Assembly: GCA_964421865.1 (NCBI GenBank)
Contig: CAYQZH010000002.1
Span: 1-51,015, forward strand
Length of the DNA stretch: 51,015 nucleotides
Direction of reading: 5' to 3'
Source: an uncultured Phycisphaera sp.
GTDB lineage: Bacteria > Planctomycetota > Phycisphaerae > UBA1845
This document shows, piece after piece, positions 1 through 51,015 of this stretch. The notes under the pieces were generated by a model. That model had not been told where the DNA came from and ran no database searches. It saw nothing but the letters and a program-made list of their open reading frames with translations. The translations under genes and the position numbers were made by a program. How positions within the stretch are numbered: the stretch's first letter is position 1; the number at the start of each line of letters is the position of its first letter.

Positions 1-418
1 GTTTGAAGTATGCCGTCCACTCCGGCGTGCCGCAGTCGAGCGACGCCGCGATCGCACCTAGCAGCGACCACGACGCGGCGACGGACTGCCGCGGGAAGAC
101 GGCGTGTCCCGCGCAGTCCCTCGCCAGCGCTCCCTGACACCAGCCGACGCGGAGCCGCGATGCCGGAGATTTTGGCTCGAAAGCAACTTTGGACGACGCC
201 GGCGCAATCGCCTCGGCAACCGATTCAGCGCCGCCGCCCCTCGGGGAACCGCACCTCGGCAAGCCGCACCGGGCACAGTAGCGACACGGACGCCGGTCCA
301 TGGCGCCGCACCGCGGGCAGGCTCGCGGCGCAGACCGCCGGATGGCCGCGGCGACGGCCAACAGTAGAACTACGATCAGTAGCGCCAGCACGTCGATTTG
401 TCCACACGCATCCATCAT
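1..418 (-). CDS. partial CDS running off the left edge: small protein with one TM helix followed by a CxxC..CxxC zinc ribbon
   Basis: It is absent from the ORF track because it has no stop inside the window. My own minus-strand translation from ATGATG (418-413) reads MMDACGQIDVLALLIVVLLLAVAAAIRRSAPRACPRCGAMDRRPCRYCARCGLPRCGS... and stays open to position 2. The hydrophobic helix and CPRCG/CRYCARCG motifs look protein-like, whereas the overlapping listed ORFs are R/P/A-rich shadows. Confidence 0.35.
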   Translation of the reverse strand, partial: MMDACGQIDVLALLIVVLLLAVAAAIRRSAPRACPRCGAMDRRPCRYCARCGLPRCGSPRGGGAESVAEAIAPASSKVAFEPKSPASRLRVGWCQGALARDCAGHAVFPRQSVAASWSLLGAIAASLDCGTPEWTAYFK

Positions 419-583
419 CGCACACGACCGCCGCCTTGCGCCGTCCCGTCCGAGTCGGGGCGGCTCCTTGCTCTATGAGTGCCCACCAGTGGCACTCCGC
501 CTTGTATTGTCTTTCCGGCTCGCCGCGAGCCCGCCGCAACCCCGGACGGGGGGTGACGCCGACGCGCCCAGTTTTCGCCGTCC

Positions 584-1534
584 ATGCCGGCTCGGAGCCC
601 ACCTGTGCGCAGCGGCGTGGACAGTCCCGGCCATGGACCCCGCTTTGTGGTGTCTTGCGGGCGGGTGGGCGGTTGGGGTTATCGAACGGTTTTGCGTGTG
701 CGACGCGTCGATGTCGCGCGGAACTCGCGCAGGGACCGCGTTCGTGGACCCGCGAAGGCCTGTGCTGGAGGTGGTGCCGTGGAGGGAGAACGTCGCGTGG
801 GGCCGGGCAGGCCGAGGAAACCCCGCTGCAAGCTGTGCGGTTCGGACAGGCGCCTGCCGTTCGGCGAGGAGCGGTGCGACATGTGCAAGCGGGTCTGCGT
901 CTGCGGGCGAAGGATCGAATACCCCGGACATGGACGCCCGCGCAGGCTCTGCCGCGCGTGCGAGGAGATCAATGTGGCCCGGAGCGTGTGCCCCTGCGGG
1001 ATGCTGATCCGGCGCGGGCTCAAGCGCTTCTGCTCGTCCGAGTGCCGGCGCGCGGCCCGCAGGGTTCGTGCCGGCGGACATCCGCCCGAACCTTGGGCCC
1101 TCGATTGGGGGCGCGTCGCGGCGACGGAGGCCGCTCACGTCGCCACGGCGAGGGTGATCGTGGCTTGGCTCCGAGTCGGCGGCCTGGTGCACAATCCGGA
1201 CCGTGTCTACTCGCGGGGCGCGACCATCTGGTCGCTTCCGCGGCGGCGGGTGGCGGAAGTGCGGCAGACCGACATGGACTTCACGGCGCAGGGCGGACTG
1301 CCGGAGAGAGTCCCGGTGGACGACGAGTCCCGCTACGAGGCGCTCGATCCGCCGCCGGCGCTGTATCTGCTGGTGAACCGCGCGCGGGACGCGGTGGCGG
1401 GGATCCGGGCCGGTCCCATCGACGCCCTCGCCTGGGAGCGGGAACGCAGGTGGGTGCCGCGCTACGCGGCCGAGGATTATGTGCTGCTTTGCCCGAGAGG
1501 CCGGGCGAGCATACGCTCGCTCCGGCTGGACTGA
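584..1534 (+). CDS. hypothetical Cys-rich (multiple CxxC) protein; the true start is probably downstream of 584
   Basis: The central block CKLCGSDRRLPFGEERCDMCKRVCVCGRRIEYPGHGRPRRLCRACEEINVARSVCPCGMLIRRGLKRFCSSECRRAARR is followed by a C-terminal half of normal composition (WLRVGGLVHNPDRVYSRGATIWSLP...YLLVNRARDAV). The competing ORFs 10..1590 and 473..1807 are low-complexity shadows. Confidence 0.5.
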   Translation: MPARSPPVRSGVDSPGHGPRFVVSCGRVGGWGYRTVLRVRRVDVARNSRRDRVRGPAKACAGGGAVEGERRVGPGRPRKPRCKLCGSDRRLPFGEERCDMCKRVCVCGRRIEYPGHGRPRRLCRACEEINVARSVCPCGMLIRRGLKRFCSSECRRAARRVRAGGHPPEPWALDWGRVAATEAAHVATARVIVAWLRVGGLVHNPDRVYSRGATIWSLPRRRVAEVRQTDMDFTAQGGLPERVPVDDESRYEALDPPPALYLLVNRARDAVAGIRAGPIDALAWERERRWVPRYAAEDYVLLCPRGRASIRSLRLD

Positions 1535-1736
1535 CGCGCCAGGCGGACCCTTCGTTCGTGCTGCCCTCGACACGCGGAACATGCTCGTGACGGTCTCCTC
1601 AGTTCCGGGCCGGCCCTGCGGGCCGTCCCCCATCCGTCCTGATCGCCTCCAGCATCCCCCCGCTCGGCAGCCTGCCGGCGAGCCGGGGTCCGGGCGCCCC
1701 CGGATCGCGCCTGCGGGCCGGACGGCGGCATCCGCA

Positions 1737-2147
1737 TCATGCGTCCGCCGCGTTCCGCTCGGGGTTCCCGTCCCCGCTCCATTCCGGCTCCGCCGCGCCG
1801 CGGGCACCGAGGTGATTCCCCTCGGGCGCGGTCGCTCCCCTATCGTCGCCGACCGCGACCGCGTCGAGCAGCCCCTCGCGGGCGAGGCGAGCGATTATCT
1901 TCCGTAGTGCGGCCACGCGCAGGCGAGCCCACTCCCGGCTTCCGCTCGGCGGCCAGTCCTGCGTCGTGCCGAGGGACTCGAAGACCTCGACGAGGAAGTC
2001 GCCGCCGTCCAGCGGCTCGCCGCCGCCCGACCGCAACGCCACGCGCGAGGTCGCCTCGAACACATGCTGGATTATGCCGTCCCGCTCGCCCCGGTGGCCG
2101 AGGCGCGCGAGCAGTTCCCACACCGACATTCGCCGTTTGGATGCCAT
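1737..2147 (-). CDS. hypothetical protein (136 aa)
   Basis: I trimmed the start to MASKRRMSVWELLARLGHRG (CAT at 2145-2147). Composition is balanced (IIQHVFEATSRVAL...FLVEVFESLGTTQDWPPSGSREWARLRVAALRKIIARLAREGLL). I recognise no family. Confidence 0.5.
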   Translation of the reverse strand: MASKRRMSVWELLARLGHRGERDGIIQHVFEATSRVALRSGGGEPLDGGDFLVEVFESLGTTQDWPPSGSREWARLRVAALRKIIARLAREGLLDAVAVGDDRGATAPEGNHLGARGAAEPEWSGDGNPERNAADA

Positions 2148-2879
2148 GCCCGTGTCGCTCCCCTGCGGCGGCCCGCCCGCGGTCGCGCTCCGCGTACCCA
2201 ATGTCCCGGTGGGCGCGACTCAGCGTTCCGCCGTGCCGCGGGCGCGGGGCCGGGGACATGCAGGCCCCGAGGCCCGCCACGCCCGGCCCCGCCGCCGCGA
2301 CTGAACATGGCCGGGCGGCGGGACGCCTACGGAAACGGCCGCGATCTCCGGTTATGGGATGGGGGGGGAGCGCCATTCGCGGACAGGCCGGCGAGGCGCT
2401 CGGGGCCTCCGGGGGCCCTTTCCTCCACGGGACGGCCTCCCTGGCCGCCGACGCCCGATCCTGGCCGACGCGGGGGGGCGGGCCGGGTTCTCGGGCGCCC
2501 GCCGGCGGCGCGGTCCGCCCGCGGCCCTAAGCTTGTGCGGCTACGCGGAGTATACGGGCCGCGTCCTTGTTTGCCAGGCATGTGATGCGTGTTGGAGGTG
2601 CGAGTCCTCTGCGGGCCGTGATGGTCGGAACCGCCAGGGCAGGCCAGGGTGTCCATCGCGAGGTGGAATCTGAAGGGAGCTCCAGCCCAAGACTCGGACT
2701 CGACGAACAGAAACCGGATAGAAGGCCGGTCGCGTGGGCTAAAGCGGCAATGGACGCGGATGCCAATTATCATCCGGATGTGCGATCGGTAAATCCGGCG
2801 AGCCGAAAGGCGCGCGAACAGATAGGCCGAGCCGGAAACGACGGTCGAAGGGCCGAACGGTGTGGAGGGGCAAGTAGAT

Positions 2880-5177
2880 TCAATATCCGACGGTCTCGAT
2901 GCCAAGTCGTCCACTCGGGCATTTGACGATGACCTGTACCTGGTTTCGGATTACGACGGTTGCGACAGCATCGCCTTCGGATTTTGTGATGGCGCGAATC
3001 AGATCATCAATAGTGTCGACCGAATACTCCCCATGTCTAACGATTAAGTCGCCGATGAGCAGGCCCGCTCGTCGGCCCGGGGAATCTTCGGCGTAGCCCG
3101 TGATGAAGGCTCCTCGGAGGTTCCCGTACACTTGGGGACGATCGAGTTGGTCGAGCCCCATCTTGGCGTATGACACTGTCACCGGGTCGTCCCCAGACCA
3201 TTCGATCATTCGGTCGTACGCGATGCGCGTTAATGGGGCGCATCCGGCAGCGCGGGCTTGTGCCGCCAGGCCCGGCAACTTATCTCGATCCGAGCGCATC
3301 AGCGCGTTGAACTTTTGTTGGAGATCACCGCAAATGACTTCGGCGAGGATCCCTCGACCTGCGCCAGCACAATGATTCGCGATTTGGACCGATGGCGCGC
3401 TCTCGCCGGCTGTCTCCGCGGCAAGCGGGAGATTGCGGTATTCCCGAAGCGGCTGCAAGTCGCAGGTTGCTGCAAGCGCTTCTTCCGCGAGCATACCAAC
3501 TCGGTGACAATGTTGCTCGAGCGACAATGCCCAAAGTCTCATGGCGTCACATAGCAGACTTTGAGGTGGCGCCGGCACTTTAACGAGGAGGTCTTCGAGC
3601 GACTTCATCGTTTCATTGGGGGTTCTGTCGGCCACGCCGTTGGGATCGATTTCTGCGTAGAAGGATTCAATGTCCTTCCAAGCCGGCTCGGCGACCACCG
3701 CCGGCAAAGCCCTAGCGGCGGCGAACGCTTCACGTTTGTACGCGTTCTGCCGTAGGAACTCCCGTTGATTCCTTAGTGCGTCGCCAGCGACATCAGGCGG
3801 CCAAAGGTCCGCCTTCGCGAGGACGGTCAACAAACCTATGCGGCGATCCGCAGTCTCGACATTCTCCCGGATCTCATTTGAGAGCAATTTAAGCGCAGCT
3901 TCTTTTTGCCTCTTTTCTTCAACTCGTGTGCGCAGATGGCTCCAGACGAAACCGAGCACCACAATGGCCGCAATGAATAGGGCGCTGGTGCTGATCAATA
4001 GCGACGTTGTCTTGCGTGTTCGACCATGTTCCTTCGATGTGTGGCGTTCGCCGCTTCGGAACCCCGTTTCTGCCGCCTGCTGGACGCGACCAACAGCCTT
4101 GTGAACGTCTTTGACCGAGCCGCCCAAACCGGCCAATCGGCGGTCGATCCCGTCGAGCCGCCGGTCGAGCTTCCTGAGCCAGGCGGCGTACTTGACGACC
4201 ACATTGAAGTCGGGTCGCGAAGCAGCGGAGGCCAGGACCAACGAACCTTGGGTTTCGACAGCCTCCAGAATCTGATCTTGTTTCCGCGCCATCTCCTCCT
4301 GCGTGCTGCTCATCGTGCGGATGCGGACGACGACCTCGCCCAACATGCGCAGATGCACGGCGGCGAACGCTGCGCCGCCGCGAGGGCCGGCGAGGTCGTG
4401 CTTGATGTCGTTGTAGAACTGTCGGGAGAACTCGGCGCGGGATGCCGCGATGGCGCGGAGGAATGTCGCGCAGTTGTCAGGGAGAGCCTTGGATACCCTT
4501 TCCCCCGCCGCATCGGCCATCTCGCGGACGACTGCCGTCCACAGTTCGACATCGCCCCAGTCGGGGAACGCGGGATCGGCCGGGTTCAACGTGATGGCAT
4601 CACGGACCTTGGCTTCGAGCAAAGGTGCGAAACGATCATCTGAGGAACCATCAACGTGCTTCTTAACGATTTCGAGCCAAGCATCTTCCGCTCTCTCTGC
4701 TGCGAGACGAAGCGCCTTCCGCTCCTTCAGGGGTAACTTGTCATCTTCAAGGATGGATGGCGAGGTGAGAATCGTTCGAATGGAACGGGCGACGGCCTTG
4801 GCGAGGTCGTGGTTGAACAGGCGTTCGCGTTCCGACGCCTCCGCCTCCTCATGAGCGTGGATGCGACTCCCCTCAACGCTGGAATGGATTGAATGCGCCG
4901 AGAGTGCGAGGAACTGAGCGACGGAGACCCCGAGTCCGGCAGCGGAATGCTCATCCACACCAAAGCCATGTGCGAGTTTCTCAATGCCGAAGACCGTTCC
5001 CAGGAAGGCGAGGTTTTTCGCCGTGCCGAGTACGGACGCGACGGTCGAATGCACGAATGTAGTGTATGGCGCGGCCATGAAAGGAGATGTTACCAAATGT
5101 CGTTGATAGCGGGCAAGAAAAGACGGCGTACTCTTGGAGCCTTGATTTCCGGAGTTCCAAACCGTCCACGCGGGCAA
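2880..5177 (-). CDS. 765-aa membrane protein: helical N-terminal region, one TM helix, C-terminal PDZ domain; no protease domain recognised
   Basis: The TM segment is TTSLLISTSALFIAAIVVLGFVWSHL. The C-terminus NLRGAFITGYAEDSPGRRAGLLIGDLIVRHGEYSVDTIDDLIRAITKSEGDAVATVVIRNQVQVIV fits the PDZ pattern (carboxylate-binding loop, SP..AGL..GD.I). The gene is visibly less G+C-rich than its flanks. Confidence 0.75.
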   Translation of the reverse strand: MPAWTVWNSGNQGSKSTPSFLARYQRHLVTSPFMAAPYTTFVHSTVASVLGTAKNLAFLGTVFGIEKLAHGFGVDEHSAAGLGVSVAQFLALSAHSIHSSVEGSRIHAHEEAEASERERLFNHDLAKAVARSIRTILTSPSILEDDKLPLKERKALRLAAERAEDAWLEIVKKHVDGSSDDRFAPLLEAKVRDAITLNPADPAFPDWGDVELWTAVVREMADAAGERVSKALPDNCATFLRAIAASRAEFSRQFYNDIKHDLAGPRGGAAFAAVHLRMLGEVVVRIRTMSSTQEEMARKQDQILEAVETQGSLVLASAASRPDFNVVVKYAAWLRKLDRRLDGIDRRLAGLGGSVKDVHKAVGRVQQAAETGFRSGERHTSKEHGRTRKTTSLLISTSALFIAAIVVLGFVWSHLRTRVEEKRQKEAALKLLSNEIRENVETADRRIGLLTVLAKADLWPPDVAGDALRNQREFLRQNAYKREAFAAARALPAVVAEPAWKDIESFYAEIDPNGVADRTPNETMKSLEDLLVKVPAPPQSLLCDAMRLWALSLEQHCHRVGMLAEEALAATCDLQPLREYRNLPLAAETAGESAPSVQIANHCAGAGRGILAEVICGDLQQKFNALMRSDRDKLPGLAAQARAAGCAPLTRIAYDRMIEWSGDDPVTVSYAKMGLDQLDRPQVYGNLRGAFITGYAEDSPGRRAGLLIGDLIVRHGEYSVDTIDDLIRAITKSEGDAVATVVIRNQVQVIVKCPSGRLGIETVGY

Positions 5178-5527
5178 AGGAGTACGCGGCTGAACGAGAG
5201 TAATGCGAATGGCTCACGGCCCAGCGGCTTGTGAGGGCATGCCCCCGGCTTGGTTCAAGAATCTACAATTGGTGTGCCTGACCGACAGGCATGCCGCGTT
5301 GCGACATTGAGGGAAACCGCCGGATACGATGAGTACGTCCGGTGGTGTGGGAGGACGGGCGCCGCGAGGCACCCTCCTACCCGATCCCTCTGGCGGTTGC
5401 CCTGCGCCGCGGCGCGCCCTCCGCCGGGATTTCCTTCGTGTCCATCGGACGCGGAGGATGTCCCTGCGGCCCCGGCCCGCGCCGCCCCGGGCGCGCCTGT
5501 CCGGAAACTGACGCCGACGGCTCGGAT

Positions 5528-5602
5528 CCCGGAGAGGGAGGGGGCGCCCCGCAGGGGCGCCCGTGGTGGCCGCGCAGACTCCGGCGTGGGCGCGACACGA
5601 AC
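5528..5602 (+). repeat. intergenic G+C-rich repeat, module A copy 1
   Basis: The sequence cccggagagggagggggcgccccgcaggggcgcccgtggtggccgcg...ccggcgtgggcgcgacacgaac aligns with 9222-9299 (tccggagagggggggactcccccgcagggggaggcccgtggtggcggggg...ccgacgcgggcgtcccggaac). Confidence 0.55.
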
Positions 5603-5657
5603 ATTGGGACATCTGTGCAGCGCACGGTGTGCCTGCGCGCACCACAGTGGTCAGACT

Positions 5658-5824
5658 GTCATCCAGCGCGCCAAGAGAAGTAGAGCACACCCACCACCCC
5701 CCCGACCCCCCCAACTGTCTCTTGGCGCGCGCCGGACTCAGGCCGTCGGGCGGTTCATCCAGCGCGCCAAGTGAGATAGAGCGCACCCCACCCCCGACCC
5801 ACCCCCTACTGTCTCTTGGCGCGC
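5658..5824. repeat. two tandem ~70-nt palindromic units (10-13 bp perfect inverted repeat around a C-rich loop)
   Basis: Unit 1 (5658-5730) has gcgcgccaagaga (5666-5678) and tctcttggcgcgc (5718-5730) as exact reverse complements around ...cacccaccacccccccgaccccccc... Unit 2 (5755-5824) repeats catccagcgcgccaag...ctgtctcttggcgcgc with a few substitutions. Confidence 0.7.
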
Positions 5825-5868
5825 TGGCCCCGTGCCATTTGGCCTCGCCGGATCACTCCCGCGTCTGG

Positions 5869-6399
5869 TCATCCGGCGCAGCGACCGCCGGATGGCGGCG
5901 CCTCGTCCCGGAAGTTGCCGATTAGACCGAGCAGGCCGGGGCAATCGTCGAACGCCACATCGTCGTATGCCCTGGCGGCTGCCTCCTCGGTCGCGAACAG
6001 GCCAATCCGGACGCACGCTCCGGGTGGGCCATTCACCGCGGCCCACTTTCCCACCTCGGCGTCCCACATCACGCCGGTGTACATCGACCAACGGAGACCC
6101 TCCGGCAGACCCCCGCCCCGCCTTGTGCCGCTGCGCGATGTTGTCCGGACCCGGAGGTTCGCCCGCGCGTTGTTGAGGCCGTCGCGGTCGCGGTGCTCGA
6201 CCCGCTCGCCCCGCTTGGCCTCGACGATCAGCCGGTGCATATAGAGAGAGCGCTGCCTGCCCCGAAGCCGCGGCAGCCTCGCGATCGCGTACACGGTGCG
6301 GCCCTGGACCAGGGGCCGCCACCTGTGCTCCCGGACGCGAGCCTCATCCTCGTCGTCGATCAGGGCCGCATACCCGTGCCGCAACTGGATCTGGACCAT
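5869..6399 (-). CDS. HNH endonuclease with C-terminal AP2 DNA-binding domain (homing-endonuclease-like)
   Basis: I set the start at MVQIQLRHGYA (CAT 6397-6399), preceded by GGAGGGAG. The HNH_3-type motif is LYMHRLIVEAKRGERVEHRDRDGLNNARANLRV. The AP2-type block is YTGVMWDAEVGKWAAVNGPPGACVRIGLFATEEAAARAYDDVA. Confidence 0.85.
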   Translation of the reverse strand: MVQIQLRHGYAALIDDEDEARVREHRWRPLVQGRTVYAIARLPRLRGRQRSLYMHRLIVEAKRGERVEHRDRDGLNNARANLRVRTTSRSGTRRGGGLPEGLRWSMYTGVMWDAEVGKWAAVNGPPGACVRIGLFATEEAAARAYDDVAFDDCPGLLGLIGNFRDEAPPSGGRCAG

Positions 6400-6528
6400 C
6401 CCGCTTCTCCCTCCACGAGCGTCTGGTGTTACCTCTCGGCCTAACACCAGAGCGGGCGGTCAGAACAATATAAGGTGGGGCGATCGCCCGTGCCGGGGGC
6501 GAGGGGAAGCGCGCAGGGGGTGCTTCGA

Positions 6529-6665
6529 TTCTCGGGCGGACAGGGCAAGTAGTGTGTGCGCGGTGCGCCACCGTTCTCCATGCGCGCTTTCGGGGCCGGG
6601 GGCGCGGAGAAGCGCGCAGAGCGGGCCCCTTCCCCCTCCGACGGCCCCACCCCCATCCCATAACG
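6529..6665 (+). repeat. intergenic G+C-rich repeat, module B copy 1
   Basis: The sequence ttctcgggcggacagggcaagtagtgtgtgcg...ggccccttccccctcc...catccca aligns with 9353-9450 (ctctcgggcgggcagggcaggcagcgtgtgggg...ggcccccctccccccc, catccca). Confidence 0.5.
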
Positions 6666-6822
6666 TGGATCCACGGTTTTCCGTAGGCGTCCCGTGGTCC
6701 TGCGCCCGCCCGACGAGTGGAGCGATCGGTGGGCGTGGACGTGATGCTCCCCTCCGGCGATCCTCCCTTCGCCGCCCCGGTTGCCGGCGCGATCGCGTCG
6801 TCCGATCTGGGCGGGAGCCGGT

Positions 6823-8343
6823 ATGATCGGGGCGGCTTCCCGGTTACGCGAGCGACCCGATGGAGAACCCAAGGTGGACCTGTCCCCCGCGACGATCTAC
6901 TCCCTGCACTGCCCTTCGCTCTGTGAACTGCGACCGTGGCTGCTCTCCCACGGGGCGCAGGAAGCAGAGCCGGGCGCGTACCAGCAGGTGCTGGTACGCC
7001 TCGGGCGACGCCACGAGGCCAAGCACCTCTCGGAACTTGGCCCCATCAACGACCTGAGCGGGGGGACGTTCGCCGAGCGGATCGAACGTACTGGCGAAAG
7101 CATCGCCCGCGGGGAGCGGGTCATGTACCAGCCGGTTCTCCGAAGCGCGACGCGGATCGACGGCGAGGAGGTCCGGGTCGTCGGCATCCCGGACTTCCTG
7201 ATCCGAGACGGCGCCACGTACCGCGTCCGCGACTGCAAGCTCGCCCTCCACGCGGACGAGGGGCGACATCCGGAGATCCTCCGGCAGCTTGAACTGTACG
7301 GCTGGCTTTTCGAGCGGACGGCGGGCGCGCCGCCGACCGCGCTGGAGGTCGTACTGGGCAACTCGACGATCGTCGAGGTCCCCTTCGACGGCGGGGATCG
7401 CGCATTGGCCGCGCTCCACGAGATCAGGCGGACGACGGCGCTCGACGCGCCGCCGTATTCGCCCGTCGGCTGGACGAAGTGCCTCGGATGCGGGTTCCGC
7501 GGCCACTGTTGGGCCGAAGCGGAGGATCGCGGCGACGTGGCGCTGGTCTTCGGCGTCGATCAGGGTCTCGCCCGGGCCCTCCGCCAGGGCGGCGTCACGA
7601 CGATCCGCGGGCTGCTCGACCGGTTCGACGAGGCGACGCTCGCCGGTGTCACTCGACCATGGGGAGGCCGAACCCAAAGGGTCGGACGCAGGGCGGGCCG
7701 CATCCTCGAGCAGGCGCGGGCGACCGCCGACGGCAGCGTGACCGTCCTGTCCCCGCCCGCGCTTCCCGCCGCCGACAACTGCGTGATGTTCGACCTTGAG
7801 GGCCTGCCGCCGCATCTGGACGAACTCGACAAGGTGTACCTTTGGGGCACGCAGGTGTTCGGCGCGGACGCGGGCGGCTACCACGCCGCCTTGGCCGGGT
7901 TCGGCCCCGACGGGGACCGCCGGGGGTGGGAGGGTTTCCTGACGCAGTCGCGCGCGATCTTCGAGGCCCACGGCGACATCCCGTTCGTCCACTGGCACCA
8001 TTACGAGACGACCAAGGTCAGGGCGTACCTGGACCGGTACGGCGACGACACCGGCGTGGCAGAGCGCGTCCTCCGCAACTGCGTGGATCTGCTGCCGATC
8101 ACGCGGGACGCCGTTGTGCTCCCCGACCCGAGCTACAGCCTGAAGGTGGTCGAGCGCCGGGCGGGCTACCGGCGGACCCTCGACGAGTACGGCGGCGACT
8201 GGTCGATCGCCCGCTACATCGAGGCCGTCGAGACGGAAGACGAGGCGGCGCGCGAGGCGATCGTGCAGGAGATCGAGGACTACAACCGCGAGGACCTGGA
8301 GGCGACGTGGGCCGTCATGGAGTGGCTCAGGTCGCTGGCTTGA
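6823..8343 (+). CDS. TM0106-family RecB-like nuclease (PD-(D/E)xK nuclease plus RNase H-like exonuclease domain)
   Basis: The PD-(D/E)xK-like block is GIPDFLIRDGATYRVRDCKLA, and a Cys cluster CLGCGFRGHCW follows. The RNase-H-like motifs are VMFDLEGLPP, YLWG, HWHHYETTKVR and DYNREDLEATWAVMEWL. The start was chosen at ATG 6823 behind GGGAG; the ORF track starts at a TTG at 6781. Confidence 0.8.
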   Translation: MIGAASRLRERPDGEPKVDLSPATIYSLHCPSLCELRPWLLSHGAQEAEPGAYQQVLVRLGRRHEAKHLSELGPINDLSGGTFAERIERTGESIARGERVMYQPVLRSATRIDGEEVRVVGIPDFLIRDGATYRVRDCKLALHADEGRHPEILRQLELYGWLFERTAGAPPTALEVVLGNSTIVEVPFDGGDRALAALHEIRRTTALDAPPYSPVGWTKCLGCGFRGHCWAEAEDRGDVALVFGVDQGLARALRQGGVTTIRGLLDRFDEATLAGVTRPWGGRTQRVGRRAGRILEQARATADGSVTVLSPPALPAADNCVMFDLEGLPPHLDELDKVYLWGTQVFGADAGGYHAALAGFGPDGDRRGWEGFLTQSRAIFEAHGDIPFVHWHHYETTKVRAYLDRYGDDTGVAERVLRNCVDLLPITRDAVVLPDPSYSLKVVERRAGYRRTLDEYGGDWSIARYIEAVETEDEAAREAIVQEIEDYNREDLEATWAVMEWLRSLA

Positions 8344-8403
8344 CGACGCGCGTCGATGCGTCTACCGAGGCCGGCGTCCCGCCGCAGCACCTCCCGACGC
8401 GCA

Positions 8404-8997
8404 TCACCAACGACCCTCGCAGATTCCGCACCGCAAGGTCACCACATTCCATGACGGCCGGGAGACAGCCACGGATGTCTTGCCGCATGCCCTGCACCTA
8501 TGCAGGACCTTGCCCCGCAGGCACAGCATGTTCATCACCTGCTGGAGGACCCGCTCGTCCTTGCACAGCAGCTCCTCCGTCTCCTCCACGGCTCGCCGCT
8601 CGGCCTCGATGCCCTCCCATACCTCGCGCTCGAACGCCTCGTCGTCCATTGGATCGCATTCGCCCGTTCTCTCGGCACTCATGCCTTCGCCCTCTGCGGG
8701 TCCGCGGAGCGACTCCAGCAGGGTGTAGGGGTTCGTCCACTCGCACGCCGGGCAGCCAAGCCGGCCCGGCACGCCCGGCCTGTCCAGCATGGCGCGGCAC
8801 TGCGGGCATTGCGCCTCCAGCCGGGCGATGAAATCCCTTCTCGTCTCGCCGTCCCGGCGGTAACGCTGCACGTATTCGATGCCGGCCTTGACCCTCCTGG
8901 CCACATCCTTCCTGGCGCAGGCTCCGCACTGCCAGCTGTCCCGGTCCAGGAGCCTCCTCCCGCACGCGCACCTGCCCGCCATCTCGTTCGCTGTCAT
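8404..8997 (-). CDS. hypothetical zinc-ribbon-rich protein (197 aa)
   Basis: I trimmed the start to MTANEMAGRCACGRRL (CAT 8995-8997). It has at least five CxxC pairs (CACG, CGAC, CPQC, CPAC, CRAC, CGIC) around an acidic helix. The 150 aa upstream in the listed ORF are R/P/G low complexity. Confidence 0.6.
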   Translation of the reverse strand: MTANEMAGRCACGRRLLDRDSWQCGACARKDVARRVKAGIEYVQRYRRDGETRRDFIARLEAQCPQCRAMLDRPGVPGRLGCPACEWTNPYTLLESLRGPAEGEGMSAERTGECDPMDDEAFEREVWEGIEAERRAVEETEELLCKDERVLQQVMNMLCLRGKVLHRCRACGKTSVAVSRPSWNVVTLRCGICEGRW

Positions 8998-9221
8998 CGC
9001 TCGCCCTCCAACATCCTTGTGTCCAGGTTCCGACGGCGACCGCCGCCGCCTCCCCCTTGTTCTATCGCCTGCCTCGGGGTTGCCGCGTTCCGGGCACACG
9101 CCCGTCGCGTGGGGGGAGGCCCGTCGCGGCGGGGGAGATTCCCGGCGTCGGCGAGGCAAGAGAATTAGAGCAGGAAGGCCCCCCGCGCGCCCGCCCGGCC
9201 CCGGACGCCGGGGGAGGCGGC

Positions 9222-9450
9222 TCCGGAGAGGGGGGGACTCCCCCGCAGGGGGAGGCCCGTGGTGGCGGGGGAGTTTTCCCGACGCGGGCGTCCCGGAACG
9301 GCGGTCCGCCCAGGACGCGCGCGGCCCCCGCGAGGGCGTAGGGCGGCGCGACTCTCGGGCGGGCAGGGCAGGCAGCGTGTGGGGGGGCCTTCCGCTCGGG
9401 CGGATCCGCCTCATCCCACGGCGCAGGCGCGGCCCCCCTCCCCCCCCCAA
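9222..9450 (+). repeat. composite intergenic repeat (module A copy 2 plus module B copy 2), followed by a C-run/A8 tract at 9433-9456
   Basis: See 5528-5602 and 6529-6665. Here the two modules sit about 50 nt apart in the 650-nt divergent intergenic region 8998-9651. Confidence 0.5.
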
Positions 9451-9486
9451 AAAAAAGCGGCCGGCCCCGGTGTATAGGTAGGTAGA

Positions 9487-9593
9487 GGGCGGCCGAGGCG
9501 GCCGTCCGGGGCGAAGGCGACACGGGTCGCCGGATAGAACAGAAATAGGCGGAGGCCGAGGCGGCCTCCGGGGATTGGCGACGTTCGTCGCCG
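9487..9593 (+). repeat. two tandem copies of a double-hairpin unit
   Basis: Unit 1 (9487-9533) is GGGCGGCC-gaggc-GGCCGTCC then GGCGAC-acgg-GTCGCC. Unit 2 (9547-9593) is GGAGGCC-gaggc-GGCCTCC then GGCGAC-gttc-GTCGCC. The repeat ends about 60 nt upstream of the ATG at 9652. Confidence 0.55.
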
Positions 9594-9651
9594 TTGTGGC
9601 GGAAGACGAATCGAAAGCTGGCGACGATCATCCTTCATTGGGAGGAGGGAC

Positions 9652-10125
9652 ATGAGGCTCAAGCTGTGTACGAACGGTGAAGTGCTTTGGGGATTGGTCT
9701 GCGGGGACGAACTGCCAGGCGGAGTCGATCACGCCGAGGTGGCCCACTGGTGGCGGGAGGCGGCGATTGCGGTTCTGGACAACGCCGACATCGAGTACGA
9801 CCTGTCGAACTTGGGACTTCACGCTTGGAACGGAGAGAACACGCACACGGAACAGTATGGCGGGCTGATATGGTGGGGCGAACCCACGACCGCCGAACGG
9901 GCCGCAATCGAGCGAGCGTCCGATGCTGCCGCCTGCGCCGTTCGGAGGGAGGCTCTGCTTAGCTACGCCGACGACGTAAGACACTGGACATCCAGTGTGT
10001 CCGATCTGCTCGCGGACGGCGAGAACGGCGCCGATGTCGATCTGGCCGAAGTCCGCGAGCTGCTGGAGCGGGCGCGGAGTGCGCATGCCTCGCTCAGCGA
10101 GATACTCCGCGAAGTCTTGCGCTGA
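9652..10125 (+). CDS. hypothetical acidic protein (157 aa)
   Basis: The ATG is preceded by ggaggaggga. Composition is balanced and W-rich (EVAHWWREAAIAVLDNADIEYDLSNLGLHAWNGENTHTEQYGGLIWWGEPT). Confidence 0.6.
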   Translation: MRLKLCTNGEVLWGLVCGDELPGGVDHAEVAHWWREAAIAVLDNADIEYDLSNLGLHAWNGENTHTEQYGGLIWWGEPTTAERAAIERASDAAACAVRREALLSYADDVRHWTSSVSDLLADGENGADVDLAEVRELLERARSAHASLSEILREVLR

Positions 10126-10288
10126 TTGCTGGCGGAGGCGACATCGGTCCGCGGGAGATGGTCTGGGCGTGAATGCTGGGAACAGCCAGAACGACGCACC
10201 GGCGCGCGGAAGGTCGGATGCCGCAGGGTAGCGCGACACGCCGGACGTACGTGCTCGCGGCACGGCGCGACGGGGTGCGGCCAAGGAC

Positions 10289-10359
10289 GTGACACACCGC
10301 GCACACGGCGGCCCAAGGAGGGGCCGCCCCGTCTGCGTGCGTCTCCCCAGCTAAGACGT
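10289..10359 (+). repeat. 71-nt leader segment, copy 1 (repeated at 11813-11884)
   Basis: The sequence gtgacacaccgcgcacacggcggcccaaggaggggcc...gtctcccc.g..aagacgt is nearly identical at both sites. Confidence 0.75.
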
Positions 10360-10513
10360 AGCGAGACATCAGACGGATGGAATCCGGGCGGGTCATGACG
10401 CCGGGTTGGCCCCAGGGCGCGCCTCGGGAGGTCGAGAACCGGGATGCGTCTCGGGGCGAGTGAGACGGCGCCTAGGAGTACTCGAAGTCGTGAGACGGTG
10501 GAGGATGAGAAGA

Positions 10514-11200
10514 ATGGCAGTGGACGCGGTACTTGAGGGAATCAGACGGGGAACACGGCGGGGCCTCATCCTGGCGCGGAAGCGTCTTGCCGCCTGGTCG
10601 GACGTCGGCGTGCAGGACGCCGACCGGATGGTCTTCGATACTCTTGACGAGATGGTCAGGGAGTTCCTCACACGGGAATCACCGCGCGGGACGCCGTGTG
10701 TTGTCTGCGGTCCGGGCGCCACGCCTCCGTCCCCGCGAGAGTCCACGATGGAACCGCTTTGCCTTGCCTGCCTTCGGCGGCTGCGGCAGGCCTGCGCATC
10801 ATGCGGCGGACGACTCTTCGCGGACTTCGACGGCGTGGGTCTCGAAGCCAGGGTGGGCGCTCCGTTGTACGGCATGTACGGGGAATGGGCATACCACGCT
10901 ACACTCTCCGAGTGGTTGCCGTCGGTCGCGCGCGTCGGCCTCGTGCCGCGGCGACAGCCCCGGGAGCGCGCCGGTGAACGGCGTGGTATCGGGCAGGCGG
11001 GCGTGTTCTTCTGTTGCGACGAGGACAACGCATTGGTGTGGAACGACGCCGTTCTCCGGTTCCCGTGGCCGGAGATGTGGGGCAGGGATCCATACGGTGA
11101 GGGGCAGAACCTCTGGACCGACCGCTGGATTCCGCCGGAGGTGCTTGAGGCCAAGTGCGGCGGGACATGGGTGCCGATCGCGGGGAGGGAGTCGAAGTAA
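10514..11200 (+). CDS. hypothetical protein with CxxC pairs (228 aa)
   Basis: I set the start at MAVDAVLEGIRRG behind ggtggagga. Motifs are CVVCG..CLACLRRLRQACASCGG and a C-terminal EWAYHATLSEWLPSVARVGLVPRRQP... The 3' part is duplicated at 11885-11971. Confidence 0.6.
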   Translation: MAVDAVLEGIRRGTRRGLILARKRLAAWSDVGVQDADRMVFDTLDEMVREFLTRESPRGTPCVVCGPGATPPSPRESTMEPLCLACLRRLRQACASCGGRLFADFDGVGLEARVGAPLYGMYGEWAYHATLSEWLPSVARVGLVPRRQPRERAGERRGIGQAGVFFCCDEDNALVWNDAVLRFPWPEMWGRDPYGEGQNLWTDRWIPPEVLEAKCGGTWVPIAGRESK

Positions 11201-11279
11201 GCAAACGAAAGCGGTGGGCAGGGGCGAGTACCAGCGACGCCGCCGGAATCGAAATCGGCACGAGCGAGAGCGGATGGTA

Positions 11280-11802
11280 ATGTCGAAGATAACAGATTTT
11301 GGAGATTGGGTCTGTTGGCTGCTGGACCCGAATGGTGGGTCGGCTTCACTGCGCAGGACCGATCCGCCGTCGGCGGGCAGCACCACCGTGCACACCGGAT
11401 GGGTTCTGAGCGTCTCCCGCACCGTCGCCCAGGAGGTATGCACCTCCTGATCCAGCAGGGTCTTCTCGATCGCCACCAGAAGATGATAAGCCAGCACGCT
11501 CAGAAAGATGTGCGTCTCCACCCGCTCTTCGCGCCGGTGGTGGATGGGACGCATCAACAGCGGGCTCTTCATCGCGCGAAACGCGTTCACCGCCCGCGTA
11601 AGCAACATGCAGAAGCGCCACGCGCAGACAGGGCCGACTCGATCGCCGCCCGGCAGGGGTGCAGCCGGTCGAGATTCCGATAGAGCTAATCCTCACTCAA
11701 AAGCTCGCAGTCGATCCCCAGGAGATCGTCCAGGGCCGTGCTGCGGATCCAGTCCGGCAAGGCCAGTTCACTCGCGGGACACACCAGCCGGTTCATGGCC
11801 AT
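11280..11802 (-). pseudogene. decayed IS1634/IS4-family DDE transposase (in-frame stop plus large internal deletion)
   Basis: The N-terminal piece is MAMNRLVCPASELALPDWIRSTALDDLLGIDCELLSED, then TAG (11686-11688), then LYRNLDRLHPCRAAIESALSARG. In another frame it jumps directly to the C-terminal signature AVNAFRAMKSPLLMRPIHHRREERVETHIFLSVLAYHLLVAIEKTLLDQEVHTSWATVRETL. The catalytic core between these pieces is missing. The 3' limit is approximate. Confidence 0.7.
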
Positions 11803-11812
11803 TACACAGGAT

Positions 11813-11971
11813 GTGACACACCGCGCACACGGCGGCCCAAGGAGGGGCCCGCCCCCTTTGCGCGCGTCTCCCCGGCGAAGACGTGGGAATGGGCATCCGA
11901 CGCGACACTCGCCGACTGGTCGCCGTCGGTCGCGCGCGTCGGCCTCGGCCCGCGGCGACACCCGCCGGAGC
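11813..11971 (+). repeat. deletion-derivative second copy of leader (10289-10359) fused to the 3' part of the 10514..11200 gene (10881-10968)
   Basis: Direct alignment by eye shows the leader copy up to aagacgt (11884). It then continues gggaatgggcatccgacgcgacactcgccgactggtcgccgtcggtcgcgcgcgtcggcctcgg, matching gggaatgggcataccacgctacactctccgagtggttgccgtcggtcgcgcgcgtcggcctcgt. It encodes WEWASDATLADWSPSVARVGLGPRRHP. Confidence 0.75.
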
Positions 11972-12257
11972 ATGGCCGGAAGCCGGTGCGATAGAATGGC
12001 GTATGGCGAGGGGGAATCGGAGCTCGACGGGGAGCGGCGGTCCGGCGCGCGGGCGAAGCGTATGTGAGCTCCGGCTCTGGATTTCGGCTCCCGCGAATTG
12101 GGGGAACCGCGCACCGCTCAGGTTTGTCCCTATCCAGATCCAGATCCGGATCTCATCCATCGTTTTCTCCGCTCAATGCAAGAAGAGATCCCTAATACAG
12201 ATCTATGTACTATGGTGTTGGCGCTGCCGCGCCAACGCCCCAACCAAGGAGGGGCGA

Positions 12258-13244
12258 ATGTACCGTGCCGACTTCGAATCGACCGTGGAGACGCTGGCCG
12301 GAGTCCTGTCCGCGCTGCTGGCCGAGTTGCCGGGGGCGCTTCTCTTCTTCCGCGACTTCCACCGGCACGTCTCGCGGCCCGGCCTGCGCGGGCGGCACGC
12401 GATCGGCATCCCCCAGAAGACCTGGACGTCGTTCTTTGGGGCGTCCACCCGCGTCGGCGGCCGCCCGCTGTACCTGGCCGCGCGCGAGTGGATGACGTGG
12501 CACAGGCACGCCGGCCAGCCCGTCGTCGCCGAGGCCCTGGGCGGGGCCTGCGACAGGGACCGCGGCCTGTGCAAGGCGTACCGCGTGAACCTGCCCTGGT
12601 GCGACGGCGACCCCTTCGTCCGCGTTGAGGAGCTGGTCGAGTGCGACTCCCGCCCTAACGTCGTCAACTGCTTCCGCCTGCTGCGCCCCCGCCTCTTGAG
12701 GGTTCGGCGGCGCGCCGGCGAGTGGATGGGCGAGCGCCGCCAGTGGGAGGACGAGCACTACGAGCAGTTCTCGCGGACGGCGGTCCATGAGGTCTGGCAC
12801 GCGCTCCTCTCGCGGCGCGGGCGGAAGCCGGAGCTGGTCCGCGGGTGGCCGGCCGCGCCCGGCGGGGCGGACATCGCGGCGTGGTGGCCCAGGCTGGTGA
12901 GGCCCGCGCGTGGCAGGCTGGTCAGGCCCCGGCGCGCCGAGCCGGCGGCGCAGGCGCTGCCCGCGGTGCGGGCGGGAAAGCGCTTCGGGCCGATGCCGTC
13001 GCCGCCGTACCTCCTCGTCAACGTCGGTTGGGGCTTGGGGCCGGGCGACGCGAAGCTCGTCGCGCTGAAGGAGGTCGGGTGGATCCGCGGCGCCCAGTGC
13101 GCGGCGCAGCAGTATGTGTGCCTGCGGCGTCCGCCGGCGGACTTCCTCGACCAGGCCCGGGAATGGGGCGTGGACGTGGTCTCGTTTCCGTGGTCCGTGT
13201 CGTCCCGATCGCTGGCAAATCTTGGTCTGGCTGAGCTCGGATGA
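12258..13244 (+). CDS. hypothetical protein (328 aa)
   Basis: I set the start at MYRADFESTVETLAG behind aaggagggg. The sequence is ordinary (LYLAAREWMTWHRHAGQPVV..., HEVWHALLSRRGRKPELV). The antisense 522-aa ORF 12210..13778 is R/P/G/A low complexity. Confidence 0.6.
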   Translation: MYRADFESTVETLAGVLSALLAELPGALLFFRDFHRHVSRPGLRGRHAIGIPQKTWTSFFGASTRVGGRPLYLAAREWMTWHRHAGQPVVAEALGGACDRDRGLCKAYRVNLPWCDGDPFVRVEELVECDSRPNVVNCFRLLRPRLLRVRRRAGEWMGERRQWEDEHYEQFSRTAVHEVWHALLSRRGRKPELVRGWPAAPGGADIAAWWPRLVRPARGRLVRPRRAEPAAQALPAVRAGKRFGPMPSPPYLLVNVGWGLGPGDAKLVALKEVGWIRGAQCAAQQYVCLRRPPADFLDQAREWGVDVVSFPWSVSSRSLANLGLAELG

Positions 13245-13446
13245 AGCGCCCGGTCCCGGGGACGCCCAGCCTGTGTGGCGACGGGAGGGAGCCGCGCCCC
13301 CGCAGCGTCCGGCGCCGATGGGATGGACGGGGTGAGTCGCATCCGCCGAATCCCGGCCCGCCGTGCTCGCCGGAGACACTCCGCACCTCGGCGGCGTGCG
13401 GGGCGCGGCGTCTTGGCCGCGCCCCGCAGCCCCTCTCGTCCGAAGG

Positions 13447-14034
13447 TCACGCCGCCTCCTGCGCGAAGATCGGGACCAGCAACATGCCGAATCCTGCGGC
13501 GGTCTCGTAGATTCTGCGGAACATGGCGTAGGACAGCCTGCACCAGTCCGCTTCCTCGAGAACCACCGTCGTCCCGGATCGGTTGAGATCACGTCGTTCG
13601 TAGCAGGCTTCCTCGGCCGCCCCGTCGTAGGACAGCGTGACCAACGACCACCGATCCCCCTTCCTCTGGCGTGCCGCCACGGCGAACACCACCGACTTGC
13701 CTTCTCGCAGCAGCAACTCGCCCAGCACGCGAGGTGACGGAAGACGACTCCGCCCGAACTTGTCGATGACTTCCTCACCGTCGTCGCCGATCACGCGGAG
13801 TGCCGGACGGAACCGGCGAGGGTCTTTCAGGAACGACGCCTCGTTCCTCTTCCGCGCCTCGTCGATCCTCCGCATAATGGTGTCGAAAGCACTCTCGTTC
13901 GATTCATCGCTGCCGAACATCAGCCCGTCTCCTTTCTCCCCCGAAGGGGTTGTCCGCGGCATCGCCGCCTGTTCGTTGCTACTCCCCGCGCCCTTCACCA
14001 AACCGCTCACCGAAACCTTCGTCCGAGTTTTCAT
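13447..14034 (-). CDS. hypothetical protein (195 aa)
   Basis: I set the start at MKTRTKVSVSG behind GGAGGG. Composition is balanced (AFDTIMRRIDEARKRNEASFLKDPRRF..., WSLVTLSYDGAAEEACYERRDLNRSGTTVVLEEADWCRLSYAMFRRIYE). Confidence 0.6.
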   Translation of the reverse strand: MKTRTKVSVSGLVKGAGSSNEQAAMPRTTPSGEKGDGLMFGSDESNESAFDTIMRRIDEARKRNEASFLKDPRRFRPALRVIGDDGEEVIDKFGRSRLPSPRVLGELLLREGKSVVFAVAARQRKGDRWSLVTLSYDGAAEEACYERRDLNRSGTTVVLEEADWCRLSYAMFRRIYETAAGFGMLLVPIFAQEAA

Positions 14035-14172
14035 TGTCAAACCCTCCATATCAAGGCGTTTCGAGCTTCAGCCTGTCCGAGGCTCTACTCCTCATACGCG
14101 GCCCAGCGCGGACGGACAAGGCGGCTGTGGGGGTGTCAAGTGGATGGCACGAGTGCCCCCCTTTCCCCCACG

Positions 14173-14250
14173 GGGAAGTGGGACAGCGGAATCGCCATTC
14201 CGGCGGCGGAATCGCGGGGATGTCCCATTTCACCGCCGGGAAGTGGGACA
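14173..14250. promoter_or_regulatory. cluster of GAARTGGGACA repeats (two direct, one inverted) in the 14035-14686 intergenic region
   Basis: The motif gggaagtgggaca occurs at 14173-14185 and 14238-14250. The sequence tgtcccatttc at 14221-14231 is the reverse complement of gaaatgggaca. The motif cggaatcgc also occurs twice (14188-14196 and 14208-14216). Confidence 0.35.
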
Positions 14251-14686
14251 TCCGGAGTAAGTCCGGTAAGGCCCGCGCTGGGGGCGGAAAGTCGGTTGGC
14301 CCCGCCCCCGAGGCCCGAGACAGGCGCGGGACGGAGCGGCACGGTCGTCTCGTGGCTCTAACGCGGTCCCCAAAGCCGGAGAGGCGGCCGGCTACTTCGC
14401 GGACACCGCCCGCTAGAACTGCATGCGGAGGCGGCTGCGGCTCCCGATCCGCGCGTGACCCGAGCGGGAGATATCGCGACGCGTGTATAGCTCAGTGGCG
14501 AAGGGCGACTCGATGGTAGGCTCGCCCATGAAAAGACGAAAGGGGGAATCGACGATGAGAACAGGGTTGAGTGGTGGCGGGGACACCGTCCATCTCACTG
14601 AAGGCGAGATGGCGGGGTCACAGGGCGGTGACGCGGTCATGCGGCGACTGGGCGGCGAGGCCGCGCCTCGCGGAAAGGAACGGAAC

Positions 14687-15607
14687 ATGGAGGTCATCGA
14701 CTTCGAGAAGAAGGCGGGCATCAGGCCGGCTCCGGCCTTCGCGGAGAAGGGGCTGGCCACCCACTCCTGCAACGTGGGCATCCTGTGCGGACACGGGTGC
14801 CTGTATTGCAGCACGGCGGCGGTGAACAGGCACAGCGTGCGGCGGGTGTGCGACGGCGCGACGCTGCGGATGTCGGACGGCGTGGCGATCCTGGCCGACG
14901 CCGACAAGTTCGTGGCCTCCGTGGACAGGGACGCCGGGCGCATGCAGCCGGGCGTCGTCGAGCTGTGCACGACCGTGGACGCCTGGTCGCCCGAGGCGCA
15001 GGAGCACGACCTCGGCAGGCGGTGCCTCGACGCCATCCTCAAGCACGCTGGATGGACGGTCAGGGTGCTGACGAAGAACGCGGCGGTGGCCAAGGACTTC
15101 GACCTGATCGACAGGCACCGCGACCGCGTGCTGGTGGGGCTGAGCATCACCGCCCCGGCCTCCCTGAGCCGGGTGCTGTCGGTGCTGGAGCCGAACGCAT
15201 CGACCAACCTCGAGCGCATGCAGGCTATGGTCGAAGCCCACGAGCGCGGGCTGCGGACGTTCGGGATGCTGTGCCCGCTGGTCCCCGGCATCATCGGGAC
15301 GGAACACCTGCGTGAGATGGTCGCGTTTGTCCAGTCCGTGGGTGCCGAGGAGATATTCGCCGAGACCCTCAACGCGAGGGGGGCGAATGTGGATGAGTGC
15401 GGCGATGCGCTCGATGCGGCTCGGATCGACTCGAAGGCGTTCAGGGAAGGCATGGGGAGCCGCGACGTCTGGTCGGCGGTGACTCTGGAGTATGCCCGGG
15501 TGATCGCAGGCGCGACCGTCCCGGTCAAATACCTGCAATACCCGACGCGGCTGACGAAACAGGCGCGGGAGATGATGAAGCAATACGAGCATGTGGTGTG
15601 GCTCTAA
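14687..15607 (+). CDS. radical SAM enzyme (SplB/COG1533 'DNA repair photolyase'-like architecture, assigned from memory)
   Basis: The CX3CX2C motif lies in HSCNVGILCGHGCLYCSTAAV. Downstream blocks are ELCTTVDAWSPEAQ, TVRVLTKNAAVAKDFDLI and RVLVGLSITAP. The start was chosen at MEVIDFEKK (ATG 14687) behind aaggaacgg; the ORF is open from 14483. Confidence 0.7.
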   Translation: MEVIDFEKKAGIRPAPAFAEKGLATHSCNVGILCGHGCLYCSTAAVNRHSVRRVCDGATLRMSDGVAILADADKFVASVDRDAGRMQPGVVELCTTVDAWSPEAQEHDLGRRCLDAILKHAGWTVRVLTKNAAVAKDFDLIDRHRDRVLVGLSITAPASLSRVLSVLEPNASTNLERMQAMVEAHERGLRTFGMLCPLVPGIIGTEHLREMVAFVQSVGAEEIFAETLNARGANVDECGDALDAARIDSKAFREGMGSRDVWSAVTLEYARVIAGATVPVKYLQYPTRLTKQAREMMKQYEHVVWL

Positions 15608-15616
15608 TGATGAAGC

Positions 15617-15656
15617 GACGGCGATGGGGCCGTCGGAACCGGAGGATAAGAGGATG
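15617..15656 (+). promoter_or_regulatory. conserved leader cassette, copy 1: hairpin GACGGC-gatggg-GCCGTC, then GGAAC, SD, ATGAAGACG
   Basis: The sequence gacggcgatggggccgtcggaaccggaggataagaggATGaagacg starts 10 nt after the radical-SAM stop. A second copy lies at 15967-16010. Confidence 0.5.
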
Positions 15657-15968
15657 AAGACGAAGAAGAGTAAGATGACGGACAGCAAACTGATGAAGCT
15701 CGCGGCCAAACACGGCGGCAACTGGATCGGCGACCCCAAGTGGGACGGCGAAACCCGCAAACGGTATTACAGGATGTGCGGGCCGCTCGTCGGGCGGTTC
15801 TACGACGGGGGCTGCTGCTCGGAGCCGGCCTACCAGTCGCAGGTGGTTGCGATGACCCTCCGTCAGTTGGCGAACGCGGGCTTCACGCCGCTGTCGCGCG
15901 TGGACTTCAAGATGTACCCAATACATGGGTGTCCGGCACCAAGAGGAAGTGATGCGGTCAAGCGTTGA
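15654..15968 (+). CDS. hypothetical protein (104 aa)
   Basis: I set the start at MKTKKSKMTDSKLMKLAAKHGGNWIGDPKWDGETRKRYYRMCGPLVGRFYDGGCC behind ggaggataagagg. I recognise no family. Confidence 0.5.
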   Translation: MKTKKSKMTDSKLMKLAAKHGGNWIGDPKWDGETRKRYYRMCGPLVGRFYDGGCCSEPAYQSQVVAMTLRQLANAGFTPLSRVDFKMYPIHGCPAPRGSDAVKR

Positions 15969-16010
15969 CGGCAATGGGACCGTCGGAACAGGGAGGGAAA
16001 GATGATGAAG
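15967..16010 (+). promoter_or_regulatory. conserved leader cassette, copy 2, now heading only a 19-codon stub
   Basis: The sequence gacggcaatgggaccgtcggaacagggagggaaagATGATGaagacg begins inside the stop codon of the preceding gene. The ORF it heads (MMKTDEGSEIGKWPRGWRP) stops at 16058-16060. Confidence 0.45.
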
Positions 16011-16036
16011 ACGGATGAAGGTTCGGAGATCGGGAA

Positions 16037-16488
16037 GTGGCCGCGCGGCTGGAGACCGTGAGACCGCGGCACGGCAGTGGCGTACTCCTGTCGCCGTTCG
16101 ACCAGCAGTCGCGGGACCGGGCCCGCGTCCAGCGCCTCTTCGGCTTCAGCCAGGTCCTCGAGATCTTCAAGCCGGCCGCGCAGCGCACTTACGGCTACTA
16201 CTGCCCGCCCGCGCTCTCGGGTGAGCGGCTCGTCGCCCGCTTCGACCTGAAGGCAGACCGCAAGAGGGGCACGCTGCGCGTCCTGTCCTGCCGCTTCGAG
16301 GGGACCGCCGAATCGCGCCCCGCCAAGGCCCAAGACGGCGAGGCGGCGCGGGCTGCACTCTCTCGCTACGCCAACGCGCTCGAACTGAGGCCGACATGGA
16401 GGGCCGGGGGAGTCGCGGATGGTGCGAGCCGCACTCTCCCGCTATGCCGATGCGCTGGAACTGAAGCCGACCGGATAGCGTCTCGCCT
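16037..16488 (+). pseudogene. C-terminal fragment of a YcaQ/AlkZ-family (DUF1006) winged-helix crosslink-repair glycosylase, with a frame-breaking 3' tandem duplication
   Basis: The block LLSPFDQQSRDRARVQRLFGFSQVLEIFKPAAQRTYGYYCPPALSGERLVARFDLKADRKRGTLRV matches the family's C-terminal signature, but about 290 N-terminal residues are missing. The sequence gcactctctcgctacgccaacgcgctcgaactgaggccgac (16355-16395) recurs at 16441-16481, 86 nt later and out of frame. That second copy reads ALSRYADALELKPTG and then stops. Confidence 0.65.
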
Positions 16489-17087
16489 GACGTGCAGCAC
16501 GGTGACGGCCTTCGTGCGACGGTCACTCCACCAAGAAGCTTGAACGAGATCGGTGCCGCGGACGTCCGGACGTCCTGCGTCCGACATGACGACGGGGACA
16601 CGCGTTGCTCTCGTAGCGAGCGTAGGCCAAGGCCGCGGGTGCCCTGCCCTACCACTTCGCTCAGGTCATACCTGTTCCCGTAGGACGCAGTGGTGACCGC
16701 CGGCCAGTGCCCGCCCATCCGGGGCGTGACACTCGATGGGAACCAAGGCGAGCTCGATAGAATCCCCCGTGCAGATGCAGAACGATACTTGGATACAAGG
16801 AGGAGAAGCGAATGACAGACGGCGTTTGGCCAGGCGCATCGCCGCTTGGCTCGTTGTTCCCGCCAAGTCTTCAGAAAACCCATTTCACGCCCCTGGAAGT
16901 CCCGCGCTGGCGGCCGGTTATCGAGAAACCTTTTGGGTAACGCTGCCTTGGGCGCTCGGCAGACGTTTACAATCCCGGCCCTTCATGAGTGGTCGGGCAC
17001 GCCACTGTAGGATCTCGCCCGCATGAACGCGACATGCCCTTGCCATGATTATTTCCAAAACGCTCACCATCTTTTCGTACGAACTCG

Positions 17088-18128
17088 CTAAGGGAAGGAC
17101 GATCTCTGGTCGGTTACGTCATACTTGCCGCCATACACTTCGGCAGCAGCCAACGTGGCACCACAAGCACCGCAGGTCGCATAGCCGCTAATTCGGGCGA
17201 ACGGTGCCATCGTTTGTGCCGCCATCCCCTTCTTTAGAATCGTACCGCATTTTGGACATTTCCATAGGTCGGACACGACGGTTTTCCCAAAGCTAAGCGC
17301 AGACCCCGGGCGAGTACCAGCCCGCCAGCTCGCAGTCAACTCCAAATTGCGAAGCTCAATCGGACCGAGTCCATTCTTATCGCCGACCCTGATCCGATTC
17401 TGTTCGTCGACGAGATGTTTATCAATACCCTTAAGAAATTCTGCGCCCTTCTCTGTATCACCCAGCCTGGACAGCCGCCAAAATGCCGAGCTGTAGTCGC
17501 GCTCATACATCCGCTGAGCGCGCGCATAGTCCCCCTGCGCAAACGCCTCCTTAATCTTTCGGCGGGCGGTGAATAAGTCTTTCCAGGCGCGCGACGCGGC
17601 GCGCTCACGACCGCCCCACCAGCCAATACTCGGTTCTTTCGGTGTAATACCGGTTTCGGTTCGATAGGCAATCGCCGAGGGCACGACATCCGTTTCCCAT
17701 GCCCGGCTCCAGAAATCGTTGCTCTGCAACGTCTCGTGCATCTGCCGTTGGGCGGCAGCCAGATTGGCATTCACCCGCTTAAGCCGAGGGCGAAGGTCGG
17801 CCAACGCAGCCTGATTTAGCAAGAAGCTGGCATCCAATAACTCACGCTGGATATCGAGTACGCTGGCCTGTGCTTCCAACACCGACTTGCGGGCGACAAG
17901 TTCGCGGGCGTCGAACATATCTTTGATGGCCTCTTGCGCGGCCTGGCGGCGGGCGGTGATCGCGTCGGTGCCCTCGCCGGCTCCCAGCTTCCCGGCCGCA
18001 TCCTCATAGAGACGCGACGCCTGGCGGTAGTGGCCCAGCGCTTCGTCAAAGTTGCCGCGGCGGCGGGCGTCGTGGCCGGCTTGGAAAATTCGGTCGGCGT
18101 CGCCGCGTGGAATGTAGTCGTCGGCCAT
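17088..18128 (-). CDS. hypothetical helical/TPR-like protein with C-terminal zinc ribbon (346 aa)
   Basis: The N-terminus GNFDEALGHYRQASRLYEDA is TPR-like. The C-terminus is LWKCPKCGTILKKG...YATCGACGATLAAAEVYGGKYDV. Its start ATG shares one base with the stop of the upstream small ORF (TAATG at 18126-18130). Confidence 0.7.
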   Translation of the reverse strand: MADDYIPRGDADRIFQAGHDARRRGNFDEALGHYRQASRLYEDAAGKLGAGEGTDAITARRQAAQEAIKDMFDARELVARKSVLEAQASVLDIQRELLDASFLLNQAALADLRPRLKRVNANLAAAQRQMHETLQSNDFWSRAWETDVVPSAIAYRTETGITPKEPSIGWWGGRERAASRAWKDLFTARRKIKEAFAQGDYARAQRMYERDYSSAFWRLSRLGDTEKGAEFLKGIDKHLVDEQNRIRVGDKNGLGPIELRNLELTASWRAGTRPGSALSFGKTVVSDLWKCPKCGTILKKGMAAQTMAPFARISGYATCGACGATLAAAEVYGGKYDVTDQRSSFP

Positions 18129-18340
18129 TATCGCACCTGCCTACGGTTCGTGGTCACTTCCCGCCCAAGTAGTTCTCGACTTTTGAAGAACAAGACGGAC
18201 ACCAGTCCCCAGTCTGTGTGGTCCGGGATGACTTGGCGAACCCATGCTTCGTCTGCTTCCAACTTGGGCGTCCCCGAAAAAGCATAGAGCCCATCAAGCG
18301 AAGTGGGCGGGCGTAGCCCGTTGAACGCAGGTGTTTTCAT
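18128..18340 (-). CDS. small hypothetical protein (70 aa), translationally coupled to 17088..18128
   Basis: The sequence is MKTPAFNGLRPPTSLDGLYAFSGTPKLEADEAWVRQVIPDHTDWGLVSVLFFKSRELLGREV. There is a TAATG stop/start overlap. The upstream part of the listed 170-aa ORF is C/R-rich and unconvincing. Confidence 0.4.
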   Translation of the reverse strand: MKTPAFNGLRPPTSLDGLYAFSGTPKLEADEAWVRQVIPDHTDWGLVSVLFFKSRELLGREVTTNRRQVR

Positions 18341-18640
18341 CTGCAACGCCGAATAGCGTTTCTTGCCAGCTCCTCGCCTGTGCAATTTCCCTGCGCTCTT
18401 GTGCCGCTCGTCTCGCTTTCCTCCGTCTGGCCCTATACTAAGCACTGCGGAGGGAAACACTACTTCCGACTGAGACACCACACACCATGCTGCAGCGCAT
18501 CGCCGTAGCCCTAGACCTGGCCCTCGACATCCGTTTCGATCCCAAGCAGCACACCTCCGCCTAAGAAGGCTCCCCGCCTTGCAGGCCAATCTCGTAGGGT
18601 CCGTCACGCGTGTCTTACAATCGCGTATATGGAACACCAT

Positions 18641-19273
18641 TTATCCCTGCCAGGATCCTATTCCGTCCCAGACACTTTCGAGGTTCCGAGCAGCCCCGCA
18701 AGTCTTGCACCGATAAGCGAACCGGGAGTGAGCGGTTTGCATCAAGGGCAGGCCACCCATTTCGCTTAGCATTTCTCCAATACGTCGCACTTCGCAGCGC
18801 TCTGGCGATCCTTTGAGGAATCCTTCTGGGTGCACGTGGTAGAGGGAGACCAACTTGTCAATTGCCTCATTGAACGAGGCCCTATTCACATCTCCTGTGG
18901 ACCAAACAAGTTCAAAGGGTCCATCACCACATGACATGTGCCGCACTTCGATGGTCGCACGCGTTCCATCGATCAGCACAACGTGTTTACTGCCGACTGG
19001 GGGATAGAACGTACACGGGCGATGACGGAGCATATCTTTTGGCACCAATACTATGCGGCTTCGCCCGCGCAACAGAGCGTTGTTCTGTTCGTCTGAGGCT
19101 GTATAGCCCAACTGTATTATCTCCTTCCTTGGAATATGAAAACTACGTACCAGAATCTCTAGAATGAATCCGGCTACTCGCCTGTCGGGAATGACAACGA
19201 TCTTAAGTGCATTGGCGTCCTCCTGAACCACCGCGCGAGCCAACTGCATGGAGATGTCTGCTTCCCGGGACAT
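18641..19273 (-). CDS. hypothetical protein (210 aa)
   Basis: Composition is balanced (LKIVVIPDRRVAGFILEILVRSFHIPRKEIIQLGYTASDEQNNALLRGRSRIVLVPKD..., FELVWSTGDVNRASFNEAIDKLVSLYHVHPEGF). I recognise no family. Confidence 0.65.
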   Translation of the reverse strand: MSREADISMQLARAVVQEDANALKIVVIPDRRVAGFILEILVRSFHIPRKEIIQLGYTASDEQNNALLRGRSRIVLVPKDMLRHRPCTFYPPVGSKHVVLIDGTRATIEVRHMSCGDGPFELVWSTGDVNRASFNEAIDKLVSLYHVHPEGFLKGSPERCEVRRIGEMLSEMGGLPLMQTAHSRFAYRCKTCGAARNLESVWDGIGSWQG

Positions 19274-19413
19274 TGGTAATACGCTTCTGGTTTCAGTTGT
19301 GACCTTGCTCCTACTGGCTGGCGCACCGGTTCGGATGTGTCAGTCGCGTCGTAGGTATGGTCGAGCCGGCCTTCATTCGAATCACAAAACGAAGAAGGTC
19401 CTCCCACCCGTAG

Positions 19414-19680
19414 CGCGAGACGTTCATCCCGCTGGCTCACGATGTGGGTCAGCGGCTGGAGTGCGACTTCGGCCACATCTACGTCGACTTTCCCGAGGGA
19501 CGCAAACAGGTTTCGGTCTTCGTGGCGGTCTGGTCGTTCTCGAACTGTCCCTTCCTCATGGCCATGCCCACCGAGCGCACCGAAGCGATCCTGGCCGGCA
19601 TGGTCGAGGCCTTCGACTTCTTCGGAGCCGTGCCGCGCGAGGTGTGGTGGGACAAGAGCCGATCCAAGACCGCAGCGACT
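19414..19680 (+). pseudogene. IS21-family transposase (IstA) internal fragment, about 90 codons
   Basis: The reading RETFIPLAHD(V)GQRLECDFGHIYVDFPEGRKQVSVFVAVWSFSNCPFLMAMPTERTEAILAGMVEAFDFFGAVPREVWWDK matches the IstA integrase-core pattern (PGE..Q.DFG...V...G......F...L.YS...F......E.......G...AF.FFGGVP....WDN). It is preceded by an in-frame TAG (19411-19413) and both ends are missing. Confidence 0.7.
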
Positions 19681-21008
19681 GGTGAGATAAACAGCTGTCG
19701 AACCCAACGCCGGCCCCGCGCTGTCCTATTCAGCCACGCGGCCAATCGAGGCGAGCAGCGATAGTACAGTCGGGTGATCTGTCGACCGATACACCATCCG
19801 AGTAGCACATCGTCCCTGAACCGCCTCAACACCGTAACCTCCTGTGCTTCTTCTCCGCAGACCGCCGTCGCGATAAAGCAGTCAGATCTGCTTGCAGCGG
19901 CGTCAGCGACCTCATTCTCATCCTCATACTCAATGGTCATCACCGCCAACTGGCCGGCTGACCAGAGCCTTCCGAGAGCCACTTCGACTTCCCGTCGCGT
20001 CTTGTGACCCGCTGGGCAGCGCAATTCGAAAATAACTATCTTGCAGCGCTGCATGACGGCATCAGCAAAATCCAACGTCAAGCCACGGGCAACGTCGATA
20101 ATCGCTGTGGCTCTGAGACGAAACATCGCATCCGTAAAATCCGCTCCGACAAAGCTGCAGCCCGTGAATGACGTGGGTTTGAACGAGGCCTTGGCGAAGT
20201 TGCAGTTCGTAAATTTCGTATGGGAGATATTCGTACAAACCCAGCTAACACCAACAAACTGTGAATCGGAGAAGTCGCAGTCCTCGATATTCCCGAAAAT
20301 CCAACGGGTCTCATTTAGATTACACCTCAGAAAGAAGTGGCTCTTAAGTTCGGCCCTGTCAAACAGGAGGCCAGCGAAGTTTGCATTGCGGAGTGTGACC
20401 TGACCAGGAGCAAGATCGTGATACGCCTTCCACATCGAAGAATGTGGCTCAAGTGCCGTGATGAGAGCCTGCCACGGGTCCTCTATCTTATGCACTGCCG
20501 CCTGCGATTTTTGACAGATGGCAACGAGTTCGTCGTACAGTTCATCGCTTAGTTCCCTTGGAGCTCCTTCAATGAGGGCCGAAAGTGTCGTGAGCGCTGA
20601 GGCTATGTCGGCCCCGGCCTGCGTGCCTTCAGTTGCCTGAAGGTGATGTAACGACTTCAAGGCTTCTTCCAGGTATTTCGCGGCGAGATCACGAGAAGAA
20701 GCTCCCTTTATCACGTAAAGCTTGTAATGAGACACGCTTAGATAGTAGAACAGCGCCGTTTGCCGCTGGAAATCTGGGGTAGCATTGGCCGCATCACCCC
20801 GGGTCACATGCTCGATCGCCTGAGCACCATAGGATATGGCAAGTTCGTAGTTGTGCAGCGAGCCCGCAGCATGGCCTGCCAGGAAATAGACATTCGCGCG
20901 GGCGCTTGCCGACAACGCAGACTGTGATAGGAGTTGTTGAGCCAGTGTTAAGATTTTCGTTGAGTCTTCACCAGCCGCTACGGCTGCCAGCAGTGCCGTG
21001 TAGCTCAT
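19479..21008 (-). CDS. TPR-like / pentapeptide-repeat protein with a Cys-led CFIATA... C-terminal module; the extreme C-terminus is replaced by read-through into the IS21 fragment
   Basis: I set the start at MSYTALLAAVAAGED (CAT 21006-21008). The pentapeptide run is LRNANFAGLLFDRAELKSHFFLRCNLNETRWIFGNIEDCDFSDSQFVGVSWVCTNISHTKFTNCNFAKASFKPTSFTGCSFVGADFTDAMF. It is followed by CFIATAVCGEEAQEVTVLRRFRDDVL...YYRCSPRLAAWL. The last ~65 codons are antisense to the IS21 piece. Confidence 0.7.
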   Translation of the reverse strand: MSYTALLAAVAAGEDSTKILTLAQQLLSQSALSASARANVYFLAGHAAGSLHNYELAISYGAQAIEHVTRGDAANATPDFQRQTALFYYLSVSHYKLYVIKGASSRDLAAKYLEEALKSLHHLQATEGTQAGADIASALTTLSALIEGAPRELSDELYDELVAICQKSQAAVHKIEDPWQALITALEPHSSMWKAYHDLAPGQVTLRNANFAGLLFDRAELKSHFFLRCNLNETRWIFGNIEDCDFSDSQFVGVSWVCTNISHTKFTNCNFAKASFKPTSFTGCSFVGADFTDAMFRLRATAIIDVARGLTLDFADAVMQRCKIVIFELRCPAGHKTRREVEVALGRLWSAGQLAVMTIEYEDENEVADAAASRSDCFIATAVCGEEAQEVTVLRRFRDDVLLGWCIGRQITRLYYRCSPRLAAWLNRTARGRRWVRQLFISPVAAVLDRLLSHHTSRGTAPKKSKASTMPARIASVRSVGMAMRKGQFENDQTATKTETCLRPSGKST

Positions 21009-21275
21009 GATGCTCTCCCGCCTCCCAAACCGCATCCTAAGAGTTCCATCAGTGCATTTTGTCGTACCATTTCGTCTGGGTAAGTGAGGGTGCAAATTAC
21101 GCCCCTCCAGTCGTTCCTGGATACCAGTCTAGGAATACGCGGTTTCGTAAACCAAGTAAGTGGCCGCACAGCTGTTCCTCCTCCACTAAATTAGGGCCCC
21201 TGCCGCACCTGTTTGAATTGCATGGTCCAATGTACACCGGTCACCGGTCTGGGATTGGGGACAGCCCATTATTTC

Positions 21276-21959
21276 CTATTTGCTGCTCTGTTCCTTATAG
21301 ATGCCGTCCTTATCCCTGCCGTAGTTGCCCTGCGGCGTCTCGACGATGAAATAATAAAGCGGCTTATTGACGGGGTGCTGCTGAAGCCATGCTTTGGCCG
21401 CGCCATCGCTGGGTGCCTTATGGATTCGGTATACCGTGCCGTCCTGAAGGCGGTCCTCGCGGAGAAACACAACCTGTTCTACAGCGGCCGGTGCTGGCGC
21501 GGATTTCGCATTCACAGAACGCTCGGGTTCCCGATCGTTCTTCCGCCGACCCCCATGACGGGCGAAACTCTCCTGAGCAAGTGCCCACAGTTCGTGGCTC
21601 AGGTCCTCGCCACAAATAACTGCTTCGTATGTTCCCTCACGAGTTGCATAATGTCCGAAAATCAAAACCTCGGTGCAGATCAGCTTTCGGGAACCGTTGG
21701 CGACATGAATGCAGGGCAGATCGAGGAGGGCCGCTTTGGCTTGTGATTCCGTATCGAACGTATAAAGGACGAAGGGATCTTTTTTCTGCTTCACCATGCG
21801 ATCGCTCCAGTACGCGAAGGCATGTTCGAATGTGTCATGTCTCGTGCCGAGATTGTCTTTTTCGGTGAAGCCTCCCTGATGGGAGCCTGGCTGATTCCCT
21901 GCGTGTTCCTGTGGCGCTGGTGTCATGAAGCCGCTCAGCACCCTTCGTAGCCAACTCAT
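21276..21959 (-). CDS. hypothetical protein (227 aa)
   Basis: It begins MSWLRRVLSGF. There are two similar modules (FVLYTFDTESQAKAALLDLPCIHVA... and VYRIHKAPSDGAAKAWLQQHPVNKPLYYFIVETPQGNYGRDKDGIYKE). I recognise no family. Confidence 0.65.
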   Translation of the reverse strand: MSWLRRVLSGFMTPAPQEHAGNQPGSHQGGFTEKDNLGTRHDTFEHAFAYWSDRMVKQKKDPFVLYTFDTESQAKAALLDLPCIHVANGSRKLICTEVLIFGHYATREGTYEAVICGEDLSHELWALAQESFARHGGRRKNDREPERSVNAKSAPAPAAVEQVVFLREDRLQDGTVYRIHKAPSDGAAKAWLQQHPVNKPLYYFIVETPQGNYGRDKDGIYKEQSSK

Positions 21960-22000
21960 TGGGTCCTCCTCTGTTCACGTTGTCCGAACGCTCTTTGTCA

Positions 22001-24763
22001 TCATCTGTCACACGGCAGTGTGCCGATGACGATATCTGGCTCGAACTCGTAGCTGCCGTCGGAGGTCTTTATGGCTCCCTGGGCCATCTGGATGATCCGT
22101 CCCTCCGAGTCACGAGTCCACAGTATGCCGCTGTCGCCGCGCGTGACACCAGCAATGCGTCCACGCGGGCCGAAATGCCATTGGACCGTTTCCTGGTGCC
22201 CGCCGGAAACCTGCAGGAGTCCGCGGCCGGATACATGTTCGAGGCGGATGTCGAGGCCCGGACCGGCGACCTTGATGAGCCGACCGCGGTCATCGAATCG
22301 TAACTGTGCCGTACATAGGCCCCGCCTCACCGTGGATGGGTGGCCCCCCTCGTCGTAGTCGAACGAGCAAACCCCAGGCGAGCCAACGACCCCTTTCAAA
22401 TGCTCCCCTTCGTGATCATAGCGCACGGGCGAATCGCCGACAGTGGCGCGCGCCGGGCTGTTCCCGGCGTAGTCGATCGTGACGGTGCGACCGGCTGTGC
22501 CGCGCTGCGCGATCATCTTCGTACTCGAGCGCGCGAACGCGATATTCTCGTCGCCGGGACCACGAAGGGCTTTCACGAGGCCAGTGTTGTCAAAGTCGAT
22601 CATGACGCCATGCCGCAATACCCATGAGAACGTCCCGTCTTCATTAGCCACGAGATCAGGCTGAAAATCTCCGCCCTTGGGCACAAAGGCGACCGCGGGA
22701 TTCTCGGCTGGCCGTGCCTCGACGTCACCTTCGGTGCGTACGCTATTGGGGAGGTAAGCTAGGCGGTTTCCGGTTTCGAAGGGCAGGACCGTCACCTCGC
22801 GGCGCACCCTCGCACCTGGGGCGTCGCTGATCGTCTCTAGACCTTGCAGGATCGCCGGCTCAAAACTCCAGCCGCCACCGAAGGTGTAGCCGGGCGCCGC
22901 ATCGGACAGCCAGGAGCGGGCCATCGCTAGCGGCAGGACGCCCTTCCCGTTCAGCTGAGCGTCGATATCAAACAGCAGAAGATCTGCGCCGGCGACACCG
23001 GCGTTCTTCTTTGAGCCGCCCGTTGGAATTCCAACAACGATTTTCTCGCGTTCGCCTTCCTCGAATGTGCCACCTACACCCCCGCTAGCGTCGAGCGCTG
23101 CCGTGGCGCGATCGCCCTGACGCCGCACCATGCCAGAAAGATCGAGGACATACCTGTTTCCGCGATCGAAGAGTACACCGCCCATGTCAAGCTGACGCCA
23201 CTGACCTAGGCCGCTATCGCGCAACCGTGTTGGATCCAGACTGACAAATGAGAGGGCCTTCGTATTTCCCGCGTAAACCTCGAAGCGGCTTCTTTCCAGC
23301 GGCAAACCGTGGCCTTGCCAGGTTAGATCGTGAAGTGCGGTTGCACCGGTGTCTCGGGCAACCTGCTGGGCAGTGGACTTCGTCGCGAGGTTCCAGAGAC
23401 TCGGCCAGTCTCCTCGTCCCGTGAAGATCCTAGCCTCGCCACCTGCGCGGACAACCTGTTCGATCTTGGGCTTCGCCATGTCGGCTCCTACTCGAACCTT
23501 GTACAGGTCGACGGTATCTAGCGTGGTCTTTGTCAGCGAATAGGCGTACCCACCCTCGCTATGGAACATGCCATGTGTTTGCCCTCCCGGCATGACATCC
23601 TTGTATCCGTTAAAAACCGAGTCAACTGCGTGAGCATACAGTTGGGACTCTGACTTCCAACGAGGCGAGTCCTTCATGTAGTCAGCCGCATCTTTCAGAA
23701 GAGTATTTCCACTGAGATACGGATCCAGGTCTGGTCGAACATCAAAAACTATGTTTTTTCCCTGGGCCACGGCCTGCTTAGTCATTACGCTCGCATAGTC
23801 ACGGATCTCAGGTGCTGTCTTGGGATTGTCCGACGTGAACCCGCGGGCTTTCCAGTCGTGCAGGTAAATAGTCGCCACAATCGAATCACGGCCGGCATGG
23901 GCCAGTGCCATCTGCGAAACCTCCGTCGGCCCGCGTGCCGTGGCACTGTTGATGCCCGCACCGGCAATGAACAACTCCGTGCGTGACCCAGTCCTAGCAG
24001 CGAGCGCACCCGGCTCTGGAACGCTCGTGGAATAGAAGGTATCCCCGAAGATAGAAACGTTCGCGTTCAACGTCGCAAGGAGGTTCAGCACATAGTGCGG
24101 CAACAGATAGGTCCGTTCAAGGACGCCCCAGCGCAGCGCAGCTCTACCATCTGCGCTCGTTGTCTCGCATAGCGCCTCAGTACGCGGGTCGAAAATGATG
24201 GTCGGCGGCGGATTGAAGGGACCGAAGCTTCCGGCGACACGCGACAGGGCAATAGGCGGCGAGATCTCTGCTAGGACGCGCAGAAACTTCGCCGCGAATT
24301 CCGGCGTGTAATCGCGCGCGTCCTGGAACACTATGCGCAACTGATCGTTTCCTGTGGAGCTACGCGCCAAAACTGCTGAAGGGCGCTTGGTCAACGCCTG
24401 AAGATGCGCAAGTTCCGATGCGACGAGCCCCTCCCTCCGATCAGGCACAAGGTTGGCTGAAATCTCCACGCCATACAACGAAGCGGCAACACTTGCTTCG
24501 TCGTCCGTCGCGCGATTGAATTGAGCAACTAGACGCAGCCTCTCCAAGAAAGTGGGCAAACGAATGTCCCACGCTCGCCAGTTGTTGCGCCGCAGCTCTG
24601 TATCATGAGGTAGGCCCGACGCTTGGTCGTCCAGTAGGACTACATTGATGGTTGGAAGTTCTATACTTTGTTGCGGGCCGCCAGCTGCTAAAAGGGGCAG
24701 AGCTATCAGCAGTAGCGCAAGCGCCACTCCGCATTCCTGCACGCCGATCATCGTGGATTTCAT
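22001..24763 (-). CDS. 920-aa secreted protein; C-terminal YD/RHS-like repeats; possible alpha/beta-hydrolase-like nucleophile elbow
   Basis: The signal peptide is MKSTMIGVQECGVALALLLIALPLLAAGG. The YD-like repeats are VRYDHEGEHLKGV, FDYDEGGHPSTV, RFDDRGRLIKV and WTRDSEGRIIQM. The segment THGMFHSEGGYAY resembles a GxSxG elbow, but this is weak. The start ATG overlaps the upstream stop (ATGA at 24760-24763). Confidence 0.8.
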   Translation of the reverse strand: MKSTMIGVQECGVALALLLIALPLLAAGGPQQSIELPTINVVLLDDQASGLPHDTELRRNNWRAWDIRLPTFLERLRLVAQFNRATDDEASVAASLYGVEISANLVPDRREGLVASELAHLQALTKRPSAVLARSSTGNDQLRIVFQDARDYTPEFAAKFLRVLAEISPPIALSRVAGSFGPFNPPPTIIFDPRTEALCETTSADGRAALRWGVLERTYLLPHYVLNLLATLNANVSIFGDTFYSTSVPEPGALAARTGSRTELFIAGAGINSATARGPTEVSQMALAHAGRDSIVATIYLHDWKARGFTSDNPKTAPEIRDYASVMTKQAVAQGKNIVFDVRPDLDPYLSGNTLLKDAADYMKDSPRWKSESQLYAHAVDSVFNGYKDVMPGGQTHGMFHSEGGYAYSLTKTTLDTVDLYKVRVGADMAKPKIEQVVRAGGEARIFTGRGDWPSLWNLATKSTAQQVARDTGATALHDLTWQGHGLPLERSRFEVYAGNTKALSFVSLDPTRLRDSGLGQWRQLDMGGVLFDRGNRYVLDLSGMVRRQGDRATAALDASGGVGGTFEEGEREKIVVGIPTGGSKKNAGVAGADLLLFDIDAQLNGKGVLPLAMARSWLSDAAPGYTFGGGWSFEPAILQGLETISDAPGARVRREVTVLPFETGNRLAYLPNSVRTEGDVEARPAENPAVAFVPKGGDFQPDLVANEDGTFSWVLRHGVMIDFDNTGLVKALRGPGDENIAFARSSTKMIAQRGTAGRTVTIDYAGNSPARATVGDSPVRYDHEGEHLKGVVGSPGVCSFDYDEGGHPSTVRRGLCTAQLRFDDRGRLIKVAGPGLDIRLEHVSGRGLLQVSGGHQETVQWHFGPRGRIAGVTRGDSGILWTRDSEGRIIQMAQGAIKTSDGSYEFEPDIVIGTLPCDR

Positions 24764-26586
24764 TTGTGCTCCTCCGTTGTACTAAGGCCTCGCGGCCAAC
24801 GCGTGGGAATGGAAACGACTGCGTAATCGCGCCCGCCCAGGTTCGCGGTCCAGCCGTAACTTTCCGGTGTTGGGCGAGCGTGCAACACCGGCGCGGTGAA
24901 CAATGGAACGGGCACCGATCCGGAAGGAAAGGACCCATAACGTGGCGGTGCGACGACGCGCTGGACCGTGTTCATCTCCTGAGGCCGCCAATGGGTGACA
25001 ACCCCAGGCGCGAGGTTGGGCGCCGCTAAAGAACGAGCCGCAATGTACTGGTTCCGCGGCGAAAGGTTTATGCCGCCGATCAGAAATGATTCGTTGACGA
25101 AGTAGGATTCTCGCGTCGCACCAGGCGTCGTCTGTCGACTGACGAGTGTACGGATAAGGCGCGTGTGGGGTCGCGTATTTACGACCAAACGTCGGTAGTT
25201 GTGGCGAAACTGTTCGGCGGGAAACTCGGACTCTTCGTACCAACGGGCGATCTGGACCAGCTTGTGAATTCGGACCAACTCACGGAAGAGGCCCAGGTCG
25301 TTTGCGAATTCCTCGAAGTGCGCACTCATGTGCTCGCCGAATGCCGCGACGGCTGGATCATTAGCCAAGGCACGGTATTCGACGCGCATACGATAGCGCA
25401 CGAATCGCATTGAGTAGCCCTCGACGGCCACTCCGGTTTCGTCTGGCACGAACCACCATAGCCCTATCGGTCGCAGCTTGCCAACTTCCGAAGCCGCGTC
25501 TCCCTGCAGGCGCTTGGCCACAGAAAGGTAGCCCGGCACCGAGACGCTTACCGGCTGACGTGTCAGGTTGTCCTCACCGTGCGCAAGCCCTTTCAGACAA
25601 CGGTCGACTTCAAAAAGGACAGATCCCAGGTGTGTTCCGCTAGTCGACGGAGGAATATACTCGACTGGATAACGCTCATTCGCGATATCCTGCCGCAGGT
25701 TCTCCTCGCTCGGTACTCGGCCGTTCTCTGTGCCGATGCTGACGCCAGGATTCTGGCCCGCTTCCAGAATGGTTAGGGCAGTCACAAAATCATCGAACAG
25801 GAGCGGCGGCATAGCGATTGTGGAGGTCGTTCCGATCGCCTTCGGTCCCCAAATCTCGAGGCGGTCCTTTTCTTCGTTATACGTCGCGCCTTCGATGTCC
25901 TCGAACTGAGCGAAGTAATTATTGATCTCCAGCCAGGGCCAGTACGCGCCGTCGGGCGCCTGTTTCACAATCAGCCGCCGAGCATCAGCGACCCGCGCGT
26001 CGTCGCCCGCTATGAGGAGCTCTCCCTTCCCTCGGTTCAACTGCATAAACAATTTGCGGCCGTCCAAGGCCATAGTCAGCGAGTCTGTTCCAAAGTCCAA
26101 AGCGACATGATGAGTGCTGTTTGGTGCCTCCGTCGCCTGCAATGCAGTTTCTCCTGCCGCCAACAAAATGATCCTACCTCGAGCTTCTGACACCCGCGCA
26201 TCTTTCGGGTTGGCCCGAATGAAATTCTCATAATTGATGATCTCCGGATTGAGCTTCGCATACTCCCACGAGCCTAGCTTGGGCGGAAGGATAGGCTGGG
26301 ATATTCGTGCTTCTGGAATCCCACCAGCCTTTGATTCTTGAGATCGTGGTGTCGGTCCTGTCTTCGCCGCAGCCTCCGGACTGGACCCGTCTGTCGTCCT
26401 GGGCTGTACGTGAACCGCGCGCCATTTGGGCGGCTCACTAGGCGAGGACTCGCATCCGACCAGCGTTGCGAAGACGACCAACATAAGTGTGGACCTGATG
26501 AATGCACATAAAGTTATCATTCTGCTCGTATTCTGCCAGTCACAGGTCCACCTTGATTCGAAATTAAAAAAGCGAGCCACGGACAT
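24760..26586 (-). CDS. lipoprotein (~608 aa), function unknown (faint resemblance to planctomycete DUF1598-type proteins, from memory)
   Basis: The lipobox lies in MITLCAFIRSTLMLVVFATLVGC-ESS. I chose the start at MSVARFF (ATG 26586-26584) behind AAGGGGGA; alternatives are GTG 26604 (GTGA overlap with the upstream stop) or ATG 26520. The block FRELVRIHKLVQIARWYEESEF prompted the DUF1598 thought. Confidence 0.7.
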   Translation of the reverse strand: MSVARFFNFESRWTCDWQNTSRMITLCAFIRSTLMLVVFATLVGCESSPSEPPKWRAVHVQPRTTDGSSPEAAAKTGPTPRSQESKAGGIPEARISQPILPPKLGSWEYAKLNPEIINYENFIRANPKDARVSEARGRIILLAAGETALQATEAPNSTHHVALDFGTDSLTMALDGRKLFMQLNRGKGELLIAGDDARVADARRLIVKQAPDGAYWPWLEINNYFAQFEDIEGATYNEEKDRLEIWGPKAIGTTSTIAMPPLLFDDFVTALTILEAGQNPGVSIGTENGRVPSEENLRQDIANERYPVEYIPPSTSGTHLGSVLFEVDRCLKGLAHGEDNLTRQPVSVSVPGYLSVAKRLQGDAASEVGKLRPIGLWWFVPDETGVAVEGYSMRFVRYRMRVEYRALANDPAVAAFGEHMSAHFEEFANDLGLFRELVRIHKLVQIARWYEESEFPAEQFRHNYRRLVVNTRPHTRLIRTLVSRQTTPGATRESYFVNESFLIGGINLSPRNQYIAARSLAAPNLAPGVVTHWRPQEMNTVQRVVAPPRYGSFPSGSVPVPLFTAPVLHARPTPESYGWTANLGGRDYAVVSIPTRWPRGLSTTEEHK

Positions 26587-26600
26587 CCGATTCCCCCTTG

Positions 26601-28448
26601 TCACGGACCAGAAAGCTCCATTCGCCAGATCTGCCAGTTATCATTAAATTCCTTCTTTGCCCCGCGGTTGGAGATGAAGTAAACGTACTTGCCGTCCGGG
26701 CTAACCGCGGGGCGGGTATCGTGCGACCCGTTTACCGTCAGTTGCGTACGCTCAGTCCCGTCGGTCCTCATGCTCCAGATATCAAAGTTTGGTACGCCCT
26801 CTTCATTCAGGGCCTGGTTCGAGGCATATACGATTCGTGAGCCGTCGGGAGTCCAGATTGGATACTCGTAAGAGTGGTCGCCTACGGTGAGTTGTGTCGG
26901 CTTACTTCCGTCCGCGTTCATCACCCAAATTTGCCCGTGGCCGGCGTCGTCCGGCGCCACGTATGCAAGCTTCGTTCCATCTGGCGACCAAGCTGAACTC
27001 CTGCCGATGCGGATTTGAGTGGGGAGCGTGCCGTCTGCATTCGTAACCCATATCTGCGGCGCTTTGGCTTCCCGCAGGTACGAAGTGAAAGCTATTCGTG
27101 TGCCGTCTGGCGACACCGCAGGTTCGGTATCGGTAACACTGGATGGGCTATCGGTGAGTTTCGTGAAGCCTCCTTGCCCGGTCGTACGAACGCGCCAGAG
27201 GTTCACCTTGTCCGGCCGAAGACGATTTGCAGCGAAATAGACGAACTGTCCATCCGCCGAGACACATGCCTCGACATCGATTGTCGGTCCATCTGTGAGC
27301 CTCGTAACACCTTGTCCCGCCTGGCGCCAAAGATTGGCGAGCGGGTCCTTAAACTCCGGCCGCCTGAATGAGATCGAATAGGCAAGTTGTTGTTCTGGGG
27401 GCGCAACCCATAGACGCGTTAGCATGAACTCGCCGGGAACCATATCGGTCATTCGCGTTACCGAGCGTACCATCGGCTCCGTTTCGATTTCGTCTACCTG
27501 TGAGAGAACGAGCGATTCCTCAACAGCCACTCCTTCACCGCTGAACCCGAACGTACGAAGTCGTGTTCGAACGAAGCGAATTGGTTCGAGTTCCACCTTC
27601 AGTTCGCCACTCAGGGCTTGTTCGAGTGTAAGCGAGGTCGTGAACGGACTTGTATCGCCGGGGGAGATTGGCCCTTGCGGCCGTCGCCAACGGAATCCAT
27701 CTTTCCGCACGCTCACCAAGAACGTCGACCAAGGGCTCTTCGCATCCTTGCGCGTGAAAAGAAAAGCGTATTGCAGCGGCACCTGTCCAACGGACGCTTC
27801 GTTGACTGTAAACTCCGCCCCTTCCACGTTGGTGATCACGTTGACGGGTAACCGACGCCGAACCTCCGTAAGCGAGACATTCACACGTGCATGCTGGGCT
27901 TCGTCATACGAAAGGGACCGTCGCTCCGGAAGGTAATCCTCCAGCTCTACTCGTAGCGCGACTGTGCCCCACGCCGACTTGGACGACGAGCGAAGGTACC
28001 TGATCGGCACAGTGACGGGTGTCCTACTGTAATCGGACTCATTGACAAAAACGGCGGCTCCCGATGGATCGCTTTCGACTCGAACATCGAGCACCTCAGC
28101 AAGCCGCGGCAAGGTCACGTCGAGCTTCCAGGGGTTGGGCGCCACCTGAGCCGCCTGTCGTGAAAGCACGGTTTCCACCGATTCGTGGTCCGTGGCCTGC
28201 AGTGTGATCCGATGTGAAGTGTCGTCTCGCTCCCACTGAAGCCTTTGGGAGAACGGAGTTTGGCCGCGTTCTAGTCCATCAACATACACGGCTGCCCTAT
28301 TGGGGCTGGACTCCACGGACACGGTGCGTGAAACGCAGCCTATGGAGATGAATAGTGCTGTGGCCGAGACCGTGGCCAGTGACAACCAAGCACGCGGGCG
28401 TGCGCTGTGCCACCGTGATCGCGCAGAATAAATGAAGGATTGCATCAA
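26601..28448 (-). CDS. lipoprotein with three PEGA-like domains and a C-terminal TolB-like beta-propeller
   Basis: The lipobox is ATALFISIGC. PEGA-type units are VESSPNRAAVYVDGLERGQTPF, VESDPSGAAVFVNESDYSRTPV and VITNVEGAEFTVNEASVGQVPL. The propeller blades are SADGQFVYFAAN, SPDGTRIAFTSY, SPDGTKLAYVAP, TPDGSRIVYASN and SPDGKYVYFISNR. Confidence 0.85.
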   Translation of the reverse strand: MMQSFIYSARSRWHSARPRAWLSLATVSATALFISIGCVSRTVSVESSPNRAAVYVDGLERGQTPFSQRLQWERDDTSHRITLQATDHESVETVLSRQAAQVAPNPWKLDVTLPRLAEVLDVRVESDPSGAAVFVNESDYSRTPVTVPIRYLRSSSKSAWGTVALRVELEDYLPERRSLSYDEAQHARVNVSLTEVRRRLPVNVITNVEGAEFTVNEASVGQVPLQYAFLFTRKDAKSPWSTFLVSVRKDGFRWRRPQGPISPGDTSPFTTSLTLEQALSGELKVELEPIRFVRTRLRTFGFSGEGVAVEESLVLSQVDEIETEPMVRSVTRMTDMVPGEFMLTRLWVAPPEQQLAYSISFRRPEFKDPLANLWRQAGQGVTRLTDGPTIDVEACVSADGQFVYFAANRLRPDKVNLWRVRTTGQGGFTKLTDSPSSVTDTEPAVSPDGTRIAFTSYLREAKAPQIWVTNADGTLPTQIRIGRSSAWSPDGTKLAYVAPDDAGHGQIWVMNADGSKPTQLTVGDHSYEYPIWTPDGSRIVYASNQALNEEGVPNFDIWSMRTDGTERTQLTVNGSHDTRPAVSPDGKYVYFISNRGAKKEFNDNWQIWRMELSGP

Positions 28449-28704
28449 GTGCCTCCAGACTTCAGGACAAATCGCTTGCGTTCGCTACTTTGGCAACGGG
28501 CTACGCCCTTGGCCGTCTTTCGCAACGCACGCATACCGTGCGACCGAACAAGGCGAAGATTGCAGGATGCGCATGCGCACGTCTTCCCGAACGACTGGCG
28601 ATTCGCCGCAGGCTCGAAAGCAACCAACTGGCTCCTCGGCTGATCAGCCACGCTATCTCTCATCGCTGCCTCATCACTCACGCAATAGCATCGGGTTCAC
28701 ATGT

Positions 28705-29862
28705 TCAACGAAACCGCCGCACAGCGCGCACATAGTACTTGTTTGTGCGATAAAACGTGGTACCGTCCGCCGCATAGGCAACGTTACCGGGAAAGCTGGG
28801 GGGCGGGTCGGTAGCTGTCCAGTACACGTCCCCATTTTGCGAATACGTGCTGCTCACCTTCGTGACAGCACAGGAGGTAGCTTTTTCCAGAGACTGGAAT
28901 TCGCTGAGCTGCGGCAATCTCCAGTCACTGAACCCTCCCAAAGACAAAGAAGCGCAGTAGGCGAGAGCCTCCTGCTGAGTTCGTCTCAGTCCGTCGTCGT
29001 CCTTCTGCCACATGAGTCCCACACCGTGGTCAGTCAGGGTCCCATCTCCATTGTCAGTTAGACCGGTAGCCCTTACGGGCGCTTTGCCAGCTGCAACCTC
29101 GCCTTGCGTCTGCCGGAGCTTGTCAAGCATTTGCCGTGCGCCCTGCACGTACTTGTCGGTAAGCTTGATTCTCCCGTTGACGATCTGATTTGCGGTATCC
29201 ATCGCGGCGCTGATATCACCAACCGCCTTCGTACCCGTGGCGACGTTGAAGCGGCACGCACAGATCCAGAACTCATGGTCTTCCTTGACGGATGGTCTCG
29301 ACGCCAAGAGGCAGGTGAGCGCATGCCGGTCCCGGCCGGCTTGCATTAAGGCCATCGCAAAATCGTATAGGCGAACCCTGAGACCCTGTGCGATGTCAAC
29401 ACCTTGCTGCCTCTCGATGAAGGGCATCAGCCGAGCCATCAAGATTTCGCCGAGCTCTTTTCCAGGAAGTGACCGTGGCAGATGAAGATTGGGTTCTGTC
29501 CTCAATGTCTCCTCGTAGCGCACGAGCACTTGAGCGAGAACGGTGACTAGCTCAAACCGTCGGTTGTTACGAAAGTCTTGCTCGATCGAACCCCAGTCCA
29601 AACGCAGCGAATCGATCGGGAAAGTTTTGCACTCATCTGCTATGTCGTCCTTAGGCCTAGTTCGCAACATCTCATAGAGCTCGTTCGTTCCTTCGCTCCT
29701 GTCGAGGTAATCGAGAAGGTTGGGCGACGAAACCTTCAAAGGCTGCGCCTGTGGACGGGGTCTGGTAGGCGGGGAGGATTGGTGGCACGGGTCGGTCGTC
29801 GTGGTTCGCTTTTTGAATAGCCGATCAAGGAGTCCCATTGATATTCCCTTCCTGAGCCGCAC
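28705..29862 (-). CDS. protein with helical N-terminal region and C-terminal DUF1566 (Lcl C-terminal) domain
   Basis: The DUF1566 pattern is TLTDHGVGLMWQKDDDGLRRTQQEALAYCASLSLGGFSDWRLPQLSEFQSL. The probable true start is MGLLDRLFKK (29838). Confidence 0.8.
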   Translation of the reverse strand: MRLRKGISMGLLDRLFKKRTTTTDPCHQSSPPTRPRPQAQPLKVSSPNLLDYLDRSEGTNELYEMLRTRPKDDIADECKTFPIDSLRLDWGSIEQDFRNNRRFELVTVLAQVLVRYEETLRTEPNLHLPRSLPGKELGEILMARLMPFIERQQGVDIAQGLRVRLYDFAMALMQAGRDRHALTCLLASRPSVKEDHEFWICACRFNVATGTKAVGDISAAMDTANQIVNGRIKLTDKYVQGARQMLDKLRQTQGEVAAGKAPVRATGLTDNGDGTLTDHGVGLMWQKDDDGLRRTQQEALAYCASLSLGGFSDWRLPQLSEFQSLEKATSCAVTKVSSTYSQNGDVYWTATDPPPSFPGNVAYAADGTTFYRTNKYYVRAVRRFR

Positions 29863-30259
29863 CGGCCCGGGTAATGCTGTACCTCACCGCAGGGCGTGGA
29901 GCGCAGGAAAACACCTTGTCGGAGTGCATACGCTTGTTGGCGCCTGACTTTGCTCTACTTCCAGAGCTTCCACCATTGTTTTCGCCCAGTCCTTTCACTC
30001 CGCACCACGAGATCGCCGCCCGAGACCATTGCCCCGCCTGCCGATGGCAGTCCGACAGCCAGAGGCACGCAAGTACATTTGCAGGTCGATCCTGGATCAA
30101 GCGTTCAAAGCAACGCACGGCGGCCTGGTAGTCACCGCTGCGGTAATGGCCCATTCCACGCTCCTGAAGCCCGGATTCCGCCACGTACCCGTGAGGACCT
30201 GCTGCGGGTGCTTGACCGCGGTCGAATCCGAGTATCCTTCCCAGGAACTGCATGTGCAC
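29825..30259 (-). CDS. small TPR-like hypothetical protein; C-terminal third doubtful
   Basis: The sequence MHMQFLGRILGFDRG...GMGHYRSGDYQAAVRCFERLIQDRPANVLACLWLSDCHRQAGQW reads as one or two TPR units. The tail is low complexity and overlaps the start of the next gene. Confidence 0.4.
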   Translation of the reverse strand: MHMQFLGRILGFDRGQAPAAGPHGYVAESGLQERGMGHYRSGDYQAAVRCFERLIQDRPANVLACLWLSDCHRQAGQWSRAAISWCGVKGLGENNGGSSGSRAKSGANKRMHSDKVFSCAPRPAVRYSITRAGAAQEGNINGTP

Positions 30260-30414
30260 GGCTCGCCTTCTGCTTCGGTCAGGCTAACGGTCAAGCTCAG
30301 CGGCCGCCGTGAGGCGGTCGGCTGGAGCGCCTTGTTAGCCACTCAATCCACTCGCTACGTTATGGCTAAATAAACATTGTCACTGAGAACAATCGCATCC
30401 GCATATCTTCGCGG

Positions 30415-30726
30415 TCACACTCCTCTCTCAGTAGCTGAGAGAAACGCTCTGCATTCAGCAATGAAGTCCTCTTTTAGGCGCACAAGGTATTCATCTGGGA
30501 GGTTTCCACCTTGCATGGCAGTCTTTGCCGCCCCTTCAGCCAGAGGATCGTTGGTCTGTCGCAGGAGCTTGGCTATCTCATTGAAGCCGCTTAGAATCTC
30601 CTGTCTTGTTCTGCATCTTGCGAGTATCGAGAGACATTTCTCTGTGTTCCTGCGCTGCTGGGCGAGCAGGTTTTGCACGGGGGTGGTTCCTCCAAATAGC
30701 CGTTCCAAGAAGCTCCTCGCGGACAT
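30415..30726 (-). CDS. hypothetical helical protein (103 aa)
   Basis: The sequence is MSARSFLERLFGGTTPVQNLLAQQRRNTEKCLSILARCRTRQEILSGFNEIAKLLRQTNDPLAEGAAK... I recognise no family. Confidence 0.5.
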   Translation of the reverse strand: MSARSFLERLFGGTTPVQNLLAQQRRNTEKCLSILARCRTRQEILSGFNEIAKLLRQTNDPLAEGAAKTAMQGGNLPDEYLVRLKEDFIAECRAFLSATERGV

Positions 30727-30780
30727 CCTTTCATCTCCTTTCGGCGCCTAACGCTTTGGCATTATGCGGCATCAAAACAA

Positions 30781-31293
30781 TCACGTTGTATCGTCTTGTC
30801 TGTCCTGAGCACGGAGTAAGTTTCGCACGTCGTCCGGCAACCATCCAAACGTCAGACACCGCCGCGTCTCGCGTCTTAAGTTCTCGATGTCCAGCGACGA
30901 AATATCACCGAACCCAGCTTGCCGCCCCCGCAGAATCGCCATCACGTACAAGACACGAGCCACATCGCGCGGGAGACCGCCGTCCTCAACCAAAGACGCC
31001 TTGGCGAAGTCCTTGGCCAGCCTTATGGCGTCAATAGAAGGCGATGCGTTTCGGAGCAGATCGCCGAATGTTCCGCCTTGGTATCCGCCAATGATCGACG
31101 ACACTTCCTCGCGAGAACGGTCGCTGATCTCAGCCAACCGATCAAGTTCGGACGCCAGCGGCGTGGCCAACTGATGCTCGAGCATGGCTCGGAGGTCGGC
31201 AGATGACCACGGCACCGCGTCAGGCCGCGAAGGGTCCATCAGCGCCCTAAGGATGTCCTTGCTCTTGCGGCTTGCCGCTGGCGGCTTGGTCAT
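30781..31293 (-). CDS. hypothetical protein (170 aa) immediately downstream of the ECF sigma gene
   Basis: Composition is balanced (DLRAMLEHQLATPLASELDRLAEISDRSREEVSSIIGGYQGGTFGDLL...VARVLYVMAILRGRQAGFGDISSL). It has no TM helix and no HxxxCxxC anti-sigma motif. Confidence 0.6.
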   Translation of the reverse strand: MTKPPAASRKSKDILRALMDPSRPDAVPWSSADLRAMLEHQLATPLASELDRLAEISDRSREEVSSIIGGYQGGTFGDLLRNASPSIDAIRLAKDFAKASLVEDGGLPRDVARVLYVMAILRGRQAGFGDISSLDIENLRRETRRCLTFGWLPDDVRNLLRAQDRQDDTT

Positions 31294-31356
31294 CGATGCA
31301 CCATACGAACTCCAATGCCCACCGTTACTACCTCTTCGCCCTGGCCGTGTTGCGCA

Positions 31357-32100
31357 TTATCGTCCGACGATCTCACGCAAGTCGGCGATCTCCTCGTCGA
31401 TCTGATCCTCATTGTAAACATAGCGCCCGACCGCCGCGCGTAAGTGTTTGGCAAAACATCTCTTGGCGTTCGCAAGCAGATTCATGGCCTGGCGAGGCGT
31501 CTGGATGCCAAATCGCCTAACGACCTGTCCGTAGTCGGCGGCCTCGGCACCATGAAGCATCGGATCGACAACCCTCAGGTAGAAGATCTCCCACAAGTCA
31601 CTGCGATCACGGCCCTCGCAGTCGGACTCCATCAACTCGAGGGCATCCCGAACGACCTGCTGTACCCACTCCTGCTCAAATCGATTAGTGCCGGAACGCG
31701 TTGCTAGAACAGCAAGCGTAGACTCGTCCAAACCTGACGCCATCGCCCTGGCTGCGTACTCTTGCTTTAGCTTCGTCGTCACGAAGTTGTTAAGCGCCTT
31801 GAGGACGAAATTGCGGAATTTGCCCTTGCCCCGGTCGGCGTGGTGAACGAGCTTTCGGGCCAGAATTTTGTCCGCGACGAAGTCGTGAAGGAGATCGTCC
31901 GCCAAGTCTGGTCGTAAGCGACGTGTCTCGGTCAGGAAGGCCCGCAACGCCGGTGCATAGGCGACGAGCAACTCGGCAAGTGCCAGCTGCCGGGTCATTT
32001 CATCAGATGCCGCCGCGCGTCCGACCAGCGACCAGCGGGTCTCCGGGAATCGCGATGGTTTCTTCCGGTCGTAAGGCATTCGATGCCTCTGTCGAGCCAC
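31357..32100 (-). CDS. ECF-type sigma-70 family RNA polymerase sigma factor (kinase-linked type)
   Basis: The N-terminus is FPETRWSLVGRAA. The region-2-like block is DLLHDFVADKILARKLVHHADRGKGKFRNFVLKALNNFV. The region-4-like HTH is YGQVVRRFGIQTPRQAMNLLANAKRCFAKHLR. It is divergent from a Hanks kinase. Confidence 0.75.
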   Translation of the reverse strand: MARQRHRMPYDRKKPSRFPETRWSLVGRAAASDEMTRQLALAELLVAYAPALRAFLTETRRLRPDLADDLLHDFVADKILARKLVHHADRGKGKFRNFVLKALNNFVTTKLKQEYAARAMASGLDESTLAVLATRSGTNRFEQEWVQQVVRDALELMESDCEGRDRSDLWEIFYLRVVDPMLHGAEAADYGQVVRRFGIQTPRQAMNLLANAKRCFAKHLRAAVGRYVYNEDQIDEEIADLREIVGR

Positions 32101-32618
32101 TTCGCTTCAAGTGCCTGATCCGTGCGGCAGGCGACATGTGAAGGGTCGTCCCACTTTTCGGCACCGGAAGCTTGCCTTCCCCAAGTTACCGGCTGACCAA
32201 GCGGGCCGCAATCCGAGAGGGGCAAGTTGCCCTGCCGCGTCAACGGCCATCAAAGGCAGACGAGGCGAGGAGCCGCGAACTGCGCAGCACGGCTGCGACC
32301 AGCGGGTAGTCCTTCTTGAGACGCAAGCCACACACGGCCCGAAGCACCATGCGACCGGCACGGGATCGCAGTCGGCACCGCTGGGGCAAGCTCAACCCAC
32401 GAACCCACGATCGGTGCCCCACTTGGACTTGCGGGGAAGGGAGGCAAAGTGATAATGGCGACAAAGGCATCGCCCTTGGGCACGCCGCCCCGTCCGTCCC
32501 GGGAGCGTTGCGGGTCCCCGGCGAACCATCCGGCCTAACGGACCTGCCAGGGATGGCAGGTAGATATCAAACGAGGGAACTACAGCGTGGCGGGTGAGAC
32601 CGTAGGAGTGGTCTGGCT
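32101..32618. promoter_or_regulatory. 518-nt divergent control region between the ECF sigma array (minus) and the kinase/Hsp70 array (plus)
   Basis: This is inferred from gene geometry only. I cannot pick out -35/-10 elements with confidence. The ORFs listed here are short and low complexity. Confidence 0.4.
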
Positions 32619-33779
32619 GTGCCGATTCTTTCGCCTGGGCAGGTTGTGCGCGACACCTATGAGGTCGAACGTCTCCTCGGTGAGGGGGCGTTTGCCGAGG
32701 TCTACCGCGTAAAGCATCGCTTCATGGGCCGACAGGCCATGAAGGTCTTCAAAGCGACCGGAGCGACGCTAGAGGACATCGAGCACGACATAGCAGAAGC
32801 CATTCTCCTTTCTGGCATCAAGCACCCCAACATCGTTGAAGTCTACGACGCCAACGTGCTGGAGGCAAGCAAGGCCCAGTTCGGCTATTTCACGATGACC
32901 TACATGCCTGGCGGCACGCTGGAGCGGTTCTGGCGGTCGTTCGGAACCACCCTGATGCCGGTCGAACAGGTTGTTGAGGTGATCAGGCAGGCATGCCGGG
33001 GGCTGGCCGTCGCTCACTCGTCCTCGCCCCCCATTGTCCACCGCGACATCAAACCGCAGAATCTGCTCGTCGGGTTCGCAGCCGATGGCCTACGCGTGCG
33101 TCTCAGTGACTTCGGCCTAGCCAAAGCCGTCAACCCGCTCACCTTGTTGGTCAGCGCCAAGGGCACGCTGGGCTTCAAGCCGCCGGAGTCGCTTAACAAC
33201 GTCGATTCCTGCGCCGCAGATGTCTGGGCCGTCGGTACGACCCTTTACCTGCTCCTCACCGACGAGATGCCTTTCCCGATGCTAAGCGATCGCGACGTGG
33301 AGGACGCCAACCGGTTCCTGCGGCCCATTCGTCCGCCCAGCATTTACAACATCGGCATCGATGCCGGCCTAGAGTCCATCATCTTTAGATGCCTTGCTGC
33401 CTCTGCTTCGGACAGATACGCCGATGCCAACGAGTTGCTTCGTGACCTGGAGAAGTGGACACCGGGCTACAAGCCGCCGGGAACGTCAGTCAGCCAGTCC
33501 AAACGAGGCTCGAAGACGGCGATTGCCGAGCGTTCTCCTCATGACCTCAAGGGCGAGGCGCGAAATGCGCTCCAAGAAGCCATCGGGATCGCCCACGACC
33601 CCACGAAGCTCATGTCGGCCGCGGACTTGCTGGAAGAGGCTATCAGCAAGGATCCCGCCCTTCGCGATCGGTATGAGTCGCAACTTCAACTTTGGCGCAA
33701 AGGCATCATGCACGTGTCGACGGCAGACTTCTCACGGTCCAAGTCGAGGGGGCGAAACCCGGAGGGCAAAATCCCCTAG
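32619..33779 (+). CDS. Hanks-type Ser/Thr protein kinase, soluble (386 aa)
   Basis: Kinase motifs are LGEGAFAEVYRVKH (G-loop), AMKVFK (VAIK Lys), HRDIKPQNLLV, DFGLAK, GTLGFKPPE and DVWAVGTTLY. There is no TM helix. It has a GTG start behind GGAGTGG. Confidence 0.9.
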   Translation: MPILSPGQVVRDTYEVERLLGEGAFAEVYRVKHRFMGRQAMKVFKATGATLEDIEHDIAEAILLSGIKHPNIVEVYDANVLEASKAQFGYFTMTYMPGGTLERFWRSFGTTLMPVEQVVEVIRQACRGLAVAHSSSPPIVHRDIKPQNLLVGFAADGLRVRLSDFGLAKAVNPLTLLVSAKGTLGFKPPESLNNVDSCAADVWAVGTTLYLLLTDEMPFPMLSDRDVEDANRFLRPIRPPSIYNIGIDAGLESIIFRCLAASASDRYADANELLRDLEKWTPGYKPPGTSVSQSKRGSKTAIAERSPHDLKGEARNALQEAIGIAHDPTKLMSAADLLEEAISKDPALRDRYESQLQLWRKGIMHVSTADFSRSKSRGRNPEGKIP

Positions 33780-33930
33780 CCTGCGCAACATTGCGACATG
33801 ACCGAGGTAGTAGAGATGAACGACAAGAGACATCGCCGAGTCCGGTTGACGTGGATAGGGTTCGAGCGTCGTAAGTGGGAAGCCTCTTTCATGGGAATCC
33901 CCCGGCACGACCTGCAAAGGAAGTTCTGAA

Positions 33931-36900
33931 ATGGAGTGCCCGCATTGCCATTTGGAGGCGCAGATTCGAGCTGATGGAATCTGCCAGGCTTGCGGGAGAA
34001 ACCGCTGGGAACCTACGCCGGAGTCGGGGGCGACCGCGGTCAATCCGAAGCCCAATGCGCAGCTCGGTAGAGACGGGGTAGCGGCAACCGCAATCCCAGA
34101 ATGCGAGGAACTCATCGAACTGGCAACGCCGCACATCTACCGCCGCAACCTGTTCCGTGTGCTTGGACTACCAGTAAACGCAAGCCCGAAGGATGTCCAG
34201 CAACAGCAGAATCGCCGCAAAATACAGGAGAAGCTCGGCATTGCCGCCTCCGCTCATCACGGCGGTCCTCTCGTCCTCGAACCACCACCCACTGAGGAAG
34301 ACATTCGCGCCGCGATGGAACGCCTGAATCGTCCGGTGGACAGGCTTCTTGACGAGCTCTTCTGGTTCTGGCCGACCAACGGAAGTGTCGCCGGCGATCC
34401 CGCTCTCAAAGCAGTGGAGCAGGGAAATGTCGACAAGGCCGCCAAGCTCTGGACAGAGCAGGCCGAGCTAGGCGGGCAGCGAGAGATCGCAACCCACAAC
34501 CTGGCCGTACTCGATCATCTCATCGCTCTCGACTACGAGGCCCGTCTAGCCTCGCAGAGCTTGGACACGAAGGAGCAGGAACCCCTGGCCGACCTCTGGC
34601 TCCGAGTATTCGTGCGTTGGGGGGAGGTGCTTGACGGCGAGGAGTTCTGGAGCGTCGTCAAGAACCGTGTTCGTGACCTGGACGACGCGCAGCTTACGAC
34701 CGGCTTCGTCCGCCGTGTTCGGGGTACCCTGCCCACCGCTCTCCTCCTGATTAACGCAAAGATCGCTTACAGTGCGGCGGAACGGTCCGACAGCGAGCTC
34801 GCCCGGCAACACTACCAACTGCTGCAATTGGCAGATTTCCGATGTGGCCTCGCCGACGAAGCTATCCGCGAGTCGCTCAAGCCAATCCGAAACCGGATCA
34901 AGACCGCCACGGACAATGCCAAAGGCCGATGGACCAGGACGCCGCATCACGGGAATCGCTTCGCCCGAGAATTGCACGAGCAGGCCAAAAGCATGCTCGC
35001 CATCGTGGACGCGATTCTCCCGGAAAACGACCTGACCCGTGCAGGGCTGCACGATCTAGTTGCAGAAACGATGCGCGAAGGCTTGGTTGATTTCGGGAAC
35101 AAGACGAACGATTGGCAAGAATGCGACAGAATTCTCAAGCTGGCCGAAGAACTGGCCATCGGCCAGGCCGTCAAGACGAAACTGTCTAACGATCGCGCAA
35201 TCGTTCAACAGAACGCTAAGGACGGCAACGACTGGTGCAGCCCCGGTTATTGGGACCTGCCGGAGGAGACCATCACTCAGCTTGAGGCCGCTCGCGCGAA
35301 GACCCAAGCAGGAGACTACGAAGGAGCAGGCCGACTGTTGGTCGTTCTCGACCCGAAGATTGGCAAGCCTCTACGTTGCTGTCTGGCCTTCTGCCTTAGC
35401 CACCGTGGATCACAGATAGCGGGACAGGGCTTGAATGACTTTTCGAGCGAACCCACCCCCAAAGTGCAAAGGTTTCTGGATGTCATTGGCCGCCTAGGGT
35501 CAGTGCCGCTTCCAAACCCCAACATGCAGTCCTGGCAGCTCCCGGATTGTCCATGTTGCGGCACGAAAAGTTACACAAGTTGGGTCAATGGAGAATACAA
35601 AGGACAGCGCTATTGGATGTGCAGCCAGTGTTCGGAGGAGGACAACCGAGAGCGAGAAAAAAGAAAGCGCGTGCTCCGAAAGAGCATCAGTGAATCCTTG
35701 GAGTATGTACTCCTTGCCGACGAGCTCGACCCCAATAACACCGGAATCCGCGAGAATCTTAAGTCGTTGAAGGAGATCGCGAACGATATCGGCGCGAGCA
35801 TCCCCAAGACGAAGGGACTGAAAGAGAAGCTAGGGGCCGAGACCACGAGGGGCAAACGGCATGAGTTCGAGTCGTCACCCGAAGACACCGTCTGCCACTT
35901 CTGCGGCGAACATGCTGCAGACGAGTCTTGCCGCATCACCGTGGCAATGTGCGGCGACCTCCAGCCCGCCGAGCTACTCTTCTGCAAGGGAACCGAGTAC
36001 GAGTACGGTGACGCTATCGTGCCTCGCTGCAAACGCTGCTTCGGCGCGCACCGAGAAGTAGCAGAGGCCCAGACCGCCATTGAGCAGGCCGAGTCCATTG
36101 GAAAGGAATGCGACAGGTGCAAATCCAGCCTTTTTTGGCACCGGTGCCTTTGCCGACGTTGCGACAGCAGGGTCTTCCAACTCGGACGACTTTCGAAGGG
36201 TTTCGCTTTTGCTGCCGCCATCTTTTTGCCAGCCGTCGGCCTCGCTCTTGCTACTGATTATTACGAGGTTTTGGCTTCCGTGGCCGACTTCGTCGCCGCG
36301 AACAGCGGTTTGACACTCACAGACGCCGGTTTTTGGGTGCGGGTTATCGTAGGTGGTGCAATTCCGCTGTTCATGGTCCTCTCCGTTCCGGTCGGTTTGA
36401 AGCGGAGGCAGCGATGTCTGCGGCGGGAAATGAGCGAGAAGCGGCAGGCTGAGATCCAACAACGCCGACATGTCGCGCACAACATCGCGCAAAAGAAGCT
36501 AGACGAGGCCGCGTCTTTCCTGAGGTCGGCCGGCATTAAGTCAGAGTCCGCGTACCTAGAGTTCCACCGAATCAACGAGTTATGTGGCCGCGGTTGGAGG
36601 TTTGGTCACGTGACGGAGGCTAACGGCAAGGCGGCCATTGAAGACCTAGACTACGTGAAAGGCCTTGTTTCTGGTGTCAGGCGGGCGAGCGAGGGTTCGA
36701 TTGTCGAGATTGCAGCACTGAAGACGGCAATCAGTGAGATGCGGTGTTGGGACGACAACTTGGAAACGCTGTCGAGGCGTGCGGTCCAAGCCCTGGTGCT
36801 ACGGGGCTTTTCACCCAAGGATGCCAGACGCCAACTCGAGGGAGCTGGGGTTTCGCGGCGTGCAGCGCGGTCGTTGGTTCGGGAGGCCGCGTCGGACAAT

Positions 36901-36939
36901 GCACAGTTCAGTCAAGAAGGAACTTCGCACAACCCATGA
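33931..36939 (+). CDS. 1002-aa multi-zinc-ribbon protein with a J-domain-like segment lacking HPD and two C-proximal TM helices
   Basis: The N-terminal ribbon is CPHCHLEAQIRADGICQACG. The J-like helices are IYRRNLFRVLGLPVNASPKDVQQQQNRRKIQEKLG...IRAAMERLNRPVDRLLDELFWFWP, and there is no HPD tripeptide anywhere. Further ribbons are CPCCG..CSQC, CHFCG, CKRC and CDRC..CRRC. The TM helices are FAFAAAIFLPAVGLALA and VIVGGAIPLFMVLSVPVGL. Confidence 0.8.
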   Translation: MECPHCHLEAQIRADGICQACGRNRWEPTPESGATAVNPKPNAQLGRDGVAATAIPECEELIELATPHIYRRNLFRVLGLPVNASPKDVQQQQNRRKIQEKLGIAASAHHGGPLVLEPPPTEEDIRAAMERLNRPVDRLLDELFWFWPTNGSVAGDPALKAVEQGNVDKAAKLWTEQAELGGQREIATHNLAVLDHLIALDYEARLASQSLDTKEQEPLADLWLRVFVRWGEVLDGEEFWSVVKNRVRDLDDAQLTTGFVRRVRGTLPTALLLINAKIAYSAAERSDSELARQHYQLLQLADFRCGLADEAIRESLKPIRNRIKTATDNAKGRWTRTPHHGNRFARELHEQAKSMLAIVDAILPENDLTRAGLHDLVAETMREGLVDFGNKTNDWQECDRILKLAEELAIGQAVKTKLSNDRAIVQQNAKDGNDWCSPGYWDLPEETITQLEAARAKTQAGDYEGAGRLLVVLDPKIGKPLRCCLAFCLSHRGSQIAGQGLNDFSSEPTPKVQRFLDVIGRLGSVPLPNPNMQSWQLPDCPCCGTKSYTSWVNGEYKGQRYWMCSQCSEEDNREREKRKRVLRKSISESLEYVLLADELDPNNTGIRENLKSLKEIANDIGASIPKTKGLKEKLGAETTRGKRHEFESSPEDTVCHFCGEHAADESCRITVAMCGDLQPAELLFCKGTEYEYGDAIVPRCKRCFGAHREVAEAQTAIEQAESIGKECDRCKSSLFWHRCLCRRCDSRVFQLGRLSKGFAFAAAIFLPAVGLALATDYYEVLASVADFVAANSGLTLTDAGFWVRVIVGGAIPLFMVLSVPVGLKRRQRCLRREMSEKRQAEIQQRRHVAHNIAQKKLDEAASFLRSAGIKSESAYLEFHRINELCGRGWRFGHVTEANGKAAIEDLDYVKGLVSGVRRASEGSIVEIAALKTAISEMRCWDDNLETLSRRAVQALVLRGFSPKDARRQLEGAGVSRRAARSLVREAASDNAQFSQEGTSHNP

Positions 36940-37051
36940 AATGATTGAAAGGCCGCGCACACCGGGGGTGGTCGAGCGGTAGTAACAATAACAAGCAAAA
37001 GGAAGGTAAACTTCGGACGGTGCAAGGATCGTCCGCCACGGACTCGATGGC

Positions 37052-37984
37052 ATGAATGACAAGACACACAAAAACGAGCCGCTTCTTGGCGTGAAGAGCG
37101 GCATACTTGAAGCAGTCCGACAGTGGTGCTTCCCACTGGAGTTTCGCATCGCTGCGCCAGGTATGCCCTTGGATGCGCTAACGGAAGTCGAAACAGCGAT
37201 ACGGTGCGCACCTGTTACGCAACCAGCGGGACGGCCCACCGCTCCAACTGAATCTAGCACGTCGAACGAACTCGTTGCGGACTTGGCTACCTGTCTCTGG
37301 TATCTCAAGACAAAGCACTTCAATCGCAAATGGGAGGACGACGAAACAGGCGACGACGACCCACGGGTGCGTCGATCGCTGAGTCGGCTAAACAAAGGGA
37401 TTACCGCACTAAAGGGGGCTGGCGTCGAGGTCCACGATCCCACCAACAAGCGTTATCCACAGGGGGGCGAGGGTATGATGCGGCCACTTCAGTTTCAGCC
37501 GACGGCTGGCTTGACCTTCGAGGTCGTTAGCGACACTGTCGCCCCCATCATTTACCGGGATGACCGGCTCATCCAGCGCGGTGAGGTATTTGTCGCTGTC
37601 CCGAAGGAACAGACAAGCGATGCGTCGGCGTCCACCGCCCAGGCCGCCTCACCTAGCGTCGAAGAGGTGCCCGTGACGGACGAGTCCTTGCCATCGCAGG
37701 CAGAAGCGTTGACGACTACAGCTGCCAAAGTGGCGAACTGCGGGGCCCCCAAAGGGGCAGCACCGGCGGACGACGGTAGCATCGAGTCCCTGACCTCAAA
37801 GCAAGTTGCCGGCGCAACTGACGAGGAAGTGGCCGACGAAAAGCGACTGGGGCCAGCAACCTCATGCAACGCCGCCAATCACGAAACTACGGCCGCGGAG
37901 GCTGAATTGGAGACGTATCGGGCAGGGGGCGAGCCAGACTCGAAACAAGAACCAAAGACAAACAAGGACGATGGAACGGTATAG
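37052..37984 (+). CDS. divergent GrpE-like nucleotide-exchange-factor candidate with acidic/Ala-rich tail
   Basis: The segment LNKGITALKGAGVEVHDPTNKRYPQGGEGMMRPLQFQPTAGLTFEVVSDTVAPIIYRDDRLIQRGEVFVAVPKE follows the GrpE C-terminal pattern (GVE.I...G..FDP..H.A........V..V...GY...DR.IR.A.V.V). It sits between the J-like gene and an Hsp70 gene. The CDS itself is confident, but the functional call is moderate. Confidence 0.55.
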   Translation: MNDKTHKNEPLLGVKSGILEAVRQWCFPLEFRIAAPGMPLDALTEVETAIRCAPVTQPAGRPTAPTESSTSNELVADLATCLWYLKTKHFNRKWEDDETGDDDPRVRRSLSRLNKGITALKGAGVEVHDPTNKRYPQGGEGMMRPLQFQPTAGLTFEVVSDTVAPIIYRDDRLIQRGEVFVAVPKEQTSDASASTAQAASPSVEEVPVTDESLPSQAEALTTTAAKVANCGAPKGAAPADDGSIESLTSKQVAGATDEEVADEKRLGPATSCNAANHETTAAEAELETYRAGGEPDSKQEPKTNKDDGTV

Positions 37985-38003
37985 TCGCGAAAGGGTCTCA
38001 GAT

Positions 38004-40505
38004 ATGCCACGAACGACCATTGATTTCGGTATCGACCTGGGGACGACCAACAGCACCGTCGCTGTGATCGATGGAATAGACGCGAAGGTCATCCCGAACA
38101 AGGGCGGATCGGGAATCACGCCTTCTGCCGTGTGGATCGACAAGCGCGGCAGCATCCACGTCGGTCAGGAGCCGAAGCTGCACGCTTTGGTCGATGACGC
38201 AGACAACGCCGACCTGGAGTTTAAGCTCCGCATGGGTCTCGGTGACGAGGGCAAGAAGGTATTTGCCCGCAGTAGTCGGGAGATGCTGCCCGAAGAACTG
38301 TCGGCCGAGGTGCTCAAGTCCTTGAAAACCGACGTCCGGAGCAACATGAACGAGGACCTCCGCGCAGTCGTGATCACCGTCCCAGCGGCCTTCGAGAACC
38401 CGCAGACCACCGCTACGCGCAAGGCTGCTGAACTCGCCGGTTTTACGCTCAGTCCGCTGCTTCTAGAGCCGGTCGCCGCTTCGCTGGCTTACGGCTTCCA
38501 GACCCAGAGCGAAAATGTCTACTGGATGGTGTACGACTTCGGCGGCGGCACATTCGATGCGGCGGTGATGCACATCCGCGACGGCCTGATTCAGTATGTG
38601 AAACACAATGGAGATAACTTCCTCGGTGGCAAACTAATCGATTGGGATATCGTGACCAAGGTGCTAATCCCGCCCCTTACCAAACAGTTCAACTTACCCG
38701 ACTTCAGACGCGGCAATCCGCGATGGCGGTTCGCTATCGGCAAAATGAAATACTACGCCGAACAAGCGAAGATCGAGGTATGCCGCTCGAAGGCTCCGTA
38801 CGAGATCTGGATCGAGAGGCTGTGCGAGGATGCGGACGGAAAGGAGGTCGACTTCGCCTACACGCTAACGCCAAAAGATGTGGAGCAGGTCAGCAAACCG
38901 CATATCGAAAAGTCGCTGGGCTGGTGCCGCTCGACGCTGGAGCAGGCGCGGCTGAGCGGATCGGATATGGAGCGGATTCTGATGGTTGGCGGCACGACAC
39001 TGAACCCCTGGGTTCGAGAGGCGGTCCAAGCCGAGTTGGCCAGCCGGCTCGAGTTCGGTATCGATCCGGTAACGGTCGTCGCGCGGGGGGCCGCCATCTT
39101 CGCGAGCACGCAGGCCCTGCCGCCGGACCCCTCGGCAGCGGTCCCCAAGGGAACCTGGCAAATCCAGTTCGAGCACAAGCCGGTCGGCAACGTGCCTGAC
39201 CCGGACATCGGCGGTCGTATCATGCCTCCGGATGGTCGGAGCGTTGCAGGCTTCACCATCGAACTCGTCGACACGAAGACGCAGTGGCGGTCGGGCCGGA
39301 TCACCCTTGGAGGGGATGGCGTGTTCATGACGCAGCTCCATGCGGAGAAGCAGCGGCGACACGAGTACGCTATCGAACTTTGCGACGCGAAGGGCACACA
39401 TATCCCGACCACGCCGGATCGTGTCTCGTACACCGTTGGCGTGATCCCACAGGAGAATCCACCTGCGGCAATGACCATCGCGGTAGGCTTGGCGGATGGC
39501 GGAGTGGCAATCTACCTAAAGAAAGGCACCAAGCTACCAGCCCGCAAAACGATCGATCACTACACTACCGTCGCACTCCGTGCGGGGCACGCAAAAGACG
39601 AACTGCGCATTCCCCTGCTCGAAGGTGAGCACGCTCGCGCGGAACGCAACCACGGCATCGGCGTGATGACGATCAAGGGGTCTGACATCCGGCGCGACCT
39701 GCCAGCCGGCAGCCAGATCGAGATCACCCTCGTCATGGACACGTCTCAGCAGGTTCGTCTCCAAGCCTATGTGAATTGCTTGGACGAGGACTTCGACGTC
39801 AGTTTCGATCCACAGATGAAACACAACTCGCTTGCAGACCTTTGCAAAGACGCGCACCAGCAAAAAACGCGCTTGGCAAACGCTCGTGAGAAGGCTGAGC
39901 GAACGAACGCACTGAAGGCCGAGGCTGCCCTGTCAACGATCGAAGACCAACAGTTGCTCGGGCACGTCGATTCACTTATCGAGGCTGCCGGCAACGACCC
40001 GGATGCTGTTGCCCAACTTGACCGCCGAGTCCGCGAGTTAGCATCAGCCGTCGATGAGGTAGAGGATTCCATTGAATGGCCAGATCTTCTAGTGAAAGCT
40101 GAAGAGTCTCGCAAGGAAACCGAGCGTGTAGTGGGAGAGTACGGCGAAGCCAGCGATCGAAACAGGCTCCGTTCGCTCAAGGAAGAACTCCAGCGGGCTG
40201 TCGATACAGGGGACCCTGATCTACTCCGCCGGTATATCGACGAGCTCTGGGGCCTGTACTTCCAAGTGCTTGACCGGCAGCCGGGTTTCCATGTCGGGCA
40301 GTTTAACCGGCTTGTTGAGCGGGTCCAGTCGATGCGCGACCCGGGGCAGGCAGAACAGGTCATTGCGCAAGGCCGCCGCGCGATCAACAACAACGACATC
40401 GAGGCGTTGAAGGCCGCCAATCGCCAGCTCCTCTCCCTTCTGCCTCGGGACATTCAAGAGCAGGTCAAGCATGAGAATGTCGGCGACACAATTACAAGAG
40501 GGTAA
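38004..40505 (+). CDS. non-canonical Hsp70-family ATPase (833 aa) with an inserted domain before the substrate-binding beta-domain and a ~230-aa helical C-terminal extension
   Basis: Hsp70 motifs are IDFGIDLGTTNSTVAV, VITVPAAFENPQTTATRKAAELAGF, YDFGGGTFDAAV and MVGGTTLNPWVREAV. The SBD-beta-like segment is MTIAVGLADGGVAIYLKKGTKLPARK...PLLEGEH. The start was chosen at MPRTTIDFG (ATG 38004); ATG 37971 is an alternative, and the track start at 37806 lies inside the previous gene. Confidence 0.9.
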   Translation: MPRTTIDFGIDLGTTNSTVAVIDGIDAKVIPNKGGSGITPSAVWIDKRGSIHVGQEPKLHALVDDADNADLEFKLRMGLGDEGKKVFARSSREMLPEELSAEVLKSLKTDVRSNMNEDLRAVVITVPAAFENPQTTATRKAAELAGFTLSPLLLEPVAASLAYGFQTQSENVYWMVYDFGGGTFDAAVMHIRDGLIQYVKHNGDNFLGGKLIDWDIVTKVLIPPLTKQFNLPDFRRGNPRWRFAIGKMKYYAEQAKIEVCRSKAPYEIWIERLCEDADGKEVDFAYTLTPKDVEQVSKPHIEKSLGWCRSTLEQARLSGSDMERILMVGGTTLNPWVREAVQAELASRLEFGIDPVTVVARGAAIFASTQALPPDPSAAVPKGTWQIQFEHKPVGNVPDPDIGGRIMPPDGRSVAGFTIELVDTKTQWRSGRITLGGDGVFMTQLHAEKQRRHEYAIELCDAKGTHIPTTPDRVSYTVGVIPQENPPAAMTIAVGLADGGVAIYLKKGTKLPARKTIDHYTTVALRAGHAKDELRIPLLEGEHARAERNHGIGVMTIKGSDIRRDLPAGSQIEITLVMDTSQQVRLQAYVNCLDEDFDVSFDPQMKHNSLADLCKDAHQQKTRLANAREKAERTNALKAEAALSTIEDQQLLGHVDSLIEAAGNDPDAVAQLDRRVRELASAVDEVEDSIEWPDLLVKAEESRKETERVVGEYGEASDRNRLRSLKEELQRAVDTGDPDLLRRYIDELWGLYFQVLDRQPGFHVGQFNRLVERVQSMRDPGQAEQVIAQGRRAINNNDIEALKAANRQLLSLLPRDIQEQVKHENVGDTITRG

Positions 40506-40574
40506 TGTTACGCCATGATTGCCGTGCTGCTGGGATACCAGGGCAAACAAACCAGTGCCGAAGAAACCTAGAGG

Positions 40575-41648
40575 ATGCCGGCCATGCGATTCAATTCGAG
40601 CAATACAACTGCGGATACGAGTAGTTCCATGTCTGGCGCCAACAAGGGTTCTGCCAGACTCTTTTCTGCGGCCGTCATCCTGGCGAGAAGGGGCCGATAC
40701 GTCGAAGCTACCAAGCTGCTTCAGAAGGCTCATGGTGCCGGAGAGTGTTCGGATGCTGAAGCCTTAGATTTGCAGGCCCGCATCTACGCTCAGCAAGGGC
40801 TCTACTTGCATGCCGAATCCTGCTGGAACAAGGCGAAACAACTCGATGGATCAACTCCAGCATACGATGAAGCGCTGAGCCGGCTTCGCCGAGCTCGTCA
40901 TTCGAGCGGCCGCTTTGTGCGGGTGAGCGTTATTATATCCGTACTCCTAATCCTGGGCCTTTTATTCTGGCAGGTCGCGTTCGTCAACCCAACCATTGTC
41001 GCTCGCCAGGACGCAGCCGAGAGTTCGCTTAGCGCGATTCGCGGGGAAATCGCCGCACTGCAAGACGCTTCACGGGGACGGGATCAAGCCCTCGCCACGA
41101 CCGTCACGAGCTTGGGCACTGGCCTAACCGATTTCGAGTCGCGCCTTTCCGAACGGTTGGAATTGGTGCCAACAGTCTCGCGGACCGCAGAAGACCGCAA
41201 TGCCGTGATCGCCCGTGTCGATGCGCAGATTGGCGTGCTTCAGAAGGCCCTCGAGCGCGAGGCTGGCAGTCTGGAAACCCGTCGCGCCGAGGCCGACATT
41301 GCGCAGGTCAAGAGAATCGAAACTCTCGAAGCGGCCATCGCCGACATGGGCAAGGTCTTGGCTTCTCTTGAAGAAGGACTCAGCAAGCGTGTTGAGGCAG
41401 CCGAGATCCGTCTTGCCGAACGCGTCGATGCGATGGATGACACCGTTAAGCGCGAGATGAAGTCCCTGCCCACTTCAGCCGAACTCGCGACACTCGGCGA
41501 CTCAATCTCCAAACTCCATGAGCAGCTTGCGGAGATTGCGGCTGCGGTTAAACCGCCTAAGGGTGCTTCCGATCAGAATGTTGGTGGAGCCGACGATGAC
41601 AAGAGAACGGACCAACCGTCGCCCCCGCCAGAGGGACAGCGACCATGA
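40575..41648 (+). CDS. TPR-like / single-TM / long coiled-coil protein (357 aa)
   Basis: The N-terminal TPR-like part is ARRGRYVEATKLLQKAHGAG...ARIYAQQGLYLHAESCWNKAKQLD. The TM helix is VSVIISVLLILGLLFWQVAFV. About 200 aa of heptad-like E/A/L/R-rich sequence follow, ending in a P-rich tail. Confidence 0.75.
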   Translation: MPAMRFNSSNTTADTSSSMSGANKGSARLFSAAVILARRGRYVEATKLLQKAHGAGECSDAEALDLQARIYAQQGLYLHAESCWNKAKQLDGSTPAYDEALSRLRRARHSSGRFVRVSVIISVLLILGLLFWQVAFVNPTIVARQDAAESSLSAIRGEIAALQDASRGRDQALATTVTSLGTGLTDFESRLSERLELVPTVSRTAEDRNAVIARVDAQIGVLQKALEREAGSLETRRAEADIAQVKRIETLEAAIADMGKVLASLEEGLSKRVEAAEIRLAERVDAMDDTVKREMKSLPTSAELATLGDSISKLHEQLAEIAAAVKPPKGASDQNVGGADDDKRTDQPSPPPEGQRP

Positions 41649-41682
41649 GCTGGGCGAACGCGACGTCCAGTGGGTTTGCATC

Positions 41683-43200
41683 ATGAGCATCGTCGGTTTA
41701 GATTTTGGCACTACCAAGTGTCTTGGTGCGATTTGGAAAAACGAAAAGCCTCTGATAGTCGGCACTGGCATCGACGATTCTCGTATCCCCTCATTGGTTT
41801 TGGTTCTTCCCGACGGCACGACACTAGTAGGGTCGGAGGCGCAGCATTATCGGGGTAGGTACGGCGGCGGTTGCCTTTCGATTCCGGGTTGCAAGCGGCG
41901 GATGGAAACGCGAGAGGGGCTCGCCTGGGCAAGCTGGCATGCCCAACGGCACGAAGTTGCAGCGATGGTCCTACAATACGCAAAAGGGAGGGTGGAGAAC
42001 CGCGCGGGCTCACCGATTTCGACAGCTGTGCTTACGGTACCAGGTTGTGCCACGCTCAGTTATCGCGAGGCACTCGTAAAAGCCGCTACGATCGCTGGAA
42101 TCAAGGTCGACAGGCTTCTGGGCGAAGCGGTCGCAGCAGCATTGCCCTTCATTTTCTCGCCGCGTTGCCCGGCGGAGTGTACCCTGGCGTCGGTGACCTT
42201 CGGTGGTGGCACGCTGGACATCGCGTTCATGGGGGTCGACAAGAGCATCGGCGTCGTTGAAGTTCTTGGCGTTGCAGGCGATCCCAAGCTCGGTGGCCAG
42301 GATTTTGACGACATCATCGTTGACCACATTGTTGCTTGCAACCCATCAGCGCGCGCAGGACAAGATCGGCTCAGCAACGCGCAATATGAAATCCTCCGCG
42401 AAGTCGCATCCCAGATAAAGACCGACCTCAGTTTCGCGTCCAGCGCAACGATCCGTCTGACTGGCCTCTTCACTGCGCAATCTTCATCGACGCGGCTCCA
42501 AGACCCCGAACTGACGCGCGACGCCTTCCAGAAGATGTCGCAAGGTCTTCTTGCTCGCGTTGAGCGCGCTACGGAGAAAGCCCTTGTTGACGTCGAGTGG
42601 AAGGGTGGCAGATGGCATGGAGAACGCCTCGTGCTCCTCAACGGCGGTAGCAGCAGAATGCCGGCCTTTCAGGACCTCATACGAAAGGCGTTCTATCCTT
42701 GTACTCGCATCTTTTCTGGATCGGAAACAAGTGCTGTCGATGGCGCGCTGATGTACGCACGTATTCTCGGTGGAGAGAACAAGAGCTTCATCGTGATGGA
42801 TGTCCTACCGCATCCAATGCATCTTGGCTTGGCCGGGGGTAATTCTGTAACAGTATTTCCTCGTGGGTCGCATATCCCAACAACAGAGACCGTCGCACTG
42901 TCGGCGAATGGCGACGGTATGCGCGAACTCAGGATCCCTATTTTCGAAGGAGAGGTAGAAGAAGGTGGCACGGGCAGGACCCCCTACGGCTGGATTTGCC
43001 TGACGGGAGTAGGTCAATCTGGGCGCGATACGCCGCGCATAGACTTGTCGATTCATGTGGATTGGAGGATGCGGCTTGGGGTCTGTGCGATTGACCAGCA
43101 AAGCAAAAAGGAAATAGCTGCGCGGGTAGAAAGTGCTTTCGCTTCTGCGGGGGCCAGAGACGTTGAATTCGTGTATTCTAAACATAGGATGGCGCCGTAG
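41683..43200 (+). CDS. lidless Hsp70-like ATPase (505 aa)
   Basis: Motifs are VGLDFGTTKCLGA, VLTVPGCATLSYREALVKAATIAGI, VTFGGGTLDIAFM and LLNGGSSRMPAFQDLI. The SBD-beta-like segment is VMDVLPHPMHLGLAGGNSVTVFPRGSHIPT...IPIFEGE. The protein ends right after the beta-domain, so it has no helical lid. Confidence 0.85.
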   Translation: MSIVGLDFGTTKCLGAIWKNEKPLIVGTGIDDSRIPSLVLVLPDGTTLVGSEAQHYRGRYGGGCLSIPGCKRRMETREGLAWASWHAQRHEVAAMVLQYAKGRVENRAGSPISTAVLTVPGCATLSYREALVKAATIAGIKVDRLLGEAVAAALPFIFSPRCPAECTLASVTFGGGTLDIAFMGVDKSIGVVEVLGVAGDPKLGGQDFDDIIVDHIVACNPSARAGQDRLSNAQYEILREVASQIKTDLSFASSATIRLTGLFTAQSSSTRLQDPELTRDAFQKMSQGLLARVERATEKALVDVEWKGGRWHGERLVLLNGGSSRMPAFQDLIRKAFYPCTRIFSGSETSAVDGALMYARILGGENKSFIVMDVLPHPMHLGLAGGNSVTVFPRGSHIPTTETVALSANGDGMRELRIPIFEGEVEEGGTGRTPYGWICLTGVGQSGRDTPRIDLSIHVDWRMRLGVCAIDQQSKKEIAARVESAFASAGARDVEFVYSKHRMAP

Positions 43201-43287
43201 CGGACTTTAACACGTAAGGGGTTATACGTCATGGCGTAATGTGTGCCTTGACTTATCCCCTGACGGCGGCAGCACGAAGCACTAAGT

Positions 43288-43818
43288 ATGAATGGCAAAC
43301 AGATCATTGACGTAGCTGCTGAGGTGGCCCGGCTTGTGGTTGAGTCGCGACTCCGTGACTTTGCGCTGATCGCCCAGACAGACCGCAGTGACCGCATACG
43401 AGCGGTTGCGGCAGTCATATCAAAGTTTCCTCCCGGAGGATATCTAATCGGCTGCGGCCCGTATTCTTGCGGCATTGTGCCGTTGACCGTTGACGAATTG
43501 GTCCTTGGTCGCCCGCCGTCACCTCTGGAGGGAGTTCCGGAGTCTGTCGCAGACTTCACGCTGAACGATGCAGTGTGGATGTTGCCGCGCGAAGCATCGA
43601 GAATCCATGCCAGCATCATTCGTCGTACTGTAAACGGGAATGCTAGGTACTGGGTGAGAGACGAACGCAGTCGCGCCGGAACGTACGTGAACTGCCGGCA
43701 GGTCGAAGCAGGCGAAGATGCCGCGGACATTGACAAGGCGGTAGAGTTGACAAACGGCGACATACTCTCGCTGGGTCCGTCGGGTGTCAACGCCTACGTC
43801 TTCTACGTCGCCAGCTAA
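43288..43818 (+). CDS. FHA-domain protein (176 aa)
   Basis: The FHA pattern is LVLGRPPSP...DFTLNDAVWMLPREASRIHASIIRRTVNGNARYWVRDERSRAGTYVNCRQV...ELTNGDILSLGPSGVNAYVF, matching G-R...SR.HA......Y.v.D..S..GT.VN....L..GD.i.lG. Confidence 0.85.
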   Translation: MNGKQIIDVAAEVARLVVESRLRDFALIAQTDRSDRIRAVAAVISKFPPGGYLIGCGPYSCGIVPLTVDELVLGRPPSPLEGVPESVADFTLNDAVWMLPREASRIHASIIRRTVNGNARYWVRDERSRAGTYVNCRQVEAGEDAADIDKAVELTNGDILSLGPSGVNAYVFYVAS

Positions 43819-43979
43819 CCACTCGCATTGAGGCAAGCAGTACACGGGTGGTTCGGTAGTACGCTGGTGTGCCCAATTGCGGTTTATGAAACCGCTGCCG
43901 CGATCGCGTGAACGGCATCAAGGACACCCTTAGAAAAACCGCGTTATCCCGGTACGGGATTTTCTCCGCCGGTCCGGGC

Positions 43980-44432
43980 TCACGCTGCGGCAACCCTGAC
44001 TTCGTCGCACAGCGGGCGAACACGAGCCCTAGGTCTCATGCCCTCGAAAGAGCGAAGCCGTGCCAACTCTCGCACCAATCCGGTGACGAAATCACTACCG
44101 CCGCCCGCTCCACTCGCGGCTGTGTCATGCAAGCGACCACGCGTTTGGCGATTTCCGGCTTGGACAGCCGCCAGCCCTTTCCGTAACTCGCACCCTTTGA
44201 GCGCCATCAAGGCGCGGTCCTCGTCCGCTTGCGAAATGTAGCTCCAAAGCCCCTGGCGAACGACGGCGATGAAAAGCCCGCATGGGTTTTGCCGACCGAC
44301 CCGTTGGGCATGTTCCGCCGCCGCGAAAAACCGTAACCGTTCCGCGGAACTCTCACCCACCAATCCGTTGCTCACCGCTTGCCCAAACAGCGCGTCGAGT
44401 CGCTTCGCACTACGTAGGTCGTCGGGCACCAC
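43980..44432 (-). CDS. hypothetical protein (150 aa), mobile-element-context type
   Basis: It has a GTG start. The sequence RLDALFGQAVSNGLVGESSAERLRFFAAAEHAQRVGRQNPCGLFIAVVRQGLWSYISQADEDRALMALKG is well-behaved. G+C returns to a higher level here. Confidence 0.55.
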   Translation of the reverse strand: MVPDDLRSAKRLDALFGQAVSNGLVGESSAERLRFFAAAEHAQRVGRQNPCGLFIAVVRQGLWSYISQADEDRALMALKGCELRKGLAAVQAGNRQTRGRLHDTAASGAGGGSDFVTGLVRELARLRSFEGMRPRARVRPLCDEVRVAAA

Positions 44433-44543
44433 CCGATGCCATACGGGCTTCTCCGGATTCTTTGTTCGCTTGCGAACACCAACCGACCGGCTGAAACCCG
44501 GGTTATGGTTTTTAGATCCCGAAGGGAGATTATGTTTATCTAT

Positions 44544-44603
44544 AGGGTGGCGATTCTGACACGATTGGGATGGAAGAGGGTGGCGATTTTGAAATCACCC
44601 CTC
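44544..44603. repeat. iteron-like direct repeats AGGGTGGCGATTYTGA x2 spaced 33 nt, the second embedded in an imperfect palindrome, next to an AT-rich patch
   Basis: The repeats are agggtggcgattctga (44544-44559) and agggtggcgattttga (44577-44592). The sequence GGGTGgcGATTTtgAAATCACCC (44578-44600) is an inverted repeat. The AT-rich patch ttatgtttatctata lies at 44530-44544. Confidence 0.6.
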
Positions 44604-44689
44604 CCTGACTCAAGAATCGATCCGCCGCCTTCGCTCCGCTCCATGCCAGATTGACCGCCGCCCTCGCCCCCACGGTCGCCGCGGTCGTC

Positions 44690-45310
44690 TCAGTCTGGCA
44701 GGGCAGGTATCCCCAGACCGTGGCTGATGCCAAGCTGCTTCTGGAAACGGCACTGGAGGTCTGCAAGGAATAGAGGGCCGGGAGGCCCCCAACCGCAACC
44801 CGAAACGCCGCGTGGCGGGCCGTCGCAATCGATGCAGGGTTGGCGCCCAGCCAGCGGCTGACGACCGCGCGTTTCTGGCGATCGAGTCGCACATCCTTGG
44901 CGGAGCATCGCGCGCCTACATGTGGAAGCTGGAGGACGACTGCTCGCTCGGAGAATGCCGGCACTGGCGCGGCGAGGTCCACGGTGCCTTCCCGTCTCCG
45001 TTCTGGAGCGACCTGTCGGCCGCGCTGCGGGGAGAGACATAGGTTCGGCCTCCCACCCAGCGCGATAGCGGCGCTTTCGTTTGCCCGCCTTGTTCGCAGG
45101 CCGCCGGCGATTGCCCTGCTCCCCGCCGGGCTCGCCGACGCCGCCGAGAACGGCGTCGAGGTCCTCCTGGAGATACAGGCGGAACCCGGTGACCGGGTGG
45201 CGGCGCGCCTTGAGCTTCCCGGCGGCGTCCCACCTCCGAAGCGTGTCCTTTGACACGCCTAGGTACGATGCCGCCGCGCCGACCGTGAGGTAATCGCTCA
45301 GTTTCTTCAT
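44690..45310 (-). CDS. excisionase/MerR-type helix-turn-helix protein; only the first ~65 codons are convincing
   Basis: The N-terminus MKKLSDYLTVGAAASYLGVSKDTLRRWDAAGKLKARRHPVTGFRLYLQEDLDAVL is the classic excisionase-family HTH. The remainder (GEQGNRRRPANKAGKRKRR...) is basic low complexity and may be read-through or decay. Confidence 0.55.
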   Translation of the reverse strand: MKKLSDYLTVGAAASYLGVSKDTLRRWDAAGKLKARRHPVTGFRLYLQEDLDAVLGGVGEPGGEQGNRRRPANKAGKRKRRYRAGWEAEPMSLPAARPTGRSRTETGRHRGPRRASAGILRASSRPPASTCRRAMLRQGCATRSPETRGRQPLAGRQPCIDCDGPPRGVSGCGWGPPGPLFLADLQCRFQKQLGISHGLGIPALPD

Positions 45311-45703
45311 CCGCCAGGGTCCCGACAGGCTACCTCAGCACCATTATGCAGACCCAGGCCACCGCCGCAACGGACGAGGGGCTCGCCCGGGGGCGGGCCT
45401 TCCCCTCCGCATCCCCCTCACCCTGCCCCACGGCACCGATACCCCATTTCCGATCGTTTCCCGGCCGCCGGCGGGGGATACGGGACGCCGATCCACGCCC
45501 CCCTGTCGAAGGCTACGCGCTGCTTCCCCCCATGCGGACCGCCGGCCTTCCCTTCGCCCGCGCCGGTGTCCCAGAGTCCCCTGCGGCGCGGCCCGACGCC
45601 CGCCTCATCCCCGTCGGACGGCACGCCCCGATAACGACGGGGCACGGCCAGCCAGCGTCCGGAGGAGTTTCCGTAGGCACCCGTCCGCCGGGCGCCGGCG
45701 GGT

Positions 45704-45934
45704 ATGTCCCCGGACCGCCTTCGGCTTGCCATGGAACTGCTCGGCGGGGTGACGCAGGGGGAGTTGGCGCGGGCCAGCGGCCTCAGCCCCACGACCATAT
45801 CGCTCTTCCTCGCCGGCAAGCGAAAGCTGCGGCCCGCGATGGAGGTCAGGCTCATCGAGGGGCTGGAGCGGGCGTTCAGGCAGCGGCAGTGCCGCCTCGA
45901 CACGGCCTTCTTCTCCGCCGACCGCGCGCGATGA
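45704..45934 (+). CDS. XRE-family helix-turn-helix regulator (76 aa)
   Basis: The pattern LRLAMELLGGVTQGELARASGLSPTTISLFLAGKRKLRPAMEVRLIEGL is HTH_XRE-like. It is divergent from the excisionase-type gene, separated by a 393-nt gap. Confidence 0.6.
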   Translation: MSPDRLRLAMELLGGVTQGELARASGLSPTTISLFLAGKRKLRPAMEVRLIEGLERAFRQRQCRLDTAFFSADRAR

Positions 45935-46326
45935 CGGGACGCGCCGCCGCGATGCCGACGCCCGGCCCACTCCCGCATAGACTCAGCTACGGCCGCGCCG
46001 GGGGGTCGCCCGTCGCGGAACAGTTCCGCGTTCAGGTTCGAGCGCGGACTGGCCGTACGCGTCGCCGGCAGTCCAGCCTCGGATCACGAATCGGGCTGTG
46101 GCGTCGTCAGCTCACACATTCCGTCGTGCGTCCTCGGCAGGCTTGGAAAAAGCGGGTAATGACACATGGAGACAGGGCACACCCTGCTTGATGTTGCCCC
46201 ATTGTGTCGCTCCCCACAACGAATGGCGGTCTCCCGTCCACACCTGCCGAAGGCCCGCCGTGGTCGCGGCGCGGGAACCGCGCGTCGGCGACGGAGTTCG
46301 CCCGCGAAACCGTGTATGATGCCGCC

Positions 46327-46565
46327 ATGACACCGGCGGCCACGACGAATGGAGCCGTGGAGGACACCATCGAACGGGTGACCTACCACGACGCCGACAA
46401 CGGCTTCGCCGTCCTCCAGCTCGACGTCAGGGGCCGTCGGGACCCGGTGACGGTCGTAGGGTATCTGGCGTGCGCCGCCGCCGGGGAGTTCGTCGAGGCT
46501 TCGGGCCGATGGGTCATCGACAGGCAACACGGCCGGCAACTCCGGGCCGACTCGATGCGGACGAC
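46327..46565 (+). pseudogene. N-terminal ~75-codon fragment of a RecD2-like SF1 helicase
   Basis: The sequence VEDTIERVTYHDADNGFAVLQLDVRGRRDPVTVVGYLACAAAGEFVEASGRWVIDRQHGRQLRADSMR follows the RecD2 N-terminal pattern (G.VERI.F.N.ENGF.V......R....TVVG.....AGE.....G.W..H..YG.QF.A). No helicase motifs follow. Confidence 0.6.
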
Positions 46566-46567
46566 GC

Positions 46568-47047
46568 ACCCCCGAAGGCGGCACCGCCGGGGCCGAGGCG
46601 ATGCGTGAGGCAACGGCCTGGCTGATGGGGCAGAGTACCGGGCGACGATTGTGCGTGGTGATAACGGACGACGATTGGTGCGACACGAGCTACGCCACGG
46701 GACACATGCTGCACGGAGCGCGTTGCGGGGTTGAGTATGTCTTCATCGGGTTGGGCATGAGCCGGGAATCTTTGCTTGCCCGATGGCCGGCGGGACTGCG
46801 CGGCATCGGGTGCCCGGCGGACGCCCGGATTTCGGCGGAGCAGTCGCCCACGGTTGCGGGAGTTGTAGTGTGGGACTTGCTGGTTAGTCCCCAGCATGGG
46901 CGGCGGTTCGGCGGCGCAATCCGCCGGGCGGTCGTCCTACCCGCACGTTCACAGGCTAGTCTGACTACTCTCGCCGGGGCGTGTCCCGGCGGTAATGAAG
47001 TGAGGCGGCGCGATGGTAGTCGCCCGCCTCGTGGTCCGAACCTTTAA
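46568..47047 (+). pseudogene. possible C-terminal half of a vWA (CobT-like) protein, fused in another frame to the RecD2 fragment
   Basis: The frame of ORF 46601..47047 extended upstream reads PEGGTAGAEAMREATAWLMGQSTGRRLCVVITDDDW...GVEYVFIGLG. This resembles the vWA G-x-T and hydrophobic-TDG MIDAS blocks, but the N-terminal DxSxS part is absent. Confidence 0.35.
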
Positions 47048-47061
47048 GGGAGGTACGAACA

Positions 47062-47535
47062 ATGCAAGCATCTAATCCGACAGGCCCACCAGAGCAAGGG
47101 CAAGTCGCCGGCTTCCGGCGGTACGGGTTTGACTATGTGCGCCCGGAGGACAACGGCGATGAGTCGTGCAACGATCGCCGCGCCTATCGGGCGGAGTGCG
47201 TGCTGCGCTTTTACGAGTGGCTGAACGACGAGGACGCGCGCGAAGGTGACAGCGAAAGCGATCACGAAGGCGAGCCCGATATCGACGAGTCCACGCTCGT
47301 TGACCTGCTGACAGACGTACGGCACTGGACCGACCGCAACCGCGGTGCGCTGCTCGTCACCGCCGATCAGGCGTGGGCGAGCGCGTGCGACCGTCATGCC
47401 GCGGAGCGCGACCTCGACGAAGCGAAGCTCGCGGACGATCCCTACGGCATAGCAAACTCTGCCGTTGGCCGGACCATCATCGAGGAAGTCGTGGAGGAAG
47501 TTGCGACGGCGATCAGGGAAGGCGGTGCCAAATGA
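47062..47535 (+). CDS. hypothetical acidic protein (157 aa)
   Basis: The ATG lies behind aagggaggt. The sequence is ordinary and acidic (VLRFYEWLNDEDAREGDSESDHEGEPDIDESTLVDLLTDVRHWTDRNRGALLV). Confidence 0.65.
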   Translation: MQASNPTGPPEQGQVAGFRRYGFDYVRPEDNGDESCNDRRAYRAECVLRFYEWLNDEDAREGDSESDHEGEPDIDESTLVDLLTDVRHWTDRNRGALLVTADQAWASACDRHAAERDLDEAKLADDPYGIANSAVGRTIIEEVVEEVATAIREGGAK

Positions 47536-47735
47536 CTGTCACTCCCTATATCGTGGTGATGGAATCCGAGGAGTACGGGCGAGAGATGTTTCCGCGCGAC
47601 TCGTTGCGGGCCGCGATGCGAACGATCAAGCGCCTGCTGCTGAACGTGAACATTGGGGGAGACGGAGTGGAGCGGGTGATCGGCCTGCTGGTCAACCCAA
47701 CGATGGCGGAAGGCGGTGAATCCGATGGGAGATAG
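47532..47735 (+). CDS. small hypothetical protein (67 aa)
   Basis: There is an ATGA stop/start overlap with the previous gene. The sequence is MTVTPYIVVMESEEYGREMFPRDSLRAAMRTIKRLLLNVNIGGDGVERVIGLLVNPT. Confidence 0.5.
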   Translation: MTVTPYIVVMESEEYGREMFPRDSLRAAMRTIKRLLLNVNIGGDGVERVIGLLVNPTMAEGGESDGR

Positions 47736-47748
47736 ATGCGGAGTACTC

Positions 47749-48210
47749 ATGGTGACGCGGCGCGAAGATTACGAGCGCCTGGCGATGCAGGAATACTTCG
47801 AGAGCGAGGAGGGCGAAACCCTCGTCGAGCTTGAGGAAAGCGAAGCCAACTACGCCTATTGCAATGAGCTTGTGGAGTGGGCGGCCAAGGGCGCGATCTT
47901 CGTGGGCAATCACAACGAGGGCGGCTCCTACCCGGCGGGAGTTTTCGCGTCGGACGGAGAAAACTACGCCGAGAACAACGCCATCGACGGCGCGCCCGTG
48001 GTCTCGATCGACGATCTGACCGGAGCGCCGCACCAGGAGAGCTTAACGGCGGCGCGGTACTACGTTCTCGTTCATCGGAACGCCTGCAAGAAGCTGGGGG
48101 TTTGTGCGTGCTGCCACAGGCTTCCGGGCGAGTGCTACCGGGCCGCGAAGAATAGTCAGACGACCCCGGAAACAGCGACGGTAAAAGGAGGCGAGCGAGA
48201 TGGGTGCTGA
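47749..48210 (+). CDS. hypothetical acidic protein (153 aa)
   Basis: I set the start at MVTRREDYERLAMQEYFESEEGE behind GGAG; the ORF is open from 47716. The C-terminus carries a Cys cluster, CKKLGVCACCHRLPGEC. Confidence 0.6.
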   Translation: MVTRREDYERLAMQEYFESEEGETLVELEESEANYAYCNELVEWAAKGAIFVGNHNEGGSYPAGVFASDGENYAENNAIDGAPVVSIDDLTGAPHQESLTAARYYVLVHRNACKKLGVCACCHRLPGECYRAAKNSQTTPETATVKGGERDGC

Positions 48211-48826
48211 CCTGATTGTCCAATATCTGCCGTGGTGTCCGCTGACCGAAGAACAGGCGGAACAGGTGCGGGCGGTGATCGCACGGGCCGAGCCGACGGA
48301 CGACGACCGCGAGTTTGAGAACGTCGAAGAGTATCGCGGCTTACTGCTGAGCGCGTTCGTGGAGTATCTCCAAGGCGAGGGACGCCGGGACACGGTCGTG
48401 CTCCAACTGGAAGGGCAGAGCTATCCCGTGCTGTTCACCGCGGGCATGTCCTGGGGTGATGATCCCACGGATGCGTTCAACTGGATGGACCGGCTCAACG
48501 GCTGCGATGCAGTATATGACCTCCTGCGGCAGTTCGCGCTTAGGGCGTGTGCCGCCAAAACACCCGAGCCCAAGCGGGTGATCGTGGTGGTGAACGAGGG
48601 CTGCGCTCATGTATTCGAGGAACCCGACGGCGTTGATGTCACCATCGTCGATCGGGACGGAAGCTACCCCTACCTTTGCCCGGAGTGCGGCGTGACGTGG
48701 GGGTCGCAGTCGTGGGACGCCGACTCCGGGGTCGAGGCATACGAACCCACGGAGGCGGAGTTGGACGCGAACGATCCCATGATCTTGTGCCCGGATTGCA
48801 AGGCTGGAGAGGCGGTGACGCCATGA
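48200..48826 (+). CDS. hypothetical protein with C-terminal zinc ribbon (208 aa)
   Basis: The sequence is MGADLIVQYLPWCPLTEEQAEQVRAVIARAEPTDDDREFENVEEYRGLLLSAFVEYL... The C-terminal ribbon is YLCPECG...ILCPDCKAG. Confidence 0.65.
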   Translation: MGADLIVQYLPWCPLTEEQAEQVRAVIARAEPTDDDREFENVEEYRGLLLSAFVEYLQGEGRRDTVVLQLEGQSYPVLFTAGMSWGDDPTDAFNWMDRLNGCDAVYDLLRQFALRACAAKTPEPKRVIVVVNEGCAHVFEEPDGVDVTIVDRDGSYPYLCPECGVTWGSQSWDADSGVEAYEPTEAELDANDPMILCPDCKAGEAVTP

Positions 48827-49100
48827 ACCTTTGCACGGGCGACTGGGTGAGTTGGGATGCTCCGCAGTTCAAGGGCGTCCAACGTCCGACCCAAAGCGGC
48901 CAAAGTCTGTATGTGCCGCTGCGGATCAAAGCCGGGGAAGCACCTTCCCTCGGCGTAGAGAAACGCCTCCTCGGCCGACGAAGGGTCAGGGGGTTTTCCG
49001 CGTCAAGGACGACGATGCCGACGGCCTTCCGGGTTCTCGGAATGTCGCACAACCACGAGGGTCTAATCTGGATGAATCGGCATCCGGATGGTGAAGGATC
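48823..49100 (+). CDS. short hypothetical ORF; 3' end undefined
   Basis: There is an ATGA overlap with the previous gene. The sequence MNLCTGDWVSWDAPQFKGVQRPTQSGQSLYVPLRIKAGEAPSLGVEKRLLG looks real for about 55 codons. The ORF then runs as low complexity straight through the tmRNA gene, which is not credible. Confidence 0.3.
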
Positions 49101-49274
49101 CCGCGCCGGCGGACACTCGCGACGGCAATGTCGTCGTGCCCGCCGGGACCGAATCGGACGTCCCGGTGAAGCCCTGGACAGGCGTCCGGAGGCCGAAACG
49201 GGGCCGATCAGCCAGGAACCAGCCAGGAAGGCGAACCGGACGCGCGTAAGTCCTTATTATACAATAGGTTACAA

Positions 49275-49624
49275 TGGAGGCGGGGGGAATCGAACCCCCG
49301 TCCCGCGACGGCATTCAGGACGCTTCTACGTGCATAGTCGATCGTTTGTTTCTCGGGTTGGTGGACGCCGGTCGACAGGCTGCCACCTTCCCCAGCCCGA
49401 CTGTCTCTTACCCGCGCGCCGTCAGGCGGCGCACGCGGGCCAGCCTGCTGGTGTCGTCGGGCGAATTAGCAGGCGTCATCCGCGCGACGGGCTACGGGTT
49501 TTTACGCAGCCATGGCATACGAGTAGTTGCCATATAGTTTTTCGCCAGGTGTTTTACGAGGCCTCCTGACCACCTCGGCACGCCGCATTCCTTGCAACTC
49601 GCCCGGTCGAATCCAATCGCCCCC
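49275..49624 (-). ncRNA. ssrA: tmRNA (ssrA), ~350 nt, CCA not encoded
   Basis: The minus-strand 5' end is GGGGGCGATTGGATTCGACCGGG. The 3' end is GGACGGGGGTTCGATTCCCCCCGCCTCCA. The acceptor GGGGGCG/CGCCTCC contains the G3:U70 alanine identity pair, and the T-loop is TTCGATT. The internal tag frame GGC GAA AAA CTA TAT GGC AAC TAC TCG TAT GCC ATG GCT GCG TAA (49546-49502) encodes GEKLYGNYSYAMAA. Confidence 0.88.
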
Positions 49625-49683
49625 GGTCATCCCATCCATTATAGCATCGAAGAGGTCGGCACGCGACTGTGGATCAAACCCAT

Positions 49684-49767
49684 TGCGGCTGAGAGGAGTC
49701 GAACCTCCACGTCCTTTCGGACACTGGATCCTAAATCCAGCGCGTATGCCAATTCCGCCACAGCCGC
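49684..49767 (-). tRNA. tRNA-Leu, anticodon UAG (class II, long variable arm)
   Basis: The minus strand reads GCGGCTG TG GCGG AATTGGCATA CGCG C TGGAT TTTAGGA TCCAG TGTCCGAAAGGACGT GGAGG TTCGACT CCTCT CAGCCGC A. The acceptor has 7 bp, the anticodon loop is TT-TAG-GA, and the variable arm forms GTCC/GGAC. Confidence 0.9.
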
Positions 49768-49790
49768 TCATCAACCCCGCCGGGTCCCGG

Positions 49791-50942
49791 TTATAGGGAT
49801 CGGGCGATACGCAGAAACTCATTATACGCTGCGCGAGCCTCGGCAAGAGTGTCGCCGGCAAACTTCTCCATGAACGCACGGGCGATCTCAAAGGCGACGA
49901 CGTTCTCCACCACCACGCCGGCCGCGGGAACGGAGCAAACGTCGCTTCGTTCGTAATCGGACCGCTCGGACTGCTTGGTGACGAGGTTCACGCTATCCAT
50001 GCCTTGCAAGAGGGTACTGATCGGTTTCATGGCCGCTCGAAGCACGATCGGCTGCCCGTTGGTCATCCCGCCCTCTAACCCGCCCGCATTGTTCGATCGA
50101 CGGCGAAAGCCGAGCCTCGGGGTGTCGCGCGTTGCGGAGTCGTAGTCAATGGGATCGTGGACCTCGCTGCCACGTCGGGCCGCGGTCCCAAATCCACGTC
50201 CGATCTCCACGCCCTTGATCGCCTGGACTGATCCCACGGCCTGCATCAGTCGCCCGTCGAGTTTATCCTGCCAACGCATGCAGCTCCCCAACCCCGGCGG
50301 ATGGCCGCGAACTTGAACCTCGACAATCCCGCCCACGGTATCCTTGTTAATCTTCGCCTGGCGGATCGCGGCGATCATCCGTTCGGCCGCCGCCTGATCC
50401 GGACAGTACGCCTCATTGGCGGCGCGGGCGGCGCGAAGCGCAGCGATATCGGCTTCCTGCGGTACAGTCGCCGCCACGTCGTGGATTTGCACGACGTACC
50501 CGATCACCTCGATGCCGAATTCGCGGAGGAGAGACCGCGTCAAGGCCCCCGCGGCTACCCGTGCAGCGGTCTCTCGCGCCGACGCGCGTTCGAGCGTCTC
50601 CCGACAGTCGGTCGTCAGCCACTTCAGGCTGCCCGCCAGGTCGGCGTGACCGGGGCGCGGACGGTGGATCGGCGGGGCCTCGTCGATCCGCCAATCGCGG
50701 TTGGCGATTTGAAGGGCGATGGGTGAGCCGATCGTAACGCCGCGACGAACGCCGGAAAGGACAACCGCCTCGTCGCGTTCGATCTTCATGCGGCCGCCGC
50801 GACCATACCCGCCCTGACGGCGAGCAAGCTCTCCGTTGATGAGGGCGAGGTCGATCGTGACACCGGCCGGCATCCCCTCGATCAGCGCAATCAGGGCCTG
50901 ACCGTGGGATTCACCGGCGGTTCTGTAGTCGAGGGTCGGCAT
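49791..50942 (-). CDS. aroC: chorismate synthase
   Basis: The N-terminus MPTLDYRTAGESHGQALIALIEGMPAGV...LARRQGGYGRGGRMKIERDEAVVLSGVRRGVTIGSPIALQIANRDW is the chorismate synthase signature. The length of 383 aa is typical. Confidence 0.95.
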   Translation of the reverse strand: MPTLDYRTAGESHGQALIALIEGMPAGVTIDLALINGELARRQGGYGRGGRMKIERDEAVVLSGVRRGVTIGSPIALQIANRDWRIDEAPPIHRPRPGHADLAGSLKWLTTDCRETLERASARETAARVAAGALTRSLLREFGIEVIGYVVQIHDVAATVPQEADIAALRAARAANEAYCPDQAAAERMIAAIRQAKINKDTVGGIVEVQVRGHPPGLGSCMRWQDKLDGRLMQAVGSVQAIKGVEIGRGFGTAARRGSEVHDPIDYDSATRDTPRLGFRRRSNNAGGLEGGMTNGQPIVLRAAMKPISTLLQGMDSVNLVTKQSERSDYERSDVCSVPAAGVVVENVVAFEIARAFMEKFAGDTLAEARAAYNEFLRIARSL

Positions 50943-51015
50943 CTCTGCCTATGCTACGACGCTACGATCGCCATGACGAGCAGGGAAGAGATAGCGAAGG
51001 TGCCTCGTCCTTTCC

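Follow-up and report, generated by a model that had tools for sequence, protein, structure and literature searches.

The window analyzed here is a stretch of 51,015 nucleotides from a Phycisphaerae (Planctomycetota) MAG, and it contains three co-directional ORFs on the minus strand, designated A, B, and C (Table 1). The G+C content at 17–44.5 kb of the window is 53–63%, versus 65–73% in the flanks, confirming the low-G+C island described in an earlier note on this DNA. The island adjoins the tmRNA in the window, and a search for a direct copy of the tmRNA 3' end that would mark the island border gave no repeat of at least 12 nt. Scans for promoters and terminators gave counts no higher than those in shuffled sequence. 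PADLOC, Pfam, and NCBIfam scans of A, B, C, and their neighbors returned matches only for A and flanking genes.

Table 1. Features of the A–B–C locus, in window coordinates.
Feature	Position	Strand	Description
ORF A	26601-28448	-	615 aa as first called
Gene A	26601..28445	-	614-aa lipoprotein; two PEGA domains and PD40 (TolB-type) beta-propeller
ORF B	24760-26604	-	614 aa as first called
Gene B	24760..26586	-	608-aa lipoprotein; alternative GTG start at 26604 gives 614 aa
Conserved B domain, residues about 205-600	24787..25974	-	From AF2 model and conservation
B/C junction	24760..24775	-	GGAGGAG Shine-Dalgarno, then ATGA stop/start overlap; read from sequence
ORF C	22001-24763	-	920 aa
Gene C	22001..24763	-	920-aa modular protein, Sec-exported by pattern and hydropathy
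C constant N domain, residues 35-252	24008..24661	-	pLDDT about 90
C middle cassette, type 1, residues 253-526	23186..24007	-	Putative Ser402-Asp452-His486 triad
Ser402 codon	23558-23560	-	Within the C cassette
C constant C-terminal module, residues 527-920	22004..23185	-	DUF6531-like segment and about 11 YD beta-hairpins ("mini-Rhs")
227-aa gene	21276..21959	-	41 nt after C; occasional companion only

Results

Gene starts, junctions, and export signals

The better start of A is the ATG at 28445, preceded by GGAGG at a distance of 6 nt, and that of B is the ATG at 26586, with the Shine-Dalgarno sequence AAGGGGGAA 6 nt upstream. The earlier note had proposed overlapping stop and start codons at both junctions. 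This holds for B and C, where 5 nt separate the end of the GGAGGAG Shine-Dalgarno sequence from the ATG of C and the overlap is ATGA at 24760-24763. The GTGA between A and B (26601-26604) is present in the sequence, but it is probably not used, because the better B start lies 14 nt past the A stop.

Export signals, which were assigned by pattern and hydropathy only, are found on all three products, in agreement with the first reading of the sequence. A has a PROSITE-type lipobox FISIGC (SATALFISIGC, Cys37), B has a canonical LVGC lipobox (MLVVFATLVGC, Cys45), and C has a hydrophobic Sec-type N-terminus. Among the 20 B relatives with complete N-termini, 15 carry a lipobox (14 of the 26 alignment rows fit the pattern, and one was added by eye) and five carry an ordinary signal peptide, indicating that lipid anchoring is not obligatory.

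Gene A is a neighbor of the B–C pair

Pfam identified PD40 (2.7e-33) and PEGA (5.8e-16) domains in A. Assignment of A as TolB was rejected: its score against TIGR02800 (108.6 bits) is far under the equivalog cut-off of 343.15, the match is confined to the propeller part, and no tol/pal genes are present among its neighbors, so that the Tol-Pal operon context is lacking. TolB of the Tol-Pal system shares the C-terminal PD40 beta-propeller with A but has a TolB N domain, whereas the N-terminus of A consists of PEGA domains and a lipobox. Searches of 40 relatives matched A in the propeller part only, and this generic part has 19 matches within the window's own genome.

No homolog of A was found at 14 other B–C loci, several of which have 5–10 kb of upstream sequence. 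The earlier note had viewed A, B, and C as a triad and the pairing of a TolB-like scaffold with a YD-repeat protein as unusual; B and C do occur together elsewhere, but the PEGA/PD40 family accompanies neither of them, and its presence here is a local accident. A is a neighbor of the conserved B–C unit and not a member of it. Co-transcription of A with B is probable, and A may share a transcript with both B and C while not being required by the module. Since A ends only 14 nt upstream of B, there may be a local functional link between these two.

B and C form a conserved and mobile pair

In the window and at ten other intact loci, B immediately precedes C on the same strand, with gaps of −4 nt in the window and 16–73 nt elsewhere. 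Three further loci are degraded: one is disrupted by an IS, one retains a 62-aa remnant of C, and one is broken beside a transposase. At every locus that is readable in both positions, a B relative directly precedes a C relative. The G+C content of these loci ranges from 43 to 65%, and Phycisphaerae and candidate division CSSED10-310 are among the sources that have names. The adjacency persists across phyla at 37–60% protein identity while the surroundings change. Integrases or transposases are close by in at least four loci, and one locus (L024) shows a weak IstB-type ATPase match.

The family is small, comprising about 30 clusters known only from metagenomes and uncultured bacteria; a search of 5.8 billion clusters gave 22 relatives of B and 17 of C. 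B was not found in 40 relatives, four species of the same genus among them, and C is missing from 400 genomes of the phylum (Planctomycetota). A search of 185,579 GTDB species genomes, which used two peptide patterns only and had limited sensitivity, found no C, and neither gene was found in IMG/VR viral contigs or PLSDB plasmids. Literature searches found no published account of the architecture. B–C is a strictly conserved adjacent pair, rare, undescribed, and horizontally mobile between distant bacteria.

The 227-aa gene downstream of C has no Pfam match. A frameshifted gene that immediately follows C at one other locus (L023) is 70–82% identical to it, and no counterpart is present at the remaining B–C loci; apart from this gene in the window and L023, no related small genes recur upstream or downstream of B–C across loci. 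The 227-aa protein begins with MSWLRRVLSG. The corresponding pattern M-x-x-[WLF][LF]-x-[RK]-[LIV][LF]-[GSK] occurs six times in the 4.26-Mb genome, four of them beside A–B–C, and it recurs beside B–C at three unrelated loci.

B contains a domain with a probably new fold

B has no match in Pfam, NCBIfam, PADLOC, or PDB sequences. The AF2 models of C and B were built on shallow alignments (19 and 26 sequences, respectively); in that of B (pTM 0.71), the conserved domain has a pLDDT of about 80–95. Its best Foldseek hit in the PDB (E 0.75) amounts to no match, and the predicted domain appears to represent a new fold. Invariant residues include His319, Glu326, Asp328, Arg329, Lys332, and Asp339, and the sequence FRELVRxHKLxQxARWY forms an invariant block. 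The domain is tandemly duplicated at one locus (L018), and fusions to ankyrin repeats occur in two B relatives.

A relationship to DUF1598 was considered from one relative (E 0.054) and rejected, as the follow-up in the window's own genome gave noise. TpsB, the partner protein in two-partner secretion, is a POTRA-containing beta-barrel of the Omp85 type. B has no Pfam match and a mixed alpha/beta model without a barrel, and B–C was rejected as a TpsB/TpsA pair. When B was compared with C by hhalign, a single segment was tentatively shared (P 4.7e-4, probability 33%), and we do not rely on it.

C is a modular protein with a constant frame

From its N- to its C-terminus, C comprises a signal peptide, the constant N domain, a hypervariable cassette in the middle, and a run of about 11 YD hairpins that is preceded by a DUF6531-like segment. 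What had been taken for one large N-terminal region without assignment is actually two parts, the constant domain and the swappable cassette. The mean pairwise identity is 52% in the N domain, 22% in the middle, and 38% in the tail, compared with 50% in B. A profile of the N domain found 33 proteins among 1.84 billion representatives, 30 of them below 1e-30, and in all 30 of these strong matches the domain is N-terminal. It has no PDB sequence match, and it appears from these searches to be specific to the C family. PAAR, VgrG, SpvB, or other delivery domains were not found in C. PDB sequence searches with the single proteins and with profiles of B, the C N domain, and the cassette matched only the YD part. 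Likewise, Rhs and beta-repeat proteins dominate the Foldseek matches of the whole C model (pLDDT 77, pTM 0.67) in the PDB and BFVD. C lies outside any characterized family, in line with the first reading and against the alternative that it would prove to be an ordinary member of one.

The YD/Rhs-like assignment of the C-terminal block is confirmed. A search of the PDB with the family profile gave Rhs cores (E 1.2e-13), and Foldseek aligns C with the T6SS Rhs cores 8qjc and 7pq5 (6e-12 to 1e-11 over about 335 columns). Pfam RHS_repeat is detected in 13 of the 32 family members (best E 1.9e-8), with the window's own copy below Pfam significance. The match to DUF6531 (PF20148) at residues 601-635 is weak (E 0.0088, 16.8 bits versus a cut-off of 24.1), and E values of 0.01 or lower are reached in three of 32 members. 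Residues 691-914 form 22 strands in the model, which corresponds to about 11 hairpins. The closed shell of Tse5 has 40 hairpins (PMC10684867). As modeled, the tail of C would amount to about a quarter of an Rhs shell, apparently too short for a closed cocoon. A regular-expression scan for the DPxG...DPxG (DPxGx18-19DPxG) autoprotease motif was negative in all 32 members. The C-terminus is constant and carries no toxin. No downstream gene is common to loci of the same cassette type, and no immunity gene changes along with the cassette; the observation that neither a toxin tip nor a recognizable immunity gene follows was thus correct.

The middle cassette is exchangeable and carries candidate catalytic residues

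The cassettes of the 32 family members fall into 15 groups that cannot be linked by BLAST, that is, at least 15 unrelated types. The exchange is seen directly in two closely related loci, L016 and L003. Their DNA is 89% identical from B through residue 231 of C and 84% identical from residue 529/569 of C to the stop, with no alignment in between. The difference is a clean replacement of the middle cassette only. B is 89% identical across this swap and therefore varies independently of the cassette. Stand-alone relatives of the type-1 cassette were not found, including in 400 Planctomycetota genomes, and no orphan cassettes were found near C genes.

The type-1 cassette of the window has no match by Pfam or PDB profile search. 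Ser402, Asp452, and His486 are invariant in all nine aligned type-1 sequences, and the context of the serine is [H/Y/D]-S-[E/V]-[G/C/A], with GHSEG in one member. In the predicted model, Ser402 is located between a strand (396-401) and a helix (403-409), Asp452 follows the strand at 443-450, and His486 follows the strand at 475-483. The nucleophile turn of alpha/beta hydrolases (small-x-Ser-x-small, strand to helix) is present in the predicted structure only, and the Ser-Asp-His order after successive strands is likewise seen in the model. On the other hand, no alpha/beta hydrolase is among the top 50 Foldseek matches for the whole-protein model, and the only related match is a weak one to a DDHD domain (E 0.0099, TM 0.24). 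A canonical alpha/beta hydrolase fold should appear in such a list, and its absence counts against a hydrolase. The serine is missing from most other cassette types. Of the GxSxG-like elbow suggested earlier for FHSEGG, the serine and its predicted turn stand, but no sequence or fold match confirms the hydrolase fold. Because the three residues are invariant and occupy the canonical order and strand-end positions in the model, the window's cassette is probably a Ser-Asp-His hydrolase of the esterase or lipase type.

Discussion

We consider it on balance probable that the functional unit is not a triad but the B–C pair, a horizontally mobile two-gene envelope module in which C carries the cassette. 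In the mechanism that we propose, translational coupling would yield B and C in fixed proportion from one message, and both would cross the inner membrane. The lipid-anchored B may then bind the constant parts of C and hold it, present it, or help to export it. The middle cassette would be the working part, with a target outside the cytoplasm, and the YD tail would probably serve binding or assembly rather than enclosure of a toxin. C would thus be a carrier with an exchangeable insert, swapped wholesale by recombination between the constant modules.

Several other explanations of the locus were weighed against this one. That the TolB-like PEGA/PD40 lipoprotein A is the scaffold of a three-part envelope machine with B and C seems highly improbable. 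The three genes are co-directional, with A and B 14 nt apart (or overlapping by 4 nt), all three products bear export signals, and one locus (L004) even has beta-propeller (WD40) genes near B–C, but these are on the opposite strand and belong to a different family. The idea is largely refuted because A does not co-occur with B and C at the 14 other loci; it is also weakened by relatives that match only the generic propeller, by the 19 such matches in the window genome, and by the low TolB score. We give very little credence to B and C being unrelated hypothetical genes that hitch-hike on mobile DNA with no common function. Such a view could account for a small family seen only in metagenomes, and linkage on islands can last a while without function; it does not readily explain an adjacency held across phyla over such ranges of protein identity and G+C content (43–65%), the translational coupling at the B/C junction of the window, or decayed copies that lose or degrade B and C together.

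The two remaining alternatives keep the pair and differ in what it does. It is unlikely, in our view, that C acts through its cassette as an Rhs-type antibacterial toxin with B as its immunity protein. Cassette swapping among close relatives is a hallmark of polymorphic toxins, and ankyrin repeats, to which two B relatives are fused, are a known class of immunity domain (PMC3482391); the YD repeats, the possible lipase-type hydrolase, and the location in mobile islands also fit. However, B is unchanged when the cassette is replaced and so cannot be a cassette-specific immunity protein. Furthermore, the variable part is internal instead of C-terminal, the autoprotease motif is absent from every member, about 11 hairpins fall well short of the 40 of a closed shell, type-1 loci share no downstream gene, orphan cassettes were not found, and C has no PAAR, VgrG, or other delivery domain. 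A role in surface recognition or adhesion, with the cassette as the specificity determinant (for kin, partner, or ligand) and B as the membrane partner, has an analog in the polymorphic receptor TraA and TraB of myxobacteria. A constant frame with one hypervariable domain, an invariant partner in the same operon, the lack of an immunity gene, and the lack of the serine in most cassette types agree with such a role, as does the carbohydrate binding proposed for YD repeats (PMC3482391). We nevertheless regard it as doubtful: the cassettes are replaced wholesale by unrelated sequences and are not graded variants of one fold, the strictly invariant Ser, Asp, and His of type 1 point to catalysis, and neither B nor C has sequence similarity to TraA or TraB.

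The mobile two-gene module with a carrier C remains our preferred reading. In an extended form, B–C would be a new envelope display or export system in which B handles a mini-Rhs carrier with a cartridge-like internal cassette, and the small neighboring proteins sharing the rare N-terminal motif would serve it as clients, regulators, or protection factors; we consider this extension rather improbable. The rarity of the family and its uncultured hosts restrict its immediate impact. Nonetheless, three uncharacterized domains are added (the B domain, the C N domain, and the type-1 cassette), together with predicted structures and conserved residues.

Among known systems, the T6SS lipase effectors (Tle) pair with periplasmic lipoprotein immunity proteins (Tli). 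The placement of a GxSxG-type hydrolase effector beside a lipoprotein gene is a possible likeness to C and B, given the GHSEG of one member. B, however, stays constant when the cassette changes, and sequence and fold comparisons showed no similarity to Tle or Tli families; T6SS genes were not seen among the annotated neighbors of B–C loci. The APD1 and APD2 polymorphic effector families of Amoebophilus, in which a constant N-terminal pro-domain follows a signal peptide or lipobox, resemble C in that this family-specific domain stands right behind the export signal and is combined with highly polymorphic downstream domains (Zhang et al. 2012, PMC3482391). They differ in that their polymorphic part is the C-terminus, whereas that of C is framed by constant modules on both sides, and in that the polymorphic protein is itself the lipoprotein, whereas here the lipoprotein B is a separate conserved partner.

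The closest likeness of C in sequence and predicted structure is to the Rhs/YD polymorphic toxins (T6SS Rhs effectors such as Tse5, RhsA, and the Tre23 carrier; WapA; and the BC components of Tc toxins). They share with C the YD beta-hairpins, the replacement of one domain between close relatives, and a typical location on mobile islands; a DUF6531 segment before the repeats is a possible further likeness, given the weak match below the Pfam cut-off in C. To our knowledge, every Rhs/YD system studied comprises, in this order, a trafficking domain, a shell, an autoprotease, and a toxin at the C-terminus, and is accompanied by an immunity gene. The variable domain of C lies ahead of the repeats instead of at the C-terminus, and C has no DPxGx18DPxG autoprotease plug. 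Where other systems have a PAAR, VgrG, SpvB, or other delivery domain, C carries a Sec signal peptide. No immunity gene changes along with the cassette, and a dedicated lipoprotein, B, is always encoded upstream. The C family breaks the Rhs/YD plan in that an exchangeable domain precedes a YD stub that could not form a cage, with neither an autoprotease nor a cognate immunity gene. If the pair acts in the proposed way, YD repeats can do something else than encapsulate toxins, and cassette exchange extends beyond C-terminal toxin tips. Judged from sequence comparison, B–C would constitute a mobile envelope module of two genes that is new, and it would add a new variant to the YD/Rhs polymorphic proteins.

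Gene layout and export signals

The earlier note had read A (the gene of a PEGA/PD40 lipoprotein), B (an orphan lipoprotein gene) and C (the gene of a 920-aa secreted YD-repeat protein) as a translationally coupled envelope triad. The three ORFs are borne out; all lie on the minus strand and fill the region 22001-28448. B ends in GAG GAG CAC AAA TGA, and its stop codon overlaps the ATG of C in the ATGA described before (24760-24763), with GGAGGAG ending 5 nt before this ATG. By its sequence, the B-C junction reads as a textbook case of translational coupling. The GTGA overlap proposed for A and B is present in the sequence (26601-26604); however, ATG 26586 appears to be a more credible start of B than the GTG because AAGGGGGAA precedes it at 6 nt, and B therefore probably begins 14 nt past the stop of A. 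For A, too, the more probable start is an ATG (28445), which follows GGAGG by 6 nt, rather than TTG 28448. The export signals claimed for all three products are recognizable as a PROSITE-type lipobox in A (FISIGC), a canonical lipobox in B (LVGC) and a strongly hydrophobic, putatively Sec-type N-terminus in C.

Features of the window and their coordinates
Feature	Coordinates	Strand	Evidence
A	26601-28448	-	ORF
B	24760-26604	-	ORF
C	22001-24763	-	ORF
538-aa protein with pentapeptide repeats and CFI-box-CTERM	19479-21095	-	NF041770, 6.5e-19
Group II intron domains D1-D4 match	2652-2817	+	RF02001, 99.6 bits, E 3e-19
tmRNA	49272-49624	-	Rfam, full-length, 155 bits; missed by ARAGORN

Conservation and spread of the B-C pair

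Among 5.8 billion protein clusters, B has 22 relatives and C has 17. For a subset of these relatives the surrounding DNA, which consists of metagenome contigs throughout, many of them short, was fetched, and every ORF of every locus was compared. B and C relatives adjoin on the same strand, B first, in ten other intact pairs (L003, L004, L016, L018, L019, L021, L022, L024, L025 and L121), with gaps of 16-73 nt where the gene calls give both ends; L002 starts within C and is uninformative on adjacency. Decayed copies are present at three loci: in L023 a transposase gene sits immediately upstream of what is left of B, and C is split in two; L027/L028 has past B a 62-aa ORF comprising the signal peptide and first residues of a C protein; and in L122 an 81-aa ORF and a DDE transposase come after B before the contig ends. 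Integrase or transposase genes occur near B-C in at least four loci, and the G+C content of the B-C loci ranges from 43 to 65%. Two loci have named sources, Phycisphaerae and candidate division CSSED10-310, and the proteins are annotated as hypothetical in every source. Searches of 40 relatives, four species of the same genus among them, did not detect B; 400 genomes of the phylum yielded no C, weak YD matches aside; and IMG/VR viral contigs and PLSDB plasmids contained neither. The B domain is tandemly duplicated in L018. In two B relatives (L121:1099-2853 and the protein P0039), long N-terminal ankyrin-repeat arrays replace the lipobox, and at L121 a C gene follows nonetheless.

A homolog of A, in contrast, occurs at none of the other loci, and the triad fails the co-occurrence test that the earlier note had itself set in advance. 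A combines two PEGA domains with a PD40 propeller, to which its likeness to TolB (108.6 bits, cut-off 343) is confined. It is a one-off architecture assembled from common parts, since matches in 40 relatives, four of the same genus, cover only residues ~375-614 and the host genome alone has 19 matches to the propeller. Across all ORFs of all loci, the only other gene common to B-C loci is the 227-aa one downstream of the window's C, whose counterpart in L023, a frameshifted gene past C, shares 70-82% identity with it. The adjacency of B and C across loci and the absence of A from all but the window indicate that the conserved, mobile unit is two genes, not three.

Architecture of C

An alignment of 32 members and an AF2 model (pLDDT 77, pTM 0.67; the B and C models both have shallow alignments beneath them) divide C into a signal peptide, a constant N domain (residues 35-252), a variable middle region or cassette (253-526) and a constant tail (527-920). 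The large N-terminal region described earlier as unknown is in fact two parts, a constant domain and a swappable middle. The N domain (pLDDT ~90) carries invariant or near-invariant polar residues (Asp45, Glu100, Arg127, Asp140, Gln141, Arg143, Gln147, Asp148, Asp192 and Glu216). Its sequence has no match in the PDB, and its profile retrieved 33 proteins and no distant relatives from 1.84 billion representatives; in the 30 matches below 1e-30 the domain lies at residues ~30-260, and full-length members have 790-1180 aa.

The middle region varies from 116 to 525 aa and falls into 15 groups without BLAST links between them, and its mean pairwise identity is 22%, compared with 52% in the N domain and 38% in the tail. 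L016 and L003 are the clearest case: their DNA is 89% identical over the stretch that runs from within B as far as C residue 231, and 84% identical over the remainder from residue 529/569 onward up to the stop codon, with no alignment between. The difference is a clean cassette replacement. Its break points are close to low-confidence linkers of the model (residues 251-260 and 516-528).

The tail starts with GGILFDKGNxYxLD ... LPFAxPRF ... FGGxWTFEP, which resembles a DUF6531 plug at a score below the Pfam cut-off, and continues in the model with 22 strands forming ~11 hairpins. The YD/RHS-like nature of this block is confirmed by matches to Rhs cores in the PDB (family profile, 1.2e-13) and to T6SS Rhs cores (Foldseek, 6e-12, ~335 columns).

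Protein B

Most B relatives are lipoproteins of 440-460 aa, with a lipid-attachment Cys, a short ENFIRxNP helix motif and a ~390-aa domain. The window's B is longer by two low-confidence inserts, one a Pro/Ser/Ala-rich linker past the Cys and the other ~65 aa past the ENFIR helix. Strictly conserved positions include His319, Glu326, Asp328, Arg329, Lys332 and Asp339, as well as the block FRELVRxHKLxQxARWY. The domain is modeled at pLDDT ~80-95 and has neither a fold match (best E 0.75) nor a sequence match in the PDB. P0018, a 437-aa version identical over the region searched (32.6-kb contig), has a length that fits a start at Met178 of the window's long ORF; this short gene call is probably wrong because the ENFIRANP motif and a lipobox lie upstream in the same frame.

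The conservation of B equals that of C's N domain. Since B is 89% identical across a cassette swap, contact with C, if any, would go through the constant parts of C. An hhalign match between the C-terminal segment of B (LIGGVDLSPRNYY ... YAVVSIP) and the start of the C tail (GGILFDKGNIY ... VGIP; P 4.7e-4, probability 33%) is a lead only.

The type-1 cassette

The window's cassette is of type 1, in which BLAST clustering places 11 members; nine of these were aligned. The serine of the FHSEGG elbow noted earlier is Ser402, which is invariant, together with Asp452 and His486, in 9/9 aligned sequences; one member reads GHSEG. The AF2 model puts Ser402 at the turn from strand 396-401 to helix 403-409, Asp452 after strand 443-450 and His486 after strand 475-483, and this predicted arrangement follows the order and placement of the alpha/beta hydrolase triad. 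The hydrolase fold suggested along with the elbow did not emerge: a Foldseek search with the whole C model, not its separate domains, gave no hydrolase in the top 50 matches and one related, weak match, a DDHD domain (E 0.0099, TM 0.24). Profiles gave no match among PDB sequences or in Pfam, no stand-alone relatives were found, and the serine is without counterpart in most other cassette types. The chances that the type-1 cassette is a hydrolase are about even.

Genomic setting

The low-G+C island reported before extends over 17-44.5 kb, including A, B and C, at 53-63% G+C, while the contig is otherwise at 65-73%. The chorismate synthase of the host MAG (4.26 Mb, 89.6% complete) shares 93% identity with the enzyme of a Planctomycetota MAG and 84% with its counterpart in a Phycisphaerae MAG. 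The island extends towards the 3' end of the tmRNA, which adjoins tRNA-Leu (49684-49767); no direct repeat of this end of at least 12 nt occurs elsewhere in the window. The 538-aa protein weakly matches the Hailong effector HalA.

An N-terminal motif defined on the window itself, M-x(1-6)-[WFL][LF]-x-[RK]-[LIV][LF]-[GSK], is rare against the host genome, its sole background (six ATG starts in 4.26 Mb). Four of the six genes flank A-B-C (227-aa, 377-aa Lcl_C, 142-aa TPR and 103-aa genes; 21279-30726), and the Lcl_C/DUF1566 protein has the motif where a signal peptide would be. It recurs in four genes beside B-C at three unrelated loci (~160 kb; L022:7221-7454, L023:6466-6789, L025:8273-9133 and 15633-16751), versus two in the remaining 4.2 Mb of the host genome. 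CHAT or caspase-type (Peptidase_C14) protease genes, absent from the window, lie <10 kb from B-C in L019, L027 and L122; in the last, three DUF4384 genes accompany them immediately before B.

Possible function and comparison with Rhs systems

We propose that B acts in the envelope, where it binds C through the constant frame and may anchor, present or help export it, while the cassette would be the active part of C, in type 1 perhaps as a hydrolase. A recognition or adhesion role for B-C fits the logic of a constant frame with a variable insert equally well. A classical toxin-immunity system lacks several of its defining features here: the DPxGx19DPxG autoprotease motif is found in 0/32 family members, the proteins terminate directly past the repeats and, as the earlier note had observed for the window, there is neither a C-terminal toxin tip nor a recognizable immunity gene, and no gene tracks the cassette. 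As a way of working it is possible, for example with B as a general protective factor.

The tail of C is an incomplete YD structure, a "mini-Rhs". The full Rhs shell of Tse5 has 40 hairpins and terminates in a DPxGx19DPxG autoprotease plug (PMC10684867), whereas the tail of C has ~11.

Follow-up and report, generated by a model that had tools for sequence, protein, structure and literature searches.

A horizontally spread bacterial cassette that joins a Hanks-type kinase to a divergent Hsp70 machine

In the 51,015-nt stretch of DNA analysed here (the window) lies a single copy of an accessory cassette that has spread horizontally and has a five-gene constant core. The cassette is present in many bacterial phyla and so far undescribed, our literature search having found no earlier account of a kinase-linked Hsp70 cassette. 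The conserved unit, whose composition, synteny, predicted folds and motif losses are shown here, consists of a Hanks kinase, a 1002-aa protein, a GrpE-like protein, an 833-aa Hsp70 and a TPR/TM/coiled-coil protein. The cassette and its neighbours are laid out in the window as follows.

30781..31293, minus strand: 170-aa protein ("c7"), fold unassigned, recurrent neighbour of the sigma-like gene
31357..32100, minus strand: divergent sigma-70/ECF-like protein, 247 aa (weak TIGR02937 match)
32101..32618, no strand: divergent intergenic region of 518 nt between the sigma-like and kinase genes (from ORF coordinates)
32619..33779, plus strand: Hanks-type Ser/Thr kinase of 386 aa, soluble and predicted to be active (Pkinase)
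33931..36939, plus strand: 1002-aa co-chaperone-like protein with an HPD-less J-like domain (profile comparison)
37052..37984, plus strand: divergent 310-aa protein of GrpE fold, predicted nucleotide exchange factor (Foldseek on AF2 model)
38004..40505, plus strand: specialised Hsp70, 833 aa (HSP70 profile)
40575..41648, plus strand: TPR/TM/coiled-coil single-pass membrane protein, 357 aa (TPR_2, TM segment)
41683..43200, plus strand: lidless Hsp70 paralogue, 505 aa (HSP70 profile)
43288..43818, plus strand: FHA protein, 176 aa (FHA profile)

Gaps of 151, 112, 19, 69, 34 and 87 nt, calculated from the ORF coordinates, separate the genes of the plus-strand array. These ORFs, their coordinates, the 518-nt region and the gaps reproduce exactly those of a first-pass annotation of the same DNA, whose observation is confirmed and whose interpretation, a membrane-tethered, phospho-regulated protein-remodelling module on a lower-G+C island, is supported in part. 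The reported drop in G+C is real (0.55–0.61 over ~17–44.5 kb against 0.65–0.72 in the flanks), and the right boundary of the low-G+C segment coincides with a MerR/HTH_17 gene, with a tRNA-Leu 5 kb further out. On composition the segment is a candidate genomic island; no integrase family was matched by the window ORFs scanned against Pfam.

Related loci were collected from 138 genome hits, of which 79 loci were fetched and 51 came with enough flanking DNA. The fetched loci belong to Planctomycetota, Verrucomicrobiota, Chloroflexota, Acidobacteriota, Bacteroidota, Nitrospirota, Desulfobacterota, Proteobacteria, Actinomycetota and others, the 51 well-flanked ones alone covering more than 10 phyla. 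Within these 51, the GrpE-like gene occurs in 50, the long Hsp70 gene in 49 and the kinase gene in 43, mostly immediately 5' of the J-like gene, and a TPR/TM/coiled-coil gene follows 3' of the long Hsp70 in 41; kinase, J-like, GrpE-like and long Hsp70 genes stand together in 42 loci, and together with the TPR protein in 38. Gene order is largely constant, and the core proteins co-diverge, their identities being correlated (Spearman 0.74–0.83). The kinase is the best conserved of them, with a median identity of 54% against 32–39%, and its identities of 73–88% between different phyla indicate horizontal transfer. That these genes are juxtaposed by chance, or constitute a housekeeping dnaK-grpE operon that happens to lie beside a kinase, is in our judgement highly improbable. 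Such a reading could draw on the analysis being limited to one 51-kb contig, on which the housekeeping dnaK, dnaJ and grpE were not located; against it stand synteny in 42–50 of 51 loci over many phyla, co-divergence, gene fusions (see below), an Hsp70 that scores 249 bits against a cut-off of 822 for NCBIfam DnaK, and the lack of Pfam GrpE and DnaJ matches and of an HPD motif. The annotators' view of an accessory set distinct from dnaK-dnaJ-grpE is upheld by this DnaK score and by the lack of a Pfam GrpE match in the window protein and in all 98 homologues listed.

The 1002-aa protein opens with a zinc ribbon, followed by the HPD-less J-like domain at ~aa 70–145 (nt 34138–34365), a novel all-alpha domain up to ~aa 450, three more zinc ribbons, two TM-like segments (754–777 and 799–824) and a cytoplasmic tail; it has eight CxxC motifs, and a domain search matched an FdhE-type zinc ribbon. 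All 7 PDB matches of its family profile are J-domains (DnaJ residues 5–62, E 0.25–0.98), and hhalign of the family against J-domains gives 95% at E 3.6e-8. An AF2 model of aa 52–450 (pLDDT 90.6) starts with a J-like four-helix arrangement (model helices 23–27, 35–50, 71–81 and 84–92); Foldseek with this 399-aa model placed no J-domain among its top matches, and the remainder of the model has no significant PDB fold match. No Pfam DnaJ match was found among the window cassette proteins. HPD is absent from all eight cassette/window proteins examined and from all 73 J-like relatives, the aligned position reading x-[L/F/Y]-G and leading into a loop of ~20 residues. Profile–profile comparison and motif count thereby bear out the original assignment as J-like and HPD-less, and such a domain may not stimulate ATPase activity at all. 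The family comprises 1230 representative clusters at E ≤ 1e-30, its C-terminal half is highly variable, with zinc ribbon/TM, HEAT repeats or adjoining FGE-sulfatase domains, and in one homologue (P0012) an Hsp70 nucleotide-binding domain (NBD) is fused to the J-like protein.

The 833-aa Hsp70, its length counted from the ATG shared by homologues, matches HSP70 (PF00012) at 2.1e-68, the main match covering only the NBD (aa 8–368). The NBD (8–367) leads into a beta-rich insert (~375–495) that replaces the interdomain linker, a beta substrate-binding-like segment (~499–590), a long helical tail and a conserved C-terminal motif; aa 499–629 align weakly to DnaK 374–500 (domain score 3.4 bits). Alignment to DnaK finds the ATPase motifs intact in its sequence (DLGTTNS, FGGGTFD, EP.AA and GGTT), and the equivalents of DnaK R167, N170 and T173 in the long Hsp70 are P, L or Q, and V, while the DnaK linker VLLLDVTP is missing in 56 of 56 long Hsp70s. 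Judged from these alignments, the J-binding face and interdomain linker of the 833-aa Hsp70 are remodelled: as the J-like protein has lost HPD, its partner has lost the linker and the residues equivalent to R167/N170/T173.

The GrpE-like protein comprises a core (~aa 67–184) and a disordered acidic tail. Neither Pfam GrpE (PF01025) nor NCBIfam matches the window protein, no Pfam domain is given for any of the 98 listed homologues, and the family profile reaches GrpE in the PDB (4ani) only at E 5.8. Its AF2 model (pLDDT 80 overall, above 90 in the core) has helices at 67–89 and 104–122 and strands over 125–184, and GrpE structures take the first 12 places among its Foldseek matches in the PDB (E 5e-5 to 6e-3, probability 1.0), with E ~0.9 for the match after them. 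The modelled fold therefore confirms the earlier assignment of this 310-aa protein as a predicted GrpE-fold exchange factor. The 357-aa protein that follows the Hsp70 has an N-terminal TPR (TPR_2), a TM segment at 110–143 and a C-terminal coiled coil, and together with the 1002-aa protein makes two cassette components with TM segments.

Two further genes that the first-pass annotation counted as module parts fared differently. The 505-aa Hsp70 matches PF00012 at 1e-56 up to profile position 499 of 599 and NCBIfam DnaK with 203 bits over aa 2–484; it has an NBD, a linker and a beta substrate-binding domain without a lid, and still has a residue equivalent to R167 and a linker of canonical type (FIVMDVLP). 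Its closest non-self relatives are at most 31% identical, and none of the 79 loci holds an orthologue, although L010 and L020 carry NBD-only second Hsp70s. This orphan consequently drops out of the module and is, by sequence comparison, a lineage-specific accessory added locally. The FHA protein (PF00498, 3.2e-8, aa 89–163, with LGR, SRIH and GTYVN present in the sequence) does recur, as a stand-alone gene in five loci, exclusively sigma-bearing ones, with orthologues at the cassette's 3' end in L001, L009, L013 and L037 (all sigma-bearing), and FHA-wHTH regulators occur in four other loci, but it is not part of the core. Other accessories are confined to related loci: in 20 of 51, the cassette is followed downstream by a gene for a Clp_N-domain protein or a full ClpB/ClpA-type AAA+ protein, and the cassette of L021 contains a diversity-generating retroelement whose VR/TR differences are adenine-specific; the window has neither.

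The 247-aa protein is a weakly supported candidate ECF-type sigma factor. It matches TIGR02937 at E 0.029 (cut-off 42.9 bits) and has no Pfam match, and the profile of 15 relatives finds ECF SigE (2q1z) as best PDB match at E 0.059 over sigma-2 only, with Sigma70_r2 detected in 4 of the 15; the proposed ECF assignment thus comes down to matches at E 0.03–0.06 and these four relatives. The sigma-like gene lies beside the kinase gene in 14 of 51 well-flanked loci and 16 of 79 overall, in ~30% of cassettes. Its neighbour, the 170-aa gene, adjoins it in 13–15 related loci, and the pair adjoins the kinase gene in ~15, often on the same strand as one array; the proposed sigma link is therefore real for one subfamily but not general to the cassette. 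The 170-aa partner, which had gone unmentioned in the initial annotation, has no Pfam or PDB sequence match. Beyond its gene, the neighbouring array of the window (PEGA/PD40, Lcl_C and TPR proteins), once suggested as a set of envelope genes under sigma control, is not conserved with the cassette. By eye, no shared promoter motif was seen in 15 sigma upstream regions, and scans with promoter consensus sequences gave no more matches than chance. In total, 21 of 51 loci have a transcription factor beside the kinase gene (the sigma in 14, a second sigma type in 3 and FHA-wHTH in 4); the other 30 have none recognisable nearby, which means that transcription is not the universal output.

The 386-aa kinase (Pkinase, PF00069, E 2.5e-39) is predicted to be active, with G-loop, catalytic Lys, HRDxKxxN and DFG conserved to 95% or more across 55 kinases from such cassettes, and no TM segment was found in it; at L004 the C-terminal half of the 170-aa protein is fused to its N-terminus. 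The best PADLOC matches of the kinase are mad6 (1.7e-54) and PD-T4-6 (7.6e-49), which brings in the main rival explanation, a conflict (anti-phage or anti-invader) system. Here, the J-like variable module and the Hsp70 would sense foreign or aberrant proteins, and the kinase as effector would phosphorylate host or invader proteins and so arrest growth or infection, as with Stk2, PD-T4-6 and the MADS kinase. The cassette's place within a low-G+C segment, the horizontal transfer seen in its kinase, the variable half of the J-like protein and the retroelement at L021 all suit such a role, as do accessory HSP70-GrpE-DnaJ themes in predicted conflict systems (PMC7159879) and the finding that the sensing of a phage can run through a J-protein of the host (PMC12169576). 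The PADLOC matches are generic, however, and cover only the kinase domain, as does that to NF047741, whose 139 bits fall short of the cut-off of 460; no full-length, above-cut-off match places the cassette in MADS or PD-T4-6, and neither the other cassette proteins nor any of 10 island neighbours tested match PADLOC. A toxin-type effector domain is absent, no relatives were found in plasmid, phage and IMG/VR collections, and the linked sigma and wHTH regulators favour gene regulation over abortive infection. We consider a conflict role unlikely.

Our preferred reading, to which we give somewhat less than an even chance, is a chaperone-gated kinase switch. The J-like and TPR proteins would tether the dedicated Hsp70 to the membrane's inner face, where the GrpE-like protein would recycle it, and the chaperone cycle would gate the neighbouring kinase by keeping it, or a docking partner, as client; alternatively, the kinase would be released once the J-like variable module or the Hsp70 binds a ligand or misfolded protein. 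The freed kinase would then deposit phospho-Thr marks, which in the sigma subfamily may be read by the FHA protein and may activate the ECF-like sigma, probably via the 170-aa partner, an FHA-wHTH regulator or other sigma factor taking the sigma's place in other subfamilies. Control may run either way, from chaperone to kinase or from kinase to chaperone. Synteny, co-divergence, the fusions in P0012 and at L004, the chaperone parts (modelled GrpE fold, J-like domain, intact Hsp70 ATPase motifs and the matching motif losses of J-like protein and Hsp70), intact kinase motifs, neighbouring regulators, the confinement of the stand-alone FHA gene to sigma-bearing loci, the precedent of kinase-activated ECF sigma factors and TM tethering are in keeping with such a switch. 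Against it count the 30 of 51 loci with no regulator, the weak sigma assignment, the lack of a shared promoter motif, a J-like domain that may be unable to stimulate ATPase, and the sigma-side genes of the window, which are not kept elsewhere. The Clp_N/ClpB-like neighbours would suit remodelling or disaggregation at least equally, and with them a membrane-proximal remodelling or quality-control machine, in which the Hsp70 triad, often with Clp_N/ClpB-like proteins, would fold, assemble or extract one class of membrane or secreted proteins while the kinase would do no more than tune it. Two membrane-anchored components, a constant J-like head with C-terminal modules that vary (resembling the client-specifying design of J-proteins) and the PEGA/PD40, Lcl_C and TPR proteins adjoining the window cassette fit this machine as well. 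Yet no conserved candidate client gene accompanies the cassette, the window copy lacks a Clp partner, and the near-constancy of the kinase beside the chaperones, together with the highest conservation of all, argues for a central role over a modulating one. We regard the quality-control machine as quite improbable.

Like canonical DnaK-DnaJ-GrpE, the cassette co-encodes an Hsp70 whose ATPase motifs are intact, a predicted GrpE-fold factor and a J-like partner. It differs in that its J-like protein is membrane-anchored and has a ~20-residue loop in place of HPD, its Hsp70 is missing the hydrophobic linker and the counterparts of R167/N170/T173 and has a beta-rich insert and a long helical tail, its GrpE is beyond Pfam's reach, the unit includes a kinase, and it is distributed patchily, by horizontal spread. 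In E. coli, HscC with DjlB/DjlC likewise pairs a non-housekeeping Hsp70 with dedicated membrane-anchored J-type proteins and has a reported link to sigma-factor activity; the J-domain of DjlC, however, is a functional one with HPD, HscC is not known to work with GrpE, and the system is not known to include a kinase, a TPR/coiled-coil partner or a long Hsp70 tail. The chaperone-gated kinase switch would also resemble DnaK/sigma-32 and BiP-ERdj4 with IRE1/PERK, where an Hsp70 and its J partner hold a signaller inactive until clients compete, a likeness that would be functional only, the kinase and sensor parts not being homologous. 

The DO-GTPase/GAP1-N2 systems come close in their HSP70-GrpE-DnaJ/TPR theme (Kaur, Burroughs, Iyer, Aravind, eLife 2020; PMC7159879), with accessory HSP70 and GrpE, sometimes an NBD-only second HSP70, a DnaJ/TPR partner and membrane association, and in the wider family also kinases and FGE-sulfatase/retroelement domains. 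The window cassette proteins gave no Pfam match to GTPase families (GAP1, which has no model in the libraries used, and FNIII-repeat proteins lay outside this search), the cassette has, in the 79 loci, no other recurrent neighbour family that could be a DO-GTPase or GAP1, and the constant Hanks kinase and HPD-less J-like family are not described in that work. It is established that kinases can activate ECF sigma factors that have no anti-sigma partner (PMC7826278, PMC13147305), as in the ECF43-type pairs PknT/EcfP and PknS/EcfK (PMC7826278, PMC13147305, PMC8999054). As in these, genes for an ECF-like sigma and a Hanks kinase lie side by side and no anti-sigma factor is recognisable, a likeness of gene linkage only; the cassette kinase is soluble whereas ECF43-type kinases are transmembrane, the sigma is highly divergent and carried by only ~30% of cassettes, and the cassette adds a complete Hsp70 machine and the conserved partner of 170 aa.

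The window is a whole contig of 51,015 bp from a public assembly. Listing of its open reading frames reproduced the gene set of the first-pass annotation and all of its intergenic gaps, and added one gene that had been overlooked, encoding a 170-aa protein beside the sigma-like gene. The layout is as follows:

30781-31293, 170-aa gene adjoining the sigma-like gene
31357-32100, minus strand, 247-aa sigma-like gene
518-nt divergent region between the sigma-like gene and the plus-strand array
32619-33779, plus strand, kinase
33931-36939, plus strand, 1002-aa J-like protein
37052-37984, plus strand, GrpE-like protein
38004-40505, plus strand, 833-aa long Hsp70
40575-41648, plus strand, 357-aa TPR/TM/coiled-coil protein
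41683-43200, plus strand, 505-aa Hsp70
43288-43818, plus strand, FHA protein

Pfam searches matched the kinase (protein kinase, 2.5e-39), both Hsp70s (2.1e-68 for the 833-aa and 1e-56 for the 505-aa protein) and the FHA protein (3.2e-8), and found TPR in the 357-aa protein, which has one hydrophobic segment; the 1002-aa protein has two such segments and eight CxxC motifs. The J-domain tripeptide HPD is absent from every protein of the set, and promoter and terminator scans gave matches at chance level. The G+C content is 0.55-0.61 across ~17 to 44.5 kb versus 0.65-0.72 outside, as proposed earlier, while the label "island" is one of composition only, since no integrase domain was seen in the window ORFs scanned. 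Exactly at the right edge of this segment lies a MerR/HTH_17 (excisionase-like) gene (44690-45310, minus strand), with a tRNA-Leu gene (49684-49767, minus strand) ~5 kb further on, beside chorismate synthase. A second, smaller G+C dip (2000-5200, 0.60-0.64) contains a 765-aa PDZ-domain ORF (2880-5177, minus strand), and the high-G+C part holds a 520-aa ORF (6781-8343, plus strand) with PD-(D/E)XK nuclease and RNase_H_2-type domains.

The GrpE-like protein has no Pfam or NCBIfam match, and its profile found GrpE in the PDB at E 5.8. An AlphaFold2 model built with 44 homologues has a confident core, and its best 12 PDB matches in a fold search are all GrpE (E 5e-5 to 6e-3, probability 1.0), the first non-GrpE match following at E ~0.9. 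The first-pass GrpE call is thus settled by fold search of a predicted structure only, sequence-only tests having failed. The J-like call was borne out by profile comparison, together with its missing HPD: a profile of 28 N-terminal segments matched only J-domains in the PDB (seven matches of full domain length, E 0.25-0.98), hhalign of this profile against those J-domains gave 95% probability, and none of 73 relatives has HPD at the corresponding site. In the model of aa 52-450 (pLDDT 90.6) the four-helix pattern stands at the start, with a loop of ~20 residues at the expected HPD site. Foldseek of this 399-aa model, which includes the helical domain after the J-like segment, returned weak TPR/solenoid matches (E≥0.03) and no J-domain in the top list; the helical domain has no significant solved relative in this search. 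The C-terminal half of the J-like homologues varies, with some (P0232 and P0269) carrying long HEAT-repeat regions in place of the zinc-ribbon/TM half, and at its N-terminal end P0012 carries a fused Hsp70 nucleotide-binding domain (NBD, aa 53-409).

In all textbook Hsp70 cycles the J-domain must touch a fixed face of Hsp70 with its HPD; on DnaK this face comprises R167, N170 and T173 together with the interdomain linker. The Pfam match of the long Hsp70 lies mainly within the NBD, and essentially all 56 long Hsp70s have Pro, Leu or Gln, and Val at the equivalents of these three positions and lack the hydrophobic linker. With HPD lost from the J-like protein and the contact residues and linker lost from its Hsp70, the two sides of the canonical interface appear, from the alignments, to have changed jointly, and this paired loss, in two genes that stay closely linked to one for a GrpE-fold factor, offers a natural test of whether Hsp70 can be driven by an alternative interface. 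At the C-terminus of the long Hsp70 (40386-40505 in the window, and in homologues) a conserved NNND...LK...RQL..LLP is followed by a short G-x-[S/T]-x-[I/V] tail, which by analogy with EEVD-TPR pairs might be a putative docking peptide for the TPR domain encoded by the next gene.

Homologues of the 1002-aa protein served to assess whether these genes belong together. A clustered protein database gave 62, all unannotated and one of them fused to an Hsp70 domain, and a pattern scan with each species represented by one genome gave 138 relatives, for 79 of which the locus was fetched with flanks. Complete genomes that carry the cassette include Actinoallomurus sp. CA-150999 (NZ_CP192063), Spirillospora sp. 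CA-294931 (NZ_CP192006) and Chthoniobacter flavus Ellin428. The 79 loci represent Planctomycetota, Verrucomicrobiota, Chloroflexota, Acidobacteriota, Bacteroidota, Nitrospirota, Desulfobacterota, Alpha- and Gammaproteobacteria, Actinomycetota, Zixibacteria and others. They were surveyed by tblastn with the window proteins and then, on all ORFs, with HMMs from the recovered families, with agreeing results, antisense "shadow" ORFs in high-G+C loci (cluster c8) being discounted. Among the 51 well-flanked loci (≥1.5 kb upstream and ≥9 kb downstream) the GrpE-like gene is found in 50, the long Hsp70 (N- and C-terminal halves) in 49 and the kinase in 43; 42/51 have all four core genes (J-like, GrpE-like, long Hsp70, kinase) and 38/51 the TPR/TM/coiled-coil gene as well. 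Gene order is near-constant (kinase, J-like protein, GrpE-like protein, Hsp70, TPR protein), with permutations in actinomycete loci, and identities to the window proteins co-vary among loci (Spearman 0.74-0.83). The synteny excludes a chance juxtaposition, in line with the module inferred in the first-pass annotation, and, with a sub-threshold DnaK score, also rejects the reading of these genes as a housekeeping operon. Beyond these loci, 1.84 billion representative proteins were searched with a profile of the 1002-aa family, which matched 1,230 clusters at E≤1e-30. Counted at 50% identity, the family has 1,230 clusters or more, in >10 phyla; all members encountered are annotated "hypothetical", and naming the cassette parts should improve the annotation of thousands of genes.

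Of all cassette parts the kinase is best conserved, with 73-88% identity in Phycisphaerae, Pirellulaceae, Desulfomonilaceae, Solibacteraceae and Zixibacteria, which fits horizontal movement of the whole cassette. Such spread, the low-G+C setting, and the variable modules with an embedded retroelement would also suit a conflict system, the main rival explanation. The retroelement, of the diversity-generating type, lies between the J-like and GrpE-like genes of one related locus, L021 (7981-10856):

7981-8946, FGE-sulfatase ORF, holding the variable repeat at 8800-8936
9124-9477, small ORF
9482-9618, template repeat
9783-10856, reverse transcriptase

Of the 16 differences between the two 137-nt repeats, 15 fall on template adenines. 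In the same locus, two perfect 127-nt direct repeats, 227 nt apart (7744-8097), mark the junction of the J-like and FGE-sulfatase ORFs, where the J-like gene is broken into two ORFs; the repeats may reflect a true duplication or an assembly error. Overall, five loci carry FGE-sulfatase proteins and four reverse transcriptases. PADLOC matched the kinase, which fits a conflict role although the matches are generic, but no other cassette part or tested neighbour; furthermore, a toxin domain is absent and no relative of the cassette was found in the plasmid, phage or IMG/VR collections searched. We consider a conflict system somewhat unlikely.

The genes around the five-gene unit are less constant. 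No related locus holds an orthologue of the 505-aa Hsp70, whose Pfam match reaches profile position 499 of 599 and whose relatives, near-identical copies aside, are at most 31% identical. Second Hsp70s do occur in a few other loci but are not orthologous to it, and the earlier inclusion of this gene in a shared module is not supported. The sigma-side array of the window (TPR, Lcl_C, PEGA/PD40 and others) does not recur beside the cassette elsewhere either, which leaves the envelope link suggested before unsupported. It includes an Lcl_C (C-type-lectin-like) protein (28705-29862, minus strand), and in another locus, L010 (12809-15184), a protein combining FGE-sulfatase and Lcl_C is encoded between the J-like and sigma genes; the domain type found in both may point to a shared class of output or target proteins. 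The sigma-like gene and its 170-aa neighbour are present in ~15 loci, in several of them on one strand within a seven-gene array. TIGR02937 (E 0.029), ECF SigE as the best PDB match of the profile (E 0.059) and Sigma70_r2 in 4/15 relatives are weak scores, yet consistent with the ECF-type sigma factor proposed earlier. The 170-aa protein has no match in Pfam or among PDB sequences, and no common promoter motif was seen upstream of the 15 sigma genes. In one locus the C-terminal half of the 170-aa protein and the kinase are encoded as a single 537-aa ORF (L004:5499-7112), which links the two. In stand-alone form, at the end of the cassette, the FHA gene recurs in five loci only, each of which also bears the sigma gene. 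The position directly upstream of the kinase is taken by an FHA-wHTH regulator in four other loci and by a different sigma-70-type gene in four, and 30/51 well-flanked loci have no nearby regulator.

Downstream of the cassette, 20/51 well-flanked loci encode Clp_N-domain proteins or full ClpB/ClpA-type ATPases. These are stand-alone Clp_N proteins of 160-240 aa or double AAA+ ATPases (for example L032:15690-18158 and L006:17452-17958), and the window copy lacks such a partner. ClpB-like partners would fit a dedicated remodelling or quality-control machine, but there is no conserved client, and we regard this explanation as unlikely.

What is constant is a unit of five genes that joins an active-looking soluble kinase to an Hsp70/J-like/GrpE set, complete yet rewired; two components of the unit are membrane-anchored, and the J-like protein combines a constant head with a variable tail; transcription factors and FHA domains often adjoin it. 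ECF sigma factors that have no anti-sigma partner and are activated by a kinase are already known (PMC7826278, PMC13147305). We infer, tentatively and at a little short of even chances, that the dedicated chaperone gates the kinase. By way of phospho-Thr, which the FHA protein would read, the kinase would then pass its signal to the sigma factor and the 170-aa partner of that factor; confidence is limited by the loci with no nearby regulator, and control may also run from kinase to chaperone. Doubtful, by comparison, is a more specific switch, in which the Hsp70, with a non-HPD J-like interface that co-evolved with loss of R167 and the linker, holds the Hanks kinase off until engaged, the kinase then activating the sigma factor or an FHA-wHTH regulator. 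Release would follow on engagement of Hsp70 itself or of the variable module of the J-like protein, which in some cases is diversified by a retroelement. If true, prokaryotes would have an equivalent of the BiP/ERdj4 system that controls IRE1 and PERK, and a natural Hsp70-J pair would for the first time be known to work without HPD. The constant pairing with an active Hanks kinase, and the frequent sigma factor, FHA regulator, ClpB-like ATPase or diversity-generating retroelement partners, suggest that proteostasis machinery and phospho-signalling are directly wired to each other in bacteria.

The cassette has its logic in common with E. coli HscC-DjlC and with ECF43-type kinase/sigma pairs, and the inferred gating parallels DnaK/sigma-32 and BiP with IRE1/PERK. 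Among described arrangements, the HSP70-GrpE-DnaJ/TPR theme of the DO-GTPase/GAP1-N2 systems (PMC7159879) comes closest; no GTPase family matched in the window cassette, however, which rejects assignment to these systems, and no further recurrent gene family beside it could fill the DO-GTPase or GAP1 role. In the full-text literature searched, outside which most subscription journals lie, we found no description of a kinase-linked, HPD-less Hsp70 cassette or of a proteostasis/phospho-signalling link of this kind. We rate the cassette as belonging with the accessory Hsp70 systems, new in its paired loss of HPD and docking site and in its constant kinase.

What the first reader, a model, noticed from the sequence alone, without database searches (positions are those of the whole stretch)
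38004..43200. Two structurally aberrant Hsp70 paralogues bracketing a TM coiled-coil protein
Hsp70-1 keeps all ATPase signatures. It carries an extra ~110-aa segment (WQIQFEHKPVGNVPDPDIGG...ELCDAKGTHIPTTPDRVSYTV) between the nucleotide-binding and substrate-binding domains. It replaces the normal lid with a ~230-aa helical extension. Hsp70-2 has altered phosphate-1 (DFGTTKC instead of DLGTTNS) and ends right after the beta-sandwich, so it has no lid at all. Between them lies a TPR / single-TM / ~200-aa coiled-coil protein that could position the pair at the membrane. Lidless or tail-swapped Hsp70s usually signal specialised clients.
Basis: partly seen in the sequence, partly recalled or inferred. 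Interest (0 to 1): 0.6.

Follow-up and report, generated by a model that had tools for sequence, protein, structure and literature searches.

The report
Mobile kinase-linked Hsp70 module, extra Hsp70
The long Hsp70 is the motor of a widespread, horizontally moving and apparently undescribed gene module with its own GrpE-type exchange factor, an HPD-less J-like membrane adaptor, a protein kinase and a TPR membrane anchor, whereas the short lidless Hsp70 is an unrelated orphan found only in this lineage.

Summary
Window 38004-40505 encodes an 833-aa Hsp70 with an intact ATPase, a 115-aa beta-sandwich insert between the two usual domains, and a 200-aa helical tail. Window 40575-41648 encodes a TPR / single-TM / helical protein. 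Window 41683-43200 encodes a 505-aa Hsp70 that stops 17 residues after the beta-sandwich.

The "pair" reading is only partly right.
- Hsp70-1 belongs to a conserved module: Ser/Thr kinase, giant adaptor with an HPD-less J-like domain, GrpE-fold protein, 825-837-aa Hsp70, then TPR-TM protein. About 85 loci from many phyla carry it, but only 6 of 401 sampled genomes of its own phylum do.
- In the Hsp70-1 family the catalytic residues are invariant, while the DnaK residues that contact the J-domain HPD are replaced. This matches the HPD-less partner.
- Hsp70-2 has no relative above 34% identity. It sits in a variable slot of the module, is absent from every related locus, and carries D194T in phosphate-2.
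- Neither protein falls in the DnaK, HscA, HscC or YegD groups.

I found no paper or catalogue entry for the module, and its function is untested. My reading is a membrane-tethered, phosphorylation-coupled Hsp70 switch, possibly for defence or stress sensing. This scan has already noted the same module on other DNA in several genomes.

The parts
30781..31293 (-). 170-aa protein of unknown function that travels with the sigma-like gene
   Evidence: Homologues sit next to the sigma-like gene in 8 loci. It is 62% identical in the class-mate genome G269, in the same divergent position.
31357..32100 (-). Divergent sigma-70/ECF-like protein (247 aa), divergent from the kinase gene
   Evidence: The window protein has no Pfam match, but 4 of 9 family members match Sigma70_r2 (best 3.7e-7). 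It is present in 4 of 25 loci with enough upstream flank and is 74% identical in G269.
32619..33779 (+). Soluble Hanks-type Ser/Thr kinase (386 aa), first gene of the + strand module
   Evidence: Pkinase E 2.5e-39. HRDIKPQN and DFG motifs are present and there is no TM segment. Homologues at 50-77% identity lie upstream in 23 of 31 loci with enough flank.
33931..36939 (+). Giant adaptor (1002 aa). The conserved N-module spans aa 51-450 (nt 34081-35280) and holds an HPD-less J-like domain at aa ~70-150 (nt 34138-34380). The C-terminal half is variable, with Zn ribbons and a TM hairpin at aa 757-823 (nt 36199-36399).
   Evidence: hhalign against true J domains gives probability 77%, E 1.9e-5. 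A profile search of PDB finds many DnaJ J domains at E 0.07-0.8. The HPD position reads K-L/Y-G, and HPD is absent in 39 of 40 homologues. Variable C-termini in homologues include HEAT, Sel1, TPR, DnaJ_C and RDD. Alignment occupancy is and TM segments. The gene is present upstream in 45 of 46 loci.
37052..37984 (+). GrpE-fold nucleotide-exchange-factor candidate (310 aa). The structured core is aa 67-184 (nt 37250-37603) and the tail is disordered and acidic.
   Evidence: AF2 models the core at pLDDT ~97, as two helices plus a six-strand beta-domain. The top 12 Foldseek PDB matches are all GrpE or GrpEL1 at probability 0.99-1.0; the next matches are below 0.1. Pfam GrpE matches 16 of 46 family members weakly. 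hhalign against real GrpE gives E 3.5e-4. The gene lies directly upstream of the Hsp70 in 59 of 63 loci.
38004..40505 (+). Hsp70-1 (833 aa). NBD nt 38004-39107; beta-sandwich insert nt 39117-39461; SBD-beta nt 39462-39818; helical tail nt 39831-40433; conserved G-[GD]-T-[ITLM] C-terminal tail.
40575..41648 (+). TPR / single-TM (aa 119-137, nt 40929-40985) / helical C-terminal protein (357 aa). It is the conserved membrane partner of Hsp70-1.
   Evidence: The family is found in 58 loci and 54 of 58 members have one TM. The N-terminal TPR-like 100 aa are conserved, while the C-terminal region varies in sequence and overall length runs from 127 to 425 aa. It lies directly downstream of the Hsp70 in 39 of 58 loci.
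41683..43200 (+). Hsp70-2 (505 aa; alternative start 41596). Lidless orphan Hsp70 with D194T, sitting in the module's variable accessory slot.
43288..43818 (+). FHA-domain protein (176 aa), a phosphothreonine reader and the last gene of the array
   Evidence: FHA E 3.2e-8. Homologues lie downstream of the Hsp70 in 7 other loci. It is 66% identical in G269.

Best explanation
The finding covers the 3' half of one horizontally mobile module.

Shown:
- Hsp70-1 is an ATPase-competent, deeply divergent Hsp70.
- It almost always travels with a GrpE-fold protein and a large adaptor whose conserved N-module contains a J-like domain lacking HPD.
- It usually also travels with a soluble Hanks kinase and a TPR-TM protein.
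- Downstream lies a variable slot that holds FHA, Clp_N or ClpB-like, Zn-ribbon or other genes in different loci.

Inferred mechanism:
- Hsp70-1 runs a private ATP cycle, and the GrpE-fold protein resets it.
- The membrane-anchored adaptor recruits or stimulates Hsp70-1 through a co-evolved, non-canonical interface. Both sides have lost the canonical contacts: HPD on the adaptor, and R151, R167, N170 and T173 on the Hsp70.
- The adaptor's variable C-terminal domains choose the client or signal.
- The cytoplasmic TPR domain of the TM protein gives a second membrane tether, perhaps by clamping the conserved C-terminal tail of Hsp70-1.
- Chaperone occupancy is coupled to the kinase, and the FHA protein reads the phosphothreonine mark. 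In this genome the output probably reaches the adjacent sigma-like factor.
- Overall this would be a chaperone-gated signalling switch for threat or stress.

Hsp70-2 is a lineage-specific accessory from another clade (lidless or HEAT-fused Hsp70s). It has very probably lost most of its ATPase rate (D194T). I take it to act, if it acts at all, as a holdase or an NBD-binding modulator rather than as an equal partner.
For: Conserved synteny, counted only where the locus had enough flank:
- GrpE-like 59/63
- adaptor 45/46
- kinase 23/31
- TPR-TM 39/58

Component identities:
- GrpE fold.
- J-like domain without HPD.
- Hsp70-1 catalytic residues are invariant while the J-contact residues are replaced (R151 to T in 44/55, R167 to P in 45/55, N170 to L or Q, T173 to V in 51/55), and there is no VLLLD linker.
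- High-confidence Hsp70-1 model.
- The kinase has its active-site motifs.
- Basic residues precede the TM of the TPR-TM family in the members inspected, which implies a cytoplasmic TPR.

Mobility and patchiness:
- Hsp70-1 homologues are 62-81% identical across MAGs named as Phycisphaeraceae, Armatimonadia, Deltaproteobacteria, Desulfobacteraceae and Planctomycetota.
- Only 6 of 401 genomes of the own phylum have it.
- The module lies in a low-GC block beside tmRNA.
- A distant relative is cargo of a Tn7-like element on a plasmid.

Variable slot and Hsp70-2:
- The class-mate genome G269 has the same gene order, with Zn-ribbon-type genes where the window has Hsp70-2.
- The nearest relative of Hsp70-2 among 1.84 billion cluster representatives is 33-34% identical.
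- It has a long terminal branch of 1.66 against a median of 0.37, and D194T seen in none of the aligned relatives.

Housekeeping is covered elsewhere: DnaK and an HscA-like gene lie on other contigs of the genome.
Against: - No interaction, ATPase, kinase or phenotype data exist. Every functional link is guilt by association.
- The window's own 310-aa protein has no Pfam GrpE match, and sequence-only profile support is modest (hhalign probability 37%).
- J-like homology rests on 77% hhalign probability and marginal PDB E-values.
- The kinase is missing from 8 of 31 loci with enough flank and the TPR-TM from 19 of 58, so neither is obligatory.
- The sigma-like gene is present in only 4 of 25 loci.
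- The TPR-to-tail clamp and the N-in topology are inferences.
- Nothing shows that Hsp70-2 is expressed or functional. Comparison with the 96% identical contig L005 gave 2 synonymous and 2 non-synonymous changes, which has no power.
Confidence: 0.55

Rival explanations
1. Anti-phage or anti-mobile-element conflict system. The membrane-tethered Hsp70 and adaptor detect foreign or mass-produced proteins. They then release or activate the kinase, or in some relatives a fused TIR or an AAA+ partner, to arrest or kill the cell. This is a specific version of the switch above, not exclusive of it.
For: - Distribution is patchy, and homologues are highly identical across MAGs named to different phyla.
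- The module lies in an island beside tmRNA.
- One full-length homologue carries a C-terminal TIR_2 domain.
- The adaptor C-termini and the accessory slot are variable.
- Some flanks hold genes matching PADLOC models (PDC-S01, PDC-M72A, mad2/3/8, MzaA, AriA, pAgo, TerY) and a CHAT/DO-GTPase neighbour.
- A distant relative is Tn7-like cargo.
Against: - None of the six proteins from the adaptor to FHA matches a PADLOC model; the kinase was not scanned against PADLOC.
- Most loci have no recognisable effector.
- I did not measure defence-gene enrichment in the flanks against a background.
- No relatives were found on viral contigs, which argues neither way.
- No phage-challenge data exist.
Confidence: 0.35
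2. Envelope or proteotoxic stress regulon switch. The Hsp70 triad holds or remodels a regulator in the manner of DnaK-sigma32. The kinase phosphorylates the adjacent ECF-like sigma factor in the manner of ECF43-type sigma/kinase pairs. This turns on the neighbouring 12-kb array of envelope proteins on the minus strand.
For: - The sigma-like gene and its 170-aa partner are divergent from the kinase, both here and in G269.
- Sigma activation by Hanks kinases is documented for ECF43-type factors (PMC13147305 and PMC7826278, titles and abstracts only).
- Two module proteins are membrane-anchored.
- Adjacent genes encode PEGA/PD40, Lcl_C and pentapeptide proteins.
Against: - The sigma-like gene accompanies the module in only 4 of 25 loci with enough flank.
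- The window's sigma-like protein has no Pfam match itself and no PDB sigma match by profile.
- The envelope array is not conserved next to the module in other loci.
Confidence: 0.25
3. Hsp70-1 and Hsp70-2 work as an obligate NBD-NBD heterodimer, like Hsp70-Hsp110. The lidless, slow Hsp70-2 would act as an exchange factor or holdase for Hsp70-1 at the membrane.
For: - Two Hsp70-1-family proteins, P0067 and P0082, carry a tandem extra NBD of their own family (82% and 57% identical to their C-terminal copy). A second NBD therefore recurs in this family.
- A 2026 review proposes Hsp110-like roles for truncated DnaK derivatives (PMC13580251).
- Hsp70-2 keeps its interdomain linker (FIVMD) and SBD-beta.
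Against: - Hsp70-2 has no orthologue in any of about 85 related loci or in four genomes that carry the module.
- The module already has its own GrpE-fold exchange factor.
- Hsp70-2 belongs to an unrelated clade, and its nearest lidless relative sits with an AAA_21 ATPase, not with an Hsp70-1-type gene.
Confidence: 0.12
4. Hsp70-2 is a decaying passenger gene with no present function.
For: - It is an orphan with a very long branch.
- It has lost a catalytic Asp (D194T) and N170.
- Its start codon is uncertain, either 41596 or 41683.
Against: - It has an intact 505-codon frame in a 58% GC region.
- Most motifs are kept: D7, T10, K71, E148, GGGT, D179, GG..R.P and the linker.
- It is 99% identical in amino acids in the related contig L005.
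Confidence: 0.2
5. Both are ordinary DnaK or HscA paralogues with mis-read domain boundaries.
For: Both match Pfam HSP70 strongly.
Against: - Scores are 203-249 bits against curated cut-offs of 620-823 bits.
- The genome has a true DnaK and an HscA-like gene elsewhere.
- AU tests reject the DnaK clade (p 0.004 and 0.002).
- The AF2 model confirms the insert and the long tail.
Confidence: 0.02

Closest known systems
DnaK-DnaJ-GrpE chaperone triad
   Same: An Hsp70 ATPase with a full catalytic set and an SBD-beta is encoded next to a GrpE-fold protein and a protein with a J-domain-like helical unit. One adaptor homologue even carries DnaJ_C.
   Different: - Hsp70-1 lies in a separate deep clade.
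- It has a beta-sandwich insert in place of the VLLLD linker region and a 200-aa helical tail.
- It lacks the J-contact residues R151, R167, N170 and T173.
- The J-like unit lacks HPD and sits on a giant membrane protein.
- The GrpE-like protein lacks the long N-terminal helix.
- A kinase and a TPR-TM protein are part of the set.
- Distribution is patchy and mobile.
E. coli HscC with DjlB/DjlC (specialised Hsp70 with private membrane-anchored J proteins and Sel1-repeat neighbours)
   Same: A non-housekeeping Hsp70 is encoded with its own membrane-anchored J-type partners and repeat proteins. Some adaptor homologues here carry Sel1 or TPR repeats.
   Different: - DjlB and DjlC are annotated as J-domain co-chaperones; that they keep HPD is from my own knowledge and was not checked here.
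- The E. coli hscC neighbourhood shows no GrpE-type or kinase gene.
- HscC has a short lid and no insert.
- HscC does not group with either protein in the tree.
GTPase-centred conflict systems with HSP70, GrpE and an NBD-only HSP70 (Kaur, Burroughs, Iyer and Aravind 2020, PMC7159879)
   Same: A private HSP70 plus GrpE, sometimes with a second truncated HSP70 and a DnaJ- or TPR-fused partner, occurs in predicted conflict systems.
   Different: - Those systems are defined by GAP1-N2 or DO-type GTPases, FNIII-repeat proteins or tubulin. None is in this operon.
- The second HSP70 there lacks the peptide-binding domain, whereas Hsp70-2 keeps it.
CnuD-type Hsp70 NBD/SBD + HEAT proteins of Type III CoCoNuT (McrBC-related) systems (PMC11090510)
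   Same: The nearest relatives of Hsp70-2 have the same architecture: Hsp70 NBD/SBD without a lid, followed by HEAT repeats (one search compared).
   Different: - There is no McrB or McrC homologue in this operon.
- The paper describes CnuD ATP-binding motifs as degenerate, whereas the Hsp70-2 clade keeps the catalytic set.
- Direct homology to CnuD was not tested.
E. coli YegD with YegI kinase, PphC phosphatase and YegL vWA (TerY-P-like cluster)
   Same: An Hsp70-family ATPase is genetically linked to a Ser/Thr kinase.
   Different: - YegD has only the NBD.
- That cluster has a PP2C phosphatase and a vWA protein, and shows no GrpE-type or J-type gene.
- YegD branches far from both proteins.
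Hsp110/Grp170 (eukaryotic Hsp70 derivatives acting as exchange factors)
   Same: These are Hsp70-derived proteins with inserted segments and extended helical C-termini, and a divergent Hsp70 partners another Hsp70 (from PMC13580251).
   Different: - As far as I know, the Hsp110 insert lies inside the SBD-beta, not between the NBD and the SBD.
- No evidence here of NBD-NBD pairing.
- This module has its own GrpE-fold factor.

Membership tests
DnaK (TIGR02350 / NF001413 equivalogs) | Whole-protein score above the curated cut-off (822.55 and 648 bits) | tested here: not met
   Hsp70-1 scores 249.2 and 247.6 bits. Hsp70-2 scores 202.7 and 203.3 bits.
DnaK | Placement inside the DnaK clade in an NBD phylogeny | tested here: not met
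   Both lie outside it. AU tests reject forcing either into the clade, with p 0.004 for Hsp70-2 and 0.002 for Hsp70-1. The groups were named after seeing the tree.
DnaK | NBD, hydrophobic linker (VLLLD), SBD-beta and a helical lid of about 100 aa | tested here: not met
   Hsp70-1 has a 115-aa beta-sandwich where the linker should be and a 200-aa tail. Hsp70-2 keeps the linker (FIVMD) but has no lid.
DnaK | J-domain contact residues R167, N170 and T173, plus R151 | tested here: not met
   In Hsp70-1 they are P151, L154, V157 and T135, and these replacements are the majority residue at each position in 55 homologues. Hsp70-2 keeps R128 and R144 but has G147 and V150.
HscA (TIGR01991 / NF003520) | Score above cut-off (708.55 and 620 bits) and grouping with HscA | tested here: not met
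   Scores are 205.8 and 202.1 bits for Hsp70-1 and 151.4 and 154.4 bits for Hsp70-2. The genome's own C288 protein, not these two, groups with E. coli HscA.
HscC | Grouping with E. coli HscC; short lid; private HPD-bearing DjlB/DjlC partners | tested here: not met
   Neither protein groups with HscC. The co-encoded J-like protein lacks HPD.
YegD | NBD only, with no SBD | tested here: not met
   Both proteins have an SBD-beta.
Active Hsp70 ATPase (functional class) | Catalytic set D8, K70, E171, D194, T199 and D201 in DnaK numbering | tested here: met
   Met for Hsp70-1: all six are present and invariant in 55 sequences. Not met for Hsp70-2, where D194 is T172 and the other five are present.
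GrpE (PF01025), for the 37052-37984 product | Sequence match to the family model | tested here: inconclusive
   The window protein has no match. Sixteen of 46 homologues match weakly, best at 6.3e-4. hhalign against true GrpE gives probability 37% and E 3.5e-4 over the helix plus beta-domain.
GrpE | Fold: paired helices followed by a compact beta-domain | tested here: met
   The AF2 core at aa 67-184 has pLDDT ~97. The top 12 Foldseek PDB matches are all GrpE or GrpEL1, E 7e-5 to 1.7e-2 and probability 0.99-1.0.
GrpE | Nucleotide-exchange activity on its Hsp70 | not testable with these tools
   This needs biochemistry.
J-domain proteins (PF00226), for the 33931-36939 product | HPD tripeptide between helices II and III | tested here: not met
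   The aligned position reads K-L/Y-G. HPD is absent anywhere in 39 of 40 homologues.
J-domain proteins | Homology of the four-helix unit | tested here: inconclusive
   hhalign gives probability 77.5% and E 1.9e-5. Many DnaJ J domains are found at E 0.07-0.8 by PDB profile search. There is no Pfam DnaJ match.
GTPase-centred HSP70/GrpE conflict systems (PMC7159879) | A GAP1-N2 or DO-type GTPase core gene in the operon | tested here: not met
   No GTPase family appears among the 16 proteins scanned from 17-44 kb. A DO-GTPase2 gene occurs near one relative (L001) on the other strand.
CoCoNuT Type III (CnuD) | Linked McrB-like GTPase and McrC/DUF2357 genes | tested here: not met
   None appears among the scanned operon proteins.
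Catalogued anti-phage systems (PADLOC-DB 2.0) | Match of any component to a system model | tested here: not met
   There are no matches for the six proteins scanned, from the adaptor to FHA.

The most novel reading that the evidence does not exclude
The module is a new class of chaperone-gated immune switch. A membrane-tethered, non-canonical Hsp70 cycle has its own GrpE-fold factor and an HPD-less J-like sensor with swappable C-terminal domains. It monitors the cytoplasmic face of the membrane for foreign or mass-produced proteins. It then converts client load into Ser/Thr phosphorylation, read by FHA and in some hosts by a sigma factor. In other lineages the output is a TIR or AAA+ effector. 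In this lineage a captured lidless, ATPase-impaired Hsp70 serves as an extra decoy or holdase.
Probability: 0.3. Interest if true: 0.85.

Novelty: new variant of a known kind. Interest (0 to 1): 0.6.

Why it matters
[quoted passage not shown] This locus gives a concrete, testable example.

- It is an Hsp70 whose whole co-chaperone logic has been rewired. It has a private GrpE-fold factor, and the J-like partner and the Hsp70 have both lost the canonical HPD/R167 contact.
- It is physically tied to the membrane and genetically tied to a eukaryote-type kinase and a phosphothreonine reader.
- If the non-canonical J interface is real, it would show a second way to trigger an Hsp70.
- If the module senses infection or envelope damage, it would add a chaperone-based sensor to bacterial signalling or immunity.
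- The orphan Hsp70-2 and the tandem-NBD relatives hint that a second Hsp70 ATPase domain can be recruited repeatedly. This bears on how Hsp110-like partners arise.

Tried and rejected
- PADLOC scan of six operon proteins, adaptor to FHA: nothing.
- Profile search of PDB sequences with the GrpE-like family: no GrpE match. Only the fold comparison and Pfam tallies showed it.
- Profile search of PDB with the insert domain: chance-level matches only.
- Profile search of PDB with the sigma-like family: chance-level matches only.
- The genome-contig scan with the full-length alignment used generic NBD motifs and returned mostly ordinary dnaK loci. Only L006-L012 and L017 were family members. I then used a C-terminal alignment for the metagenome scan.
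- dN/dS against the 96% identical contig L005: too few changes per gene, and the contig has 91 indels, so there is no power.
- Promoter and terminator scan of 32-44.5 kb: fewer matches than in shuffles, uninformative.
- Viral contigs: no relatives.
- One row of the first tree (DnaK_L056) was a bad extraction with a branch length of 10. I removed it before the AU tests.
- Considered and rejected: CoCoNuT or GTPase-system membership, because the defining genes are absent, and ordinary DnaK/HscA paralogy.
Hsp70-2, the adaptor and all complexes remain unmodelled.

Full report
**1. What is at the coordinates**

The + strand between 32.6 and 43.8 kb carries seven same-strand genes with short gaps of 19-152 nt:
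- a Hanks kinase, 32619-33779;
- a 1002-aa protein, 33931-36939;
- a 310-aa protein, 37052-37984;
- Hsp70-1, 38004-40505;
- a 357-aa TPR/TM/helical protein, 40575-41648;
- Hsp70-2, 41683-43200 (gene callers start it at 41596);
- an FHA protein, 43288-43818.

Pfam confirms HSP70 in both Hsp70s, the FHA domain and a weak TPR_2 match, and Pkinase in the kinase.

The block lies in a lower-GC stretch (about 0.54-0.62, against 0.64-0.72 upstream of 16 kb and 0.62-0.67 beyond 44 kb). It is 5.5 kb from a tmRNA gene at 49272-49624 and close to a tRNA-Leu gene. The same genome has a canonical DnaK and an HscA-like gene on other contigs.

**2. Hsp70-1**

The NBD (residues 8-368) aligns with DnaK structures at E 4e-54. 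After it the alignment breaks, and it resumes weakly at about 499-600, the SBD-beta.

An AlphaFold2 model built on 55 homologues is confident (pLDDT 87.4, pTM 0.78). It shows:
- the NBD, 1-367;
- a beta-rich insert with strands between 385 and 478;
- the SBD-beta, 492-600;
- nine helices, 610-810;
- a short terminal strand, 829-831.

Foldseek's best matches are full-length DnaK and BiP. The insert gives only weak CarboxypepD_reg matches, in 8 of 18 members with a best E of 1e-3, and nothing in PDB by sequence profile.

The catalytic set is invariant in all 55 sequences: the equivalents of D8, T11, K70, E171, D194, T199 and D201. The DnaK residues known to contact the J-domain and linker are systematically replaced:
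- R151 to T in 44 of 55;
- R167 to P in 45 of 55;
- N170 to L or Q;
- T173 to V in 51 of 55.

No VLLLD linker follows the NBD. The extreme C-terminus carries a conserved G-[GD]-T-[ITLM] tail.

**3. Hsp70-1 belongs to a conserved module**

A word-indexed search found more than 120 full-length homologues of 826-848 aa at 50-81% identity. They come from MAGs named as Phycisphaeraceae, Armatimonadia, Deltaproteobacteria, Desulfobacteraceae, Syntrophotaleaceae, Thiodictyon and Reyranellaceae.

I collected 80 metagenome loci with a family-specific C-terminal profile, plus loci. Counting only loci with enough flank:

| Gene | Position relative to the Hsp70 | Loci |
|---|---|---|
| homologue of the 310-aa protein | directly upstream | 59 of 63 |
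| homologue of the 1002-aa protein | upstream | 45 of 46 |
| kinase | upstream | 23 of 31 |
| TPR-TM protein | directly downstream | 39 of 58 |
| FHA gene | directly downstream | 4 of 58 |
| Clp_N-only or ClpB/C-like AAA+ gene | within 3.5 kb downstream | 11 of 34 |
| sigma-like gene | upstream | 4 of 25 |

The Hsp70's length is strikingly constant, whereas the adaptor ranges from about 520 to 1200 aa.

In a sample of 401 genomes of the window's own phylum, only 6 carry the family. One of them, G269, is a class-mate. The window is therefore probably from class Phycisphaerae.

Distant 830-833-aa relatives sit on three large plasmids. One is cargo of a Tn7-like element, and all are annotated only as "Hsp70 family protein" beside "hypothetical protein". 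None was found on viral contigs.

**4. The partners**

The 310-aa protein:
- It has no Pfam match itself, but 16 of 46 homologues match GrpE weakly.
- A profile-profile comparison with true GrpE sequences aligns the equivalent helix and beta-domain at E 3.5e-4.
- Its AF2 core (aa 67-184, pLDDT about 97) is two helices plus a six-strand beta-domain.
- The top 12 PDB fold matches are all GrpE or GrpEL1 at probability 0.99-1.0, and everything else is below 0.1. I accept a GrpE fold. Exchange activity is inferred.

The 1002-aa protein:
- It has a conserved N-module (aa 51-450) and a variable C-terminal half.
- The segment at aa 70-150 aligns with J domains at hhalign probability 77.5%, E 1.9e-5. 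It also draws many DnaJ J domains at marginal E-values.
- The HPD position reads K-L/Y-G, and HPD is absent from 39 of 40 homologues.
- C-terminal halves of homologues carry HEAT, Sel1, TPR, DnaJ_C, RDD or zinc-ribbon domains. The window's copy has zinc ribbons and a TM hairpin at aa 757-823.

Both partners have lost the canonical J-Hsp70 contact. This is the most informative single observation, and it points to a co-evolved alternative interface.

The TPR-TM family:
- It keeps a 100-aa TPR-like N-domain and one TM helix (54 of 58 members).
- Its C-terminal part varies in length and sequence.
- Basic residues before the TM helix in the members inspected suggest a cytoplasmic TPR domain.

The kinase is soluble and has HRD and DFG motifs.

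**5. Hsp70-2**

It aligns with DnaK from residue 3 to 485 and ends 17 residues after the SBD-beta, so it has no lid.

It is effectively an orphan. In a 5.8-billion-protein index, only itself and a 99% identical copy on a low-coverage contig of a near relative (L005) appear. In an exhaustive HMMER pass over 1.84 billion representatives the nearest proteins are 33-34% identical. Those relatives are either about 500-aa lidless Hsp70s or 800-1100-aa proteins with HEAT repeats after the SBD-beta.

In the NBD tree Hsp70-2 falls in that clade (SH-aLRT 99) on a long branch of 1.66, against a median of 0.37. Hsp70-1 sits in its own deep clade. AU tests reject putting either into the DnaK clade.

At the residue level:
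- "DFGTTK" is the clade norm.
- D194T, seen in none of the aligned relatives, removes a catalytic aspartate, and N170 is G.
- K70, E171, T199, D201, the GG..R.P motif and the linker (FIVMD) are kept.

None of the related loci, and none of four genomes that carry the module, has an Hsp70-2 orthologue. In G269 the gene order is the same, but Zn-ribbon-type genes fill the slots around the TPR-TM gene, where the window has Hsp70-2 between TPR-TM and FHA. Hsp70-2 is therefore a lineage-specific occupant of a variable slot.

Its nearest lidless relative lies after an AAA_21/AAA_13 ATPase, near ImmA-type and ubiquitin-like/ThiF genes.

Two Hsp70-1-family proteins (P0067 and P0082) carry a tandem duplicate of their own NBD. 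A second Hsp70 ATPase domain therefore recurs in this family by different routes. This is a hint, not a proof, of NBD-NBD cooperation.

**6. How it most likely works**

Shown: the gene set, its conservation, the folds, the residue patterns, and the mobility.

Inferred:
- Hsp70-1 cycles ATP, and the GrpE-fold factor resets it.
- The membrane adaptor recruits Hsp70-1 through a non-canonical J-like contact, and the adaptor's variable domains choose the client or signal.
- The TPR-TM protein is a second tether. Clamping of the conserved tail is speculation.
- Kinase and FHA couple the chaperone state to phosphorylation. Here the output probably passes to the divergent sigma-like factor, whose family matches Sigma70_r2 in 4 of 9 members. 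Kinase-activated ECF43-type sigma factors are a published precedent (PMC13147305).

Whether the trigger is infection or abiotic stress is open. The following lean towards a conflict role:
- patchy, cross-phylum distribution;
- island and transposon locations;
- a TIR-fused homologue;
- variable domains;
- some defence-type neighbours.

No component matches a catalogued defence model, and I did not measure enrichment against a background.

**7. Comparison with what is known**

The nearest kinds are:
- the DnaK-DnaJ-GrpE triad;
- HscC with DjlB/DjlC;
- YegD beside the YegI kinase;
- the GTPase-centred HSP70/GrpE conflict systems of Kaur et al.;
- CnuD-type Hsp70-HEAT proteins.

Each fails at least one defining feature here (see the membership table).

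Full-text searches found no description of this module. A 2026 review calls such DnaK derivatives unexplored.

Earlier notes of this scan describe the same kind of module on other DNA in several genomes. They are AI notes. They agree with what I found here, and I did not use them as evidence.

**8. Verdict**

The interpretation needs re-centring:
- Hsp70-2 is a local curiosity.
- I class the module as a new variant of a known kind (private Hsp70 triads), with a fair chance of being a new type of sensing or defence switch.

Noticed in passing
window 49272-49624 (-) and 49684-49767 (-): A full-length tmRNA (155 bits) and a tRNA-Leu lie just beyond the lower-GC block (about 17-44 kb). The Hsp70 module is probably part of an island integrated beside ssrA.
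   Followed up: partly
L149:6425-10165 (= P0067) and P0082: Two members of the Hsp70-1 family are about 1250 aa long because they carry a tandem extra NBD of their own family (82% and 57% identical to the C-terminal copy). One copy has a changed phosphate-2 (YDFGNGTFD).
   Followed up: partly
related loci, e.g. L115:2722-5082, L131:12265-14571, L125:11483-11968: Clp_N-only proteins (about 160-190 aa) or full ClpB/C-like AAA+ ATPases (about 770-785 aa) accompany the module, following the TPR-TM gene in 11 of 34 related loci. This suggests an Hsp70-Hsp100-type partnership in part of the family. The window lacks it.
   Followed up: partly
P0058 (L003:10001-13363): A full-length Hsp70-1 homologue (64% identical) is fused to a C-terminal TIR_2 domain. 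It is preceded by a sigma-54 activator-type AAA+ gene, with an HSP90/HATPase_c gene and a TPR gene on the opposite strand.
   Followed up: partly
L173:1722-4514 (context of P0175): The nearest lidless relative of Hsp70-2 follows an AAA_21/AAA_13 ATPase gene. It lies beside Peptidase_M78/HTH and Multi_ubiq plus ThiF genes, a defence-like neighbourhood.
   Followed up: no
L176 (G269:C4) 12646-13644 and 14877-15596: In the class-mate genome, Cys-rich Zn-ribbon-type ORFs of 332 and 239 aa with no Pfam match flank the TPR-TM gene. This shows that these slots turn over between close relatives.
   Followed up: partly
L169 and L168 (E. coli K-12): yegD (an NBD-only Hsp70) is adjacent to the yegI kinase, the pphC phosphatase and the yegL vWA gene. 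hscC is adjacent to djlB, djlC and Sel1-repeat genes. These are model-organism precedents for Hsp70-kinase and Hsp70-private-J linkages.
   Followed up: no
L177 (Shewanella plasmid NZ_CP091834.1) and L178 (Pseudomonas plasmid pSDM007): Distant 830-833-aa relatives of Hsp70-1 sit on large plasmids, each preceded by a small hypothetical gene of 117-123 aa. One is cargo of a Tn7-like element (TnsD and TnsE upstream). RefSeq names the Hsp70 gene only 'Hsp70 family protein' and the small upstream genes 'hypothetical protein'.
   Followed up: partly
window 19479-32100 (-): The minus-strand array next to the module encodes PEGA/PD40 propeller, Lcl_C, pentapeptide-repeat and several unmatched proteins. 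Pentapeptide and ankyrin proteins also recur in the flanks of related loci.
   Followed up: no
L005: This is a 96% identical low-coverage (2.8x) metagenome contig of a near relative. It has 91 indels against the window, so its split or fused gene calls (551-aa Hsp70-1, 618-aa Hsp70-2) are assembly noise.
   Followed up: yes
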